Positions 1-64,000 of a stretch of 64,000 nucleotides of DNA are shown piece by piece. Each line of letters starts with the position of its first letter. The first letter of the stretch is position 1. A model generated the notes under the pieces. That model was not told where the DNA came from, ran no database searches, and was given only the letters and a program-made list of their open reading frames with translations. The DNA lies in contig NC_085846.1 of assembly GCF_035594765.1 (NCBI RefSeq), forward strand, positions 20,323,190-20,387,189, read 5' to 3'. The DNA comes from Anolis carolinensis. Lineage: Eukaryota. A program made the translations under genes and the position numbers.

Positions 1-363
1 TTAAAACTCTAAAATCAGGACGGTAAATAAAGAAACACACTCTGAAAAAGGGAATTCCAGACATGAAACAACCAGGTAACACCTCCCAACAAAGGATTCC
101 CACAGGTAGGAATCAGCCAGACCTTGAAGCTGCAAGGCTTTTCACTCTAATCAAGGTGATTAATTGCAACATTCACACTTGCCTCCAACAGACAAGAATT
201 CTTTCTCCCACCCTGGACCTTCCACAGATATATAAACCTCTCTTGCTTAGTTTCCAACAGACCTCACAACCTCAGAGGATGCCTGCCATAGATGTGGGCG
301 AAACGTCAGGAGAGAATACTTCTGGAACATGGCCACGCAGCCCGAAAGACATACAACAACCCT
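1..363 (+). mobile_element. Penelope-like element 3' end (pLTR), inserted at the SINE tail inside a Helitron copy
   Basis: Same 3'UTR/pLTR as the GIY-YIG-bearing copy at 13564-14210; followed by TAAAGGGTAAA, the same junction as at 1754. Confidence 0.85.
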
Positions 364-1310
364 AAAGGGTAAATGTTTTCCTCCTGACATTAAGTCCAGT
401 CATGTCTGATTCTGGGGTTTGGTGCTCATCTCCATTTCTAAGCCAAAGAGCCAGCCTTGTCCGTAGACTCCTCCAAGGTCATGTGGGATGACTGCATGGA
501 GCGGCGTTACCTTCCCGCTGGAGCAGTACCTATTGATGCACTCACATTTGCATGTTTTTGAACTTCTGGGTTGGCAGAAGCTGGGGCTAACAGTGAGGGC
601 TCACTCTGGTCCCCCAATTCAAATCTGCTGCGGCCTTTCAGTCCAGAATTTCAGCAGCTCAGCGCTTTCACACACTGTGCCATTAGGGGATATTATTTCC
701 TAAAGGTTGTGAATATACAATATTTCTGATTGGTTTTTTTTTGTCTGTTAGAGGCAAGTATGAATGCTGCAATTAGGAAAAATGATAAGGATGTAAAGAC
801 CTTGCAGCTTTAAAGCCTGGCTGTTTCCTCCCTGAGTGAATTTTTTGTTGGGAGGTGTTAGCTGGCCCTGATTGTTTCCTGTCTGGAATTCCCCTGTTTT
901 CAGAGTGGTGTTCTATGCGATATGTTATGTGCTTCTGCCGTCTGTGGCCGTGAGAAAACAGAGCATTTACCAGACTTTGATGATGGGAATACTTTGTGGG
1001 AGGTGTTAGCTGGCCCTCTCACGATATATTGAAAACATTGACTACAAAAATGCGTTGGATAATCCAGAACATTGGATAAGCGAGTGTTGGATAAGTGAGA
1101 CTCCACTGTGATTACTACATAGCATTACTATGCATGGAACTACTTTTTCTGTCAAATTTGTTGTCCAATATGATGTTTTGGTGCTTAATTTGTAAAATCA
1201 TAACCTATTTTGATGTTCAATAGGCTTTTTCTTAATCTCTCCTTATTATCCAACATATTTGCTTATCCAACGTTCTGCCGGCCTACTTATGTTGGATAAG
1301 TGAAACTCTA
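364..1310 (-). mobile_element. Internally deleted copy of the composite Helitron (Sauria SINE 364-690, Penelope fragment ~700-1015, MITE remnants ~1018-1310)
   Basis: Colinear with ~3985-4630 and ~5105-5390 of the full copy. Confidence 0.75.
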
Positions 1311-1532
1311 CATGTTTAATGTTTAATCCCTTGTTTTGGGAGTTGTAGTTGGTGACTGAATGTTTTGTTAATTAATTAATTGAGTAGGGAGTTGTAGTTG
1401 CTGGGATTTATAGTTTTAATAATTATATATTATATATACTAGTTGTGCCCGACCACGCTTTGTTGTGGCGAAGTATGGTGGTATGGGAAATAAAGTATTG
1501 AGGAACTTGTGGTAGTTAAGGTAAAGGGTAAA

Positions 1533-1753
1533 CATGTTGTCGAAGGCTTTCATGGCCGGGATCACAGGGTTGTTGTATGTCTTTCGGGCTGTGTGGCCAT
1601 GTTCCAGAAGTATTCTCTCCTGACGTTTCGCCCACATCTATGGCAGGCATCCTCTGAGGTTGTGAGGTATACCTCACAACCTCTGAGGATGCCTGCCATA
1701 GATGTGGGCGAAACGTCAGGAGAGAATACAGCCCGAAAGACATACAACAACCC
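1533..1753. mobile_element. Short inverted Penelope pLTR insertion with 11-bp TSD
   Basis: TAAAGGGTAAA at 1522-1532 and 1754-1764 (single copy in the empty site at ~3986); the arms are inverted about GAGGTATACCTC. Confidence 0.85.
1678..1720 (+). ncRNA. Minimal type I hammerhead ribozyme motif in Penelope pLTR
   Basis: cct-CTGAGGA-t-GCCTGC-catagat-GTGGGC-GAAAC-GTC-agg; predicted cleavage after C1717. Confidence 0.75.
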
Positions 1754-2908
1754 TAAAGGGTAAATGTTTTTCCCCAGACATTAAGTCCAGTCATGTCTGA
1801 TTCTGGGGTTTGGTGCTCATCTCCATTTCTAAGCCAAAGAGCCAGCCTTGTCCGTAGACTCCTCCAAGGTCATGTGGGATGACTGCATGGAGCGGCGTTA
1901 CCTTCCCGCTGGAGCAGTACCTATTGATGCACTCACATTTGCATGTTTTTGAACTTCTGGGTTGGCAGAAGCTGGGGCTAACAGTGAGGGCTCACTCTGG
2001 TCCCCCAATTCAAACCTGCTGCAGCCTGTCGGTCCAGAATTTCAGCAGCTCAGCGCTTTCACATGCTGTGCCATCAGGGGATATTATTTCTTAAAGGTTG
2101 TGAATATACAATATTTCTGATTTTTTTTTGTCTGTTAGAGGCAAGTATGAATGCTGCAATTAGGAAAAATGATAAGGATGTAATGGCTTTGCAGATTTAC
2201 AGCCAGGCTGTTTCCTCTCTGAGTGAATTTTTTGTTGGGAGGTGTTAGCTGACCCTGATTGTTTCCTGTCTGGAATTCCCGTTTTCAGAGTGGTGTTCTT
2301 TGCGATATGGTATGTGCTTCTGCCGTCTGTGGCCGTGAGAAAACAGAGGATTTACCAGACTTTGATGATGGGAATACTTTGTTGGGAGGTGTTAGCTGGC
2401 CCTGATTGATTCATGACTGGATTTCCCCTGCTTTGCTACACCCATTACAATGGTCCACGCTGGCGTGGCACTTCTGAAGGACAAGAGTTCACTTCCTGAG
2501 AAAGGAAGTGTCTATTCTCCTGGGGCTGCGTTCTCCCAAACAAAACTGATCTGAAGCTAGTCTGAAGTCTGAAAAATCTTCTGAAGAGATATCATGACCA
2601 GGAAACCTTTGTGTAGTACTTGTAGACTAGAAATAACAAAAAAATTAAAATTGTTGCAAAGTTTATTAAAATATTTATTTATTAAAATGCAAGATTGGTG
2701 TTAATTCTATGTAATGTTACTATATGAACATAATGTTGTTAATAAACTTCTGGTTGTAAGGTAAACTCTTTTATCCATTCTATTCACCTCTACCTTCTAC
2801 CTTTTATTTCTCGGTGATTGGGTTTTTTTTGGGGGGGGGGGGGCACCAAAATCCTGTTTCGCTTACACTTGAAAATTTCCTTGGGCCGGCCCTGACTCTA
2901 CTGTATAT

Positions 2909-3055
2909 AGAATCATAGAATAGTAGAGTTGGAAGAGACCTCATGGGCCATCCAGTCCAACCCCCTGCCAAGAAGCAGGAAATCGCATTCAAAGCACCCC
3001 AGACAGATGGCCTTCCAGCTTCTGCTTAAAAGCCTCCAAAGAAGGAGCCTCCACC
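2909..3055 (-). mobile_element. CR1-like LINE 3' end fragment
   Basis: Reverse complement ends ...tccaactctactattctatgattctat, the CR1-type terminal repeat. Confidence 0.7.
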
Positions 3056-3396
3056 TATAAACCTCCCTTGTCTAATGTCCAGTATAACTCACAGCCTCTG
3101 AGGATCACTGCTATAAATGTGGGCAAAACATCAGGAGAGAATGCTTCTGGAACAGGGCCATACAGCCCAGGAAACTCACAGCAACCCAATTGCCAGGCTT
3201 TTTGGCTACTCTTGGACATATCAGGATTCTTAAGCAGCTCTATTCAGCCGTCTTTCTTAGCATTAACTATGGCTGTAGATAATTTGTGGCCTGCTGCTAT
3301 AGTTTCATCACTGTATAGATTCTATAGAGTTCCACCTTGTCTCTTTGCATCAGCTGAAGGCCCCTCCCCCCAGTAACATGCTAAGTTAATTATTAA

Positions 3397-3850
3397 TCTA
3401 TATATATAAAAGAGTGATGGCATCATGGCGACCCACAAAACAACAAAACTACAGGCCCCCCAACCTCGAAATTTGACAACACAACCCATCATCCACGCCT
3501 CTAGGTTGATACAACAAAAAGAAAAGAAAAATAAAGTCCTAATTTGAGAGAGAGGAATAATTGCTTTTATCCAATTGCTGCCAGTTAGAAGCCTAAGCTC
3601 CTCCAACTTGGTCTCCTAGCAACCCAATAAAAAATAATAAAAAACACTAAAAATTAATACAATAAAATACTATAATAACAGAAAATAACTAAAAATAATA
3701 CAAGAAAATAATAAAATACAATAAATAAAAATATAACTTACAATAAAAATTAATAAAAAATGCAAATAACGTCAAATAAAAATTACACAACAATTTTTAA
3801 CCAATACCACCACCACTTTGCCACAGCAACGCGTGGCCGGGTACAGCTAG
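3397..3850 (+). mobile_element. Short non-autonomous Helitron, complete
   Basis: 5' TC after A3396; 3' hairpin GCCAC-agcaacgc-GTGGC (3820-3837), then CTAG (3847-3850), then T; no TSD. Confidence 0.88.
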
Positions 3851-3903
3851 TTTTATATATATATAACACAATAACACAATATAATTTACAATATATAATA
3901 ATA

Positions 3904-5902
3904 CTAGCTGTGCCCGGCCACGCGTTGCTGTGGCGAAGTCTGGTGGTATGGGAAATAAAGTATTGAGGAATTGGTGGTAGTTAAGGTAAAGGGTAAAGGT
4001 TTCCCCCAGACATTAAGTCCAGTCGTATCTGACTCTGGAGGTTGGTGCTTATCTCCATTTCTAAGCCGAAGAGCCGGCGTTGTCCGTAGACTCCTCCAAG
4101 GTCATGTGGGATGACTACATGGAGCGGCGTTACCTTCCCGCCGGAGCAGTACCTATTGATGCACTCACATTTGCATGTTTTCGAACTTCTGGGTTGGCAG
4201 AAGCTGGGGCTAACAGTGGGGGCTCTCTCCGCTCCCCCAATTCAAACCTGTGGCCTTTCGGTCCAGAAGTTCAGCAGCTCAGCGTTTTAACACGCTGCGC
4301 CATCAGGGGATATTATTTCCTAAAGGTTGTGAATATACAACATTTCTGATTGGTTTTGTTTGTTTGTTGGAGGCAAGTATGAATGCTGCAATTAGGAAAA
4401 ATGATTAGGATGTAATGGCCTTGCAGCTTTAAAGCCTGGCTGTTTCCTCCCTGAGTGAATTTTTTGTTGGGAGGTGTTAGCTGGCCCTGATTGTTTCCTG
4501 TCTGGAATTCCCTTGTTTTCAGAGTGGTGTTGTTTGCAATATTTTATGTGCTTCTACTGTCTGTGGCCCTGAGAAAACAGGATTTGCCAGACTTTGATGA
4601 TGGGAATACTTTGTTGGGAGGTGTTAGCTGGCCCTGATTGTTTCCTGTGTGGAATTCCCCTGTTTATTTACTGTCCTGGTTTTAGAGATTATATTGTTCT
4701 GCATTATTCTATCCCAGTAATTATTTCATATTAAAGAAGAATCTCACTTATCCAACATTCGCTTATACAATGTTCTGGATTATCCAACGCAGTCTGCCTT
4801 TTCATAATCAATGTTTTTGTAGTCAGTGTTTTAAATTCATTGTGATATTTTAGTGGTAAATTTGTAAATACAGTACAGTAGAGTCTCACTTATCCAACAT
4901 AAACGGGCCGGCAGAACGTTGGATAAGCGAATATGTTGGATAATGAGGAATTAAGGATAACCCTATTAAACATCAAATTAAGTTATGATTTTACAAATTA
5001 AGCACCAAAACATCATGTTAGACAACAAATTTGTCAGAAAAGTAGTTCAGTACACAGTAATGCTATATAGTAATTACTGTATTTATGAATTTAGCACCAA
5101 AATATCACGATATATTGAAAGCATTGACTACAAAAATGCGTTGGATAATCCAGAACGTTGGATAAGCGAATGTTGGATAAGTGAGACTCTACTGTAAATA
5201 CTACATAGCATTACTGCGCATGGAACTACTTTTTCTGTCAAATTTGTTGTATAATATGATGTTTTGGTGCTTAATTTGTATAACGATTACCTAATTTGAT
5301 GTTTAATTGGCTTTTCCTGAATCCCTTCTTATTATCCAACATATTCACTTATCCTGCCGGCCTGTTTACGTTGGATAAGTGAGACTCTACTGTATATTGA
5401 TAATCTTAAATTATCTGCTTAGAACTGGATTATATGAGGCCCCTTCTTCACAGCTGTATAAAATGCACACTGAAGTGGATTATATGGCAGTGTGGAGTCA
5501 AGAGAATCCAGTGCAAAGCAGATAATATAAGATTATAAATGGGTTATATAGCTGTGTTGAAGGGCCTTGAGTCTACACTGCCATATAATCCAGTGCAAAT
5601 TAGATAATCTGTGGAAGAAGTCTAAGTGAGGCCTAAATCTGCCTGTCCCCTAACTGAAACCTGGCTGTCCCTTGGTTGCTAGGCAACCAAGTGGGCAGAG
5701 ATTAGCCCTCTAAACTGGCAGCAATTGGATAAAAAAAATTATTGCTCTCCCTCTAATTAGGACTTTATTGTTCTTTTCTTTTTGTTGTATCAACCTTGAG
5801 GCGTGGATGATGGGTTGTGTTGTCAAATTTTGAGGTTGGGGGGCCTGTACTTTTGTTGTTTTGTGAATTGCCGTGATGCCATCACTCTTTTATATATATA
5901 GA
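3904..5902 (-). mobile_element. 2-kb composite non-autonomous Helitron, complete
   Basis: Both termini match the 3397-3850 element in reverse; A|T target. Cargo: Sauria SINE (~3983-4308), Penelope fragment (~4320-4680), MITE within a MITE (4741-5392), palindromic MITE fragment (~5420-5625). Confidence 0.88.
4876..5194. mobile_element. Tc1/mariner-type MITE (TIR CAGTAGAGTCTCACTTATCCAAC), nested in an older copy of the same family
   Basis: TIRs and TA duplication on both sides. Confidence 0.9.
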
Positions 5903-6022
5903 TAGATAACATATTGTATATACATATAATATTCATAATATTATATTGTAATACGATATAATACTATAATACAATATAATAATATTAATTATATTTTATA
6001 TGTAATATTACTAATAATATTA

Positions 6023-6345
6023 CAGTAGAGTCTCACTTATCCAACACTCACTTATCCAACGTTCTGGATTATCCAACACATTTTTGTAGTCAATGCTTTC
6101 AATATATCGTGATATTTTGGTGCTAAATTCGTAAATACAGTGATAACTACATAGCATTACTGGGTATTGAACTACTTTTTCTGTTAAATTTGTTGTAAAA
6201 CATGATGTTTTGGTGCTCAGTTTGTAAAATCATAACCTAATTTGATGTTTAATAGGCTTTTCCTTAATCCCTCCTTATTATCCAACATATTTGCTTATCC
6301 AACGTTCTGCCGGCCCGTTTAGCTTGGATAAGTGAGACTCTACTG
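6023..6345. mobile_element. Tc1/mariner-type MITE, same family
   Basis: TIRs and TA TSD. Confidence 0.9.
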
Positions 6346-6481
6346 TACAATATATTGATATAGTACAATATAGTAATTTATTGCCAGTATTGTACTATGG
6401 TAATAATATAATATTGTATGTAAATTTAATTTGTAAGCCGCTCTGAGTCCCCTTCGGGGTGAGAAGGGCGGGATATAAATG

Positions 6482-6550
<69 letters not shown>

Positions 6551-6810
6551 AAATTAAAATCCGTATGTACATGGTGTTCAGCTGGGGAGATGGAGAGGGG
6601 AAAAGCCCTCATAGAGAGGGGTGGGGAGAGAATAGAGTTCACTAGAGAGCACATGAGCACAAGGAAGGGAGGCAACTGTCACTCCTCTGTGTTCTTTTAA
6701 CATTACAAGCTATACAAAATATATAAAAATGTCTTTTTGTTCTGCAGGTGAATGGATCATAGAATCCTGAAAACATCGAAAGCCCCGCTTTTATTTTCAT
6801 AGGTAAGCAG

Positions 6811-7520
6811 TTGCTGAGACACCTGGATAGTGACCCTCTGGTCAACCATGGACATGCAAACACAACACCAGACCAGATAGCTTACCAGCTAATTCAGAAT
6901 GGGAAAACCAACTGCAGCAGAGTAAAGATGAAAATCAACAGGGTGGCAGAACCTGAAACCCACCAGTTGTCATCTCCTTTAAACCTGAAAGAACTCAGAG
7001 AAGCCATCAAGCGATGTAAAACTGGTAAAGCACCTGGCCTAGATGACTTAATGATGGAGCAAATCAAACACTTGGGGCCCAAAGCTGAAAACTGGCATGG
7101 AAGAAAACAAAGATCATTGCCATTTTAAAACCTGGTAAAGATGCCTCCAGTGCCAGGAACTACCGACCAATCTCCCTCTTATGTCATCTATATAAAGTCT
7201 ATGAGAGGATGTTATTAAATCGATTAGGACCTGTCATCGAACCTAAGCTTATTGCACAACAAGCAGGTTTCAGACCAGGGAAAAACTGTACAGGTCAAAT
7301 TCTCCATTTGACTGAACATATCGAGGAAGGCTATGAGAAAGGCTGCATTACGGGAACAGTTTTTGTGGACCTTACGGCAGCCTATGACATGGTGCAACAT
7401 AGAAAAATGCTGCATAAAGTCTACCATATTACCTGGGACTTTGACTTTACAAAAACTGTCTAGACCCTCCTGGAAAACTGCAGCTTCTATGTGGAGTTTC
7501 AGGGCCAGAAAAGCAGAAAA
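6811..7520 (+). pseudogene. Degenerate non-LTR retrotransposon RT fragment (Vingi/ingi-like)
   Basis: GKAPGLDD, YRPISLL, QAGFRPGKNC and FVDLTAAYD, broken by frameshifts and stops. Confidence 0.8.
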
Positions 7521-7689
7521 AGCCATGGAAAGCCATGGAAAAGCTCTCTAAGGACTAACACTGCATAGTGACTGGAGTGCAGCCTACATGTCTGAAGAGG
7601 AGGGTTTCGACCCCCCCCCCCCCCACTTCAGCCCTGGGAGAGGCAGGATGGCCTTGGGCAGGGCACACCCTCTCAGCCTCAGGGGGTCC

Positions 7690-8410
7690 CCAAAGCCCCC
7701 CCCCCACCGTCAGAACCCCCGCCCCGCCACAATCCCTCCTCACAGCCAGGCCCCCCGCCTCCCCCTGCCCCCCATTGAGCCTAGATCGTTTTCCCTACCG
7801 CGCCCCCTTACCCTGCTCAATGAATTCAAGGAGCCAAGGACCCCTGCACCCCAGGCGCCCCCTGTGGGCGTTCAATGAGCGATGGGGCGAAGAGGCCAAA
7901 AACAAAAGGGCCATCATCGAGGCCAGAAGAGAGGAGGCCGCCCAGGCCCCAGCCCCATCCCGCCTGGTTCGGGCCCGGTTGTTCCCCGCTCTCGGGGAGG
8001 CCGGGCCCGGGCCTCAGGCGGGAAATCAGCGGCCCGCTGGCCCTAAGAAACACGGCCCGCTGAAGCCCTTCTTGGGGCGGAACGAGCCGGAGGGGGCGCT
8101 GCCGGTCCTCCCTGTCCCGGGGGCACCCTCAGGCAGGGCCAGGGCCGGGCCTCCACGAAGGGGGCATCCGCGCCGGCAGGAAGGTCCCCCGGGTCCACTG
8201 GCGAGGAGGGAGCCTGAGGGGGCGCTGCCCTCCCTCCACCTGCCCCCTCCCGCCCCGGAGGCCCCTCCTCGTCAGGACCCCATCCACATCAGGGACCCCC
8301 AGGGGCGCTTCCTTCCCGACATCTGGCCGCCCCTCCTGGCTCCTCGCCCACCCTGGCTCCCGCCCAAAATGCCTGACCGGAGATACGGGTAAGTACGCAT
8401 GCGCAGCAAT
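7690..8410. promoter_or_regulatory. CpG island / very GC-rich segment
   Basis: Abrupt GC- and CpG-rich block in an AT-rich background; ends in GG|GTAAGT (8389) followed by ACGCATGCGCA (NRF1-like). Confidence 0.55.
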
Positions 8411-8454
8411 CTGTCTTCACTTCAATGTTTTTTTTTTCTTTTTTCTGTCTAGAG

Positions 8455-8895
8455 TTTCTCTGTTTTCTGAATGTTGTCCTGATTTTAGTTTTTTTTATAA
8501 TACTGGTTGCCAGATATTGTTCATTTTCATGGTTTCCTCCTTTTTGTTGACATTGGCCAAGTGCTTGTGGATTTCAATTTCCAGACATTAAACAATCGGT
8601 GCCAGCTAATCCCTCCCCACAAAGGATTCCGCCAGGCAGGAAGCAGACAGGCTTTGAAGCTGCAAGGCTATTCAATGCTAATCAAGGTGGCCAATTGTAA
8701 TATTCACACTTGCCTCCAACAGACAAGAGTTCTTTTTCCCACCCTGAATATTTCACAGATATATAAACCCCCCTTTTCTAGTGTCCAGTATACCTCACAG
8801 CCTCTGAGGATCCCTGCTATAAATGTGGGCAAAATGTCAGGAGAGAATGCTTCTGGAAAAGGGTCGTACAGCCTGGAAAACTCACAGTAACTCAA
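8455..8895. mobile_element. Older inverted Penelope fragment
   Basis: Minus-strand piece 8455-8575 joined to a plus-strand 3' end with a degenerate hammerhead. Confidence 0.75.
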
Positions 8896-9263
8896 TTGCC
8901 AGGCTCTTTGGCTACTTTTGGACATATCAGAATTCGTAAGCAGCTCTATCCAGCCATCTTTCTTAGCATTAATTTGTGGCTTGCTGCTATAGTTTCATCA
9001 CTGTATATATTCTATATATTTTAATAATTAAAATCCATATGTACACGGTGTTCAGCTAGGGACAATGGAGAGGGGAAAAGCCCTCATAGGGAGAGGTGAG
9101 GAGAGAAAAGAGCACATGAGCACAAGGAAGGGAGGCAACTGTCACTCCTCAGTGCTCTTTTAACATTACAAGCTATACAAAATATATAAAAATGTCTTTT
9201 TGTTCTTCAGGTGAATGGATCATAGAATCCTGAAAACATTGAAAGCCCCACTTTTATTTTCAT

Positions 9264-9683
9264 ACCGTGTTTCCCCGAAAATAAGACAGTGTCTTATATT
9301 AATTTTTGCTCCCAAAGATGTGCTAGGTCTTATTTTCAGGGGATGTCTTATTTTTCCATGAAGAAGAATTCACATTTATTGTTGAATAAAAAATGAACAT
9401 TTATTATATACTGTACAGTAGTTGTCATCACAAACCAACATAACGAGACAAACTGTGAATGCTATCAAAAATTTCCTGTTACTACCATTATTTTCATGTA
9501 CAATTGGTATGGACATTTACCAATCCTGCATGCTCTGGTGTTTTGTTTGGCAGGCGCTGGAGATGCTCCCGAACAAAACCTTTGCTAGGTCTTACTTTCA
9601 GGGGAGGCCTTATATTTAGCAATTCAGCAAAACTTCTACTAGGTCTTATTTTTTGGAGATGTCTTATTTTTGGGGAAACAGGG
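9264..9683. mobile_element. TA-flanked MITE (TIR CCGTGTTTCCCCGAAAATAAGAC); related copy at ~45603-45830
   Basis: TIRs; absent from the paralogous site at 6800. Confidence 0.8.
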
Positions 9684-9823
9684 TAGCTAAGCCAATATTT
9701 TTCAATTAATTAATTTTAATAGATTATCAGCTACAAGAAAATTGTATTGTTGAAGGCTTTCATGGCCTTCATGGGCGTTGTGTGTTTTCCAGGCTGTATG
9801 GCCATGTTCCAGAAGCATTCTCT

Positions 9824-9864
9824 CCTGACGTTTCGCCCACATCTATGGCAGGCATCCTCAGAGG
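9824..9864 (-). ncRNA. Minimal hammerhead motif in a short Penelope 3' fragment (~9745-9895)
   Basis: Reverse complement gives an intact CTGAGGA...GAAACGTC core. Confidence 0.7.
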
Positions 9865-9984
9865 TTGTGAGGTATATTGGAAAAACTAAGCAAGGGAGGT
9901 GGGACAACACATTGCTGCAAAGTGCATGAATCTTACAGCGTGGAATGTGGATACGCCCACAGATGTGGGAAAAAATGGAAGCAA

Positions 9985-10200
9985 AACAAGCAGCCGCGCA
10001 CGAGGACGCATGAGCACAGCTGGAGCAGCCCAGCTGCCTTTTCAAATTTTCGTTTCCCCGCAAAAGGAAAGCCCAGTCATGTGACTCTTTTCAGCTAGTC
10101 ACGTGATGAAGCCTAACTCGATTCAAACGGGGAGCTTCTCTTCCCCAAAGTGCGGCTGGATTTTCGGCGCCTCCCTTCGCTAATAGGAGCAGGTCGGAAT
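9985..10200 (+). promoter_or_regulatory. CpG-enriched candidate promoter and first exon upstream of the LOTUS gene
   Basis: Non-repeat CpG-rich patch with GTCATGTGAC (10076), GTCACGTGAT (10098), two TTCAAA (10041, 10122), E2F-like TTTTCGGCGC (10161), and a weak donor CAG|GTCGGA (10193). Confidence 0.45.
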
Positions 10201-10282
10201 CTGGTTTGTCTTCCTCGGGATGGGCGCTAAGGGTTCCTTGAATGAATGAGTACAGTTTTACTTGCTATGGCTCCTCCGAGCA

Positions 10283-11185
10283 TTGGAGTTCTGGGATTCG
10301 TAGTTTGATCGGGCACCTAAAGACTTTGCAAAACTAAAAGCTTTGGCAGCCAAGGTTATGGAGTCCTGGGATTTGTAGTTTGGTGAGGCACCAGCACTCT
10401 TTGGTTCTATGCCATTGAGCCCTAGCAGTTAATGCTTTGGTGTTCTGGCGTTTGTAGTTTGGTGAGGGCAGCAGCACTCCTTGGCAGAGAAGTCTAAAGA
10501 CTTTGTAAAACTAAAAGCCCCACAATTCTATAACATTGAGCCCTGGCAGCCAATGTTTTGGAGTTCTGGGATTTGTTTTGTGATGCACCAGCATTTTTTG
10601 GCAGAGGAAGCTAAAGATCTTGGGAAACTACATGTCCCATGGTTCTGTGCCATTGAGCCTGAGCCCTAACAATACTTTGAAGTTCTGGCATGCGTAGTTT
10701 GGTGAGGGCAGCAGCACTCTTTGGCAGAGAAGTCTAAAGACTTTGTAAAACTAAAAGCCCCACGATTCTGTAACATTTGAGCCCTGGCAGCCAATGTTTT
10801 GGAGTCCTGGGATTTGTAGTTTTGTGAGGCAACAGCATTCTTCGGCAGAGAAAGCTAGAGATCTTGGGAAACTACATGTCCCATGGTTCTGTGCCATTGA
10901 GTCCTAGCAGCTAATGCTTTGGCATTCTGGGATTTGTAGTTTAGTGAGGGCAGCAGCACTCTTTGGCAGAGAAAGCTTAAGACCTTGGGAGTCCCTTCGG
11001 GGAGATAGAGCGCTATATAAATAAAATTTAATTATTATTATATTATTATTCATTAACTACAGGTCCCATGGTTCTATGACTTTGAGCCCTAGCAGTTAAT
11101 GCTTTGCATTCTGGTATTTGTAGTTTGGTGAAGGCACCCGCACTCTTTGGCAGAGAAGAGTAAAGAGCTCGCAAAACTACGACTT
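10283..11185 (+). repeat. Tandem array of ~120-bp units derived from the centre of a palindromic MITE
   Basis: Recurrent ggatttgtagtttggtgagg...ttggcagagaag...aaaacta; compare the monomeric element at 14311-14524. Confidence 0.85.
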
Positions 11186-11404
11186 CTTGCCAGGAGAGCC
11201 ACTTCATAGGGGTTGCGACAAGTCGGAAATGACACGAAGGCCCTTTCTACATCGCCATATAAAATCCAGGTTATCTGCTTTGAACTGGATTATATGGCAG
11301 TGTAGACTCATTATCTAGTGCAAAGCAGATAATGTGGATTAGCTGCTTTGATAATCTGGATTATATGAGAGTGTAGAAAGGGGTTGAAGATACACAACAA
11401 GATA

Positions 11405-11732
11405 GGTAAAGGTTTTCTCCTGACATTAAGTCCTGCCATGTCTGACTCTGGGGGTTGGTGCTCATCTCCATTTCCAAGCTGAAGAGCCAGCGTTGTCCGT
11501 AGACACCTCCAAGCTCATGTGGCCGGCATGACTGCATGGAGCGCCGTTACCTTCCCGCCAGAGCGGTACCTATTGATCTACTCACATTGGCATGTTTTCA
11601 AACTGCTAGGTTGGCAGAAGCTGGAGCTAACAGCGGGCACTCACTCCGCTCCCGGGATTTGAACATGCGACCTTTCGGTCTGCAAGTTCAGCAGCTCAGT
11701 GCTTTAACACACTTCGCCGCCACCGGAGCTCC
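11405..11732 (-). mobile_element. Sauria SINE, full length
   Basis: tRNA-like head at the right end, ACCTTT-type tail at the left; flanking direct repeat ACACAACAAGATA. Confidence 0.88.
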
Positions 11733-12675
11733 ACACACAACAAGATACACAACAAAGTCCTTGCAAAAGAAGTGCCACCCTTTGGCATTCAAAAAGTAAT
11801 CCTCATTCAATTAAGTGGAACATTACTTCTAGGCAAGAGATCGTGGTGCAAAACATGGGATTGTGCTGGCACACTGATTAGGAAAGTGGTTAACCTGAAT
11901 AAACTCCAGAAGTTGTTCTGGCTGCCAGAGTTTCTTTCTGGAAGACTAGAGAAAAGAGTGCCCTTGTTCATGGGCAGAGTGCTTTTCCACACATTTTGTT
12001 GCCTCAAATGTTAGCCCTGTTCCTGGGTATATTTGACTAGCTGGTTCCAAAAATGGCATCAATTTTCTCCTATCAACTCTAGTTTTTGAGATACACAATA
12101 TATGCCTGTCAGCATCTAGTAGTTGCCACCTGCTAGCTGATGTAATCTGTCCAATGCATTTTTCTGATAGCCCCAGAAACAGGACTAAAAACCAAGACAA
12201 CAAGTTCTTTTTTGGTTGGGCTGTGTAATGTAAATCCTAGTTGTGTGATTCTACAGTACACTGCCCTCTTGGACTCATTTATTTAGGAATTAGTTCCACT
12301 GAACTCACGAGGCTTACTTTTAAGTATGCATGTGCCAAGTAGCATTGTGAGACCTTTTTTTGCACTGAAAGCCCATTGAAATCAACAGACTGTATGTCAG
12401 TTTAGCGTCACATAGAATTCTTTGGAATTGGGTCAGAAATGAGTATCATTTTTGGAATAGAAATACGATGTAGTTGATCAGATCTCAAGGTAAAAATAGT
12501 GAAGTAGGGAAATGCATGCTTGTGTCTGTCCTTCCTGAGACATGTGCTGGGTTTCTAGGGCTCCTTTCACACTGCCTCTTTATCCCGGGATCTGATCCCA
12601 GATTATTTGCTTATCCCAGATTATCTGGCAGTGGAGACTCAGCCCCTTCCACACAGCTGCATAAAATCCACATTG

Positions 12676-12727
<52 letters not shown>

Positions 12728-13276
12728 ATACTGTTGCACTTGACCTGCTAGCACCTTTAGTTGGCCACCCTAACATTGAACCCCTGGTCGCTATATCTTG
12801 GCCCACTGATGGAGCATTTTGTTATTAGTTCTTTAGTCTGTGGTTAACTGATTGATTTGTATGTTTTGTGTACTTAATGTTCACTATTGGATTATGTTTT
12901 GTTATTGTTTGGTTTTAAGATGTTGTATGGTTTCTTGCTATGTTGAAAACTGCCCTGAGTCCCTTGAGGAGATAGGGTGGTATATAAATAAAGTTTTATT
13001 ATTTATTTAATTTTATTTATTTATGTGGGTTCAGGTAACCCAGTTCAAAGCAGATATTGTGGGATTTTCTGCCTTGATATTCTGGGTTATATGGCTGTGT
13101 GAAAGGGCCCTCATATAGTCCAGTTTAAGGCAGATAAACTGGGATCAGATCCTGAGATGTAGGGCAGTGTAGAAACAGGCTAAGAAAATTCAATTGATAA
13201 ATCCCAACAAGAGTAAATGTTGCTTGATTTCAAGTAGTTTCTGATTCATGGTGACTTTATTACTGGGTTTTCTAGT

Positions 13277-13535
13277 GGAGAGCATTGTGTTAAACCCTTG
13301 CGCTGGCAGGACGGCTGACCTGAAGGTTGCCAGTTTGAATACAACCTGGGAAGAGTATGGATGAGCTCCCTCTGTCAGCTTCAGCTCCCCATGCAGGGAC
13401 ATGAGAGAAGCTTCCCACAAGGATGATAAAACATCAAACATCTGGGCTTTCCCTGGGCAGCCTTCTTGCAGATGACCAATTCTCTTTCACCAGAAGCGAC
13501 TTGGAGTTTCTCAAGTCACTCCTGGCACAGAAAAT
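13277..13535 (+). mobile_element. tRNA-derived SINE of a second family (further copies 15293-15552 and 45872-46133)
   Basis: Sauria-like head, a different body, and a ...caagtc[ag]ctcctgacac-A-rich tail shared by the three copies. Confidence 0.75.
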
Positions 13536-13563
13536 AACAAAACAAAATAAATCTGAGTTTAAT

Positions 13564-14210
13564 ATGTTGTCGAAGGCTTTCATGGCCGGGATCACAGTGT
13601 TGTTGTATGTTTTCCGGGCTGTATGGCCATGTTCCAGAAGTATTCTCTCCTGACGTTTCGCCCACATCTATGGCAGGCATCCTCAGAGTTTGTGAGGTAT
13701 TGAGAAACTAAGCAAGGAAGGTTTATATATATCTGTGGAAAGTCCAAGGTGAGAGAAGAAGTCTTGTCAGTTGGAGGCCAGTGTGAATGTTGTAGTTAAT
13801 CACCTTGATTAGCATTGAATAGCTACATCTCCTGGCTTCTTCCTACCTGGGGGCATCCTTTGTTGAGAGTCGTTAGCTGCCCCTGGTTGATTCATGTCTG
13901 GAACTCCTCTGTTTTCAGAGTGTTGCTTCCCATTTACTGTTCTGATTTTTGAGTTTTTTAATACTAGTAGCCAGATTTTGTTCGTTTTCATTGTTTCCTC
14001 CTTTCTGTTGAAGTTGTCCACATGCATGTGAATTTCAATGGCTTCTCTGTGTAGTCTGACATGATAGTTGTTGGAGTGGTCAAGCATTTCTGTCTTCTCA
14101 AATAATGTACTGTGTCCAGGTTGGTTCATCAAGTGCTCTGCTATGGCTGCTTTCTCTGGTTGAGTTAGTCTGCAGTGCCTTTCATGTTCTTTGACTCGTG
14201 TTTGGGCGCT
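13564..14210 (-). mobile_element. Penelope-like element, 5'-truncated, with GIY-YIG endonuclease C-terminus and an intact hammerhead core (~13649-13688)
   Basis: RVKEHERHCR...AIAEHLMNQPGH...RLHREAIEI...NFNRKEE, then the pLTR. Confidence 0.88.
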
Positions 14211-14310
14211 GAGTTTTTTGAGACTGAAAGAGTATCATTTGCCTAATGCCACACAGTGGGTTTTCATGTCCAAAACGGGATTTTAACCTCACTCTCCAGA
14301 GAGACAAGCT

Positions 14311-14524
14311 GCATCTGCAGTGCAGGATTAATGCAATTTGACACCACTTTGATCACCAAGGCTCCATGCTGTGGAATCCTGGGAGTTTTTAGTTTAGTGA
14401 GATACCAGCACTCTTTGGAAGAGAAGGCTAAAGACATTGCAAAAACTGCAACTCCTATAATTCCATAATGCCAAGCCATGCCAGTTAAAGTGGTGTGAAA
14501 CTGCATTAATCCTGATGTGTAGAT
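14311..14524. mobile_element. Palindromic ~210-bp MITE (other copies ~15731-15945, ~45277-45466, ~63693-63860)
   Basis: Long inverted arms catctacac...attaatgcagtttgacaccacttt / aaagtggtgtcaaactgcattaat...gtgtagat. Confidence 0.8.
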
Positions 14525-14822
14525 TTACCCATGGACTCCCAACCAGGAGAGTTCAGAGTAAGTAGCAACAAGATGATGAAACACCCACTGAATATATAAA
14601 ATGCTAAATCAAAGGGTATCCTGCTCTCTGTGAGCATCAAAAGTCTGAAGGCAGGCGCAGGCTCTTAGCTCTCCAAGTACTACTTGTGTTCCTTTATGGT
14701 GAACTTATTTATCCCGAACCCTCAAAGATAGGGCATGTGAAGCAACATGAGGCAGAATAAGCATCTTCTAGTCACTCTGCCTGCACATATGGTCTTGATA
14801 TATTCATCTTGTTTCAGGGCTG

Positions 14823-15168
14823 ATGGCCTTGGAAGAAGGAGATGCCGATACCTTAAAACGCCGTGTAGTGGAACTACTGCTTCAGAACCCCCAAGGCATC
14901 AGGTTTGAGAATTTTTCTGGGGCCTTCCATCAGCTGCATGGTTACTACCCTCGTATTGCTCTTCAGGGATATCATAAGCTCAAGGAATTATTGGCTGATA
15001 TGAAGAATGCTGTGGTTGTGGAAAGGCGTTCACGGCAACAAGTTATGAAGATTGCAGAGGGCTTCTGCCTTGACCTTTCGTTGGAAGGAGAAAAAGGGAA
15101 TGGATTGGAAACATCCGAAAGAGAAGTGGAGAACCTGCGAGATGAAGACCAAGTTGGAGGAAAAACAA
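14823..15168 (+). CDS. LOTUS gene coding exon 1, LOTUS-like domain 1
   Basis: DTLKRRVVELLLQNPQGIRFENFSGAFHQLHGYYPRIALQGYHKLKELLADMKNAVVV; donor ACAA|GTAAAT, phase 1. Confidence 0.8.
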
Positions 15169-18100
15169 GTAAATGCAGCCAAATTTGGATCCTGGCAGCC
15201 CAATTTAGTTGGAATGATATTGTATGTGATTTTCAGATGGCGCATCTACAGCATAGAACTAGTACAGTTTGACACCTCTTTAATTGCCATGACTGGCCGC
15301 AGTGGTGCAGTGGGTTAAACTCTTGTGCCAGTTTGACGGCTGACCTGAAGGTTGGGTTGCTCACCTGAAGGTTGTTGATTCAAATCTGCAAGACGGAGTG
15401 AGCTCCCGTCTGGCAGCTCTAGCTTGTGAGAACATGAGAGAGACCTCCCAGCCAGGGCATCCCTTGGGCAGTGTCTCTGTAGATGGCCAATTCTCTCACA
15501 CCAGTAGCGACTTACAGTATGTTCTCAAGTCACTTCTGACACGATTTAAAAAAATGTGTATGCATAAGGTTTTGGCATGGTATAATTCATAATTGTATGC
15601 AGATGGTTATCTTTGTTTTCAGAATAGGTGTCCTGATTGCCTAAATTACTGTCATCATAGTGTCTCTGGCCTGACAGAAGAAAGGAGAGGGCATGCGCCA
15701 GCATGGTAGTATAAGCAGCCACCATCTGGGTACATCTACACTGTAGAATTAATGCAGTGTAATACCACTTTAATTATTATGGCCCAATGCTATGCCTTCC
15801 TGGTATTTGTAACTTGCTGAGGAACTAGACTTTTTGTCAGCCAATGCTAAACACCTTATAAAACTGAAACTCACAGGATTCCATAACAAAGAGTTGTGAC
15901 AGTTAAAATGGTGTCAAACTGCATTGATTTGAGAGTAAAAATGCATCCCAAAAAGGAACTTTTGGATATTGTGTGTGGATTAATTGATGAGAGAGAGATA
16001 TCAGCAAGGGCTCCAGCAAGGATCCACTACTGTGCCACTCTGCACTTTAATTTGTTACTTCAGATAGGAAGTTTTATCCGCAGGTTCTACTGCATTTTAG
16101 GAAATATTATAATTTTATAATTCTTACAATGTTATGTGCCTTGTTATTTTTATATTGATGTCACTGTGTATATACTTATGTATTGTTGTTTATATGTGGC
16201 ACTTGGAGAACTTCTGTGAGTCACCCCCAGTCCCTTCAGGGAAATGGAGGCGGGCTATAAATAAAAATATATTGATTGTTATTACTATATAGAATGTCTG
16301 CAGACACTCCAGTTGGGATCTAAGTTAGGGAAGAATTCATTCATTATTGGCTAAGCTCCTGGGGGTGCCCATGTCCATATGACAAACAATAATAACAAGT
16401 GGAATATTGAGTTGAGATCCACGTTTGTAGGCATTTTGATTTATGACTTGTTCTTTTTGTAGCTCTTGCAGACATCTTGGATTGGCTCATCAGCCTCCTA
16501 ATGGAGTACAAATCGGGACTGAGAATTAGCTACATCAAGAAATTCATGCTATCCAAGCATGCAGTGAACATGGAAAAGTTCAGCATTGCCCAAGGCTACA
16601 AGAACATCATGGAATTCTTGGAACATGAACTGCCAAAGCTAATAGTCAGATATCGAGAGAAACCCCGTGAATATGTTGTACAGATTCCTGAAGGTACAAA
16701 TAATACTGGATTATGTGGAGGGGAGGAATTAGTGCAGTGTCGCGATTAGAGTTTTGGACGAGGACTCCAGGAGTTCAGGGTTTGAATCCCCATTCAGCCA
16801 TAGAAAAGTCTAGGTCAGTGGTTCTCAACCTGTGGGTCCCCAGTTGTTTTGGCCTTCAGCTCCCAAAAATCCTAACAGCAGGTAAACTGGCTGGGATTTC
16901 TGGGAGTTGTAGGCCAAAACACCTGGGGACCCACCGGTTGAGATCCACTGATCTAGCTGATCTCCCTCTGAGGTTCCAAGGAAGAGAATGGCAGACTTCT
17001 GGATAAGTCTTGCCAAGAAACCCTATGATAGGTTCACCACAATTCAGAATCAACCTGAACGACAACATTTGTGGAGGGGAGGGGTTGGTTACAGTTTTCA
17101 AAGAGCATTTAGATTATAAATTTAAAAAGTTGTTAATAAACAATGCCATATGGATAGTTTCAACTCAGGGATGCTATGAAAACTGGATCATCTTTGTAAT
17201 CTAAGCCTACCAAGCCTTGCCAAAAGTTTTATTGTTGACACACCTTGAGAAAATGGTTTGTTCCTTATGACCAGGACACAAAGTGTTGTTGCAAATCTCC
17301 ACTAAATCGCAGAGAGCTTGAGTCAACATTTTATCAATTGCTACAGAATCAGTCAAATTCATGGATTGGCCACTTTAATATTTCTGTTAACTATCTTCAT
17401 AATGTTTATGAAGAGTGAAAATATTTTATTAAGGAGTCAACAGATACTATGAATCAAATAAGGTTTCATTGTGTTCTGTGGAAGCAGGCAGGTCTGTTTC
17501 ACATTATGTAACTGTTTGTAATTTTTGTCAGATCTCCTTGACTCAGATCTGTCTCTGGACTCAGATTTCTCTACATCGAGCTCACAATCTTCAACCCAGG
17601 ATCTAACAAGAACAAACTCTGGTAAGATTGTCTTGGATTCTGGGTCACATAGTAACTACCATATGTCCTGCAGTTGACCCATTCAGGACATGATATTTCT
17701 GGGAGGGCTTGAGGTTTTAAATCTCACAGTGAGGTCAGAGTTACATTGGATATCTCTTTTGACGTAAGGCATTAGAAGTAAGCAGTTTTAGAACTGATCA
17801 TCAGTGTCCAAACTGAATCAGAACTAAACTTCCAGAATGCCCTGGCTGGGACTGCCACTGATCGTGCTGGCAGAAGGTTCTGGGAATGGTAGTCCAAACA
17901 CTAATCATAAGTGTTTTTCAAGGCTTTTATGGCCGGAATCACTGGGTTGCTGTGAGTTTTTCGGGCTGACAGGCATCCTCGGAGATGTGAGGTCTGTTGG
18001 AAACTAGGAAAATGGGATTTATGTATCTGTAAAGAGCCCAGGTTGAAAGAAAGAACTCTTGTCTGTTTGAGGCATGTGAAAATGTTGCAGTTGATCACCT

Positions 18101-21100
18101 TGATTAGCATTTAATGGCCTTGAAGCTTCAAAGCCTGGCTGTGTCTTGCCTGAGGTAATACTTTGTTGGGAGGTGTTAGTTGGCCCTGATCATTTCATGT
18201 TGGGAATTCTCCTGGAGTGTCCGGAGTTCCCCTGTTTTCAGAATAATTTGAACACAGCATATTATTAGAGAACACAGAATTGCTGGACCACTCTTAACAA
18301 CCATCATGTCAGACTACACAGAGAAACCACTGAAATCCACAAGCATTTAGTCAATTTCAACAGAAAGGAGGAAACCATGAAAATGAACAAAATCTGGCTA
18401 CCAGTATGTTTTAAAAACCTCTAAAATCAGAACAGTAAATAAAGAACAACACTCTGAAAACTGGAATTCCAGACATGAAACAATCAGGGCCAGCTAACAC
18501 CTCCCAACAAAGGATTCCCTCAGGCAAGAAGTAGCCAGGCTTTGAATCTACAAGGCCATTAAATGCTAATCAGGGTGTTTAATTGCAACATTCACACTTG
18601 CCTCAAACAGAGAAGAGTTCTTTCTCCCAACTTGGACTTCCCACAGATATATTAACCCCACTTGCCTAGTTTCCAACAGACTTATACACCTCTGAGGATG
18701 CCTGCCATAGATGTGGGTGAAATGTAAGGAGAGAATGCTTCTGAACATGGCCATACAGTCCAGAAAACTCACAGCAACCCACTAATCATAAGCCTCACTT
18801 CTTGTGCATTCTATGTACCTCTGTGACTGCTTCCCCATTTCCAGTTACGTTCAAATACAACTTGTTCAGTCTGAGTTCTAAAAATAAGGTTAGTTACAAC
18901 TTATATAGGATTCTTTTTTCTTTCTTTCTTACAGCTAGCTCTTTGTATTGCACCTGCAAAATTGACCCAAACCATGTGAAGCAACCTACAAAATATGTCC
19001 CAGGTGAAACTGTGTGATGCTCTGAGTTGTGCTGTTGTGGTTTGTGTATGTGATGGAGCAGGAGTTATTAGTGTTTTTTTTTTCAGATAAAACTTTAACA
19101 TGAGACTATAAGCATGTTTTGAATTTTGCATTATTATTGAAGGTGTATCCATCATTGGTTTCATTATATATAGCCAAGCTTTTTTACCCACCCACTTCCC
19201 TCATAATTTTGAGTGTACTTTTTTCTTGATGGATACTATAGATGTGAGTCTTGAAGTTCAGTGCTTTTTCTTACAGATCTGCCGGCTGCTTCAAAGCTAA
19301 TTCGGGATGTGCTCAAGAGATTCCCTCGTGGTATGAAAGTACGTTTGCTAAAAAGAGTCCTCAGAAAGAGACGCAGATTTCACTTGGAGGCATTCTGCAC
19401 ACAGCACGGATACCAAGATGTGTTGTCCTGCTTGAAGGATATCCCTGAGCTGCTTCTCCTAAATACAAATAGGCCTCAGAATTGTGTCGTCCGCCTTCAG
19501 CCATGTAGGGCAAATACTGTCATATTGTTACTGTGTCCCCCATTCCCTTTCCCAAGCTTTGTTGTGACCATGGTCAAGGCTGTATAGACTTTATCTTCCT
19601 GGTTAGCAGAGAAGCACGAATAACTTCAGTGATATTTTGCCATCAGTAGGTGGGATTTTGGCACTTGATGTGGTAATCCACAATCCCATATGGGTGGTTT
19701 TTCTTACAGTATTTCCTTTCTTTACCCTTAACTCAGAGGTAGCATGCAAACTGTATATACTTATAATCTGTCTACCAAAACTTGTCAGAGGTGTTGTTAT
19801 TGAAATAATTTGTTTCTTATGATTAGGATACATAGTGTTGCTCTGCAAATATCAAGTAGTTTCCTGAGATTGTGAGTGACCATCTTATTGATTGCTACGC
19901 AGCAAATGGAAAGCCACAGTATTATTTTGCGAGGATTGGCCACCTTAATATTGGCACTCCCCCTCTATAGCACTCTCTCTTAAGTACTCTATTGAATATA
20001 TATGTTATGCAGACATTTTCCAGCTTCTAGCTTTTATGTTTTCTGTGTTGTTTTGAAATACATCTTTTTTTCATTGTTTCAGCTGTTTCATAATGTATTG
20101 TCGAAAGCTTTCATAGCTGGAATCATTGTGTTACTGTTCGTTTTTCAGGCTGTATGGCCATGTTCGAGCATCATTCTCTCCTAATGTTTTGCCTGCATCT
20201 GTGGCTGGCATCTTCAGAAGTCTGTTGGAAGTGAGGCAAGTGGAGTGTATATATCTCTATGGAATGTCCAGGGTGCGAGAAATAACCTTTGTCTGTTTAA
20301 AGCAAGTGTGAATGTTGCAGTTAGCAAGCATGATTAGCATTGAGTAGCTGTGAACGTCCAAGTCAGTAAAAGAGGGTATCTGCATAGCGCTAGTCTGAAC
20401 TTTGTTGTCTGAAGGCATCCTCTGCTTGGAAGGTGTTAACTGACACTTGATTGTTTGCTGTCTGGAGTTCCCCTGTTTTAGAGTGGTGTTCTTTATTTAC
20501 TGTCTTGATTCTGATGTTTTTTTTAAAAAATACTTGTAACTATGAAAACGAACAAAATCTGGTTACCAGAATTAAAAATACCAGAATCAAGACAGTAAAT
20601 AAAGAACATCGCTCAGAAACAAAGGAACTCCAGACAGCAAACAATCAAGTGCTAGTTAGCATCTCCTAAACAAAGGATGCCTCCAGGCAGCAACAGTCAG
20701 GCTAGCTCCATGCAAATACCCTCAGTCATTGACTTTGCAGCTGCAAGACTACTCAGTGCTAATCAAGCTTGCTAATTGCGACATTCACACTTTCTTCAAA
20801 CAGACAAGGGTTCTTCCTTCCACCCTGGATATTCCACAGATATATATAAACTCTATTTTTCTCACTTCCAACAGACTTCTGAAGATGCTGGCCACAGATG
20901 CAGGTGACTATAGAGCCCGAAAAACTCACAGCAACCCACTGTTTCATAATGATTATGATGTAAGCCACTGAAGAGATTTCATTAAGGAGTCAATGAAATC
21001 TATGATTCTATGATTCAACAGATTATATAAAGCCAGTTATAAGGCCTCCTGAAAAACATTTCAGTGTGCCCTGTGTAAGCAGTAAGTTGTGTTTCATACA

Positions 21101-24100
21101 AAGTAATTTCATATTTTTATTAGGTCACTTTGGCTCTGATCTGTCTTTGGACTCGGATTTCTCTGGATGCAGCTCTCATTCTGAACCCCATGGTCTAACA
21201 AGAATGAATTCTGGTAAGATTGCCTTTGATGTTCTGAGTCACATAGTAACTATGTCCTTCAGTTGACCCATTCAGTGCATGCTACATCTCGGAGGTTTTG
21301 AGGTATTACATCACATGATGCATGCAAAGTTACACTGGGTTGCTTTTCCCAAGTAGTCAATGAGAATTGTGATTGAACTTTTGAGAGAATATTGGCTCCA
21401 ATCTGCCTTTCTTCTCCTCCTACAAAGTTTCTACCAGAAGACGTATCAAGAGAAGGGTACCAGATGAAGTTTCTGCCAGTGGTTTGCTTTAAACCAGTGG
21501 TTCCCAACCTCTGGGCCTCTAGGTGTTTTGGACCTCAACTCCCAAGAAATCCCAGCCAGTTTACCAGCTGTTAAGAACTGTAGGAGCTGAAGTCCAAAAT
21601 ACCAAAGGTTAGCTACTACTGCTTTAGACTGTGCAAGCTTCAGTAGAATAAATAAAGGCCACTTCATTATCTGTCAAATAACACCGATTACTCTTAAATG
21701 CTATTAGAGGAAATAATGCAGAAAGGCACAATGCACTAGCCCATAATTTGTTGTGTATGTGATGAGAACTACCAGCTCCTATGGTCAAGGCTTTTTCTGC
21801 CACATATGGAGCAGGAGGCTCAAATCAAGATAGGTGACATGGATGCAAATAGATTCCTCTGGTATCGATGGGGTTCTTGTTCAGTGGAGAATGAGCTATC
21901 TCTTTCAGTGGGGTCTAACAATAAAGAAGAATGATGACATGTCCTGCAGTTACAATGGGAGATGAACTATGGCTGATATTTTCTGAGAACTAATATCTTG
22001 TTTGCTACAACATAAAATCTCTCCACTGATGGAGAGTGAACATACCTATCATAGCTTTGGGGATGCCAAGCCACTTTCCTCTATAAGTACATCTTCCAAG
22101 ACTCACCACAGCAATGGTCAGAAGAGCATCAAAATTTTTTATGACTTGCCACCTTTCTTCAGAAGGAAGAAAGAGCTTTGATGGAAAAGGGGAATTTGAG
22201 TTCCCCCTTATGTTTTGGGCTTCTGGAAGAGATTGTCCAAAAGAGTAATCTAATCATAAGCCACATGTCCTATGTAGCTCTGAATAAGAGTGTACATTTC
22301 ACTCATTATGTTCAGATCCTTTCATTCTCCACTAGAAAATTCTCGCTAATTCTCACACATTTATGTCTGCTTCTCCATTTCTAGTTAGATTCAAGTGTAA
22401 TTGAATTATTTTGAAAATAAGACTGGTGGCTGGTTTTTGCAGGAATCCTCTTTTATTTCTTACAGCTGTCTCTCTACCTTCTACCAGTGTGAGTGTGCTG
22501 AACCATGTGAAGGAACCTACAAACCAGGCCCTAGGTATAGCAGTGTGATGTTCTCATTTATGCTGTTACGGTTTGTGAACTGGATGGGAATTGTTAGTTG
22601 TGTTTAATATTTGTTTTAGAAAACTCCCAGTATGAGACTATAGCCATGCTTCAAATTTTGCAGTATTTTTGTCAAACCTGTATTGCCTGAAGTGCATCTA
22701 TCAAATAAGAATCTAAATGTATTGATACATTGTGTCTGTACTCTGATAGTCATTCGACAATAAGTCTTGCGTTCATCTATTTACATAGATGCTTACATCT
22801 CATCCAAACGTACCCTCTTGGGTATTTACAAATATTTAATTGTAGTTTATATTATCATTGATTTTAAGTATTAATTTCAAAAATATAATGTATTTATATT
22901 TAATTATATATATTATAACGGTGTTCCATGCAGTCATGCCGGCCACATAACCTTGGAGGTGTCTACAAACAACCTCTAAACTCTTTGGCTTAGAAATGGA
23001 AATGAGCACCAACCTCTAGAGTTGGACACAACTAGACTTAATGTCAGGGGAAAACCTTTACTTTAACCTAATTATATATTTATAGTATAATTTTATAATT
23101 CAATGCATCCCTTGTGTATTGCAACAGATGTACTACCAGTAAATGTGTCTGTCTGGCAGACGATCTTAACTGGGGCTCATTTTGGGCATAGGGCTTATTT
23201 TTGGGGAAATTGCATCAAATACCAGCTGCCCAAAACTCAATGGTAAATTGCCTCATTTAGCCACTCAGCCAAATGTCATACAAACTCCCAACATTTTAAC
23301 CTCACGTTCCTTGTCCAACAGACCACTTATTGTATAGTCTACTATACATTCCTAAACCTTTAATTGGAGTTATGGAACCTAACATTTTTTTAAATTTTAT
23401 GTAACCTCATAATATACTATAAGCATTTAAATCATTGCAATTACACAATGTTTTTAAAAATGAAATTGCATGAAGTGGTATCTATCATATTAAAGATTTT
23501 AAAATATGAGGTTCTTCACTTTTGTTACCTATGAACTGAACTATTGTGGCCATATCTGGGTTGGTTTGGTGCACAGGATTATCTTTGATTGCGTTTCTGA
23601 AATTTACATCTATGTGTTTTCTCCCCCGCTCTGGTAGCATTACCAGAAGTTTTGTCTTTAGTCAATAACCTGCTCACCAAGTACAAAGACGGTCTGAGAA
23701 TTAAGAAAATTCAAGATTTCCTGATGGCTACAAACAGCATTGACCTTGAGAAATTCAGTATCATGCAAGGCTACAAAGGCTCAGTGGAATTTTTGCAGCG
23801 TCAAATGCCTTATTTATCCTACAAGAAACGAAACCAAGGACTCCACAGTATTGTTAAACTGGGTAATGTTCAGATTGTCAACTGCTGGGTTCAGTTGTGT
23901 TGATAGACAGGCTATAAAAGAGAATGAATTTCAGTTTAGATTTTAAATGTCTACCAGAGATAAAACCAATCAAGACACATCAGCCAGTGTCTTCCAGCTT
24001 TTTTCTTGCTAGAACTGAAGGTGTCATTATAACCTGCTCTGGGTCCCCCTGGGGGAGAAGAGTGGTATATAAATAAAATAAACTAAATAAATAAACAAAC

Positions 24101-27100
24101 CCAAGATCTTTGTTTTAAAAGGCAATTATGTTTTGCTCCATCACCCTGCTACTACTGTAATTCCTGTCTGTCTAAAACACAAGTTCAGAATTGGCATAAG
24201 GGAGAGCCTGGTTTTGTTTTTGTTCTTTGTTGTGAATTGTGGCTTATTTTGGAGCAACATGCCAGAAAGCCCAGTTGACAACAAGCTGAAGAAAAGAAAT
24301 CTGGTTGTCCATGAAAAGAATGGTTGGACTATATGGTTAAATATGAATCTCTTCCAATTCTAATTCACCCTGGCTCATTTCTATTCACAAATACTGTTTA
24401 TTTCATTTACATAGGGTTTTATATATTTGATATACAGTTGGCTTTCCACATCCATGGGTTTTACATGGATATATGGATCCTAGACACAACCCTATTGGAT
24501 ATTATCAAGGGTCTGCAGTGTTTTTAACTGGTTTGCAATGGGCAAAATTCTATTTGGATGACGTTACATGTGAGTGAACCAAACTTGAAATGATTACTCA
24601 AGTTTCAGAATCAATAATGACTTTTCTTTTGGTCTAACTCAGGTATAAAGGCAAAAAAGAAGCAGTCTCAAAAACATCCTCAAACTGGAACAACCAAAAA
24701 GAGTAAGTTAGAAATGACTGGTACAATAGAGTTTGTTCTATCATGATTTTTGAATCCCTTCTAATGTTGGTGGAATTTCCATCTAAGTCTTAGGACAGCA
24801 TTCTGTTTGGTAACTACTCTCATCCATTTCTTTATTCTTCCTGCAACATCTGTCTTCAGTTTCTTTCCTCACAGTCTCACTTCATAGATTTTTCTGGGTC
24901 AGTCCAATTTTTCTCTACAGCATGCATGGACAATATAGGCTCTGCCCCTCCATGCTGTTAGATTACATTTTCCATAATCCTCCATCATTGACCGAGCTAA
25001 AACCACTTAGAGTTGGAGACCACCCGCATTTGGAAGACAATGTGTTCCCCACTCTCGTTCTATGCTTATCCTTGACTGTATTGACTGATTCTCTCTCCAT
25101 GTTTACCCTGTCAACCTTCCTCAGTTTCCATCAGGTTTGTTTAGCATCCTTATAAATGCACAGATATTTCCACTGTTGACTGTTTTGTATAATTAGATCT
25201 GCCAAATGTTGGTCCCAGCTAATTGGACTTTTTCTGTTTCTTGTTAGATCCTTCTGTTGCTTCTGTTCCCCCTTTGGTGAATGCCCCTGAGCCACAGTCA
25301 GCAAAACCACTGGAGCCAGTTCATTCAGAATCAGGTAAATACCCTTCTTGTTGTTAGACAACAAAGTAAAGTGATAGATAAGACAAATGACACCTTTTGC
25401 GTTGGTTTGTAAAGATTCACTAGTTAACATAGCTGGTAAATCAGCCAGGGGCTATTCTTGCTAGCAAGGGGGCATTGTGGTTACTATTAATTCTTATGAA
25501 AATCTTCAAAAAAGATCATGCAGATGCAAAGTTGTCATGTTCTAAGTCAGGACAGGAGAACCCTTGGCTGTTCAGACCTATCAGCTCCAACTGGGAGTTG
25601 CTCTTCACAGTTTCTGATCAGATTCATTCTTAGACCTGTCTACAGATCCCTCATTATTATTGTTACACTGATCAAAACTGATGTAGATGAGGGTGGTCTG
25701 ATACCATAACCAGGGAAGCCACATCCTCAAGATGTTATTCAGATAGTTTTATTGTACAAGCCAAGGCACAAAATGCACAGAATACTACCCTCAGAGCTAA
25801 CAGGAAACAAAAGACACCAAACAAAGGCTATCAAAGGCCAAACAGTTCCAGCCCAGCTTACCTGTATGAACTTATCTCCCCCTATGAACCTCCTCGGAGA
25901 TTATGATCGCCTGGGGAGGCCCTGCTATTGGTCCTGCCTGTTTCACAAGAGTGACTGGCAGGCATAATAGACAGGGCCTTCTCAGTGGTGGTCCCTCAGC
26001 TGTGGAACTCCCTCTCTAACAAGATTAGATCAGCCCCCTCCCTCCTAGCCTTCAAAAGGAAAGTAAAAACCTGGCTCTGGGATCAGGCTTTTGGAAAATA
26101 GTGCAGTGCAGTAATATATTTGGAATATGTGTAATGACTACGGAATGGCCTTAGATTATCATTTCTGGGTGGCATGATTTTAGCCCACGAGAACCTTAAG
26201 ATGGGGAAAGTGTCTGAAATAAGCTCTGCCTATATGATTTCACCAATTTTTCCTTGTGTTCTTAATTTATCTAATATATTGTGTTCTGTGTTGTGAATTT
26301 GCATTTGCTAGATATCTAGACTGTAATAGAGAATCATCTATTTATGTGGCAAAAACAATCTCGTAGATTGGATTGCTTCATTTTTTTTCACTGTCTCTTA
26401 ACTTGGGGAATTTGGTCAGAAGATGGACTGCTATCACATTTTCCAATACGTAAATGTCTCAAGCAGCTGACTTTGCAGTAATGGTGTGCACTTTCCCTAG
26501 GCTTTGGAAGTGTCTCTAAGTCTTCCGTTACACCCAATGATTTTTCTGCAAGCAAATCTCAGTCCCAGAGCCTGCCTTTACAAGCTCCTTCCATACCACA
26601 GGAAGTCAAGAACATGATCCATTCCAGCATGCGTATCCCACTTCCATCCTTTCATGAGGTCCATAGTACTTCACCAGCCAAGCCTAACAATTCCAGCCAG
26701 TCTATTTCCAACAGTCCACCCCAGAAGCCAAATGTATGCCAGTTTGGTGGATCACCACCCATGGAAGAAGTCCTTTGTCAGTTGGATAGGCAACTGTCTA
26801 GCAAATCCAAAATGACTGAAGACGAACCTTCAAAGGACCAGGATGATTTGAAGCAGCAAGTAGCCCACATCCTGGCCTTGCATCCAGAAGGCATGTCACT
26901 TTTCCAGTTTCGTGCAGCCTATAGTGCCACCTATCAGCAGCACTTCCCAATGGACAACGCTGCTTCTGTCAAACAACGTTTGCAGGAAATGCCAGATGTT
27001 GTTTGTATGAAAAGCTATGGAGTCCAAACAAGGCTGCTATCTGTATCTTGTGCAATGCCATCTTTAAAATCTGGTAGGTAAGGTGGTATATAGTCTTTTG

Positions 27101-29814
27101 TTCTGTGTATATCTCGGATTGTTTTTCTACTTTTCAAAAGAACCAACATATTCCTCATGAACAGGGAAAAGTAAAACCAGTAGAGAACCTAAAGCAAGGA
27201 AAACTTCTATTCTCCTCACCTAATTTTTATCTTACTAGTTACATCTATATTTCAGTAAGAAAACCAATAGCCATGTGATCCACATTTTTTAAAGGACATA
27301 GTTAGATAATATACTCAATGTTACAGAAGTAGTGTCAATGTGACATAACCCGAGTGTGAGAGGTACTACTCAGTGAGGTGATCCATTGGAGACTTAGTCT
27401 GTGAACGCTTATTCTACCAACTTCTCTCAATTGGTTTCCAAGGTGCTACAAGATCCCTTTCTATATTGATAACTAACACTGCTATGTCTTTGAATTCTGT
27501 ACAGCTTCTTTCAGTGTTGTACTTCTTCTAGTATCAAAAACATTTCCAGTTCTCTGTTGTCTGAGCCTAATTTTCTGACTTTGCAGGTCAGCCTGTCTCT
27601 GCCACAATGGAAAAAACTTCAGTTGTCCCTGGTCTCTCACAGCCCAGAACAGTGTCACTGACTCAAGAGGTAACTCTTCTCAAGCTTTCTCCCCCTCCCT
27701 TAGGCTCCTGTGGCATCCCCTATCCCATTTAACTCCCAGCTTCAGACCATTCCCAAGAAGCCAAAAAACAAGAATGATGGTGTTCTCCTCAAAGTACAGC
27801 CACCAAGAACACACACACACACACACAACACCCTGCAAATCTTTTGCAGGAGCACAAGAGAACTAGAGTTAAATGGGTGGATCTTTCGGGTCAACTTGAT
27901 TAATCTAAAATTAAGGAAGTGACTCATTTCTGGCAGTGCTCTGCTTAAAGCTGACCCTATGATAGCTTCCAAATCTTGCCTTAAGCCTATGCTTCCCAAG
28001 GCGTCTGTGCTTCGCATACTTCAGTTCTCGTTCTCTCTCTCTCTCTCTCTTTTCTCTAGAGTTTTGAAGAACTTGGAGGAGATGACAGCAAGGAGGATTA
28101 CCCAGTCCTTGATTCTTTGCTCCACCAAGTAGTTAAACCAAGAGCTCATGTGCAAGAGAATGTGAAGAAGAAGCCCAAGTCAATGGGAGCTCTTGTCATT
28201 CCTCAGCCCCCTGTAGTTTGTCATACATATGCTCAAGTCACAGCTTCGCATAAACCTTTGAAACCAAATAGTCTTCATATGAAGCCCACACATCTGAATA
28301 GCCCTTATATTTCTGCCAGTAGTGCCTCAGTGCCTTCATATCCAAATGATCCTTGTATTTCTGCCAGTAGTGCCTCAGTGTCTTCGCATCCAAATGATCC
28401 TTTTATTTCTGCCAGTAGTGCCTCGGTGCCTTCACATCCAAATGATCCTTGTATTTCTGCCAACAGTGCCTCGGTGCCTTCACATCCAAATGATCCTTGT
28501 ATTTCTGCCAACAGTGCCTCAGTGCCTTCACATCCAAATGATTCTCGTATTTCTGCCAACAGTGCCAACAGTGCCTCAGTGCCTTCACATCCAAATGATC
28601 CTTATATTTCTGCCAGTAGTACCTCAGTGCCTTCATATCCAAATGATCCTTGGATTTCTGCCAACAGTGCTTCGGTGCCTTCCACCTCTCATCCTGCCTC
28701 TTACAATTCTGGAACATGGGCGCAGCCGGTGAGCTATCCATTTGTGCCGTTGGTTTCCCAGATGCCAGAGATTTTCCCTGTCATGCCTGCCTATATCAAA
28801 GTTTCTAGATATCCTTCTGGGATCCAGTTTAAGAACCCTACAGTTCAGAGCTCTCCTTTTGCTCAGCCACCCCATGTGCTCCCAATTAGATATGATCCAA
28901 CAATGCATCTGACCCAAAGCATAGAACAATGGAGCAACATTCGTACTCTCCCACAAGTGGATGCCTATTCTCCAGTGAAGACATCATCCAACATTCTGCA
29001 GCTTGCCCAAAGCCCTACATCCTCAACAAGGAGATATCCCATATCTCCATCTTCTAGAAACATCTCCCAGACTGTCCAGCATTTAGAATCTTCTAAACAT
29101 ACCCAGCAGGTTGGTCTGCAGCATGGTTCAGTTGTGGTAACAATGAATAAAAGCTTTGTAGTAACATCTCTGGACACACAGCCTAAGCCTCCAGCATCTG
29201 CTTATCAGAGACAATATGTTGATTGGAATCCTCTGGCATCTACTACAAACACAGCACAGTTCATTTCACTTGGTGCTTGCTCCACTAGTCAGCCCTTTCA
29301 GCCCTTGGAAATTTCCTCTAATAGCAAAAAGAATCCTAATGCTCTGCTTTTTGAACCTCCAGTTTTCGTGGATCAGCCACAACCTGTTAGTGCAAGTGCC
29401 ACCATAACCACCTCATCGTATTCACCACCTTCACTTGTAGATGCTAATGTAAGCCCATATTCCAACCACTTAACTCCCTCCAGTAATTGCAATGATTCTG
29501 CTAGTCAACCTTTAAAGCCTTGGGCTTCCATTCAACAACAACATACTAGCCTGGATGTCTCTGTAATCAATTCCAGCAGAAAACAAGCAGGTTCATTGCC
29601 TTGCCCTCAAGACCTCACTATCAGACCATCCCGCCAACTCTCCATAACACCTTTAAGTGTTTGTACAGATAATGAGCCTCCTATCCAAGCTAAGCCTGTG
29701 GTTTCTTTTTCTAAACATGCTGACGATCATCATGTTTCTTTGCCAATAAACCAGACATCTTATTCTCCCCCAAATAGCCCTCTAAAAAAACTGGATAGTT
29801 GTGTTATCTTGTAA
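14823..29814 (+). CDS. Uncharacterised multi-LOTUS (OST-HTH) domain protein with C-terminal CaaX, about 1301 aa. Predicted coding exons: 14823-15168, 16463-16693, 17532-17621, 18935-19003, 19277-19504, 21124-21213, 22466-22534, 23638-23862, 24643-24702, 25248-25334, 26501-27073, 27587-27669, 28060-29814
   Basis: All introns are GT-AG with pyrimidine-rich acceptors. Phases agree (1 throughout, 0 for the last intron) and the total is 3906 nt with no in-frame stop. Five segments fit the LOTUS pattern (helix, ll..p.G+.+..+, then usually G[YF]..+.e+l..+p). An acceptor at 14817 just before the ATG implies an upstream non-coding exon. Confidence 0.8.
16463..16693 (+). CDS. LOTUS gene coding exon 2, LOTUS-like domain 2
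   Basis: LADILDWLISLLMEYKSGLRISYIKKFMLSKHAVNMEKFSIAQGYKNIMEFLEHELPKL; acceptor tttttgtag, donor GAAG|GTACAA. Confidence 0.75.
16816..16950. mobile_element. Small hAT-type MITE inside a MIR-like SINE; similar element at 21495-21621
   Basis: TIR CAGTGGTTC; near-perfect 8-bp TSD (ctttaaac/ctttagac at the 21495 copy). Confidence 0.75.
17912..18780. mobile_element. Inverted Penelope insertion in a LOTUS gene intron
   Basis: 12-bp TSD ACTAATCATAAG (17900-17911, 18781-18792); minus arm then plus arm. Confidence 0.88.
19277..19504 (+). CDS. LOTUS gene coding exon 5, LOTUS-like domain 3 (strongly basic)
   Basis: LPAASKLIRDVLKRFPRGMKVRLLKRVLRKRRRFHLEAFCTQHGYQDVLSCLKDIPEL; acceptor ttcttacag, donor CCAT|GTAGGG. 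Confidence 0.78.
20096..20938. mobile_element. Inverted Penelope insertion (different subfamily) in a LOTUS gene intron
   Basis: 13-bp TSD CTGTTTCATAATG (20083-20095, 20939-20951). Confidence 0.85.
23638..23862 (+). CDS. LOTUS gene coding exon 8, LOTUS-like domain 4 (paralogous to exon 2)
   Basis: LPEVLSLVNNLLTKYKDGLRIKKIQDFLMATNSIDLEKFSIMQGYKGSVEFLQRQMPYL; shares YK.GLRI and EKFSI.QGYK...EFL with exon 2. Confidence 0.75.
25845..26170 (+). mobile_element. L2-like LINE 3' fragment (others at ~46860-47385 + and ~31850-32135 -)
   Basis: RAFSVV.P.LWNS.P-type terminal coding motif. Confidence 0.65.
26501..27073 (+). CDS. LOTUS gene coding exon 11, Ser/Pro linker plus LOTUS-like domain 5
   Basis: DDLKQQVAHILALHPEGMSLFQFRAAYSATYQQHFPMDNAASVKQRLQEMPDVVCM; acceptor ctttccctag, donor TCTG|GTAGGT. 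Confidence 0.78.
28060..29814 (+). CDS. LOTUS gene terminal exon, Ser/Pro-rich low-complexity tail ending in CaaX (CVIL)
   Basis: Long open frame after a (CT)n acceptor; phase 0 matches the upstream donor GAG|GTAACT at 27669; ends KKLDSCVIL*. Confidence 0.8.
   Translation, partial: SFEELGGDDSKEDYPVLDSLLHQVVKPRAHVQENVKKKPKSMGALVIPQPPVVCHTYAQVTASHKPLKPNSLHMKPTHLNSPYISASSASVPSYPNDPCISASSASVSSHPNDPFISASSASVPSHPNDPCISANSASVPSHPNDPCISANSASVPSHPNDSRISANSANSASVPSHPNDPYISASSTSVPSYPNDPWISANSASVPSTSHPASYNSGTWAQPVSYPFVPLVSQMPEIFPVMPAYIKVSRYPSGIQFKNPTVQSSPFAQPPHVLPIRYDPTMHLTQSIEQWSNIRTLPQVDAYSPVKTSSNILQLAQSPTSSTRRYPISPSSRNISQTVQHLESSKHTQQVGLQHGSVVVTMNKSFVVTSLDTQPKPPASAYQRQYVDWNPLASTTNTAQFISLGACSTSQPFQPLEISSNSKKNPNALLFEPPVFVDQPQPVSASATITTSSYSPPSLVDANVSPYSNHLTPSSNCNDSASQPLKPWASIQQQHTSLDVSVINSSRKQAGSLPCPQDLTIRPSRQLSITPLSVCTDNEPPIQAKPVVSFSKHADDHHVSLPINQTSYSPPNSPLKKLDSCVIL
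28303..28683 (+). repeat. Coding minisatellite, 48-nt (16-aa) unit, about 7.75 copies: P[YCFW]ISA[SN]SASVPS[HY]PND
   Basis: Unit ccttatatttctgccagtagtgcctcagtgccttcatatccaaatgat; one unit has an extra 9 nt (SAN); frame preserved. Confidence 0.95.
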
Positions 29815-30005
29815 TAACAAACATTGAGGAGGTAGGCATTTTCTGGGATGATGCTGGTAGCAGTGATGGATGAGTGCATTCAGAATTCTAAGATGGTTCC
29901 ATCCCATCCAACGGCACTGTTGGCTTCTGTAACTTCTAATTGTTATATCACATTTATTATTCTAATTTTTTTTACTAACTACAGATACATTTGTATGTGG
30001 TGCAA

Positions 30006-30011
30006 AATAAA
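30006..30011 (+). terminator. Candidate polyadenylation signal of the LOTUS gene
   Basis: AATAAA about 190 nt after the stop, followed by a T-rich downstream tract. Confidence 0.6.
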
Positions 30012-31804
30012 TTATAACAAATGACTGGTCTTTTATCGCTTTGCTTTCAATTTTTCTTTCTGTTACATCTTTCTCCATTTTATGAAAATTATTTGGTGGT
30101 CAAGCACATTCTTGTTTCATATTTCCTTCACCTGATTTCCATCCATTGGTGGAAACTGAAGTAGCCCAAGACTTCAGGGCAGTCGGGATAGTGGGACTGG
30201 GTCTGATTTGGGCCAAGACATTATCCAGATGGACATTGCTGCCACCACCTTTTCTTTGCACTTCTCATGCCCATGTCCCTGCCATCCTTGTTGGTCATGT
30301 GAATGTTCCATTCTAACATCAACAGTGGTGCCTTTGATGTCCAGGAGCTTTCATGAAATTCTATGACAGCTAGGAGCAGTGCTGGAAGTAACATAGAGGA
30401 GGTGACAGCCCAGCAATTCTCTGGTTGATCCCCTAAGGGCAGATTAGGCAAATCTATCCAATATTGATGTGCCTTTAGAGGACAAATTAGTTAGGAATCA
30501 AGAAAAAAAATCCATTCTGCCTTGAAAAACAATAGGGAGATGGCAGGAATCATCTGGATCTACCCAAGTGCAGTGATGGCCAGTACTATCTGAAGCATGT
30601 TCAACTTCAGTATTAACAGTATGGCAGGACCAGGCACAAGTTGAAAATAATGAATCTTTAAGGATGTGTGCAATCTGCCCTTTTAATTCGGGGTGTTATT
30701 CTTATTTGCTTCATGGTTTTAGATAGTCATAATGTCAGGGAATCACCTTTTAAGTTTGTGCCTTGAGAGTGAAGATGATGGCCAGGGTTCCTCCAGCTGT
30801 TTCCGAAGCCAGATTACTATCAGAATCTTTGTCTGTGTATCTAGATAGATGATCCTTTTTGTAAACAAAATAAGCTCAGGATGTTTGTTCATTTAATTAT
30901 ACCGTGTTTTAAGTATGCCTCTGAATTTTGCATATACTTAGTTCCTGTTCATTCTTACAGATAATACACTACGATGTGTAGTTTGTTTCCACCCATTTTA
31001 GCCTAAATTAATATGCTCAAAATGTGAACTGAGAAATTACTTGTCTTTCAGTTTTGTTTGGATTCACATTAAAGGTGTGCAACAGAATATGGAAACAGAT
31101 TTAGGAATTTCCTTATAAATAAAAACAAGACATTGCAAAAAGAAGTAAACTGTATGCAAGAATTCATTATTTCCTTGCTATGTCCTTGTCAACTAATGTA
31201 GTCTTTCTAAAGCAAATTTTGTTCTGAAATTGTGCACTGATTTGATTATATTGTATTATTAAATATGTCAGTTGCAATGGCTCTGACTTTGTGACTTCCA
31301 TATTTGGTATCCAGCTCTGTCATTATACATATATGTAGTGTTCTTTTTCCTGTTGAATTATGCCAGCAATGTCTGAATTTTAGCTACTAGCCTTCCCCCA
31401 ATTGAATGCAATGTGCATTTTGCAATATAAACATTCTCCATTCAATATTCTCAATCTCTACATTGTAATTGTGACACTACAGTATTTTACTAAATACTTA
31501 GCTGACACCTATGCTGTGCTAAGTAGCTACCGCTAGTCTAGACCATGTCACAGAAAAATTGTTGACTGTCCTTTAAACATCCAAGGAAAATTAATCGAGG
31601 CAATAAAACAAAATGTTCACATGTCAATATTTTAATACTTTATTCTCATTTTCTACAACTTATACAAATTCATGCTCTGTCAAAACAAAAAGCTTTCCCA
31701 CATTTAGGTCTAGAAGCAAAAGTGAAATATGTAGACTTTTGTCCTCTTAGTCCCAGTCGGAGGAAATGAATAAGTGAATGGTGAGTCAATCAACAGATAG
31801 ACAG

Positions 31805-31852
<48 letters not shown>

Positions 31853-32318
31853 TCTTACCCGCCTCTCCTCATGGCCCGAGGCGGGTTATAATATTGCTAA
31901 AACACATAATCAAAGCACAATCGTTTAAAAACACTCTGCAGAATAACATATTAAAAACACATTTTCAAAAAATACATATTAAAATTCACAAAACTAAAGT
32001 TAGACATAGAATGGAAGTCTAAAAGTCCTCATTAAAACTATCTCAGAAGGCCTGTCAGAAGAGATAGGTCTTCATTTGTATCTTAAATTCTGACAGCTGA
32101 CCTAACTGTTGGAGTTCTATTGGCAGGTCGTTCCCATTAACTTAATGGTCTACAACTGGCAGGATTAGAAGTAGGCTTTTAGGCAATAGAGAGTAAAAGT
32201 CCAAACATTTAGGTATAAAGTTCAAACCACTGGCTGTAATTTCTTTTGCTGATCTTTCAAAATAAAGGAAAAGTTCAGGGCAGGAAAAAGTGATCACCTT
32301 CACATCTTATCTTTAAAA

Positions 32319-35300
32319 TTAATGTCTCTTCTCGGTCAGCAATTTCTTTGAATTCATGTCAGCTCTTATAATAATAATATAACATTTGGGGAAAAAGATG
32401 AGAGCCAAGAGACCAGTATTGGAGGCCAAGATGGCAAAAACCTCCACAGCAACTATGTATTTCCCCATGGTGCTCATGTAACTTGGAATAAAAAGGATCC
32501 AAACACTGCAAAAAACCAGCATGCTGAAGGTGATCAGCTTGGATTCATTGAAAGTGTCAGGCAATTTTCTGGCTAAAAAAGCCACAGTGAAGCTAATGAT
32601 GGCTAGGAGCCCCATGTAGCCTAGAAAGCAATAAAACATGATGAGAGACCCTTCATTGCAATGAATGACAATTTTCCCCGATTCTGAGTGCATGTCTGCA
32701 TTTGGGAACGGAGGAGAGGTTGAGAGCCATGCTGCACAGATACACACTTGAATGAGGGAGCAGGAAATCACAATAGTAGTGGCCACTTTTTGCCCTAGCC
32801 ATTTCCTCACCCTATTGCCTGGTTGTGTGGCTAGGAAAGCCAGGACCACAATGATGGTTTTTGCCAACACACAAGAAACCGCAACTGTGAAAATGATGCC
32901 AAATGTCATTTGCTGAAGAAGGCAAGTGACCTTGCCTGGCTTGCCTATGAAGAGGATGGCGGAAAGGTAGCAGAGGAGGATGGAGATGAGCAGAACGCAG
33001 GTGAGGCTCCTGTTGTTGGCTTTGACTATGGGAGTATTCCAACTCTTCAGAAAGGTTTGTACCACTAAGCATGTAATCACACTAAGGAAAATACTCAGGA
33101 AGACCAAGATAATTCCTAAGGGCTCTTGAAAAGATAGGAAAACTATAACCTTTGGGATACATTGATGTCTATTTTTGTTTGAATATTGATCTTCAGGGCA
33201 TTTGACACATTCATTTGCATCTGAAACATATCAAGCACTAACATTATTTCTGATCATTCATATTCTGATCATAGCTTTATGACAAAAAGCAAAAGAGGTT
33301 TAAAATGACTAGTATTTCATGTATGCATAAACACAATTTTTAGCATTTGAGTGCCCCTATTACCTTCCTTATGACCCTATTAGTTCAAATTTGGATGGGA
33401 ACAATTGTGGGTAATTTTGTCAGGTCCAAGAAAACTTTTTGCTCTTCAAACTTCAGTAATCCATGCAGACTCCATGATGTCTCTTTCTAAGTATTTGAAA
33501 TAGATTTGTTAATAGAATGTGACTAATTTGTCTTGGAACACCACTTTTAAAACTGAGTGGAGAGGCATGCTGATTTCACACTAAAAAATCTTGTTTTGCA
33601 GAACACAAGGTTCCCTCCCCTTTTCATAAATGGCATCTGTGAAGCCCACTTCACAAAGGTTCTTTCACCCAGGGAGGAAAATCTTTTCTTTTATATCCCT
33701 CCGCTGCCACCAATAAAACTGTGAAGCCCACTTCACAAAGGTTCTCTCAGACAGGGGGGGAAATCTTTTCCTTTATATCCCTCCGCTATCGCCGATTTAA
33801 ATCTGGGACGCACCCCTGTTCTGAAGGGGCAAAGATGTAAAAGATGTAAAAATCCTCCTCTTAATCCAAAGTCAAAAGCAGGAGGCCCCTTTTCTGTGGA
33901 GAGGGCGAGGAAAGACACCACAAAAGTTGGATCTTCAAACTGCAAAAGAACTATTTATTGCGTGGCCATAGCAATGTGACAAATACATGCATACATGCAA
34001 TCAAAGGATTTGTCTGAATTTCCAAAATGGTTGCAAGGGTTTTATCACCTCCACAGAAATTAGTAAGCATATCCTTATTGGTTTACAAAGATCATTTACC
34101 CCGTTTGTCTAATGGCTTAAGCATCTTAATTAAAGTCTGCAGGGATCTTCTTGGACTCTTTAAATTTTATTCAGTGCTTTGGAGAAACAGCCTTCATACA
34201 GAACGAAACAGTAACTGAGTTTATTTATTGATATCTTGAAACAAAAGCGTGGTGGTTACATTTGTACATTGCTTTCTTTGTCTAATAACATTATTTCATT
34301 ACAGTTTTCCTTCATACAAATCTTTATACACAGAAAGATTTGCTTATTCACTATGTAGGAGCAGACTCTCAACTATTTTCAACTTACTATACGGTCTATT
34401 TCTTCAAATACTTTTTATTAGCATACTCCCTGACCTATATTCACTGACAACTTAACTATCATGACCTAACAGTTCGCATCTCCCCGTCCTAACTGACTTT
34501 TTCTCTTCCTAACTGACTTTAGAATGTTCAGTTTTTTTCTTCCAACTGTCATCCTGGGCTACCTTCTCTTTTAAATCCTGGCACCCGCTCATTTACATAT
34601 GACCAATCATGTCGCCTTTATGCAAATTGGCTCCTTTCCTGCTGCTACCTTCTAAGAATCACAAAATGGCTGTTCACACACCAGCCCTGCAAGGCAGGCC
34701 ATGTTTCAACATTAACAAACATACTTGAAATTTACACTATAATTAAACATGTCGCTATAGCATCTAATTAACTATGCTAAATAATGACTAAGATCACTAT
34801 GAATGCATTGCAAATAGAACAAACTCACTGTGACCCCATCTACAGTGTGATATAATGTAGTTTGGAACTGTATATATGGTTAGTATAAACTCATATAATG
34901 CAGTTTAAGTATGTCTTCTACTTTTCAGAATATGATCAGGCGTAATGTGGGCTGGGCAACCATCAACTCTTTTCCAACACTAGCTGATCTTTGGCAGATG
35001 TTTAATGGGAGGGAATAACAGTGATTTCTCTTACTGGTTAGGGCAGAAAAAGTGATCCTTTGGCCTGCTGGCATAACCTAGTTAGCAGCCCTATTTTATC
35101 TAGGCTTCAGGAGCCTTGGGCATTTCCATCCTGCTTCTCAAAGCCTTGCAGCTAGTGAGATTTACATATTTTGCAGCTATTCCGGAAAATTACACAGAGA
35201 AATAAATACAAATGAATTTGGTGAGGTCTCTTTTACATATGGCATTGCCTCTTGTACCAACTTTGCCATCTTTCAATGGATTAAGATTTTGCCTCCATAA

Positions 35301-38300
35301 TCCATGGTTTCATCACTTCTAAACTGGACCACAATAATGCATTCCACTTAGTTATTCCACTTCAATATCAAAACACATACACACATGCAAATGCAATGAC
35401 AATTTGAATGAAGTCTTTTGTTGGCACAGACACGTACCTGTCTGGTTAGAAATCATGTCTTTTGGGCATTGGATGCAATCATAGCAACAGAATGGTTTCC
35501 CCTCCTGAACTGCCTTGCTGTATCCACGCTCGCAACTCTTGATACACATGGAATGAGGTGGTAGCTATTTTTAAAGAAAATATATAGCATTCACATTTTG
35601 ATTCCAATCAGGAAAGTTATATATGTGAAAGCTATAAATGTACACCAAACATCTACTAGAAAATAAAATGCTTGGAGAGATATCACTGATAGTAGAGTCC
35701 TCTATAGGTTTATCTAAACCTTACTGAATTAAATAACACTGAATCTCAAGAACATTAAATTATTGATCCTGCAGCCTGAGTTTCATTACTCCATGCTTTG
35801 ATCTATGAATATAAGTGACCCATGTTTGTTGTACAAATGAGGAGGATATTAGATCGTAATCCCAGTTTATTGCATCTCTAGCCCTGAAAACACCCAGGAA
35901 GGAAGAGAAAGGTTGATTCTCACATTACCACTTTCTTCTTTCTTAACTCTCCATCTGGATCTACACTGCCATATAATCCAGTTCCTGAATCCAGATTATC
36001 TGCTTTGAATTGGATTGTATCAGTCTACATTGCTATATAATCGAGTTTAAGCAGATAATCTGCTGGAAATTGGTTTATATGGCAGTGTAGATGGGATCTC
36101 CATCTCTTTCTTGCCTCATTGTCAGTATGAGGGCAACACAACCTTAGGAAAGAGCTCATTGCATGAATAAGAAAACCTAGAGCTTTCCCAAAGGAATATA
36201 CCGTGAGCATGGACTTACGGTTAACGTGGAGATCCAAGCCACGTGCATATGCATTTTTTTTAAAAAAAAATTTGAAGTTACTGAAGATTCAAAACATTTG
36301 CCAAATTTTTTATTTAATTTCAGATCTCTTTCTATGTTTCTTCCAACTTTTTCATGAGTTATGATCCCAGGAATAAAGGTACCTTATGGTGTTTGTAAAG
36401 CAAAATATCTGAAGAGTGCTTAGATGCAAATTTATCACAGTGGCTATTTTTACTTCTCTGTTTTATATATTTTTTTCAACTAGGACTATCGTAGATACTC
36501 AAACATTGTTGATCAGTTATGACAAAAAACCCCAAATATCTATTTTTCTAGTAAGATTTCACTTTATCCGTTCATTCATTCTTACCTTTTCAAATTTACT
36601 GTTCCATTGAATACCATCCTCTCTGATACTAAAGCCTTGAAGTGGAGAAATTTTCCCAACTTTGTTTTTAATGAAGGATTTATTTGGGAAAATCATCCAG
36701 TTGATGATGTCGTACCCTTCTGCTGACAATTTCCCATTCTCAAAGAGAACCTCGTGCCCAGCGCCATTATTAAAGTGAATGTTTCTAAGGATGGCATGGA
36801 GCTAAATTTAGAGGGAATACCAGAGTGTTATAAAATGAAGTCCAGTTTCTAAGTGTGGTCACTGTGTTTATGCAAAATATAATTTGGCAGGGGCTCATGT
36901 ATTCTCAGTACTGACAGCTGCCCTAAGCGTGCAGAAGTCATGTGGCTTGGCTGTACTTAGTGGTTGGGCATCCCTTCCTACTTCCCAAATGGTTTAAACA
37001 TCTGTAGCTTCTGAGGAGAAAAATAGTGGTGAAAGGGGATAATTCTGGGTGGAGGCTAAGTGGAACTACTATAGTTCTATCTCCCAATTCTGAGCTAAGG
37101 CAGATCAGTGATGAATTAGGGAAACAGTTACTGCCTATGAGTTAGGATAGTGGTGCCATTGCCGTACAAGTTAAGGAGGAGGAAAAATGTGAAATAGGTG
37201 ATACATAGTTGTTCCTTCACATTTGCTGGAGTTAAGGGAGCAGGGCTCCTGTGAAAGGGGAAATAATATGAATTAAAAACCACTACAGTAGAGTCTCACT
37301 TATCCAACACTCGCTTATCCAACGTTCTGGATTATCCAACGCCTTTTTGTAGTCAATGTTTTCAATACATCGTGATATTTTGGTGCTAATTTGGTAAATA
37401 CAGTAATTACTACATAACGTTACTGCATATTGAACTACTTTTTCTGTCAAATTTGTTGTAAAACATGATGTTTTGGTGCTTAATTTGTAAAATCATAACC
37501 TAATTTGATGTTTAATAGACTTTTCCTTAATCCCTCCTTATTATCCAAGATATTCACTAATCCAACGTTTTGCCGGCCCGTTTACATAAGATAAACGAGA
37601 CTCTACTGTATGTTTTTACCTGATGGAATACCTCTCTAAGGATCTCTAGGACCTCCAGCATTTTTAGGGTTAAAAGCAAAGTAACAACATTTCAACCTGT
37701 GTGTTGTGATCGTGAAGGAAATACTTAACATATACGTATGCAGGATTTTATTTAAAATAAGCTTCCAGTGCTGCTAATTTCAAAATTAATATATAAACTC
37801 AGAACTGTGATGACTTTACCTTCCATGGTTGAACCTTCAGATTCATCAGTGTGTACCTATTCAGCATTGCTCTCTTCTTTGCCAACTGTAAAGCGTGTGC
37901 TATAGTATATACAGCATTGTAGATACTATAGCTCTCCCCTGTAAGGTCTTTTTCCAGAATATATCCAGGGAGCCTTTCCAGATTTTCTTCACCTGTACAT
38001 GTTTTACAGTCTATACAGTATTGGTAGTATTCATTAGGTATACGGCAATGGAATGCATCTTGCCAGAAGACAGAAAGAAAAGTCATCAGTGATTTTTCCG
38101 GTTTCATGGTCTGGATAAAATCCTGGAATGCCGGCACTTCTTTGGTATGGACAAAGAAAGAAAAGGCACCGTGGAAGGTTTTTGTAGGATATCCGTTGCT
38201 ACTAGCTGTATTGGAAAAATCCCATTGTGGTGGCATGATCCATACTTTTCCTATATGGGCTTTTCTCCTAAATTCATTAATTTCTAAGATTATTGTTAAA

Positions 38301-39064
38301 ACATGCAGAGATTGAGAAGTCCCACTGACAATAATCACATTGGTTTCAACTGAGCGAAGTAAGGAATCCAACTTGAAAAATATATTTTTAGGTTGCAGCC
38401 ATGAGTGACGATAGTTCATTGCCTGGACACTTTCTTTGAAAGCAATACAAATGCCATTCTGGGCCAGCAGAGGTGTCATGGTTTTAACAAAACTTTCCCC
38501 ATCATCATCATCTGAAACAATGAAGCCAATCCATGTCCACCCGAAATGCCGGAGTAAATGGATGATCCCCATGTAATGGATAGTTTCACTTGGTGCCATC
38601 CAGTACATAGAAGTGGAGTGTGTTTTCTCACTGAGTGTCCTTTGACGTGCTGTATAAGTGAGCTAAGAGGAAAAACCCAGCATATTAGAGACAACGACCA
38701 TTTCCCTATTTGGTGTATTTATTTAACTGTGTCAATAAATATGTTTTTCTAATGCCAATTGTATTGTACTTTAGATACAATATATTGGCTGGGATCTATA
38801 CCCTAGTTGAATATTGGTCTTATGGATAGGAAAAGTACGCATTTCCTCTAGTATAGCTATGTGTTGTCCTAAGTGACAGCTCTCTATTTCAAAGGCCTTT
38901 CAGTACATATCTAGGCTGAAGGAAATACATAGCAAAGGGGTACAAGGAGAGCTAGCACTTGGACAAGAGAATGAGTCAATGAACTAATATGTCACTTGGT
39001 CTAAATACCACTGGTAGCCAAAGGAAACCCCATTAATAATAATATAATAATATAATAATTTTAT

Positions 39065-39110
<46 letters not shown>

Positions 39111-41221
39111 CAATAATAATAATAATAATAACTTTATTTTTATACCTCGCCCCATCTCCCCGAAGGGATTCGGGGCAGCTTACATGGGGCCAAGCCCAGA
39201 CATCAGACAATATAAAAACAAAGCAATAAAACAAGTCAATCTACAATAAAACAAATCATAAAAGATCACATACAATAAATAAATGATAAAATCTTGGGTT
39301 GGCTCCAAAAGAAACTGGGCCAAAAGTGCAAGTAGTGTCAGTGCCATCAGGGAGAGGTAGATACCAGAGCTATCTTTCCCATTAAAATGCTGGGGAAGGC
39401 GTACACAAGGGACTATTGCTGGCTAAAAATCAGAATGCAATAAGATAAAATAGGTAACAATCAATGGGATTGATATAATTATTGAATCAACAATTAACAA
39501 AAGTAGTTCATGTGCTTTATTACCCTGTGTTTGGCAATGGAGCATCATGAGGCTTCCCTGCCTCAAGATGACAGGGCCGTTCGAGACAAGCCCTATATCC
39601 TAGGATATGATCCCAGGTTTTCTGCATTAAACTGGATTATATGAGTCCACACTGCCAGATAATCTGGGATAAACAGAAAACCTGGGTTCATATCCTGGGA
39701 TATAGGGCCTGCCTGGAAGGGCCCTTATACACATATACATAGATATGGGAGTTAGCATTAGGGACTCTTCTACCAATGTCACTTAACTTTTTTTCCTGTC
39801 TACTATATTAACTGCAACAATGAAAGTATTTTTTTTTACCTTTACATTTCCCCCCCTGAGCATATGGTATTTTCTCTCTCCTGTTTCATACCCTAAGCTC
39901 ATATATAGCACTGGCTAAACTGCACTTTGCTATAGATACTAAATATTTCTACAATTAAAACATAGGTTTGACATTGTTGATCTGTGTTAAATCCAGGATT
40001 TTGCTATCAACTCATCTGAAAACTGGGGTGAGGTTTGTATGTTGCACATATCTTAAGATGCATTTCAGTCCTTCGTGAATCATCATCTTTCTCTAACACA
40101 TACACATACAGTAGAGTTTCACTTATCCAAGCCTCGCTTATCCAAGCTTCTGGATTATCCAAGCCATTTTTGTAGTCAATATTTTCAATATATTGTGATA
40201 TTTTGGTGCTAAATTCGTAAATACAGTAATTACAACATAACATTATTGAACTACTTTTTCTGTCAAATTTGTTGTATAACATGATGTTTTGGTGCTTAAT
40301 TTGTAAAATCATAACCTAATTTGATGTTTAATAGGCTTTTCCTTAATCCCTCCTTATTATCCAAGATATTCGCTTATCCAAGCTTCTGCCGGCTCATTTA
40401 GCTTGGATAAGTGAGACTCTACTGTACAATCTGTGCTTCAACAGCAATTCTCTCGTATTTTCAGACTGGCATTAGAAACGAATATGAGCAACTTCAGAGT
40501 TTGGTCATCTTTAACATAGTTTATCTGAAATTAATTAGGAAAAATTAGCTCAGAGTAGCTTGAAAATGTTCTATCCATGCTTCAATACATGCACACATAC
40601 CTACCTGAGGAATCTTGTAGGTGCTCAAGAGGGTGGCCATATGTGTGGAGGTTTCTACAGAGAGCCCCCCAATGACTGATAACACATCCTTTCCCCACTC
40701 ACACATGTAATTAGGGGCACGCATTTGTTGCGTGAATAACAGATCCAGGATTGTCTCAAATGTGCTTCCTAAATCAAAAAGATTGTCGTAGATATGCAGC
40801 CCCAGAGTGAGATTGGGCAAGAGTTTAGGGTTTTTATTGATCTCATGGATAGCAAACATCAAGGAGAAGACATGTTGATAATTTTTCAATGCTACACTGC
40901 AACAAGAGTGACAATGGTTGTTAGAAAATTATATTGCAGATAATATTATCTCGCTCATATACAACTGGCTCAAAATGCCTCTTGAAGTCTTGGAAGAAAG
41001 CAAGATATGATAACCACTGTCAAGAAACATGAATATATTTTTAGGCTAATCATGCTTGGATCACTTCTACAAAATATCCTCCCCAAATGCCCCTTAAATA
41101 TTCCTGGTTTAAGATTCTTTTGCAGTCACTTACAAAATAACAAAACCAAGCACAAGGAAGCAATGATTTGTTCCACAAGATTTTCAACTTAATTCAAGAA
41201 GGAAAGTAGAAGTATTATTAA

Positions 41222-41267
<46 letters not shown>

Positions 41268-41859
41268 TTATTATCTCTTTATTTATTTCCCACCTTTCTC
41301 CCCATGAGCACTCATACAGAAATAGGTGATGTTCTTTAGCCTTTTCTGAAGTAGCATATCATGGAAAGGCATGGGTCATCACTTTATAAGATAATGTATT
41401 CCTTCATCTAGCATATAGAATAGAAACGGACCATGTGTATACCTACAAAAGAGACCTTGTGAAGCTGGAAATGATGTTTGGTTTAGTCTCCGACATAGAA
41501 ATCTAACCGGAACGCCTGAAATATGATGTGAAAATTTATCCCTGACTCATACATACTTGTTGGCATATCTTACCATCACCAGCCAAATAACATTACTTCT
41601 ACTAAAAACAAATAACATACCTATAAACGCTGCGTTTCCTATTTGGAATGACTTCAAAATTGGTCAGGAAAGTTGTAGGATGCATTAAAGAAAAGATCCC
41701 ACCAATGATAGCTCTTCCTGGCCGATATACATTGTCTTGGATTTTACTGTTAAAAGTATATTTTTCATTAATATCTTGAGACACAAGAGGAGGAAAGGAA
41801 AGCAAAAAAATTAACATCCACATGACTATGAATACATGCTCACATTTGAACACCTGCAT
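32319..41859 (-). CDS. Vomeronasal type-2 receptor (V2R, class C GPCR), 872 aa. Exons 41859-41621, 40896-40605, 38662-37820, 36801-36586, 35564-35438, 33220-32319
   Basis: Canonical six-exon layout (292-nt exon 2, 127-nt exon 5). Motifs: signal peptide, [32 protein letters not shown], cysteine-rich CCYDCIQCP, and 7[10 protein letters not shown]...[19 protein letters not shown]...FFPKCYII. 2619 nt in frame with no stops. Confidence 0.93.
33638..34759 (-). mobile_element. Probable solo LTR in V2R intron 5
   Basis: 5-bp TSD GCATC (33633-33637, 34760-34764); TGT at the left end and a degenerate right end; octamer, CCAAT and TATA-like motifs at 34565-34630; AATAAA on the - strand near 33955. Confidence 0.7.
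37286..37608. mobile_element. Tc1/mariner-type MITE
   Basis: TIRs and TA TSD. Confidence 0.9.
40109..40424. mobile_element. Tc1/mariner-type MITE
   Basis: TIRs and TA TSD. Confidence 0.9.
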
Positions 41860-42378
41860 TCCTAGCCACCTTCTGTGTGTTCCAAAAACAAACAGATTTG
41901 GGGTCTATACACATAGAATGCTAGTAAAACAAAATGACCAGGAACAGTTGAATTTCTAAGCAACACAAGCTGGGTTATATTGTGAGTGAGCTCAGAATTT
42001 AAGTTGGTTATGGTCAAAATCTGAATATTGCTGTTGTTATTGACTATGATGACTCTAATAAGAGTGATTTTGATAATGACAGGGTAGATAAGTGCATTAC
42101 ACTTTCTGATTATAGATTTTCCAGGTGCAAAATGAAATACATGTTTGTCAGATTCTTTTCAGTACATTGGTAATTGGCAAATGTCTGTTCATATTGCATC
42201 ACTCAGAGCATTCACCAAGCACCAGATGAATTTTAGTGGAAACATTTTCAATGACTACATCCAAGTTAATGCAGCACTAAAATATATGAATCATGAACAA
42301 AGTAATACATAAAACAACTTCCTTTTAATTTAGGGTTCTGATGTTCCACACTTTAATACAGTCCCTTATTTGTCAGCT

Positions 42379-43320
42379 TCAGAGTACACAATGTTTTTTA
42401 TTTTCAAGAATGCCCAGTAATGCTGATCGCATTTCCTTGTTCCTGAAGCTGTAGATTAGAGGGTTCAGGAAAGGAGTGACGATGGTGTACAATATAGAGA
42501 TCAGGCGGTCCTCTCCCATGGTGTGACTGGAGGAGGGACGCATGTATGTAAAGATGGCAGTACTGTAGAAGATGCTTACTACAGTCAGATGGGAGGCACA
42601 CGTGGAGAATGTTTTGATTCTGGTCTGAACTGAATGGATTTTGAGCACAGCTGAGACAATGAGGAAATAGGAGAGGACAATCAAGATAAGAGTTGTTACC
42701 ATGATGCTGCCAGAGATGATGAAGGTCCCCATTTCAGCAAGGAAAGTATCAGAGCATGAAAGATGCAGGACAGGTGGGATGTCACAAAAGAAATGCACAA
42801 TTTTATTGGAACTGCAGAAGTTCTGGGAGAAGACAAAGGCTGTATTGACAATGGCATTGAGATTTCCAATAATCCATGAAGCTGCTAGAAGCCACTTGCA
42901 TGTAGGCTGGCTCATAAGCATAGTATAGTGCAATGGGTGGCAAATGGCAGCATAGCGATCATAGGCCATGGCAGAGAGCAGGGCACCTTCTGTGGCAGCT
43001 GTGGTTAGGAAAGAATACATTTGGACCATGCAGCCAGCAAAGGAGATGGTCTTATCCCCCAATGAGAGATCCCATAACATCTTTGGCATGGTGGTGGTAA
43101 TATAACAGATTTCAGCAAATGAGAGATTGTTCAACAAGAAGTACATGGGAGTGTGGAGATGATGGTCAATTTGGATCAAAAGAATGATAGCTAGATTCCC
43201 TGCTACTGTGAATACGTAAATCAACAAACCGATAACAAAGAGCAAGATCTTGACTGTAGGATCATCTGACAGTCCCATCAGGATGAATTCTTTCAGAGTT
43301 GTTTCATTCTTTCTTTCCAT
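42379..43320 (-). CDS. Olfactory receptor, 313 aa, intact
   Basis: LHTPMYFLL, MAYDRYAAICHPLHY, STCASHL, PFLNPLIYSFRNKE; N-glycosylation site NET; splice acceptor just upstream (~43339). Confidence 0.97.
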   Translation of the reverse strand: MERKNETTLKEFILMGLSDDPTVKILLFVIGLLIYVFTVAGNLAIILLIQIDHHLHTPMYFLLNNLSFAEICYITTTMPKMLWDLSLGDKTISFAGCMVQMYSFLTTAATEGALLSAMAYDRYAAICHPLHYTMLMSQPTCKWLLAASWIIGNLNAIVNTAFVFSQNFCSSNKIVHFFCDIPPVLHLSCSDTFLAEMGTFIISGSIMVTTLILIVLSYFLIVSAVLKIHSVQTRIKTFSTCASHLTVVSIFYSTAIFTYMRPSSSHTMGEDRLISILYTIVTPFLNPLIYSFRNKEMRSALLGILENKKHCVL

Positions 43321-45552
43321 TCTGCTGTTTATTTTACTTCTGAAGGAATCAGGACTTCTCAGAGGGATTTCATTGTTGCACGGAGAGCTATATGTTCAAG
43401 AAGATAGAGACTATAACGAGTTCTGTGTTGAGCTTTGACAACATTAATATAAAAACTAAGAGCCCCTCCAATAAGGGAAAAAGTCTCTGAAAGTCCCAGA
43501 TTTTGTTCTTGCTCCAATTTTAATTTGGAGAGCCACATGAGGGTTTATCTATCTAGAAATATTTTCTGGGAACGCCAGGCATTATCAAGAATGTTTTGTT
43601 CCTACTTCCCTGGTCAGTTTAAATCAACCCAGTATTTTCTGATTTGAAATTTATCTTTTCTTAGTCATCTGTTTGTATTGTTCTGGAGCAGGCTAATGCC
43701 CCCTCCACACAGTTGTATAAAATCCACATTGAACTGGAATATATAGCAGTGTGGACTCAGATAATCCAGTTCAAAGCAGATATTGTAGATTTTCTGCCTT
43801 GATATTATGGGTTATATAGCTGTGTGGAAGGGCCCTAAAATGGCTGCCATCAATAAATACAGAGATTGTTTCTGAAATGTTTCATGAGTTTTGATGTGAC
43901 ACATGAGCAGAGGAAGATAGGGAATATAAGGAAGGGAGAATGAAGAAAACCTGGCATCTTCAAGAGAGAATTTGGATGCAGACTTGCATTTCTAGGTCGG
44001 CATCCAAATGCAGGTAAAATTAAAAAAACAAAAACAAAAAACAGAAGCTTTAAATTCTTCCCTTCCTCATGGATGAGCTCTTTATCCCTGATATAAGTAA
44101 TCATATAGTGATGACTGTCATAGATTTGTGCTTCAGAAAATTGCCATTGTAAAGAAAACAAGTATTAATGATACCTCGATAAAGGTCAGCACAGATGGAT
44201 TTTAGGCATTTGTTCCTCTAAACATCTTCCTCCCCATAACGATTTTTCTAAATATCATTCAGTTTTGTATTGTGTGCCATACATAGGGAGCTGCAGTATA
44301 AAAAGAATATTAATAAATCAGCAGTAATTTGAAATACCCATACAAGCATACTAGACAAAATTTCTCCATGAACTAACTAGATATGTCATTGAATGCTCCT
44401 TTTAGCATGTTCCTGTTGACTTATGTTGACCCCATGAATCTCATAGGCTTTTCTTAGGCAAGGAATACTTACAGGTGGCTTTGCCAGTTTTCCCCATGAA
44501 ATATAACCTATAGTCTCTCATCGAAACACATGGGAGCCTGGCTTCTATGATGAGATGGTATTGGGTGCCTTTAGGCTATTTATTTATGCCATTCAAAACA
44601 TATTTCATCTCAGTGCAAAGGATAACATGAAACATAACATGAATCAAAACAAATTCAATTGACAAAAATGTGTAGCTATATTAAAAAACACAGATTCACA
44701 AATGCAAGAACTTCACTTTTTTAAACAAATAGATAAAATGAATATTTTACAGTGGAGTGCTTACATACATTGCGTGGATTGAAGCTAGGCATAACTCACA
44801 GCAGTAGTAGAATGGCAAATGCTGTAAATCTTGATGTCTGCTGTCTTCTTCACTGGCAAAAAGGTCCTGAAAGACTCCTCCTCTTATCAAACATCAAGTC
44901 CAAACCAAATGTTTAAGATTTCTCCTATAGAGATGCTTCTCTTTCAAAGCAGCACCAAAAGCCACTCTGGTTATAAGTTTGGAGCCAGGTCTCAACTTTT
45001 GTTTTGTTATGAGTGGTCCATTCCAGTGACATGTTTTTTTTTTTTAAAGTGGTAGGTGCTGCTGAGATGTTGAAACTCTTTCAAATCTACTTCCCTATGG
45101 GATCTTCAGAATCAGGCCTCTGAGGAATGAATCTAGTGTACTCATTAACACAATGTTAGATGGAAGCAACACAAAGGTGGAAGCAAACAATTGAAAACTA
45201 ATGATGAATATAGTAATCTCTTGTTAGGATGCCATCCTTCTAACAAAGACGTTAAAATGTGATAGTGGCTGATAGGATGCATTTACATTGTAGAATGAAT
45301 GCAGTTTGACACAGTGTAGATGCAAGACTCCTGGGATTTGTTGTTTGATGAGGAACCAGCAGTAATTGGTAGAGAAGTCTGAAGATCTTGTAAACATCTA
45401 ACTCCCATGATTCCATAGCATTGAGCCATGTCAATTAAAGTGGTGCCAAACTGCATTAAATCTACTCATAGTTCATGGCAGGGACAGTGATGTTGATCTG
45501 GAGTATATTTATATATTTCAGTCATATCTTGAGACACAAGAAGAGGAAAAGA

Positions 45553-45604
<52 letters not shown>

Positions 45605-47922
45605 CGTTTTCCCCCAAATAAGACAGGGTAATATTATTTTTTTGCTCTAAAAGATGCGTTAGGACTTGTTTTCAGGGACAGCCTTATTTTTCCAAATTTA
45701 CTTTTTAAATGAACTATAACTAGGGTTCACTTTTGAAACAGGGCTTATATTTCAAGCATCCTCAGAAATGCTGAAAGAAAATCATGGTAGGTCTTAATTT
45801 CAGGGTAGGTCTTATTTTAGGGGAAACACACATTCAGAGGTATCAGTTTCATACCAATATTTTAGCATTTAGGAGCCCCCGGTGGTGCATTGGGTTAAAG
45901 CCTTGTGCCGGCAGGACTGATGACTTGAAGGTTTATTTGCTGACCTGAAGGTTGCTGGTTTGAATCCAACCTCTATCAGCTCCAGCTCCATGCTGGGTCA
46001 TGAGAGAAGCATCCCACAAGGACAGTAAAACATCAAAACATCTGGGTATCCCCTGGGCAACATCCTTGCAGATGGCCAATTCTTTCACACCAGAAGCGAC
46101 CTGCAGTTGCTCAAGTTGCTCTTGACATAAAAAACAAAACAAAACATTTAAATGTGTTCTGATTCATTCCATTTGAAGTCCATTTGAATTATCGGTGTGA
46201 ATTATTGGAAGTGATTTTTTTTCATTTCCCTGTGTAAGACTACATCCATTAGCAAATTAGTTATCAAATCTAATGTTTCATGTTCTGATACTACTCCCTA
46301 CATTTCAGTTACCCAGGGCTTCCATGCCAATGAGATGGTGAATCTACTCCAAGATTTAGTCTGATTCTTAAAAGGTTTTTCAAAGATGTTGAATTCTGTC
46401 TCCAAGATAGTTTCTTAACAATCTAGACTAAAATCCATAGTAGATTGTTGCTCCAATGAAATGAAAGCCATGTGCTCCAGGTCTTTGCTATTTTTAAAAT
46501 CCCAAGTAAAAAACTTATTTTCCAAAGCATTTGGAATTTTAATTTAAAATTGATTATTATCTTGCATATTTTGATTACATGTAACATTCAGTTTGCTTTA
46601 TATTATTTTTCTATATTTTAGTGGGAGTCTTTGTTTTAAAATTGAATTGGATTGTTTTTCTTCCTTCCTTCCCTCTATGTGCATCTGTATACACATGTAT
46701 TTTAGATAACATGTGCTTGACAAGAGCCATTGTTTTATTTTATTTACTTATAGAGTCTGGTTCATATTGGTGTTGGGTATAAACTAACAATGATGACAAA
46801 AACAAAAACTCCATGGCTTAAGTTATAGGAAGCATATTAGTTCTTGTGCAAACTAGTCTACGCAATCATCTGCTGGGGAGGCCTTCCACCACTGTCTCAA
46901 GCACGGTTGGTGGGGACGAAAGAGAGGGCCTTCTCGGTGGTGGCCCCTGGGCTCTGGAACTCCTTTCCCAGGGAGATTAGGCTAGCCCTAACTCTGTCTG
47001 CCTACTGCAGAGACCTCAAAACCTGGATGTTCCAGTGTGCATTTGATGATGGTTAGGCCCAGCCCTAATTGATAGATAGTGCTCTGAACTTTACCCCTAG
47101 CCCTGGCCCTGTAGTCTGCTTTTTGCACAAGTCCATGCCCAGCCCTGTCTAATTCTGATTATGCCCACTATATTTCTGTTTACTGGTTGTCATGGTTTGC
47201 TTTTTATACATTTTATGATGTTTTTATACTTTGTTATTTTTAATTGTTTAATTTGATTGTGATAAGTTATTATGTTATTAGCTGTGTTTTTAGTTTGGTA
47301 TACTTTGTTGTTTGTTCTGACCATATGTAAGCTGCCCCGAGTACCTTTGTGGAGATGGTCGCGGGGTATAAAAATAAAGTTGTTATTATCAATATGATTA
47401 TTATTTTAATTTCACACAGATTCATTGAGTGGCTAGAAAAATCTCTCCAAGTCAGATTGTGGGACCAAAGTTGGCAGACTCTAACCTTTCCAGAGTCAGT
47501 TGATCCCATCAAACAGCAAAATTACCATAAAATCTATATTACCAGAGTTATCTGAGATGGACAAAGGAGATGGCATACTACTGAATCATCCCCCTTCTGT
47601 CACTACTTTCAAGTAAACTCGTTGTCCTGAGCCAGCCTTCCAATACATTCCTCTATTTCTGAATTAAATCTTTCTTGTGACTCCTTCACATTCATCCATT
47701 ACTGTTCTTTTGCATCTCTGTTTATATACTCATAATTTCAATGGATTATCATTATCCATATTTAAACACAATGGCTATGAAGAACAAGATAATTAGAACC
47801 ACCTCTGGTATTTTATGTTTCAAACAATTCAGTACTTGAAACAATTCTCAGAGGAACAACAGAAAAATGTATTTTCAACAAAATTGATAAATTCTATGTC
47901 ATCTCAAGTCTAAATTTCATAA

Positions 47923-48870
47923 TTATCTGTTCTTCTTCAGAACTCTCTGAAGTGCTCCCTGAACTTCTTTATTCCTGAGGCTATAGATCAGGGGGTTTAG
48001 CATTGGAGTAATTATGGCATAAAGCACAGAAACGTGGTGGTCTTCTTTTATAGAATGAACAGAAGATGGGCGTATGTAAGTGTAAATGATAGTGCCAAAG
48101 AAGATGCTCACCACAGTGAGATGGGAAGCACAGGTGGAGAAAGCCTTCATCCTGCCATGAACCGTGTGGATTTTAAGTACTGTGAAAACTATGAGGATGT
48201 AGGAGAGAAGTGTCAGGCAGAATGGAACAATGATAACACATCCAGAGATAGTGAAGGTCACCAACTGACTGACAAAGGTGTCAGAGCAAGAGATGCGTAA
48301 AAGGGGAGGAATGTCACAAAAGAAGTGATTGATTTCATTGGAATTGCAGTAGGACAAGGAAAAGACCATTGCTGTATTAACAATGGAATTGAAGTTTCCA
48401 ATAGCCCATGAACCTGCCAGTAACCCTCTACGCATTTGCTGGTTGATGAGCCGGGTGTAGCTTAGTGGATGGCAGATAGCTGCATAACGATCATATGCCA
48501 TGGCTGAGAGGAGCACACACTCTGTTCCTCCTAAAGTAACAAAGAAATACATCTGGAGTGCACATCCTATAAATGAGATGGTTTTTTCCTTTGACAAAAG
48601 GTTCCATAACATCTTAGGAACTGTAGTGGAAGTGTAGCAAATCTCAACAAAAGAGAGGTTGCCCAAGAAAAAGTACATGGGAGTCTGAAGACATTTGTCT
48701 ATCCAGATCAATGCAATAATAGTTAGATTCCCTGCCAAAGTTAACAGATAGACTAACAAGGCTGTAACAAAGAGAAGAGTCCAGTTCTCTGGGTTAACAG
48801 AGAATCCCGTGAGGACAAACTCTGTGACACTTGTTTGGTTCCAACTTTCTACAGGCTTGTTGGAGGCCAT
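47923..48870 (-). CDS. Olfactory receptor, 315 aa, intact
   Basis: TPMYFFL, MAYDRYAAICHPL, KAFSTCASHL, PMLNPLIYSLRNKE. Confidence 0.97.
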   Translation of the reverse strand: MASNKPVESWNQTSVTEFVLTGFSVNPENWTLLFVTALLVYLLTLAGNLTIIALIWIDKCLQTPMYFFLGNLSFVEICYTSTTVPKMLWNLLSKEKTISFIGCALQMYFFVTLGGTECVLLSAMAYDRYAAICHPLSYTRLINQQMRRGLLAGSWAIGNFNSIVNTAMVFSLSYCNSNEINHFFCDIPPLLRISCSDTFVSQLVTFTISGCVIIVPFCLTLLSYILIVFTVLKIHTVHGRMKAFSTCASHLTVVSIFFGTIIYTYIRPSSVHSIKEDHHVSVLYAIITPMLNPLIYSLRNKEVQGALQRVLKKNR

Positions 48871-49393
48871 CTTTAATCAGGACTCCAGAGTTTCTTGATT
48901 GGGAAGGGATCACAGTTGTTTGATCTGTGCATAATGAAAAAGAGAGAGAGAGAGAGAGAGACCAAGAAGTCAGTTAATATACTGTACTTTTAATCATTGC
49001 AGTCACAGTCATCATTGGGTTGTTGTATGTCTTTCGGGCTGTGTGGCCATGTTCCAGAAGTATTCTCTCCTGACGTTTCGCCCACATCTATGGCAGGCAT
49101 CCTTAGAGGTTGTGAGTCATCATTGCTTTCATAGGCAGGTAGTGAGCCTAGGTATGATAGAAGGAAGAGCGTAATCCATTGGGAGACCATGGGCTCATAG
49201 CATTTTATAGTTATAGAAATTGTTGTGGAGAATCCTAGACCTCAGCAGATGAGTTGTTTTTTATGCTACCCTAAATAACCCTAAATAACCCTAAATAAGT
49301 GTTAATCAAAGAAATCAATCTCCAAAACATGAGTCAACTTATTCATTGATTAATGTGACTATTATACTTTAATGGTTATTCAAAAAAGAACTA

Positions 49394-50224
49394 CCGTATA
49401 TACTCGAAGATAAGCCAAGTTTTTCAGCCCTTATTTATGAGCTGAAAAAGCTTCCCCCGGCTTATATTGGGGTCAAGGTCAAGCCAGCAGCGGAGCCTGG
49501 AGGCCACAGTATGTTTTCTTTTCCAAAACCTCCCTCCTCTGCTTCTCCTCCCAGGCTGGTTATCTTATATTTTTTTGAGAAAGAGACAGAGAAGAAGTGA
49601 ATGTTTTCAAAAGCAAACGGAGAGTGTGAGAGAAACCCTTGCAAGCCAGATTGCATGGGCAGAAGGGGAAGAAAAAAAAGATACTCTTGCAAATTTGCAC
49701 GATTCATTGCTATTACTATTATTATTATTACTACTACTACTATTTGAACATTCGAGTCCAAAGGGAGGGAAGGAGGGAAAAAAGAACAACAGAAGGTGTG
49801 TATTTCTTTTTATTCCTAAGGAAACAAAAATGAGGTGGGTTTTTTTTGGGAGGGGGAGAGAAGTTTTAAAAAGCCTTTTCTGGCTACTTTTTGAGTTTGA
49901 AAAAGGGAGAAAGAAAAGAGGTGGGAAAGGGCAGGAGAAAAGAGGATAAAGTTGTTTTTAGGGGGGGCTTTGCTTGCATTTCTTCCTTGGGTAAATGCAT
50001 GCCCCAAAGCTTCTAAATATTTATATGGATGTTGCCCCTACAAATACATTAATATATGAATTTCCCCTCATATGTTTACAGGTCTTTGCAAATCCTATGT
50101 AAATATAGATAGATTTTTCCCACCCTTGGCTTATACTCGAGTCAATAAGTTTTCCCAGTTTTTTTGTGGTAAAATTAGGTGCCTCGTCTTATATTCAGGT
50201 CAGCTTATACTCGAGTATATACAG
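49394..50224. mobile_element. Non-autonomous Tc1/mariner-superfamily DNA element
   Basis: TIR CCGTATATACTCGA / TCGAGTATATACAG, TA-flanked. Confidence 0.8.
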
Positions 50225-51759
50225 TATCCCCTTTTCTGAGTAGAGTGGTGAAGGGGATGAGCTTAGTCCATCCTGGGAGAACCTGAAAGTAGCATTAACC
50301 CCCTCCTCTCTGTCTAACATGATGGCACTTCTAGCTTTTTTGAATGCCTGGGTGGGGAAATGCCATGTTCAGCTGAGTTCAGTATCCACTTGGCTCACTG
50401 GGTGACCTTGGGCTACTTATTGTTTCTTACCTTAACAAAGGTTATTTTGCCAATAAGAATAGAAAGGCAATTATATATGCCACCTAAGCTATTTGTAGGA
50501 AAAATCAGCAATTAATGTAACAAGCAGTATTAACACCAGGTTGTTGTGAGTTTTTGGGCTGTATGGTCATGTTCCAGAAGCATTATCTCCTGACGTTTCA
50601 CCCACATCTATGGTAGGCATTCTCAGAGAAATGTCCAGGGTGGGGGAAAGAATTCTTGTCTGCTTGAGGTACGCATGAATGTTTCTATTTGTCACCTGGA
50701 TTAGCATTTAATGGCCTGCAGTTTCAAGGCCTGGCAAGTTGCTGCCTGGGGGAATCCTTTGTTGTGAAGTGTTAGCTGGCCCTGATTCTTGTCTGGAATT
50801 CCCCTGCCTTTTGAGTCTTGCTCTTTATTTACTGTTCTGATTTTAGAGGGTTTAATATGTGTGTGCGTCATCCCATCATTTTGGCAAAACTTCCCATCTG
50901 CCTCAACTCCTACTACTACTTTTATCAGGGCAGGAGCAGATAAAGAGGAGACTTCGCATAAATATGTGTGGAATCGCCTATTTCTTAACTCACCTCATTT
51001 GTCATACAAACAGCCTTTAGAAACATAAAATAAGAAGAGGTGACCTACAGCTTCTGCATAAAACTCAATTGTTGGCTGTACTTGGAACTGCCTATCTGAT
51101 AATTTTTGCTAGTTCTACTTTACTCTGAATTCTATTCAACGCTTTTGAATTTGATTTCAGCCTACTGTTCCCTCCCATATCACTGTTTCTTCTCCCAAAT
51201 AGGGAAAATCAGTATTCACTACTGATTTGAAACATGACTGTAGTGGATCACAGCATTATTCAAGATCTTCAATTTGTCATGATTATTTTCTATTATGTAT
51301 ATCTTTATTTCATTAGCCATGAAATGAAGTGGTCTGCTACCCATAATATGTAATATATCCTCAGAGTTATGCTATTTTTCACCTCTACAAACAAACCATC
51401 ACTTCCTATCTTACCAACGGATTAATTAAAATCTTGTTCAACTCACTGAGTTTCAGAGAGTTGAGCAGTCATTTGTTGCTCCTTTTAAGATCTTGTCTAT
51501 CTACATCAAGCTAAAAGATGCCTTGTTTAATGAAAAGTCATCTAACCTTAAGTGTCTGCCCACCAGTGCAATTTTAGAAGCATGTTTCTTTCATTATCTT
51601 GACATTTAACATCATAGGAAGACTGAAAGGCAAAAGAATTAATAATTGAGACCCTTAGCTTAGAATTCTTAAATCAATCCATCTACTGCAATGCTTTCAT
51701 CTTCTAGAAAATGTTGCAAAAATTATTTGATAAGAACCGAATAAGATCCAATTTCTTAC

Positions 51760-52000
51760 CTGCAATGTATTCTGATTTGAGCTTCAGGAGAGACCTTGGC
51801 ATTGTCAATAGTTCACAATGAATTCGGCACCCAAACCATCACATCACTTTGTTAGACACACAGTCTATGTAACACAGTCTTCAATTTTTTTTCAAGCTAG
51901 ACATTATATTACATCTGACATCTCTTTATTGCTACTGAACATCTTCCAATTTTCCCTTGTGTTTTTACTGGATAATTCCCCCTGGGACTAATAATTGGCA
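51760..52000 (-). promoter_or_regulatory. Candidate non-coding first exon and promoter of the OR at 47923-48870
   Basis: Donor CAG|GTAAGA at 51760/51759; O/E(EBF)-like CCCCCTGGGA at 51978-51987, flanked by TAAT/TAATTG homeodomain cores. Confidence 0.5.
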
Positions 52001-53829
52001 TGAAGAGAAGAGCACACAATAGAAGAGGAAGCCAGAAATAAGCCAGATCTAACACACAATTTCTATAACATTGAAGGCAACTAGACAGACTTCTGGCCTA
52101 TAAATAGATCAAGTAACATCTTGATCTAACAATTATTTCGTAGTGTACAGTTATAGCACTATGAATCCACTTAAACTGCCATGACTACATCCTTTGGACT
52201 CCTCGGATTTGTAGCTTGAGGAGGATCATTGATGATTCTCAAAGAGCTTTCTTTAGTGTTACACCAAACTGTGAACCCCAGGATCACACAGGATGTTGTC
52301 ATGGCAGTTAAAGAAGGGGTGCAGTGCTATGGTTGTGTAGTGTAATTCCATTGATGTCTTCTATGCGAGTTATTTTTCTCTGAAGTTGCAGCCTCATGTT
52401 TCTCTGCCTTTTTCAATTGTTGCTGATGACACCACTTGAACCACTTGTGAACCAGGTCTTTGAATTATTTATTAGCTTTGAGCTTTAGATCTCTGCTGAA
52501 GCTCAAAGTAGAAGGCATTGTAGGTACCAAAGTTACCTAGAGTTGGAAGAGACCTCATCGGTGTTGGAAAAACACTTAACTGTTGCTTAAGTCTCTATGG
52601 TTAGATAGGAAGCCTAGAAAAAGAGTTAGGGACACCTTCCCCAGTTCCATGCATGCTTTGATTAGGCTTTACTATTGTTTCCTCCCTCATGTCCTGCTTA
52701 GGTCAACCCCACCCTTTGATGCTTTAGAAATGTGATCTCTCCTTGGGCTTTGATGTAACGTCCCCCAATTTGGCCTTTGGAATGTTTATGGCCCTAGAGA
52801 AGAAGCGACCCACAAGGCTTAGTCGCCATTCCTGCTTCCTGCTTTGTTCCAGAGAGAGGACACACTCTGTCCACTCCTATTACAAACAAATTAGGTTCTG
52901 TAGGTTTGTTCTTAAGTTGAGAATGTATGTAAGTTGGAATAGGGACACCATGGATAGCATAGGGAAGGGTTAACATCCCTGTGGAGTTTACTTTGCTGTT
53001 TGTGCCCCTGTTCAGAAGATTTCACCTCATTTTCTGAACTGGATTTTGAAAAAAAAGTCTTGTTGTGGAAACAAGGATTGGTGATAAAGCTTCAATTGAG
53101 ACACCTTTTCCCCATGATAACTCTTTCAGGAGTGAATTTCTCTTCTTAGAAATCTTCCTAGGGGTAGATTTTTTTCACTTCCTGTTGTTTCACCATCTTT
53201 CTTAACTGTGCGTTGTTAGTAAGTCAGATGTTCATAACTCAGGGACTGGCTGTATATCTTCCTTCAATTCACCTTTTGCTAATCTTAATTTATAGGTTAA
53301 CTTTTCCAATAGAGCTATTACGCATATCCTTTTTAACCAATTTTTTATTGTCAGATTCTCTAACTGAAGTGGACAAAGAGAAAAGCCACTGAGTCCTTTC
53401 TTGAGACCTGAAAAAACACAGTTTATTTACCAACTGCTAGATCCCCGAACAAAGAGAATTCTCTTCTTTTATGCATTCTTCTGTTACAAGTAGGCAAAGC
53501 TACATGTGTAGTCAGCTCTACATCACAGAGATAACCTTTGACTCTCCTAATATATGGTGTATACATCAGTTCTTTTTAAAGCATGGTTACAGATAAACAT
53601 TATATTTTAGCCCATCCATCAGGAGGCCCTACCACTTTCCTTCCATTAGGCTCATGTCCACCCGATCCCTGGTATTTGGAATTTAGAGAAAACAGATCAT
53701 TCCTTTGTCTTTATATTTAACCAACCTCTTGAACATTCCTTTGTCTTCTAGCTACTGCATCTAAAAATCTAATTTCCTATATTTCAATGTGCTTATACAT
53801 ACAATATATGTATGTGTTTATATATTTCT

Positions 53830-54388
53830 TTTATTTATTTCGTGTCAAAAGCATTGCATAATAAATAAATTTAAAAAGTGATGAAATAAAGGAAATCACA
53901 AGCAGCTAAATAGTTTTAGACCAAAGGTGGGCAACAGCGACCGCATTGTCCATGGCTTTAAACAACTCCTCCTCAATGCATGAGGCACAAGTTAGCTGGC
54001 ATTGCCCCTCCTGACGTGTGATGGGAAGTTGCTGCTAACTGTGAGAGAAATAAGGTCGAACATTGTGAAAGCCACCCATTGCATGACTATCAGCCTCCTC
54101 CCACCAGACTCAAATCAAGGAAGGGCTTTATGAGAACCACCACTCCTCTTGATGTTCCCCCAGCAACAGCAAGATTGTCCCTCTGGGCAGCTAAACTAGG
54201 CAATTCCAACTGGATGGCCCCCCATGAGGGTCTTCCTTCCGCGGCAAACCAAGAATGAGCAACTTGGAAGTCCCTGAACAGACTGAGAAGCGGAGTGGGC
54301 AGATCAAAAGACAACTTGGCAAGGTGGCACTACCTGGAGGAATCCTCCATCTTGTGTGATTGTGGAGCAGAACAAACAACTCCGCATA
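53830..54388 (-). mobile_element. Vingi-like LINE 3' end with inverted upstream segment
   Basis: Minus strand: ASCIEEELFKAMDNAVAVAHLWSKTI*, then a UTR ending gacacgaaataaataaa. Plus strand: RLKSRKGF...WKSLNRLRSGVGRSK...CDCGAEQTTPH. Confidence 0.75.
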
Positions 54389-55411
54389 GACATAGAAAGA
54401 GCTTCCTCGAAGACTGAGTGAATCCAGTTGGGCATCCCCTGGGCAACGTTTCTTGTAAACGGCTAATCTTTCCAACCCAAAAGCATTGCTTTTAAACTTT
54501 TTATATATTTCTTAATACATTCATATCATAACCTTTTCCAGGTTTTCACTATTTTGATTCTTGGGGCACATAACAGGAGCAGTATAACATTTTTCTTTAC
54601 CAGATCCTTATTCCCACTTTCAAATACAGAAATTATTAATAGAGCTCTCCTGTAGTGTATTGCTTACCCCGCTATTTGTCTTAATCATGATAGCACAAAA
54701 TCTGAGATTATTGCGGAACTTTATTAACAATTACATTCACTCACAAGTAAATCTTAGACATTTCTTTAATGGTAAGTTACTACTATACAGCAAAATTATG
54801 AATGAAGAAAATGTGGGCAAGTTCTCAGGCCAATACCCCAAAAGCCCCATCCCCTCAACTCATAAAAGTTTCCCTACAGCCTCCCAAGTCTACTGATCTA
54901 AGCAAGCTCTTCTTATTAGGCTCTTCCTCACAACAGGGCACATATATTTTCATTCTGTTTTCAATACTCAATTTTGGCTGTGAACTCAGGGTATAGAGGT
55001 ATTCTGGTGTTTTGAACACACCAGATTTGAGTCCCTGACAGATCTCTGTACTTTTGGAAATTTTAGTGATATGATAGGAAAATACTTCATCATCCTGAAG
55101 GTACAGTTTAGTCTGTTATTGTGGATTGCCTGTGTACCTGAAATAACTCCCTTCTCTCACTTTTCATCTTTCACTGGATCTTAAAGCATAGAAGCAAATA
55201 GATTTTTTTAAAGGTACTGGGGCATTTCTTGGAATGGGTGGCCAGCATGCATCTTCTATATATGTGTCTAAGAATAAAAAGTATATCCACATTTGTTTGT
55301 TACTAGCATTTAGAGCAAACCAGGTTTTCCAGATTTACTTATGCTTCTTATGGGAAGGGAGCTGGAAACCCAACAGTAATTTTAAGCTTGGAAATTGAGT
55401 GCTTTCACCTG

Positions 55412-56332
55412 CTATTTGCCGTGCATTACTTTCCGAAATACTCTTTGCACATCCTTGTTCCTCAAGCTATATATGATTGGATTGAGCATAGGTGTTAGTA
55501 TTGCATAGAACACAGACGAGATTTGGTCTTGTGCCTGGGAGTAACTGGAGTTTGGACGTATGTATGTGAAGATGATGGTCCCGTAATAAATGTTCACAAC
55601 AATAAGGTGAGAAGCACAAGTGGAAAATGCTTTCAGCCTCCCTTCTTTTGTGCGGATCATAAGGATAGCTACAACTATATAGACATAAGACACCAGGATA
55701 ACCAGAAATGGACCCATGATCACACTTCCGCCCACTACAAAAGTAACAATTTGGTTGATCAGAGTGTTAGAACAGGAGAGTTGGAAAAGAGGTGGGACGT
55801 CACAGAAAAAGTGCTGAATGACATTATCCTGACAGAAAGACAGACGAGACATCAAGCCAGAGTGTATCCCTGAGTTAGACAAGCCAAGAATCCAAGCAGT
55901 TGCTGCAAGAGAGGCACACACTTTTGGACGCATCAGCACATTATAGTGTAGTGGGTGACAAATAGCTGCATACCGATCATATGCCATGACACCTAGTAGG
56001 AGGCACTCAATCCCACCAAAGGAGATGAAGAAATACATTTGAGTGAAGCATCCTGCTAAGGAAATTGTCTTGTCTTGAGAAAGGTAAATCAGGAGCATCT
56101 TGGGGACAGTGGAAGTTGTGCTCCCAATATCCACCACAGAGAGATTGAAAAGGAAAAAATACATGGGATTGTGAAATCTTTTGTCCAAGCTGATCATGAG
56201 CAGGATAAGAATATTCCCAATCAAGACTGTTAAATAAATGACAAGAAAGAGAGCAAAGAGAAACAATTGTGCTGTTGGGCTGCTGGAGAGTCCCAGGAGT
56301 ATAAATTCAGTGACAGTCGTTTCATTCACCAT
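55412..56332 (-). CDS. Olfactory receptor, about 306 aa (start MVNETTVTEF), intact
   Basis: HNPMYFFL, MAYDRYAAICHPLHY, KAFSTCASHL, PMLNPIIYSLRNKD. The ORF-track extension to 56467 crosses an acceptor (ttcttacag, ~56351) and is probably intronic. Confidence 0.95.
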   Translation of the reverse strand: MVNETTVTEFILLGLSSSPTAQLFLFALFLVIYLTVLIGNILILLMISLDKRFHNPMYFFLFNLSVVDIGSTTSTVPKMLLIYLSQDKTISLAGCFTQMYFFISFGGIECLLLGVMAYDRYAAICHPLHYNVLMRPKVCASLAATAWILGLSNSGIHSGLMSRLSFCQDNVIQHFFCDVPPLFQLSCSNTLINQIVTFVVGGSVIMGPFLVILVSYVYIVVAILMIRTKEGRLKAFSTCASHLIVVNIYYGTIIFTYIRPNSSYSQAQDQISSVFYAILTPMLNPIIYSLRNKDVQRVFRKVMHGK

Positions 56333-56713
56333 CTCTAGTTGGGACTCTATCTGTAAGAGAATGTTGTTAATTTTTTTAGCAATCTTTTTGTCTGTGAATA
56401 GGTTGAATATAATGCAGGACAAGATAAAACCCCAAGAAACAGGCCATGACATCAAACAAAAACCCAATGCTGTCTGAAATTACCCCCCCCCATCCCCACC
56501 AAATAAAGACACCGTAACACAATTACCACTAAGTCCCATACAAAACAGACATCTTAGAAGAGTAGCCAGGCCCGGTCCAACATGGAGGCCAGTGAGGCCC
56601 CCGCTTGGAGCGCAGGGTCCCCTGGGGCGCCGTTGAGGTGTCTCCCCCCCCCCCCCCCCACGGGGATCACCGGCTCAGTTGAAGCCTTCCACCTTCTGCA
56701 GCAGTGGGCATGG

Positions 56714-56856
56714 NNNNNNNNNNNNNNNNNNNNNNNNNNNNNNNNNNNNNNNNNNNNNNNNNNNNNNNNNNNNNNNNNNNNNNNNNNNNNNNNNNNNNNN
56801 NNNNNNNNNNNNNNNNNNNNNNNNNNNNNNNNNNNNNNNNNNNNNNNNNNNNNNNN
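56714..56856. other. Assembly gap (143 N)
   Basis: Run of N. Confidence 1.
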
Positions 56857-57385
56857 GAAGAAAGAAGGGACCCAGCACCAGCCTCTTTCTCTTTCTCCCT
56901 CTTAGGAAAAAAGTCTCTTCCCCGGTTTGGTTTTGCTCTTTCCAGACTTACCCAAGAGCCAGTTAGCCTTAAAGGGGAACACCTGAGGCAGGCAAGCCTT
57001 TCTAATGGGAATCCTTAAGAGCCAGAGGATATCCCTTTAAGAGATCTCTCCAGGAGGATTATGGCACCAGCTCATTTGCAACAGATTCAGTGCCATGTAA
57101 TCATGTGAGTTGTAGTTTTACAAACTCCCTACCTAGCCTTCCCTGCAGAAGAGAGCCAGTAGCATGCCAAACTACAACTCCCAGTTTTCTGTCAGATTGT
57201 TTTGGATTTCAACTCCCACAATTCCTAACACCAGACATGGGCAAAGTTTGCCCTTGCCTGGTATAGAAGCATTCTATTCTTTTTCCCCAGACATGCCAAC
57301 AGTTTGTATATTAAGTGAGAAAATCCTGGGCATTTTTTCCTTTGATGCTAAAAGTGCATAGGTTGTTCAGCAACAGCCTACTGGC

Positions 57386-57905
57386 TGGGTTGCTATGAGT
57401 TTTCCGGGCTCTATAGCCATGTTCCTGAAGCATTCTCTCCGGACATTTTACCCACATCTGTGGCAGACATCCTCAGAGGTTATGAGGTCTGTTGGAAACT
57501 AGGCAAGTGAGGTTTATATATCTGTGGAAGGTCCAGGGTGGGAGAAAGAACTCTTGTCTGTGGGAGGCAAGTGTGAATGTTGCAATTGGCCACCTTGATT
57601 AGCATTGAATAGCCTTGCAGCTTCAAAGCCTGGCTGCTTCCTGCCTGGGGGAATCCTTTGTTGGGAGGTGTTAACTGGCCCTGATTGTTTTCTGTCTGGA
57701 ATTCCCATTTTCTAGGTGTTGTTATTTATTTACTGTCCTGATTTTAGCTTTTCTTTAATACTGGTAGCCAGATTTTGTTTATTTTCATGGTTTCCTCTTT
57801 TCTGTTGAAATTGTCCATGTGCTTCTTGTGGATTTCAATGGCTTCTCTGTGTAGTCTGACATGGTGGCTTTTACAGTGGTCCAGCATTTCTGTGTTCTCA
57901 AATAC
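57386..57905 (-). mobile_element. Penelope 3' fragment inserted into a small MITE
   Basis: Same 3' region as 13564-14100; the flanks join into a CAGGCATGGGCAAA-type element (57232-57970). Confidence 0.8.
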
Positions 57906-58253
57906 TGGCTGTTAGGAATTGTGGGAGTTGAAGTCCAAAACATCTGGAGGGCCAAAGTTTGCCCATGCCTGATTTAGATCCATCTCAAAAAAGGGTATAT
58001 TTGGCAATCCCTTTGGGTACAACCTTGGAAATATCTGGCTATAGTGCAAAATGTTCTCAAGTGTTGAGTTTTTGAAACTGCACAAGATGGCTTTAAGGCA
58101 ATTTCTGCCCCCTCAGCCAAAACATATACAGCCAACTTCAGTAAGCTGGAAATAGTCTTAATCATGTATCCAGCTCAATAGCAGATTGTGATGGGAAAGT
58201 TCTGGAAACTGCAGTATAGAGCAGGCATGGGCAAACTTTAGTCCTCCAGATAT

Positions 58254-58313
<60 letters not shown>

Positions 58314-58631
58314 TGTTATTGTTCTATTTTATTTCTAACCTGCCCTCTCTCCCCAAAAGGACTCAGGGCAGCTTCCAAATGCAAAGGCAAATATTCAATG
58401 CCATATACAATAATAAAAACACAACACAATAAAATCACAAATAAATCATAGCTAAAAGTGCATATAAAATTGATTCTATAGGGAGGATAAATGATTGGAT
58501 TTCAACTCCTACAGCTTAGCTTTCTCTGCCAATAATGGTACCATACCAAACTACAGCTCCCAAGATTCTGTAGCAGTGAGCCATCTTGGATATTGCTAGG
58601 GATGATTTTTATATTATTATTATTATTATTA

Positions 58632-58746
58632 TTGACACAACGACGTTGTATGACACAGCAAACAAGATAGATATGCTGGATTTCGTTTCACAAAATCACA
58701 AGTCGAACACTTCCCAAGTGTCTAGGACTGTGTGATGTATTTTCGG

Positions 58747-58748
<2 letters not shown>
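58632..58748 (-). mobile_element. R4/Dong-clade non-LTR 3' end inside a (TAA)n microsatellite
   Basis: Reverse complement reads IRKYITQS*, then a short UTR; (ATT)n on both sides. Confidence 0.7.
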
Positions 58749-58801
<53 letters not shown>

Positions 58802-60330
58802 GGCCTTGCTCCTGGGAAGGTTCCTCTGCTGTGGCTCCCTACTTATCTATCTACCTTTCCACATATTCTCCACATTGTGTGTATGTGTATGTATACATAC
58901 ACACACACACATATACACACATACACAAACACATATGCAGGGACTATAACACACACACACATATATATTCTATTCACCTCTACATTCTACCTTTTATTTT
59001 TCAGTGATTGGTTTCAGGAGTGGGGGCACCAAAATGCTGCTTGCTTACACTTGAAAATTGCCTAGGGCCGGCTCTGAGAGTAGCACAACTGTTGATATGG
59101 TCTTGCATTCTATTGGGGACATATGCATAACTATGTATCACTTTGAGCATGGCTTGAATGTCGGAGTAAGTCAGGGAAGGGTATTTTGGAGCCAGTCACT
59201 TGCACAGAGGAAGACAATGGTAAACCTCATCTGAAGAAATTTTGCAAAAAAATAATCCTATAACAGCTTTACCTTAGAGTAATCATATATCTGAAATGAC
59301 TCTAAGGCAAACAACAAAAGCAATGGTTTCTGTGTAGATGTGTATGTACTTTTTTGGTGTAGGTTGATATTCTCTTCTTCCCTTCATAATTCCCAAGATC
59401 TCCCTATCATGATGAATAGCATTCTTGCATGGTTATTCCTGGCTTTGTGAAGAGCAGGTAGAATCAGAGAAGCATTTTGAAGTAGCTAGATTCAAAATAA
59501 TAATATCAGTACTGAAATATATCAGGGTCCCCCAGAGGTCTCTCCACTGTGAAATAATTTTATATTCAGCTTTGGGCATGTGGCCAAATGCATCTATGAT
59601 CCTGCCTGCTCTCCATGAGTTAGGGAATGGTGATGTTAATGGGGAAGCATGATGGGATGTTCAATACATCAGGGTAATATATGAATTAACCTAGCCAGCA
59701 TTGATCTAGATTAGACCAACTTCATAGTTCTCCAACCAATGCAGTGGCTTTGAGACACAGAATGTCAAAAACTTTGCAAGGTATACTATGATAAAATAAA
59801 TCTGGAAAATTGTTCTATATGCAGATCAACATACTATCTATCACAGAAAATCAGATCTAAAATGTGACTTGCTGAATGGACTAGAGGAATATCCAGTCTT
59901 GTCACATGTGGTGCCAGAATCGCCCTCAATTGCTGCCGATAGCAGGAATCTTGGCATTGTCTTCCCAGAGGGCGTGGGGACCTGCCGCCCCATGCCCATA
60001 CTGCCCCAGCTTCCCCTTTACCTCATCAGACAGGGGGAAGCCTCCTTAAGGCAGATCGACCCCTCTTTCCTTATGGAGATGGGGTATTGCCTGTCGGCAG
60101 CATTTTCTTTTGTGGTGGTAAAATGTTTGCTCCAGTTCAGCCAGAGAGCCACCTTGAAAGTAGTTCTCTGGGGTGTGATGGGAGCCATTGGACTCCATGG
60201 CTGAGCTAAAAAAGAACCATCACTGTTGCCAAAAAAAAGGTAAGTGTGAAGAGATAGCAGGATTGAGTAGTAAGGCCAGGTATCAAATGGGATGCAAACA
60301 TTGTTGTCATCGAGTCAATGAAATCCTGTA

Positions 60331-60429
60331 CAGGCAGTGCCCGAGTTACAAACAATATAGGTTCTTTATGTTTGTTCTTAAGTTGAATTTGTGTAAGTCA
60401 GAATAGGTGCATTTAAAAAATGTAACACC

Positions 60430-60496
<67 letters not shown>

Positions 60497-60808
60497 TAGA
60501 GAGAGAGGCTTTGATAGCATAGGGAAGGGTTAACACCCTTGTGCTGTTTGTTTAGCTGTCTGTACTCCGACTAGAAGATTTCACCTCACTTTCTGTTCCT
60601 GTGATCATTGGATTTTGAAAAATGTGACTTGTTGTGGAAACAAGGAATGGTGATAAAGCATCAGTAGAGACACCATTTCCCCATGATAACTCTTTAAAGA
60701 GTGAATTTCTCTTCCAAGGGGTAGATTTCTCTCTCTTCCTATTGTCTCACCCCTCTTTTTACTAGGAATCATTTGTAACTCAGACATTTGTAACTTGGAG
60801 GCTGCCTT
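60331..60808. mobile_element. Tigger/pogo-like non-autonomous DNA element with internal (GATA)n; related copy at ~52860-53253
   Basis: TA-CAGGCAGT...GTTACAAA terminus and its inverse; shared internal sequence. Confidence 0.7.
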
Positions 60809-61346
60809 TACTTACTTTGAAAGTGCAGGATTTATAGCAAAGTCTCTGAGCAAAACAAGACATGGCATTCCGGCATCATACCAAAGATTGCTCTGGCTGT
60901 CTCAGGAAGACAGATTGAGTAGTAGCATGATATTTGCACTGCAGAATCTCTATTATGTGCTCCATTGATTGCAGTGGCTGCTGTCCAGTAAAACGTATTG
61001 GGGACTTTCATGGTATATATGAATTTCCTAAACTAGGAGTTTTGCAAAGGCATGAAATTGAAAGAATCAGACATATGAAGCATTCAGAACTGCCCAATAG
61101 GATTATATATTTTCTGAATTATATCATTAACAGATCTACTGCTTTTTATGCATATTTCTTCTGATATTACAGGAGAGATAGCCATTTCGAAAGAGAACCA
61201 TTAATGGAGATCCATCTCCATGAATTTGCTTTAGTTTCTTTCTAAAGATACATTTCATGGAATTGAATTCTATAGCATTGGCAATATACCTGTGAAGAAT
61301 TAGGAAACAATTATAACTATACAATAACCCTTCCATAATATCTTAC

Positions 61347-61556
61347 CTGTTTAGTAGTCTTGCATGTTTGGTTTCATTGCAAGCAGTGATCCATTCTTCT
61401 CATCCTGGAGAAGATCTTGATATCCTAAAATATTTTTAAATCATCCATACCAACCTGTTGTATCTCTGTCTCCTACAAGCCCACATCACTAGTATTTCTG
61501 GCTAGATATATTCCAGTGAGACATGCCCAGGGGAACTACATGACTCATGCAATTAC
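61347..61556 (-). promoter_or_regulatory. Candidate non-coding first exon and promoter of the OR at 55412-56332
   Basis: Donor CAG|GTAAGA at 61347/61346; O/E-like TCCCCTGGGC (61525-61534, - strand) and TAATTG (61550-61555, - strand). Confidence 0.45.
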
Positions 61557-62965
61557 TTTTTATGGCAGGAATTTCATTTTGTAAACTCTTGATTTTCCCT
61601 TTAATGCCTTTAAATAAACACTTTCCTTGGACTCAATTCCCAGCTCAGATTTTTCTCTATAGATTTCATATGAGTAACCTTTGAACATAAGTGCAAGTGT
61701 GTAGCATCTATATCTGCTAATGTACTCCAGTAGTGAACAAAGTACAGTACATGGGCTACATGGCCCCCAAAGTCATTTTGTGATCACCTTGGCACCGCCA
61801 AAGACTATTTTTTCCTGTCACTTTTGTGTATCATTTCATATTGTAAAAATATCTCAGGGATCTAAAACTTTGGTGTAAATGTTTCCTCTCTCTCGAAGCT
61901 TTTGGGGGCATTTGGTGGCAAAGAAAAATGTTTTTGTGTGTGTTTGGCACTGCTCCCCAAAATCTCCTAGGTGGGCTAATAGAACTTCCTTGTAAAACTT
62001 CAACTCCCTGGAGTCCATAGTGTTGATCTCTATTTAGTTATCTGAAATATCAGGATCTGTTTGGGTGTGCCAGCTCCAATGTTTCCCAATCAAGACACAC
62101 AGTGATAAGGGTGGCATCAGAGGTTGATTGCTACAGCTGGCCAAGGAAGAATGTCATGGGAATTTTCCAGATTTAACATGCCTTCCATTTACAGACATCA
62201 GTATTTTATAGATCTTAGAGAATAACAGACATTACTCTGATTGGTACAAATTACAATCCACTGCATTATTAATTTGATATGCTTTCATTGCTGTCATGTT
62301 TTACAGCTTGTGAATGGCAGGGTGTGTATGACAGGATTTTAATACGTTTTCATTGGAGGAAAACTTGAGTTTCAGCCTGGAGGGGACTTCCCAGGTAGGA
62401 AATGTGGACAATGGAGGTATTGATTACTATCAAAGTGGAATGGCCCTAAGACGATGGCCGATGGGATTTCCTAGCTCCCTCGGTGAAACAATGGAGAGTA
62501 GAACTGTGGTGATGAGCCTGGACCCAACTTTAAGTGGAATTCATTGTGCCCTTGTATGACATTGACCAACTAGCAATCTGTTTGATTATCTGCATTCTGA
62601 TCTCAGTTCTGAGTGGCTAGGCTGAAGAGGAGATTCTGGAATCTTGAGTCTTATTATGTGGAGATGGGGAAAAAAAGAAAATGTGGCAGTGCTGCTCAGT
62701 GGGGGGTAACTTGAGGTCATTTACTTGAAATTCTATTTTTGGGATTCAAGTGTCAGATAACAATAACATTAAGCTATGGGAGTTAAAAATAGTGTCAAAC
62801 GTCATTAATTCTATAGTGTAGTTGCACAATTAGAGATGGTTGGAAGTTCTTTGTCTTACCCATTGAATTTCAGGTAGAAATTGAAATGCATTAAGCTTTC
62901 CATGTTATGCACACTTACCAATAATTTATTTACTCATTACAACCATTACTTTCTTTACTTTATAG

Positions 62966-63560
62966 CAGTGGTTCCCAATCTGTGGGACCACCACTAATCC
63001 CCAAGAATTAAAATATGGTCTGCGGCCTCGCTGTTACTATACTGTTGCAACAAGAGTGACCAGTCTCATGAAACCCTCTTATAGTGTTGAAACAGCAGGG
63101 ATGTCAAGGGGGGAAAGGCTGACTACCCATGAAAGGCATAACAAGAACCCTCCTGACTGTTGCTTCTCCTCTTCCTCCGTCCCCCTGAGCAGAGCCATTC
63201 CATGTGGCACCTGGAAGCGGGGACATCTTGGTGCCTTTGTTTTTAGGCCTATTCCTGGGGTTATTTGGGGTGCTGATTCAGAAAATTGCATTGGATAGAC
63301 CACATCAGCTCAAAATTATTAAAAATGACTTTCTCTGGCCGAGCAGATGGTGACTACTGGGTGGCATTTGTTCTTTATTAGAAACTAGAGCTGATGTGGT
63401 CTATCCAATGCAATTTTCTGGATCAGCACCCCACATAACCAAACTGAACTGACCAAAAACTGATTTGTAAACCCTTTGGTACTAATGTTGGAGTGTGGTT
63501 CCTGGTCAAAGTGGTCTCTGGTCAAGTGGTCCCTGAACAAAAAAATGTTGGGAACCACTG
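62966..63560. mobile_element. hAT-type non-autonomous DNA element
   Basis: TIR CAGTGGTTCCCAA / TTGGGAACCACTG; imperfect TSD ctttatag/cttatag. Confidence 0.75.
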
Positions 63561-64000
63561 CTTATAGCAACTGAATCAGTAACCGCTGTGAAATTTACAG
63601 CTGCCTTTAGATAGATTTTTGTTCAGCTGAGTTCCATGTTGCTGAAGAGACTGCTGAAGTCATCTTTTATTGTTCCTTAGCAACCAAGGGTTGCATCTAC
63701 ACTGTAGAATTAATGCTGTTTGACATCACTTTAATTGCCATGGTTCAATGCTATGGGATCTTGGGATTTGTAGTTTGATGAGCCACCAGCATTCTTTGGC
63801 AGACCTTGTAAAACCGAAATACCCATTGTTCCAGAGTATTGTGTTATGGCAATTAATGTAGTGTTACCTGTTTATAGAATATACCCTGTTTATATTTGTT
63901 AGAAACATCTTTGTTCCATTTTTAAAAAATCAGGGAACTGCTTCTGATACTTACCAGGAAATTCTGAGCCATTGCAAAGATAAGGGATATAGAGGAATAA

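What the first reader, a model, noticed from the sequence alone, without database searches (positions are those of the whole stretch)
14823..29814. Five-LOTUS, Tudor-less, CaaX-terminated protein: candidate undescribed RNP/germ-granule scaffold
Seen: scattered short ORFs splice into one ~1301-aa frame with five LOTUS-like repeats, Ser-rich linkers and a ~600-aa low-complexity tail. Known: vertebrate LOTUS proteins are TDRD5 and TDRD7 (with Tudor domains) and MARF1 (with NYN and RRM). LOTUS domains bind the Vasa/DDX4 helicase or RNA in germ granules, and LOTUS+IDR-only scaffolds are known in C. elegans (MIP-1/2, also called EGGD-1/2). I find no Tudor, NYN or RRM here. Inference: this is a separate, possibly reptile-restricted LOTUS family acting as a multivalent condensate scaffold, plausibly in the germline or piRNA pathway.
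Basis: partly seen in the sequence, partly recalled or inferred. Interest (0 to 1): 0.92.

Follow-up and report, generated by a model that had tools for sequence, protein, structure and literature searches.

The report
Lipid-anchored five-LOTUS protein gene
This is a real, expressed green-anole gene, listed in RefSeq only as "uncharacterized", that belongs to an old and undescribed jawed-vertebrate family of proteins: a string of LOTUS domains, a long floppy tail and a conserved lipid-anchor signal, suggesting an RNA or RNP scaffold tied to membranes.

Summary
Thirteen GT..AG exons at 14823-29814 (+) give a 1301-aa protein identical to Anolis carolinensis LOC103279778, which RefSeq calls "uncharacterized". 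RNA contigs from four studies confirm the five junctions they could show.

All five domains are LOTUS:
- L1 passes Pfam's cut-off.
- AlphaFold models of L1 and L3 match solved TDRD5, TDRD7, Tejas and Oskar LOTUS structures (Z up to 11.6).
- L5 is supported by profile searches.
- L2 and L4 are supported as relatives of L3.

No Tudor, NYN or RRM domain is present.

The family is not reptile-restricted. Named relatives come from squamates, crocodilians, turtles, salamanders, lungfish, coelacanth, sharks, rays and one basal teleost. They share one plan: type-A LOTUS, then 0-9 type-B LOTUS, then type-A LOTUS, then a disordered tail ending in CaaL. Of 29 tailed representatives, 26 end in CxxL, which is one of only two conserved islands in the tail.

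My best reading is a geranylgeranyl-anchored, multivalent LOTUS scaffold that holds RNA or RNPs on endomembranes. A germline role and DDX4 binding are untested, and the tissue of expression is unknown.

I found no paper on the family. The scan earlier noted a different, single-LOTUS gene 5.3 Mb away in the same genome.

The parts
14823..15168 (+). Coding exon 1 (start ATG at 14823). It encodes LOTUS 1 (type A, aa 1-85, about 14823-15077) plus an acidic linker. An AG acceptor at 14816-17 suggests a 5'UTR exon upstream.
   Evidence: Pfam OST-HTH 24.2 bits against a cut-off of 23.8 on the exon alone, and 39 bits on the full protein. AF2 core pLDDT about 85. Foldseek best hit is the TDRD7 LOTUS 3rco, E 9e-4, TMt 0.77. 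The family L1 profile hits the TDRD5 LOTUS 3s93 at 6e-9.
16463..16693 (+). Exon 2, phase 1-1: LOTUS 2 (type B).
   Evidence: Weak Pfam DUF7515 and OST-HTH on the exon alone. DUF7515 scores 33.6 bits, above its 27-bit cut-off, on the full protein at aa 122-181. jackhmmer groups it with L3 and L4.
17532..17621 (+). Exon 3, phase 1-1: acidic, Ser-rich linker (DSDLSLDSDFS...). It is duplicated as exon 6.
   Evidence: tblastn. DNA alignment with 21072-21272, including the intron flanks, has 87% mean column identity.
18935..19003 (+). Exon 4, phase 1-1: short linker.
   Evidence: tblastn; AG/GT borders.
19277..19504 (+). Exon 5, phase 1-1: LOTUS 3 (type B, very basic, net charge +11).
   Evidence: No Pfam hit on its own. 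AF2 with 108 homologous repeats gives pLDDT 88.8. The top 11 VIA-align hits are all LOTUS structures: Tejas Z 11.6, TDRD7 11.5, TDRD5 10.2, MARF1 8.7, Oskar 8.7. Foldseek TM 0.70-0.86.
21124..21213 (+). Exon 6, phase 1-1: second copy of the acidic, Ser-rich linker.
   Evidence: Its 3' end appears as the loose end joined to 22465 in RNA contigs of all 4 runs.
22466..22534 (+). Exon 7, phase 1-1: short linker.
   Evidence: GT..AG joint to 23638 in all 4 runs.
23638..23862 (+). Exon 8, phase 1-1: LOTUS 4 (type B).
   Evidence: Both of its joints are seen in RNA contigs.
24643..24702 (+). Exon 9, phase 1-1: Lys-rich linker.
   Evidence: Joints 23862>24643 and 24702>25248.
25248..25334 (+). Exon 10, phase 1-1: Pro/Ser linker.
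   Evidence: Joints 24702>25248 and 25334>26501.
26501..27073 (+). Exon 11, phase 1-1: Ser/Pro linker plus LOTUS 5 (type A, aa 605-690, about 26818-27073). This is the best conserved domain of the family.
   Evidence: Full-library phmmer: 47 representatives, 33 at E<=1e-10. The L5 profile hits TDRD7 LOTUS 2/3 (2ly1) at 1.5e-9, and also TDRD5, Tejas, Oskar and MARF1 LOTUS. hhalign against the L1 profile gives 98.8%. 24 of 60 L5 orthologues hit Pfam OST-HTH.
27587..27669 (+). Exon 12: short linker.
   Evidence: Joint 27073>27587 in 3 runs. The joint to 28060 is not listed. Intron-retaining contigs 27046-27615 and 27640-28087 exist at about a third of the exon depth.
28060..29814 (+). Exon 13: 584-aa Ser/Pro-rich low-complexity tail, the CaaX box and the stop codon.
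   Evidence: 100% identical to P0074 aa 718-1301. No Pfam domain. Composition.
28303..28682 (+). In-frame 48-nt tandem repeat, 7.7 copies (a 16-aa unit, roughly ISASSASVPSHPNDPx). It is almost absent from the paralogue.
   Evidence: TRF. The paralogue P0001 aligns across it with a gap from 28338 to 28630. A 'goes back 96' joint in 2 runs hints at copy-number variation or assembly ambiguity.
28714..28743 (+). Conserved island in the tail (TWAQPVSYPF here; core PV[VI]YPP in squamates, turtles and crocodilians).
   Evidence: Conservation scan of the 24-sequence family alignment A6.
29800..29811 (+). The CaaX box Cys-Val-Ile-Leu, followed by the stop at 29812-29814. X = Leu is the signature of a geranylgeranyl-transferase-I substrate.
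   Evidence: 26 of 29 representatives with a tail of 150 aa or more end in CxxL, from squamates to lungfish, coelacanth and sharks. It is one of only two conserved islands in the tail.

Best explanation
The region is the annotated but uncharacterised Anolis carolinensis gene LOC103279778. It is one of two tandem copies about 30 kb apart; the other is LOC103279780.

It belongs to an old jawed-vertebrate family with a fixed plan:
- an N-terminal type-A LOTUS domain;
- a variable run of type-B LOTUS domains (three here, up to nine elsewhere), built from phase 1-1 exons that duplicate easily;
- a second, highly conserved type-A LOTUS domain;
- a 300-700-aa disordered Ser/Pro tail;
- a C-terminal CaaL box.

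Most likely mechanism (inferred). The cysteine is geranylgeranylated and processed at the ER, which fixes the C-terminus in the cytoplasmic face of endomembranes. The long tail acts as a tether. The five LOTUS winged helices give multivalent binding of RNA (by analogy with the G-rich/G-quadruplex RNA binding reported for LOTUS domains) and/or RNP partners. The protein would therefore concentrate RNPs at a membrane surface.

Shown here: gene structure, splicing of the 3' half, the LOTUS folds, absence of other domains, family spread and CaaL conservation.

Inferred only: lipidation, membrane location, ligand, and any germline role.
For: Identity. 13 exon hits to P0074 at 95-100%. The genomic place is CM069372.1 20338012-20353003, with the paralogue at 20284819-20307403.

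Expression and splicing. GT..AG joints appear in RNA contigs of 4 studies.

LOTUS folds. Pfam OST-HTH passes its cut-off on L1. AF2 models of L3 (pLDDT 88.8) and L1 match solved LOTUS domains first. L5 and type-B profiles hit TDRD7 and TDRD5 LOTUS chains in the PDB. hhalign gives 98.8% for L5 against L1 and 94.9% for type B against L1.

Shared architecture. The A-B(n)-A-tail plan is seen across more than 40 representatives.

CaaL. 26 of 29 tailed representatives end in CxxL, in an otherwise fast-evolving tail.

Selection. Both anole copies keep full open frames. Overall dN/dS is 0.54 with dS 0.098, and some domain exons are much lower (L4 exon 0.16).

Ligand by analogy. LOTUS domains from bacteria to animals bind G-rich/G4 RNA (PMC7498356, abstract).

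CaaX rule. That X = Leu directs geranylgeranylation, and that singly lipidated CaaX proteins without a second signal stay on endomembranes, is established knowledge cited from memory.
Against: - No tissue information: run names were coded, so a germline or any other site of action is unknown.
- Nothing here shows lipidation, membrane binding or RNA binding.
- Two salamander models and one gecko model lack the CaaL, although these models may be incomplete.
- An overall dN/dS of 0.54 indicates weak constraint. The L2 exon has dN>dS, though on few sites.
- Only L1 and L3 were modelled. L5 rests on sequence profiles, and L2 and L4 rest on homology with L3.
Confidence: 0.5

Rival explanations
1. 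One reading: a soluble germ-granule or nuage scaffold that recruits and activates DDX4 (Vasa) through its N-terminal LOTUS domain, as TDRD5, TDRD7, Oskar and C. elegans MIP-1/2 do. On this view the CaaX box is incidental.
For: The closest solved relatives of L1 are the N-terminal LOTUS domains of TDRD5 and TDRD7. A multi-LOTUS plus disordered-region plan resembles MIP-1/EGGD-1 (PMC8616582, title and abstract). All well-studied animal LOTUS proteins act in the germline.
Against: Vasa binding needs a specific C-terminal extension, alpha5 (PMC5458760). The L1 profile aligns to TDRD5 only over the core (positions 3-77 against chain 6-81 of 102). The 30 residues after the hairpin are predicted disordered and acidic, unlike the TDRD5/7 extension. 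The apo Oskar extension is also disordered, so this is not decisive. The CaaL is far too conserved to be incidental. No expression site is known.
Confidence: 0.17
2. A somatic or broadly expressed, membrane-anchored RNA-binding factor in defence against viruses or transposons. It would be analogous to the prenylated RNA-binding proteins ZAP-L and OAS1 p46, and under an evolutionary arms race.
For: Evolution is fast: dN/dS 0.54, and Anolis sagrei is only about 65-68% identical. There are tandem duplicates in anole and alligator. The repeat number varies widely between species, and one copy has a recent in-frame repeat expansion. The parallels to ZAP-L and OAS1 are from memory.
Against: There is no sequence relation to any known immune factor. 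Reproductive genes show the same fast-evolving pattern. Nothing is known about induction or tissue.
Confidence: 0.12
3. The conserved C-terminus is not a lipidation site but another terminal motif, for example a class II PDZ ligand (hydrophobic-x-hydrophobic at the end). The protein would then be a soluble adaptor.
For: V-I-L at the C-terminus also fits a hydrophobic PDZ-ligand pattern (from general knowledge). Lipidation was not tested.
Against: The invariant residue is the Cys at -3, and the last residue is Leu in all 26 CxxL cases. The middle positions vary (V, I, L, A, R, S), which is the CaaX pattern rather than a PDZ pattern.
Confidence: 0.07
4. A decaying or functionless duplicate, transcribed but without a role, in which the open frame persists by chance.
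For: dN/dS between the two copies is 0.54, with single exons near or above 1. Intron-retaining contigs are present.
Against: The 1301-codon frame across 13 exons is intact in both copies. The architecture and CaaL are kept from sharks to squamates. Spliced RNA is seen in four studies at contig depths of 30-90.
Confidence: 0.04

Closest known systems
TDRD5 and TDRD7 (vertebrate LOTUS-Tudor proteins; Tejas and Tapas in Drosophila)
   Same: They have an N-terminal LOTUS domain followed by further LOTUS domains. The closest solved structures and sequence-profile hits for L1, L3 and L5 are TDRD5 (3s93), TDRD7 (3rco, 2lh9, 2ly1) and Tejas (8wxs).
   Different: There is no Tudor domain. There is no recognisable TDRD5/7-type eLOTUS extension. 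It has five LOTUS domains rather than one to three, a 584-aa disordered tail and a CaaL box. TDRD5 and TDRD7 did not appear among the named hits of the L5 search. One GenBank name, 'Tudor domain-containing protein 5' for the Varanus member, is an automatic misnomer: no Tudor was found.
MARF1 (NYN + RRM + 6-8 minimal LOTUS domains)
   Same: It has a tandem array of LOTUS domains followed by a disordered C-terminal region. The MARF1 LOTUS 5yad matches the models at Z 8.7.
   Different: There is no NYN nuclease or RRM. The only MARF1-like hit to the family profile is weak: P0094 at E 9e-11, carrying NYN, RRM_MARF1 and MARF1_LOTUS. MARF1 has no CaaX box (from memory).
C. elegans MIP-1/EGGD-1 and MIP-2/EGGD-2 (LOTUS plus disordered regions, no Tudor)
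   Same: These are LOTUS-only scaffolds with long disordered regions. They anchor germ granules to a surface, the nuclear periphery (PMC8616582 abstract).
   Different: They have two LOTUS domains rather than five. No lipid-anchor signal is known for them. Homology beyond the shared domain was not tested here. They occur in nematodes only.
Prenylated CaaX proteins ending in Leu (GGTase-I substrates such as Rap2B and FBXL2, both ending in CVIL; from memory)
   Same: It has the same four-residue C-terminal signal, and the signal is conserved across the family.
   Different: It is unrelated in the rest of the sequence. No LOTUS protein with a CaaX box is described in the papers searched.
RefSeq LOC103279778 / LOC103279780 and their 'uncharacterized protein' orthologues (UniProt 'HTH OST-type domain-containing protein')
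   Same: LOC103279778 is this gene, with 100% identity over the last exon. The orthologues share the architecture.
   Different: None. These entries carry no functional description, and no paper cites the locus names I searched.

Membership tests
LOTUS / OST-HTH domain (Pfam PF12872) | Sequence match to the family model at or above its gathering score | tested here: met
   L1 scores 24.2 bits against 23.8 on the exon alone, and 39 bits on the whole protein. L2 and L5 are sub-threshold alone (14 bits). L3 and L4 have no OST-HTH hit alone, and type B instead matches the related DUF7515 (59 of 108 repeats).
LOTUS / OST-HTH domain (Pfam PF12872) | Winged helix-turn-helix fold superposable on solved LOTUS domains, ranked above generic winged helices | tested here: met
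   For the L3 model the top 11 VIA-align rows are all LOTUS (Z 11.6 down to 7.9), and the next unrelated folds score Z <= 7.7. The L1 model's top Foldseek hits are TDRD7, TDRD5 and Oskar LOTUS. L2, L4 and L5 were not modelled; they are supported by profiles.
Extended LOTUS (eLOTUS, Vasa-binding subclass) | C-terminal extension after the beta-hairpin that forms helix alpha5 on Vasa | tested here: inconclusive
   L1 residues 88-116 have pLDDT below 50 with no helix. The alignment to TDRD5 stops at the core. L5 is followed by a Pro-rich stretch. However, the apo Oskar extension is also disordered (PMC5458760), and squamates conserve a short GFxLxxW stretch after L1.
TDRD5 / TDRD7 | One or more Tudor domains C-terminal to the LOTUS domains | tested here: not met
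   Pfam at E<=0.1 on P0074, and on 12 relatives (E<=0.01 to 0.1), shows only OST-HTH, DUF7515 and a few sub-threshold stray matches, never Tudor. The last exon ends in a stop, followed by a V2R gene on the other strand.
MARF1 | NYN nuclease domain and RRM(s) N-terminal to the LOTUS array | tested here: not met
   None is found in P0074, whereas a true MARF1-like protein (P0094) shows them in the same scan. The protein starts directly with L1.
CaaX prenylation substrates (GGTase-I class) | Cys at -3 from the C-terminus, two mostly aliphatic residues, and Leu last | tested here: met
   CVIL at 29800-29811. 26 of 29 tailed family representatives end in CxxL.
CaaX prenylation substrates (GGTase-I class) | Actual attachment of a geranylgeranyl group and membrane association | not testable with these tools
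   This needs metabolic labelling, mass spectrometry or localisation of wild-type against Cys-mutant protein.
Germ-granule / nuage scaffold (functional class) | Germline-enriched expression and localisation to granules with DDX4 or PIWI proteins | not testable with these tools
   The runs that hold the spliced RNA are coded, without tissue. DDX4 of this species was not available for a complex prediction.
RefSeq gene LOC103279778 (A. carolinensis) | Identical product and genomic place | tested here: met
   tblastn shows 13 exons, with the last exon 100% over 584 aa. The gene range of 14,992 bp in CM069372.1 equals 14823-29814.

The most novel reading that the evidence does not exclude
This is a fourth vertebrate LOTUS family, and the first LOTUS protein with a lipid anchor. 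On this reading it is a geranylgeranylated organiser that tethers germ-plasm or nuage-type RNP condensates (DDX4 and/or G-quadruplex RNAs) to ER, nuclear-envelope or mitochondrial membranes in the germ cells of sharks, lobe-finned fishes, salamanders and reptiles. It would be a vertebrate counterpart of membrane-associated long Oskar or perinuclear MIP-1/EGGD-1, apparently reduced or lost in mammals and birds.
Probability: 0.2. Interest if true: 0.85.

Novelty: new variant of a known kind. Interest (0 to 1): 0.62.

Why it matters
Vertebrate LOTUS biology is built on three genes: TDRD5, TDRD7 and MARF1. This locus shows a further family that is more than 400 My old. It combines a LOTUS array with a conserved prenylation signal and no catalytic or Tudor module, and I found no paper describing it.

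If the anchor is real, it gives a simple, testable way in which RNA granules could be fixed to membranes. It could also help explain how non-mammalian vertebrates organise germline or other RNPs differently from mouse and human.

The variable, exon-shuffled repeat number and the fast-evolving tail also make it a natural case for studying how valency tunes a scaffold. Species with CRISPR methods (Anolis sagrei, axolotl, Pleurodeles) carry members, so function is directly testable.

Tried and rejected
- The last exon alone in the search for homologous proteins found nothing. This reflects the tool's length filter and the low complexity of the exon, and is not evidence of absence.
- Exon 1 alone against PDB sequences gave only chance hits. 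A family profile was needed.
- The full-family profile search returned only squamates plus one weak MARF1-like hit.
- Literature searches found nothing relevant: 12 locus names, 'LOTUS domain' + CAAX, and 'LOTUS domain' + geranylgeranyl.
- Rfam on 12000-32000 gave no RNA family.
- The joint 27669>28060 was not reported by read laying, because repeats at 28019-28065 were skipped. That junction rests on AG/GT borders, reading frame and the RefSeq model only.
- A loose end at 22463 codes for an extra exon of the VEPKKPRSTNS type. That exon is not in the window but is present in the paralogue's protein. I take it to be a paralogue transcript, not an isoform of this gene.
- P0034 could not be placed on a contig.
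- From memory, the assemblies holding P0047 (GCA_027358695.2) and P0041 (GCA_027887145.1) are a spadefoot toad and a sparrow. I could not verify this, so I make no claim about frogs or birds from them.
- Joined step left out. I did not type, join or search a spliced protein of my own. Exons were searched by window reference, and the identical public protein P0074 was used by id. One script summed exon lengths only.

Full report
**What is there**

The + strand between 14823 and 29814 carries short open segments in all three frames. The nearest full-length database protein, P0074, is RefSeq "uncharacterized protein LOC103279778 [Anolis carolinensis]", 1301 aa. It maps onto the window as 13 collinear tblastn hits at 95-100% identity, and the 584-aa last exon is 100% identical.

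With splice sites read from the sequence, the coding exons are:

| Exon | Coordinates |
|---|---|
| 1 | 14823-15168 |
| 2 | 16463-16693 |
| 3 | 17532-17621 |
| 4 | 18935-19003 |
| 5 | 19277-19504 |
| 6 | 21124-21213 |
| 7 | 22466-22534 |
| 8 | 23638-23862 |
| 9 | 24643-24702 |
| 10 | 25248-25334 |
| 11 | 26501-27073 |
| 12 | 27587-27669 |
| 13 | 28060-29814 |

- All exons are flanked by AG and GT, and they sum to 3903 nt, or 1301 codons.
- Exons 2 to 11 are all phase 1-1 and multiples of three.
- The gene's range in the public assembly (CM069372.1 20338012-20353003, 14,992 bp) equals the finding's coordinates.
- I did not build or search a joined protein of my own. Exons were searched by reference, and the identical public protein was used by id.

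**Is it expressed and spliced?**

Eighteen runs from five studies of one organism hold 26482-29814. I laid contigs of four runs, one per study, on 22400-28399. This is the 6-kb stretch with the most junctions.

- GT..AG joints appear at 22534>23638 and 25334>26501 (4 runs each), and at 23862>24643, 24702>25248 and 27073>27587 (3 runs each).
- A loose end at 22465 carries the last 30 nt of exon 6 (21183-21212) in all four runs.
- Exon contig depths are about 30-90. The last two introns are also present as unspliced contigs at about a third of that depth. This explains why the runs held 97% of the words of the stretch.
- The joint 27669>28060 was not listed, because a low-complexity stretch at 28019-28065 was skipped.
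- Tissues are unknown because run names are coded.

**The domains**

Pfam on single exons:
- OST-HTH/LOTUS is above its cut-off only for exon 1 (24.2 against 23.8 bits).
- Hits for L2 and L5 are weak, L4 has only a weak DUF7515 hit, and L3 has none.
- On the whole protein OST-HTH scores 39 bits and DUF7515 33.6 bits (cut-off 27), and nothing else is found at E<=0.1.

A jackhmmer analysis within the family shows two repeat types. Type A is L1 and L5, which find each other. Type B is L2, L3 and L4, which find each other and are what DUF7515 recognises (59 of 108 repeats; 11 also hit OST-HTH). A and B cross-hit weakly.

Profile searches:

| Comparison | Result |
|---|---|
| L1 profile against PDB | TDRD5 LOTUS 3s93, 6e-9; TDRD7 LOTUS 2lh9, 5e-4 |
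| L5 profile against PDB | TDRD7 LOTUS 2/3 2ly1, 1.5e-9; also TDRD5, Tejas, Oskar, MARF1 |
| Type-B profile against PDB | TDRD7 2ly1, 1.6e-3 |
| hhalign, L5 against L1 | 98.8% |
| hhalign, type B against L1 | 94.9% |

Structure predictions:
- I modelled the least certain domain, L3, with 108 homologous repeats. Mean pLDDT is 88.8, with a helix-strand-helix-helix-helix-hairpin order.
- Its best structural matches are all LOTUS domains: Tejas Z 11.6 (rmsd 2.1, 74 aligned), TDRD7 11.5, TDRD5 10.2, MARF1 8.7 and Oskar 8.7.
- Generic winged helices start at Z 7.7. Foldseek TM scores are 0.70-0.86.
- The L1 model (core pLDDT about 85) matches TDRD7, TDRD5, Oskar and MARF1 LOTUS first.
- All five are therefore LOTUS domains. 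Two are shown by fold and sequence (L1, L3), one by profiles (L5) and two by close homology to L3 (L2, L4).

**eLOTUS or mLOTUS?**

Vasa binding needs a C-terminal extension that becomes helix alpha5 (PMC5458760).
- In L1 the 30 residues after the hairpin are predicted disordered (pLDDT below 50).
- They are acidic, and the alignment to TDRD5 covers only the core.
- L5 runs into a Pro-rich stretch.
- This argues against a TDRD5/7-type eLOTUS but is not decisive. The Oskar extension is also disordered when free, and squamates keep a short GFxLxxW stretch after L1.
- LOTUS domains in general bind G-rich/G4 RNA (PMC7498356). L3 and L4 are strongly basic, with net charges of +11 and +6.

**The tail and the CaaX box**

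- Exon 13 encodes 584 residues with 18.5% Ser and 13.2% Pro, and no Pfam domain.
- It includes a 48-nt in-frame tandem repeat of 7.7 copies that the paralogue almost lacks.
- In a 24-sequence family alignment only two islands of the tail are conserved. One is a PV[VI]YPP-type motif at 28714-28743. The other is the very end...D-x-C-V/I/L-I/L-L.
- Of 29 representatives with at least 150 residues after the last LOTUS, 26 end in CxxL. These include lungfish (CVLL), coelacanth (CIIL) and sharks (CALL, CSLL).
- The exceptions are two salamander models and one gecko fragment.
- Six further squamate proteins also end this way.
- By the established CaaX rule (from memory), X = Leu means geranylgeranylation by GGTase-I.
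- There is no second Cys and only two Lys nearby. If the protein is lipidated, it would be expected on endomembranes rather than the plasma membrane (inference).

**The family**

A full-library phmmer with the L5 exon found 47 representatives at E<=1e-3, of which 33 are at E<=1e-10. I read source names for 30.

- Squamates: Anolis, Phrynosoma, Varanus, Hemicordylus, Pogona, Paroedura, Eublepharis, Pantherophis and Tiliqua. One search adds Podarcis, Lacerta, Zootoca, Sceloporus, Vipera, Candoia and others.
- Crocodilians: both Alligator species.
- Turtles: Caretta, Carettochelys, Pelodiscus, Emydura, Mauremys, Macrochelys and Chelonia.
- Salamanders: Lissotriton, Ambystoma and Pleurodeles.
- Others: lungfish, coelacanth, sharks and rays (Heterodontus, Pristiophorus, Cetorhinus, Mobula, Narcine) and the basal teleost Scleropages.

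None is named as anything but uncharacterised, apart from compositional misnomers (mucin-like, NAC-alpha-like, SRCAP-like, RpfA-like). The exceptions are 'Tudor domain-containing protein 5' for Varanus, in which Pfam finds no Tudor, and 'germ cell-specific 1-like protein 2' for an old alligator model. That model is a fusion with the neighbouring GSG1-like gene.

No bird, mammal or frog is among the 30 named. Seventeen representatives were not looked up, so absence is not proven.

The plan is constant, but the number of type-B repeats runs from 0 to 9. The lungfish has multiplied type A instead. The phase 1-1 exon structure, and the 87% DNA similarity between exons 3 and 6 including their intron flanks, show how such arrays grow.

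**The paralogue**

- LOC103279780 (P0001, 1241 aa) lies about 30 kb upstream on the same chromosome.
- It is collinear with this gene at 87-93% DNA identity, introns included.
- Exon-by-exon Nei-Gojobori counts give dS 0.098, dN 0.053 and dN/dS 0.54 overall.
- The ratio is 0.16 for the L4 exon, about 0.5 for the L1 exon, the L5 exon and the tail, and near or above 1 for some short exons and L2, on few sites.
- This means weak but real constraint and fast evolution. Alligator also has a second LOTUS gene just downstream.

**What it most likely does**

The shown facts are a multivalent array of LOTUS winged helices, a long flexible tail, and a deeply conserved geranylgeranylation signal as the only strongly kept feature of that tail.

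The simplest mechanism is a lipid-anchored tether that concentrates RNA or RNPs on the cytoplasmic face of endomembranes. I put this at about 0.5.

That the cargo is germ-granule material, possibly with DDX4, is plausible from the family's nearest relatives. It is untested, and the missing eLOTUS extension weakens it.

Rivals are:
- a soluble Vasa-recruiting scaffold (0.17);
- a fast-evolving membrane-bound antiviral or anti-transposon RNA binder like ZAP-L or OAS1 p46 (0.12);
- a non-lipid terminal motif (0.07);
- a functionless duplicate (0.04).

**Novelty**

The gene is already annotated but has no name, no function and, in the library searched, no paper. A LOTUS-only protein with a CaaX anchor is a new variant of the known LOTUS-scaffold kind.

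It reached the same general point, that non-mammalian tetrapods have LOTUS genes beyond TDRD5, TDRD7 and MARF1. Note s1-590229 flagged the CVIL end of this gene.

Noticed in passing
window 32319-40889 (-): A vomeronasal type-2 / class C GPCR gene on the opposite strand just downstream. The exons carry 7tm_3 (2e-77) and ANF_receptor (2e-19, 7e-10). The public annotation calls a 337-aa NCD3G+7tm_3 product here.
   Followed up: partly
window 42379-43320, 47923-48870, 55412-56467 (all -): Three intact single-exon olfactory receptor genes (Pfam 7tm_4, E 2e-50, 3e-48 and 2e-56). The LOTUS gene therefore sits at the edge of a chemoreceptor cluster.
   Followed up: partly
window 28303-28682; joint 28398>28303: Two RNA runs (X2, X4) show a contig that 'goes back 96' nt, which is two 48-nt units, inside the exon-13 tandem repeat. 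This is either copy-number variation between animals or an assembly ambiguity.
   Followed up: no
window 27074-27586 and 27670-28059: The last two introns are present as unspliced contigs (27046-27615, 27640-28087) at about a third of the exon depth in three studies. This suggests intron retention or abundant pre-mRNA.
   Followed up: no
window 24652: One contig of run X1 (depth 9 of 29) has an extra A after 24652, inside coding exon 9, in an A-rich stretch. It would shift the frame. It could be an error, an allele or a paralogue read.
   Followed up: no
window 22463 (loose end), L001: Contigs in 3 runs join exon 7 to an upstream exon coding ...VEPKKPRSTNS. That exon is absent from the window but present in the paralogue's protein P0001. 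The paralogue LOC103279780 is therefore expressed in the same samples.
   Followed up: partly
window 13565-14216, 17967-18781, 20088-20907 and others: An interspersed repeat of about 600 bp occurs in both orientations in the introns and upstream. It has many copies in the paralogue's locus at 70-85% identity. Depth spikes at 22800-23199 (3521 in X13) point to another expressed repeat.
   Followed up: no
window 7568-8392 (+): A 274-aa Pro/Arg/Gly-rich ORF in a GC-richer stretch (GC 0.45-0.46) has no Pfam hit. It could be a CpG-island-like or repeat-derived sequence upstream of the gene. A neighbouring ORF at 6811-7128 also has no hit.
   Followed up: partly
L002 28368-31666 (Alligator mississippiensis): A second LOTUS-containing gene lies directly downstream of the alligator family member. 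An older alligator model fuses a GSG1-like/claudin-fold N-terminus to LOTUS repeats, so GSG1L2 is probably the neighbour there. This is a handle for synteny with human 17p13.
   Followed up: partly
L005 10001-10876: P0041 is a 291-aa single-exon protein with one L5-type LOTUS, on a 4.5-Mb chromosome next to an NDUFA3-like gene and an EF-hand gene. It may belong to the separate small single-LOTUS family noted earlier in this scan. The species is not verified.
   Followed up: no
   Followed up: no

Follow-up and report, generated by a model that had tools for sequence, protein, structure and literature searches.

Does the protein encoded at this locus of Anolis carolinensis carry a lipid anchor at its C-terminus and, if so, what would the anchor hold in place? 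The question arose from a first-pass annotation of the window (the whole 64,000-nt stretch analysed), which had read the KKLDS-CVIL end of an open frame as a predicted geranylgeranylation signal that could tether LOTUS-bound helicase and RNA condensates to membranes.

Assembly of the coding segments, all on the + strand, yielded a gene of 13 exons, with every intron bounded by GT-AG and a single open frame of 1301 amino acids. The encoded protein comprises five LOTUS domains followed by a 614-aa Ser/Pro-rich tail. Exon 1, the first coding exon (14818..15168, ATG at 14823), encodes LOTUS1, of N-type, and exon 2 (16463..16693) encodes LOTUS2, of middle type. An acidic Ser-rich linker (exon 3, 17532..17621) and a second linker (exon 4, 18935..19003) precede LOTUS3, another middle-type domain, with a net charge of +11 (exon 5, 19277..19504). 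The linkers of exons 6 (21124..21213) and 7 (22466..22534) are similar to those of exons 3 and 4, respectively, just as LOTUS4, of middle type (exon 8, 23638..23862), is similar to LOTUS2. Then come a Lys-rich linker (exon 9, 24643..24702), a Pro-rich linker (exon 10, 25248..25334) and exon 11 (26501..27073), in which a further linker leads into LOTUS5, of C-type, with its G-x-G-V-Q motif. The tail begins in exon 12 (27587..27669); an in-frame stop considered in this exon was discarded, the donor at 27670 preceding it. Exon 13, the last coding exon (28060..29814, AG acceptor at 28060), supplies 584 Ser/Pro/Thr/Gln-rich residues from a 584-codon open frame closed by KKLDS-CVIL-stop. Within it, a 48-nt (16-aa) tandem repeat runs for 7.7 copies (28303..28682). 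The repeat is present in A. sagrei and almost missing from the Anolis paralogue P0004.

The pentapeptide KKLDS (AAA AAA CTG GAT AGT, 29785..29799) leads directly into the CaaX box CVIL (TGT GTT ATC TTG, 29800..29811), a predicted GGTase-I substrate whose cysteine is Cys1298. The TAA stop codon (29812..29814) is immediately followed by a second TAA. The letters of the + strand and the joined exons thus agree on the end first read, as does the NCBI Anolis carolinensis model LOC103279778 (P0003), which has equal length, an identical C-terminus and 100% identity across residues 1-700. Contigs from three runs presumed to be RNA (three studies) span the stop codon without mismatches or joints; the region compared is intron-free, hence the comparison covers the stop and the 3′ end, not splicing. 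A probable 3′ untranslated region (29815..31300) contains AATAAA at 30006 and 31118 and ATTAAA at 31068 and 31258. The presumed-RNA contigs end at 31040-31300, with three ends 260 bases apart, while a genome-sized run continues to 31700. These ends and the loss of cover past 31300 are a weak hint of the transcript 3′ end.

The presence of LOTUS domains, proposed from the letters alone, was confirmed by agreement of Pfam, profile and structure-model searches. Pfam PF12872 matched above its cut-off (E 7.2e-10), and LOTUS1 gave an OST-HTH match of E 3.4e-5. In profile searches LOTUS5 matched TDRD7 (2ly1, E 2.3e-9) and TDRD5 (3s93, E 6.6e-5). A single-sequence search of solved structures with LOTUS1 returned nothing, whereas profile and fold searches did match. 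The nearest structures to the LOTUS1 model are the first LOTUS domains of TDRD7 (3rco_B; Z 12.6, rmsd 1.9, 77 residues aligned) and TDRD5 (Z 11.9, rmsd 3.0, 79 aligned), followed by mouse MARF1 (5yad_A; Z 8.4, rmsd 3.6, 72 aligned) and Oskar (5nt7_A; Z 8.2, rmsd 4.0, 79 aligned). Among the domains of the family, LOTUS5 shows the strongest conservation; its net charge of -1 suits protein binding better than RNA binding. The middle domains share only 65-83% identity between two Anolis species.

The same layout (an N-type LOTUS domain, 0-9 middle domains, a C-type LOTUS domain, then a tail) extends from sharks to lizards and was found in squamates, turtles, alligator, amphibians, lungfish, coelacanth, a teleost, and sharks and rays, with 1 to 12 LOTUS domains per model. 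In a tree built from LOTUS5, sauropsids (99/99) and squamates (95/91) both come out as groups. Paralogue pairs occur in Anolis, Alligator, Emydura and Macrochelys; for birds, only one divergent model was found. Pfam scans of 19 family proteins (three at E up to 1, 16 at E up to 0.01) detected no Tudor, NYN or RRM match and no enzyme or effector domain. Absence of the first three argues that these proteins are not TDRD5, TDRD7 or MARF1 and, judging from sequence, they look like a fourth vertebrate LOTUS family. Pfam DUF7515 also matches family proteins; that it is related to worm MIP-1/MIP-2 (EGGD-1/2) is a guess. Database labels are either "uncharacterized" or wrong: the name "Tudor domain-containing protein 5" given to a Varanus model was rejected, as no Tudor match was found. 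Atlas searches returned solely generic OST-HTH clusters. Searches for relatives retrieved no mammalian member; since they also missed TDRD5 and TDRD7, they support absence from mammals only weakly, and the claim leans on PMC7498356 (excerpts). Mammals are described as having only three LOTUS genes, TDRD5, TDRD7 and MARF1 (Ding et al. 2020, excerpts). A literature search found no paper on the gene, nor any under six gene identifiers, most subscription papers and supplements lying outside its coverage. Queries for LOTUS or OST-HTH with prenylation or CaaX, with most subscription papers again outside, agree with the initial remark that no prenylated LOTUS protein is known, and those for germ plasm with geranylgeranyl gave nothing about this LOTUS family.

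Could the CaaL end have arisen by chance? Of the 5291 six-frame segments in the window that close with a stop, five have C[VILMFA][VILMF]L as their last residues, the anole gene's own included, and within the 45 Cys-ending relatives the pattern is seen once among 59,154 internal positions. A cysteine four residues from the C-terminus is found in 45 of 58 genera of relatives. Set against this frequency, rarity in the window and at internal positions rules out a chance motif. By group, the cysteine is present in 23/24 squamates, 15/17 turtles and 3/6 sharks and rays, as well as in alligator, one frog, lungfish and coelacanth. Among the 45 Cys-ending genera, the last residue is Leu in 44 and Ile in one, the a2 position is I, L or F in all 45, and the a1 position is loose (V, I, L, R, N, A, S, G). 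Asp stands at -6 in 32 of them. The remaining 13 genera, as modelled, have no CaaX motif: three salamanders, a sawshark, two frogs, a teleost, two rays, a bird, two turtles and a gecko (marked partial). Several of these models look truncated. The motif-less salamander tails measure 122-284 aa, and absence in salamanders and sawshark may be true loss, so the anchor may be dispensable.

Conservation of the end stands out against the sequence that precedes it. Tail length varies from about 180 to 1040 aa across the family, and a Pfam search with the exon-13 tail gave no match up to its cut-off. When the anole tail was compared with 23 others by BLASTP, 13 (one gecko and all 12 non-squamates) gave no alignment, in proteins whose LOTUS5 domains are still 33-66% identical to that of anole; alignment was limited to lizards and snakes. 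The expectation that orthologues would keep the terminal CaaX while the tail diverges is thus borne out and, together with the exon model, the NCBI end and the 45/58 genera, indicates that the motif is a genuine C-terminal CaaL. The shark and bony-vertebrate lineages split over 400 million years ago. The signal has been kept since then, from sharks to turtles, while the tail became unalignable, and this leads us to predict a lipid-anchored protein.

The variation tolerated at the end (a1 loose, a2 I/L/F, X mostly Leu) fits published GGTase-I specificity, expressed as an a2-X rule (PMC11304957, excerpts), as far as sequence can tell. For CVIL, CIIL and CVLL, which together make up 29 of the 45 Cys-ending termini, a yeast reporter showed complete geranylgeranylation by human GGTase-I, in an assay of tetrapeptides on another protein rather than on a LOTUS protein (PMC11152559, excerpts). 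In the same excerpts, human FTase also fully modified these CaaL sequences on the reporter, which makes the type of lipid uncertain. As to destination, the 20 residues before the cysteine contain 1 to 7 Lys or Arg among 23 Cys-ending rows, and almost never a second cysteine; a basic run before the CaaX box was seen only in Emydura and lungfish. CaaX proteins of the plasma membrane need a second signal, either an upstream polybasic stretch or a palmitoylated cysteine. With two Lys, one Asp and no Cys in this interval, the anole protein has neither. The two lysines singled out by the first-pass annotation are therefore there in anole, but they do not form part of a conserved polybasic signal.

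A different use of the same residues, in which the unlipidated end would serve as a short peptide ligand, for instance of a class II PDZ domain, we consider very improbable. Class II ligands end in hydrophobic-x-hydrophobic, a pattern matched by V-I-L, and one sawshark model has a similar C-terminal end without the cysteine. However, the invariant residue of the family is Cys at -4, whereas the residue that a PDZ domain would fix (-3 in the same numbering) can also be R, N, A, S or G. The cysteine might instead be prenylated with the lipid acting as a protein-binding or turnover signal, through a carrier pocket or partner binding, the protein staying mostly soluble. Lack of a conserved second membrane signal speaks for this possibility, but a C20 chain usually suffices for endomembrane binding, and we hold it to be improbable. 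Data on OAS1 cut both ways: its CaaX box placed directly on the common core gave no Golgi targeting, and CTIL added to the p42 form sufficed for Golgi localisation (PMC8357416, excerpts).

Other alternatives accept the anchor and differ in its cargo. In one version of the original proposal, Vasa/DDX4 would be bound and activated by the LOTUS domains, the lipid anchoring germ granules to the nuclear envelope, mitochondria or cortex. To bind Vasa, a LOTUS domain needs an alpha5 helix at its C-terminal end and a small residue (Ala or Ser) on alpha2, and Oskar A162E blocks the binding (PMC5458760). In anole LOTUS1-5 the equivalents of A162 (mapping inferred from profile and fold matches) are E, S, D, N and H, large or charged in four of five. 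Across the family the position is small in 1/29 N-type rows and A, G or C in 5/35 C-type rows. LOTUS2 alone has a small residue (Ser), and LOTUS2-4, judged from sequence alone, have no conserved extension. LOTUS1 resembles most closely the TDRD7 and TDRD5 domains, and its wing is followed by an F-x-L-x-x-W-L-x-G motif kept in squamates, perhaps amphibians, modelled with low confidence as a helix of four residues, its end falling at Oskar 228 in the structural alignment. Since alpha5 is disordered in the absence of Vasa (PMC5458760), a monomer model can miss it. Also in favour, Vasa is anchored in worms by scaffolds that combine LOTUS domains with disorder (PMC8331183, excerpts). Against this, conservation of the extension does not reach sharks, coelacanth or Emydura, and LOTUS5 shows no helix after its wing, two family models stopping 4 aa past it. 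The anole domains therefore look like the minimal type; the "LOTUS-bound helicase" part of the earlier interpretation is not supported, and Vasa binding as cargo seems quite unlikely. A prenylated RNA sensor in innate or transposon defence, its lipid bringing the array to membranes of viral replication or retroelement assembly in the manner of ZAP-L and OAS1 p46, is also unlikely, if somewhat less so. The family turns over fast, as seen in domain number, paralogue pairs, diverged middle domains and patchy motif loss, but reproductive proteins commonly evolve fast as well, and none of the 19 scanned proteins has an enzyme or effector domain. Prenylated RNA sensors that depend on a CaaX box do exist (PMC8568172 and PMC8357416, excerpts); on the other hand, the LOTUS proteins of animals are characterised as chiefly germline proteins (PMC7498356, excerpts).

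We favour, as somewhat probable, a geranylgeranylated, endomembrane-tethered RNA-binding scaffold made of five LOTUS domains, a low-complexity tail and CaaL. CaaX proteins, once prenylated, undergo aaX trimming and methylation. Judging from the motif, GGTase-I would add a C20 lipid to Cys1298, with trimming of VIL and methylation to follow, and the protein would therefore likely be tethered to internal membranes. ER, Golgi or endosomal membranes appear likelier destinations than the plasma membrane because there is neither a conserved polybasic patch nor a nearby second cysteine. The tail, given its composition and non-conservation, may act as a flexible spacer. By homology, the minimal-type LOTUS repeats could make multivalent contacts with G-rich or G-quadruplex RNA: G4 RNA is bound by mLOTUS as well as eLOTUS domains (PMC7498356, excerpts), although RNA binding by LOTUS domains in general is disputed, none having been seen with Oskar eLOTUS (PMC5458760). 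The repeats may also recruit mRNA-silencing factors, as LOTUS domains of MARF1 do. In Drosophila, MARF1 LOTUS recruits CCR4-NOT (PMC6168497, excerpts); human MARF1 binds DCP1:DCP2, not deadenylases (PMC6294520, excerpts), so that the partner is not deducible by homology. The outcome would be a non-enzymatic scaffold keeping mRNPs at a membrane, most plausibly, by analogy, in germ cells. As a whole, the first interpretation is partly supported.

A broader proposal, which we put forward tentatively, is that this LOTUS family, as old as jawed vertebrates and apparently lost from mammals, represents the first case of an RNA-granule scaffold with a lipid anchor: a predicted geranylgeranyl group on a long disordered stalk would fix the LOTUS array, with G-rich RNAs or germ-granule material, to germ-cell endomembranes in sharks, lobe-finned fishes and reptiles. 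The family bears on how RNA granules dock on membranes, which can reduce the threshold for condensation (PMC8331183, excerpts), and a LOTUS scaffold that could be switched by changing one residue, Cys to Ser, would offer a direct handle on docking. Were the protein an antiviral sensor, a new RNA-binding fold would join the ZAP-L and OAS1 p46 strategy.

Among known systems, MARF1 (Limkain-b1) shares a tandem array of minimal-type LOTUS domains, consistent with the match of LOTUS1 to 5yad_A, but has an NYN nuclease and RRMs (PMC6294520, excerpts), neither found in the anole family, which has instead a long tail ending in CaaL. TDRD5 and TDRD7 (Tejas, Tapas) provide the nearest solved LOTUS folds and profile matches; the family differs from them in having no Tudor domain (19 proteins), a non-small alpha2 residue and no conserved alpha5 extension. 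C. elegans MIP-1/MIP-2 likewise combine LOTUS domains with disordered regions and act as scaffolds, but have two LOTUS domains and bind the Vasa homologue GLH-1, and the excerpts of PMC8331183 describe no lipid anchor. Drosophila Long Oskar is a LOTUS protein on endocytic membranes that helps anchor germ granules; it is targeted by an N-terminal extension and has one eLOTUS plus an OSK domain, with no CaaX described in the excerpts of PMC12005264. ZAP-L and OAS1 p46 are RNA-binding proteins that reach endomembranes by means of a CaaX box at the C-terminus (PMC8568172 and PMC8357416, excerpts), the latter geranylgeranylated via CTIL and located at the Golgi (PMC8357416, excerpts). The folds with which they bind RNA are unrelated to LOTUS, their antiviral roles are known, and they carry effector domains that have no counterpart in the anole protein.

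Translation of positions 29785-29814 on the + strand gives KKLDS-CVIL-stop, exactly as described by the first-pass annotation, with a second TAA directly behind. A splice acceptor at 28060 opens the 584-codon frame that this end closes. Twelve further exons were placed upstream; all 13 have GT-AG ends and, once joined, form a single open frame of 1301 aa starting at the ATG at 14823. The rebuilt gene agrees with the NCBI model LOC103279778 (Anolis carolinensis) in length, start and end, and the two show 100% identity across residues 1-700. The paralogue LOC103279780 shares the last nine residues, and the A. sagrei protein ends in KKPDRCVIL. The 13-exon frame, its match to the NCBI model and these shared ends establish that CVIL is the terminus of a real gene.

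Contigs from four of 24 listed sequencing runs (RNA status not on record) were aligned to 28700-31700. Three of them, small contig sets each from a different study, read across the stop codon without a differing base or a joint and break off at 31040, 31237 and 31300, near polyadenylation hexamers; a genome-sized run continues past these ends. Together, these features weakly suggest an unspliced last exon that carries a 3′ UTR of 1.2-1.5 kb. A 217-base loose end at 29887, seen in three of the four runs, probably marks where the LOC103279778 copy and the paralogue part ways in the 3′ region.

The - strand exons at 32319-41904, oriented tail to tail with LOC103279778, belong to a family-3 GPCR (Pfam 7tm_3 and ANF_receptor matches), likely a vomeronasal type-2 receptor. 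Three olfactory-receptor ORFs (Pfam 7tm_4) lie on the same strand at 42379-43395, 47923-48876 and 55412-56479. A GC-rich stretch at 7552-8400, with a 277-aa Pro-rich open frame, adjoins a broken fragment (6763-7463) presumably resembling a reverse transcriptase; two like copies of a segment of about 260 bases, each with an exon-like piece, occupy 6540-6810 and 9000-9265.

Pfam OST-HTH matches the full-length anole protein above its cut-off. The five LOTUS domains, one per exon, are followed by a 614-aa tail (18.6% S, 13.2% P). The phase-1 exons of the gene are alike in pairs, which points to expansion of the array by exon duplication; the pairs are 3/6, 4/7 and 2/8 (16463-19003 and 21124-23862). 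The range of 1 to 12 LOTUS domains per model across the family, combined with this pairing, is consistent with duplication of exon blocks. The usual layout (35 models) comprises a single N-type domain, 0-9 domains of the middle type, a single C-type domain, the tail and CaaL; exceptions are repeated N- or C-type domains in lungfish, salamanders and the teleost, and absence of the N-type from several turtle models. The last-domain tree supports sauropsids at 99/99 and squamates at 95/91, is weaker elsewhere and leaves 14 of its 32 inner branches open; it fits descent of the members from a single ancestral gene. The C-type profile matches solved-structure chains of TDRD7, TDRD5 and Oskar, and the LOTUS1 model superposes on TDRD7 3rco_B (Z 12.6, rmsd 1.9, 77 aligned) and TDRD5 3s93_B (Z 11.9, rmsd 3.0, 79 aligned).

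Pfam scanning of 19 family proteins found no Tudor, NYN or RRM domain. We therefore rejected the name "Tudor domain-containing protein 5" borne by the Varanus member of one protein cluster (P0119), whose other members are named mucin-like, NACA-like or SRCAP-like after their low-complexity tails. An older Alligator model (P0125) combines a GSG1/claudin-like protein with LOTUS repeats of the family, probably through an annotation join of neighbouring genes. Ding et al. (PMC7498356) list TDRD5, TDRD7 and MARF1 as the only mammalian LOTUS genes; our homology searches, word-limited and also missing TDRD5/7, named no mammalian family member. The family was likely lost in mammals, where the GSG1/claudin-like neighbour could serve as a synteny marker to trace the locus.

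Of 5291 stop-ended segments in the window, 5 close with C[VILMFA][VILMF]L, anole CVIL included, and the 4-mer occurs internally once in 59,154 positions of Cys-ending relatives. Such an end could arise by accident in one single gene at about 1 in 1000, making conservation the deciding test. Exon 11, residues 1-700 and a profile built from the last LOTUS domain served as queries, and the relatives found were counted as one model for each of 58 named genera, aiming at the longest model containing that domain. Unnamed records, extra isoforms and additional species and paralogues within a genus stand outside the count, as does Tiliqua, where the model has neither the last LOTUS domain nor the CaaX end. 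Emydura is represented by its shorter paralogue (CVLL), in place of a longer model ending in CLGT; the motif is missing from the ends of the available second-paralogue models of Alligator and Macrochelys.

Cys stands at -4 in 45 of the 58 genera: 23/24 squamates, 15/17 turtles, 3/6 sharks and rays, 1/6 amphibians (Discoglossus, CNIL), the one alligator, lungfish and coelacanth (1/1 each), and neither the teleost nor the bird (0/1 each). Among these 45, 44 end in L and one in I, a2 is always I, L or F, and a1 is V, I, L, R, N, A, S or G. Because the genera share ancestry, they are not 45 independent events; the weight of conservation is that of a motif retained in six separate lineages. The anole tail aligns to lizards and snakes only: BLASTP gave no alignment to 13 of 23 tails, including all 12 non-squamates, in which the last LOTUS domain is 33-66% identical. 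Tails of the Cys-ending relatives compared span 182-1038 aa. Orthologues thus keep CaaX while the tail diverges, the check proposed at first pass.

The motif is absent from 13 genera. Models end 4 aa past the last LOTUS domain in Spea and Scleropages, 10 aa in Narcine and 49 aa in Mobula; the Gekko model is marked partial and that of Chrysemys stops within a repeat, so several may be truncated. Three salamanders (models P0034, P0081, P0024) have tails of 122-284 aa without the motif. The sawshark (P0102) end, GSRSLFS, resembles other shark ends with Arg where Cys would stand, and, like the axolotl end SDKLVF, looks like a decayed CaaX. The salamander and sawshark cases may be true losses and, if the models are correct, offer natural loss-of-anchor cases.

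The family's variation agrees with the rule reported for GGTase-I (PMC11304957), under which a2 is non-polar and the last residue hydrophobic. On a yeast reporter, human GGTase-I completely geranylgeranylated CVIL, CIIL and CVLL, the ends of 29 of the 45 Cys-ending genera; human FTase likewise modified CaaL variants (PMC11152559). Taken alone, prenylation of the anole protein appears highly probable. The two lysines singled out at first pass are present in anole, but do not stand as a conserved second signal: the 20 residues before the Cys hold 1 to 7 K/R, and almost never Cys, in the relatives compared. CaaX proteins without a second signal favour endomembranes over the plasma membrane. The lack of a conserved signal here points to the same preference, with OAS1 p46 (CTIL end, Golgi; PMC8357416) as a parallel.

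The first-pass annotation had envisaged a granule anchor holding a LOTUS-bound helicase. Vasa binding requires an alpha5 extension and a small alpha2 residue, and A162E abolishes it (PMC5458760). In LOTUS1-5 the position matching Oskar A162, as mapped from profile and fold comparisons, is E, S, D, N and H, and it is small in one of 29 N-type rows; the predicted structure of LOTUS5 has no helix past the wing. LOTUS1 has a 4-residue, low-confidence helix, its motif retained in squamates and not in sharks, coelacanth or Emydura. Since alpha5 is disordered in the absence of Vasa (PMC5458760), and the end of this helix aligns with Oskar 228 in the fold comparison, LOTUS1 may yet have an alpha5 extension. 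On balance, the anole domains appear to be minimal-type, and a Vasa-binding anchor is improbable. The CaaX end and LOTUS domains of the proposed membrane tether are borne out; its helicase step is not. Minimal-type domains bind G4 RNA (PMC7498356), and fly MARF1 LOTUS domains recruit CCR4-NOT (PMC6168497); human MARF1, by contrast, has DCP1:DCP2, not deadenylases, as partner (PMC6294520). Net charge is +3 to +11 in LOTUS1-4 and -1 in LOTUS5, the latter counting against simple RNA binding.

We lean slightly towards a geranylgeranylated scaffold: the lipid end would anchor the protein at internal membranes, the tail serving as a flexible stalk, and the LOTUS array would retain RNA or mRNPs there. 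By analogy only, it might act in germ cells. A defence sensor of the ZAP-L/OAS1 kind (PMC8568172) would suit the fast turnover of domain number, the paralogues and the CaaX losses; we regard it as unlikely, if somewhat less so than the Vasa-binding anchor. Use of the prenyl group for protein binding seems less probable than either, and a non-lipid peptide ligand, which fits worse because the invariant residue is Cys, very improbable.

The first-pass annotation knew of no prenylated LOTUS protein; the literature searched (with few subscription papers) likewise yielded none, nor any lipid anchor on a LOTUS protein, nor the family itself. Membrane-bound LOTUS proteins do have a precedent in Long Oskar, which sits on endocytic membranes via its own N-terminal extension (PMC12005264), and worm MIP-1/2 are scaffolds of LOTUS plus disorder (PMC8331183).
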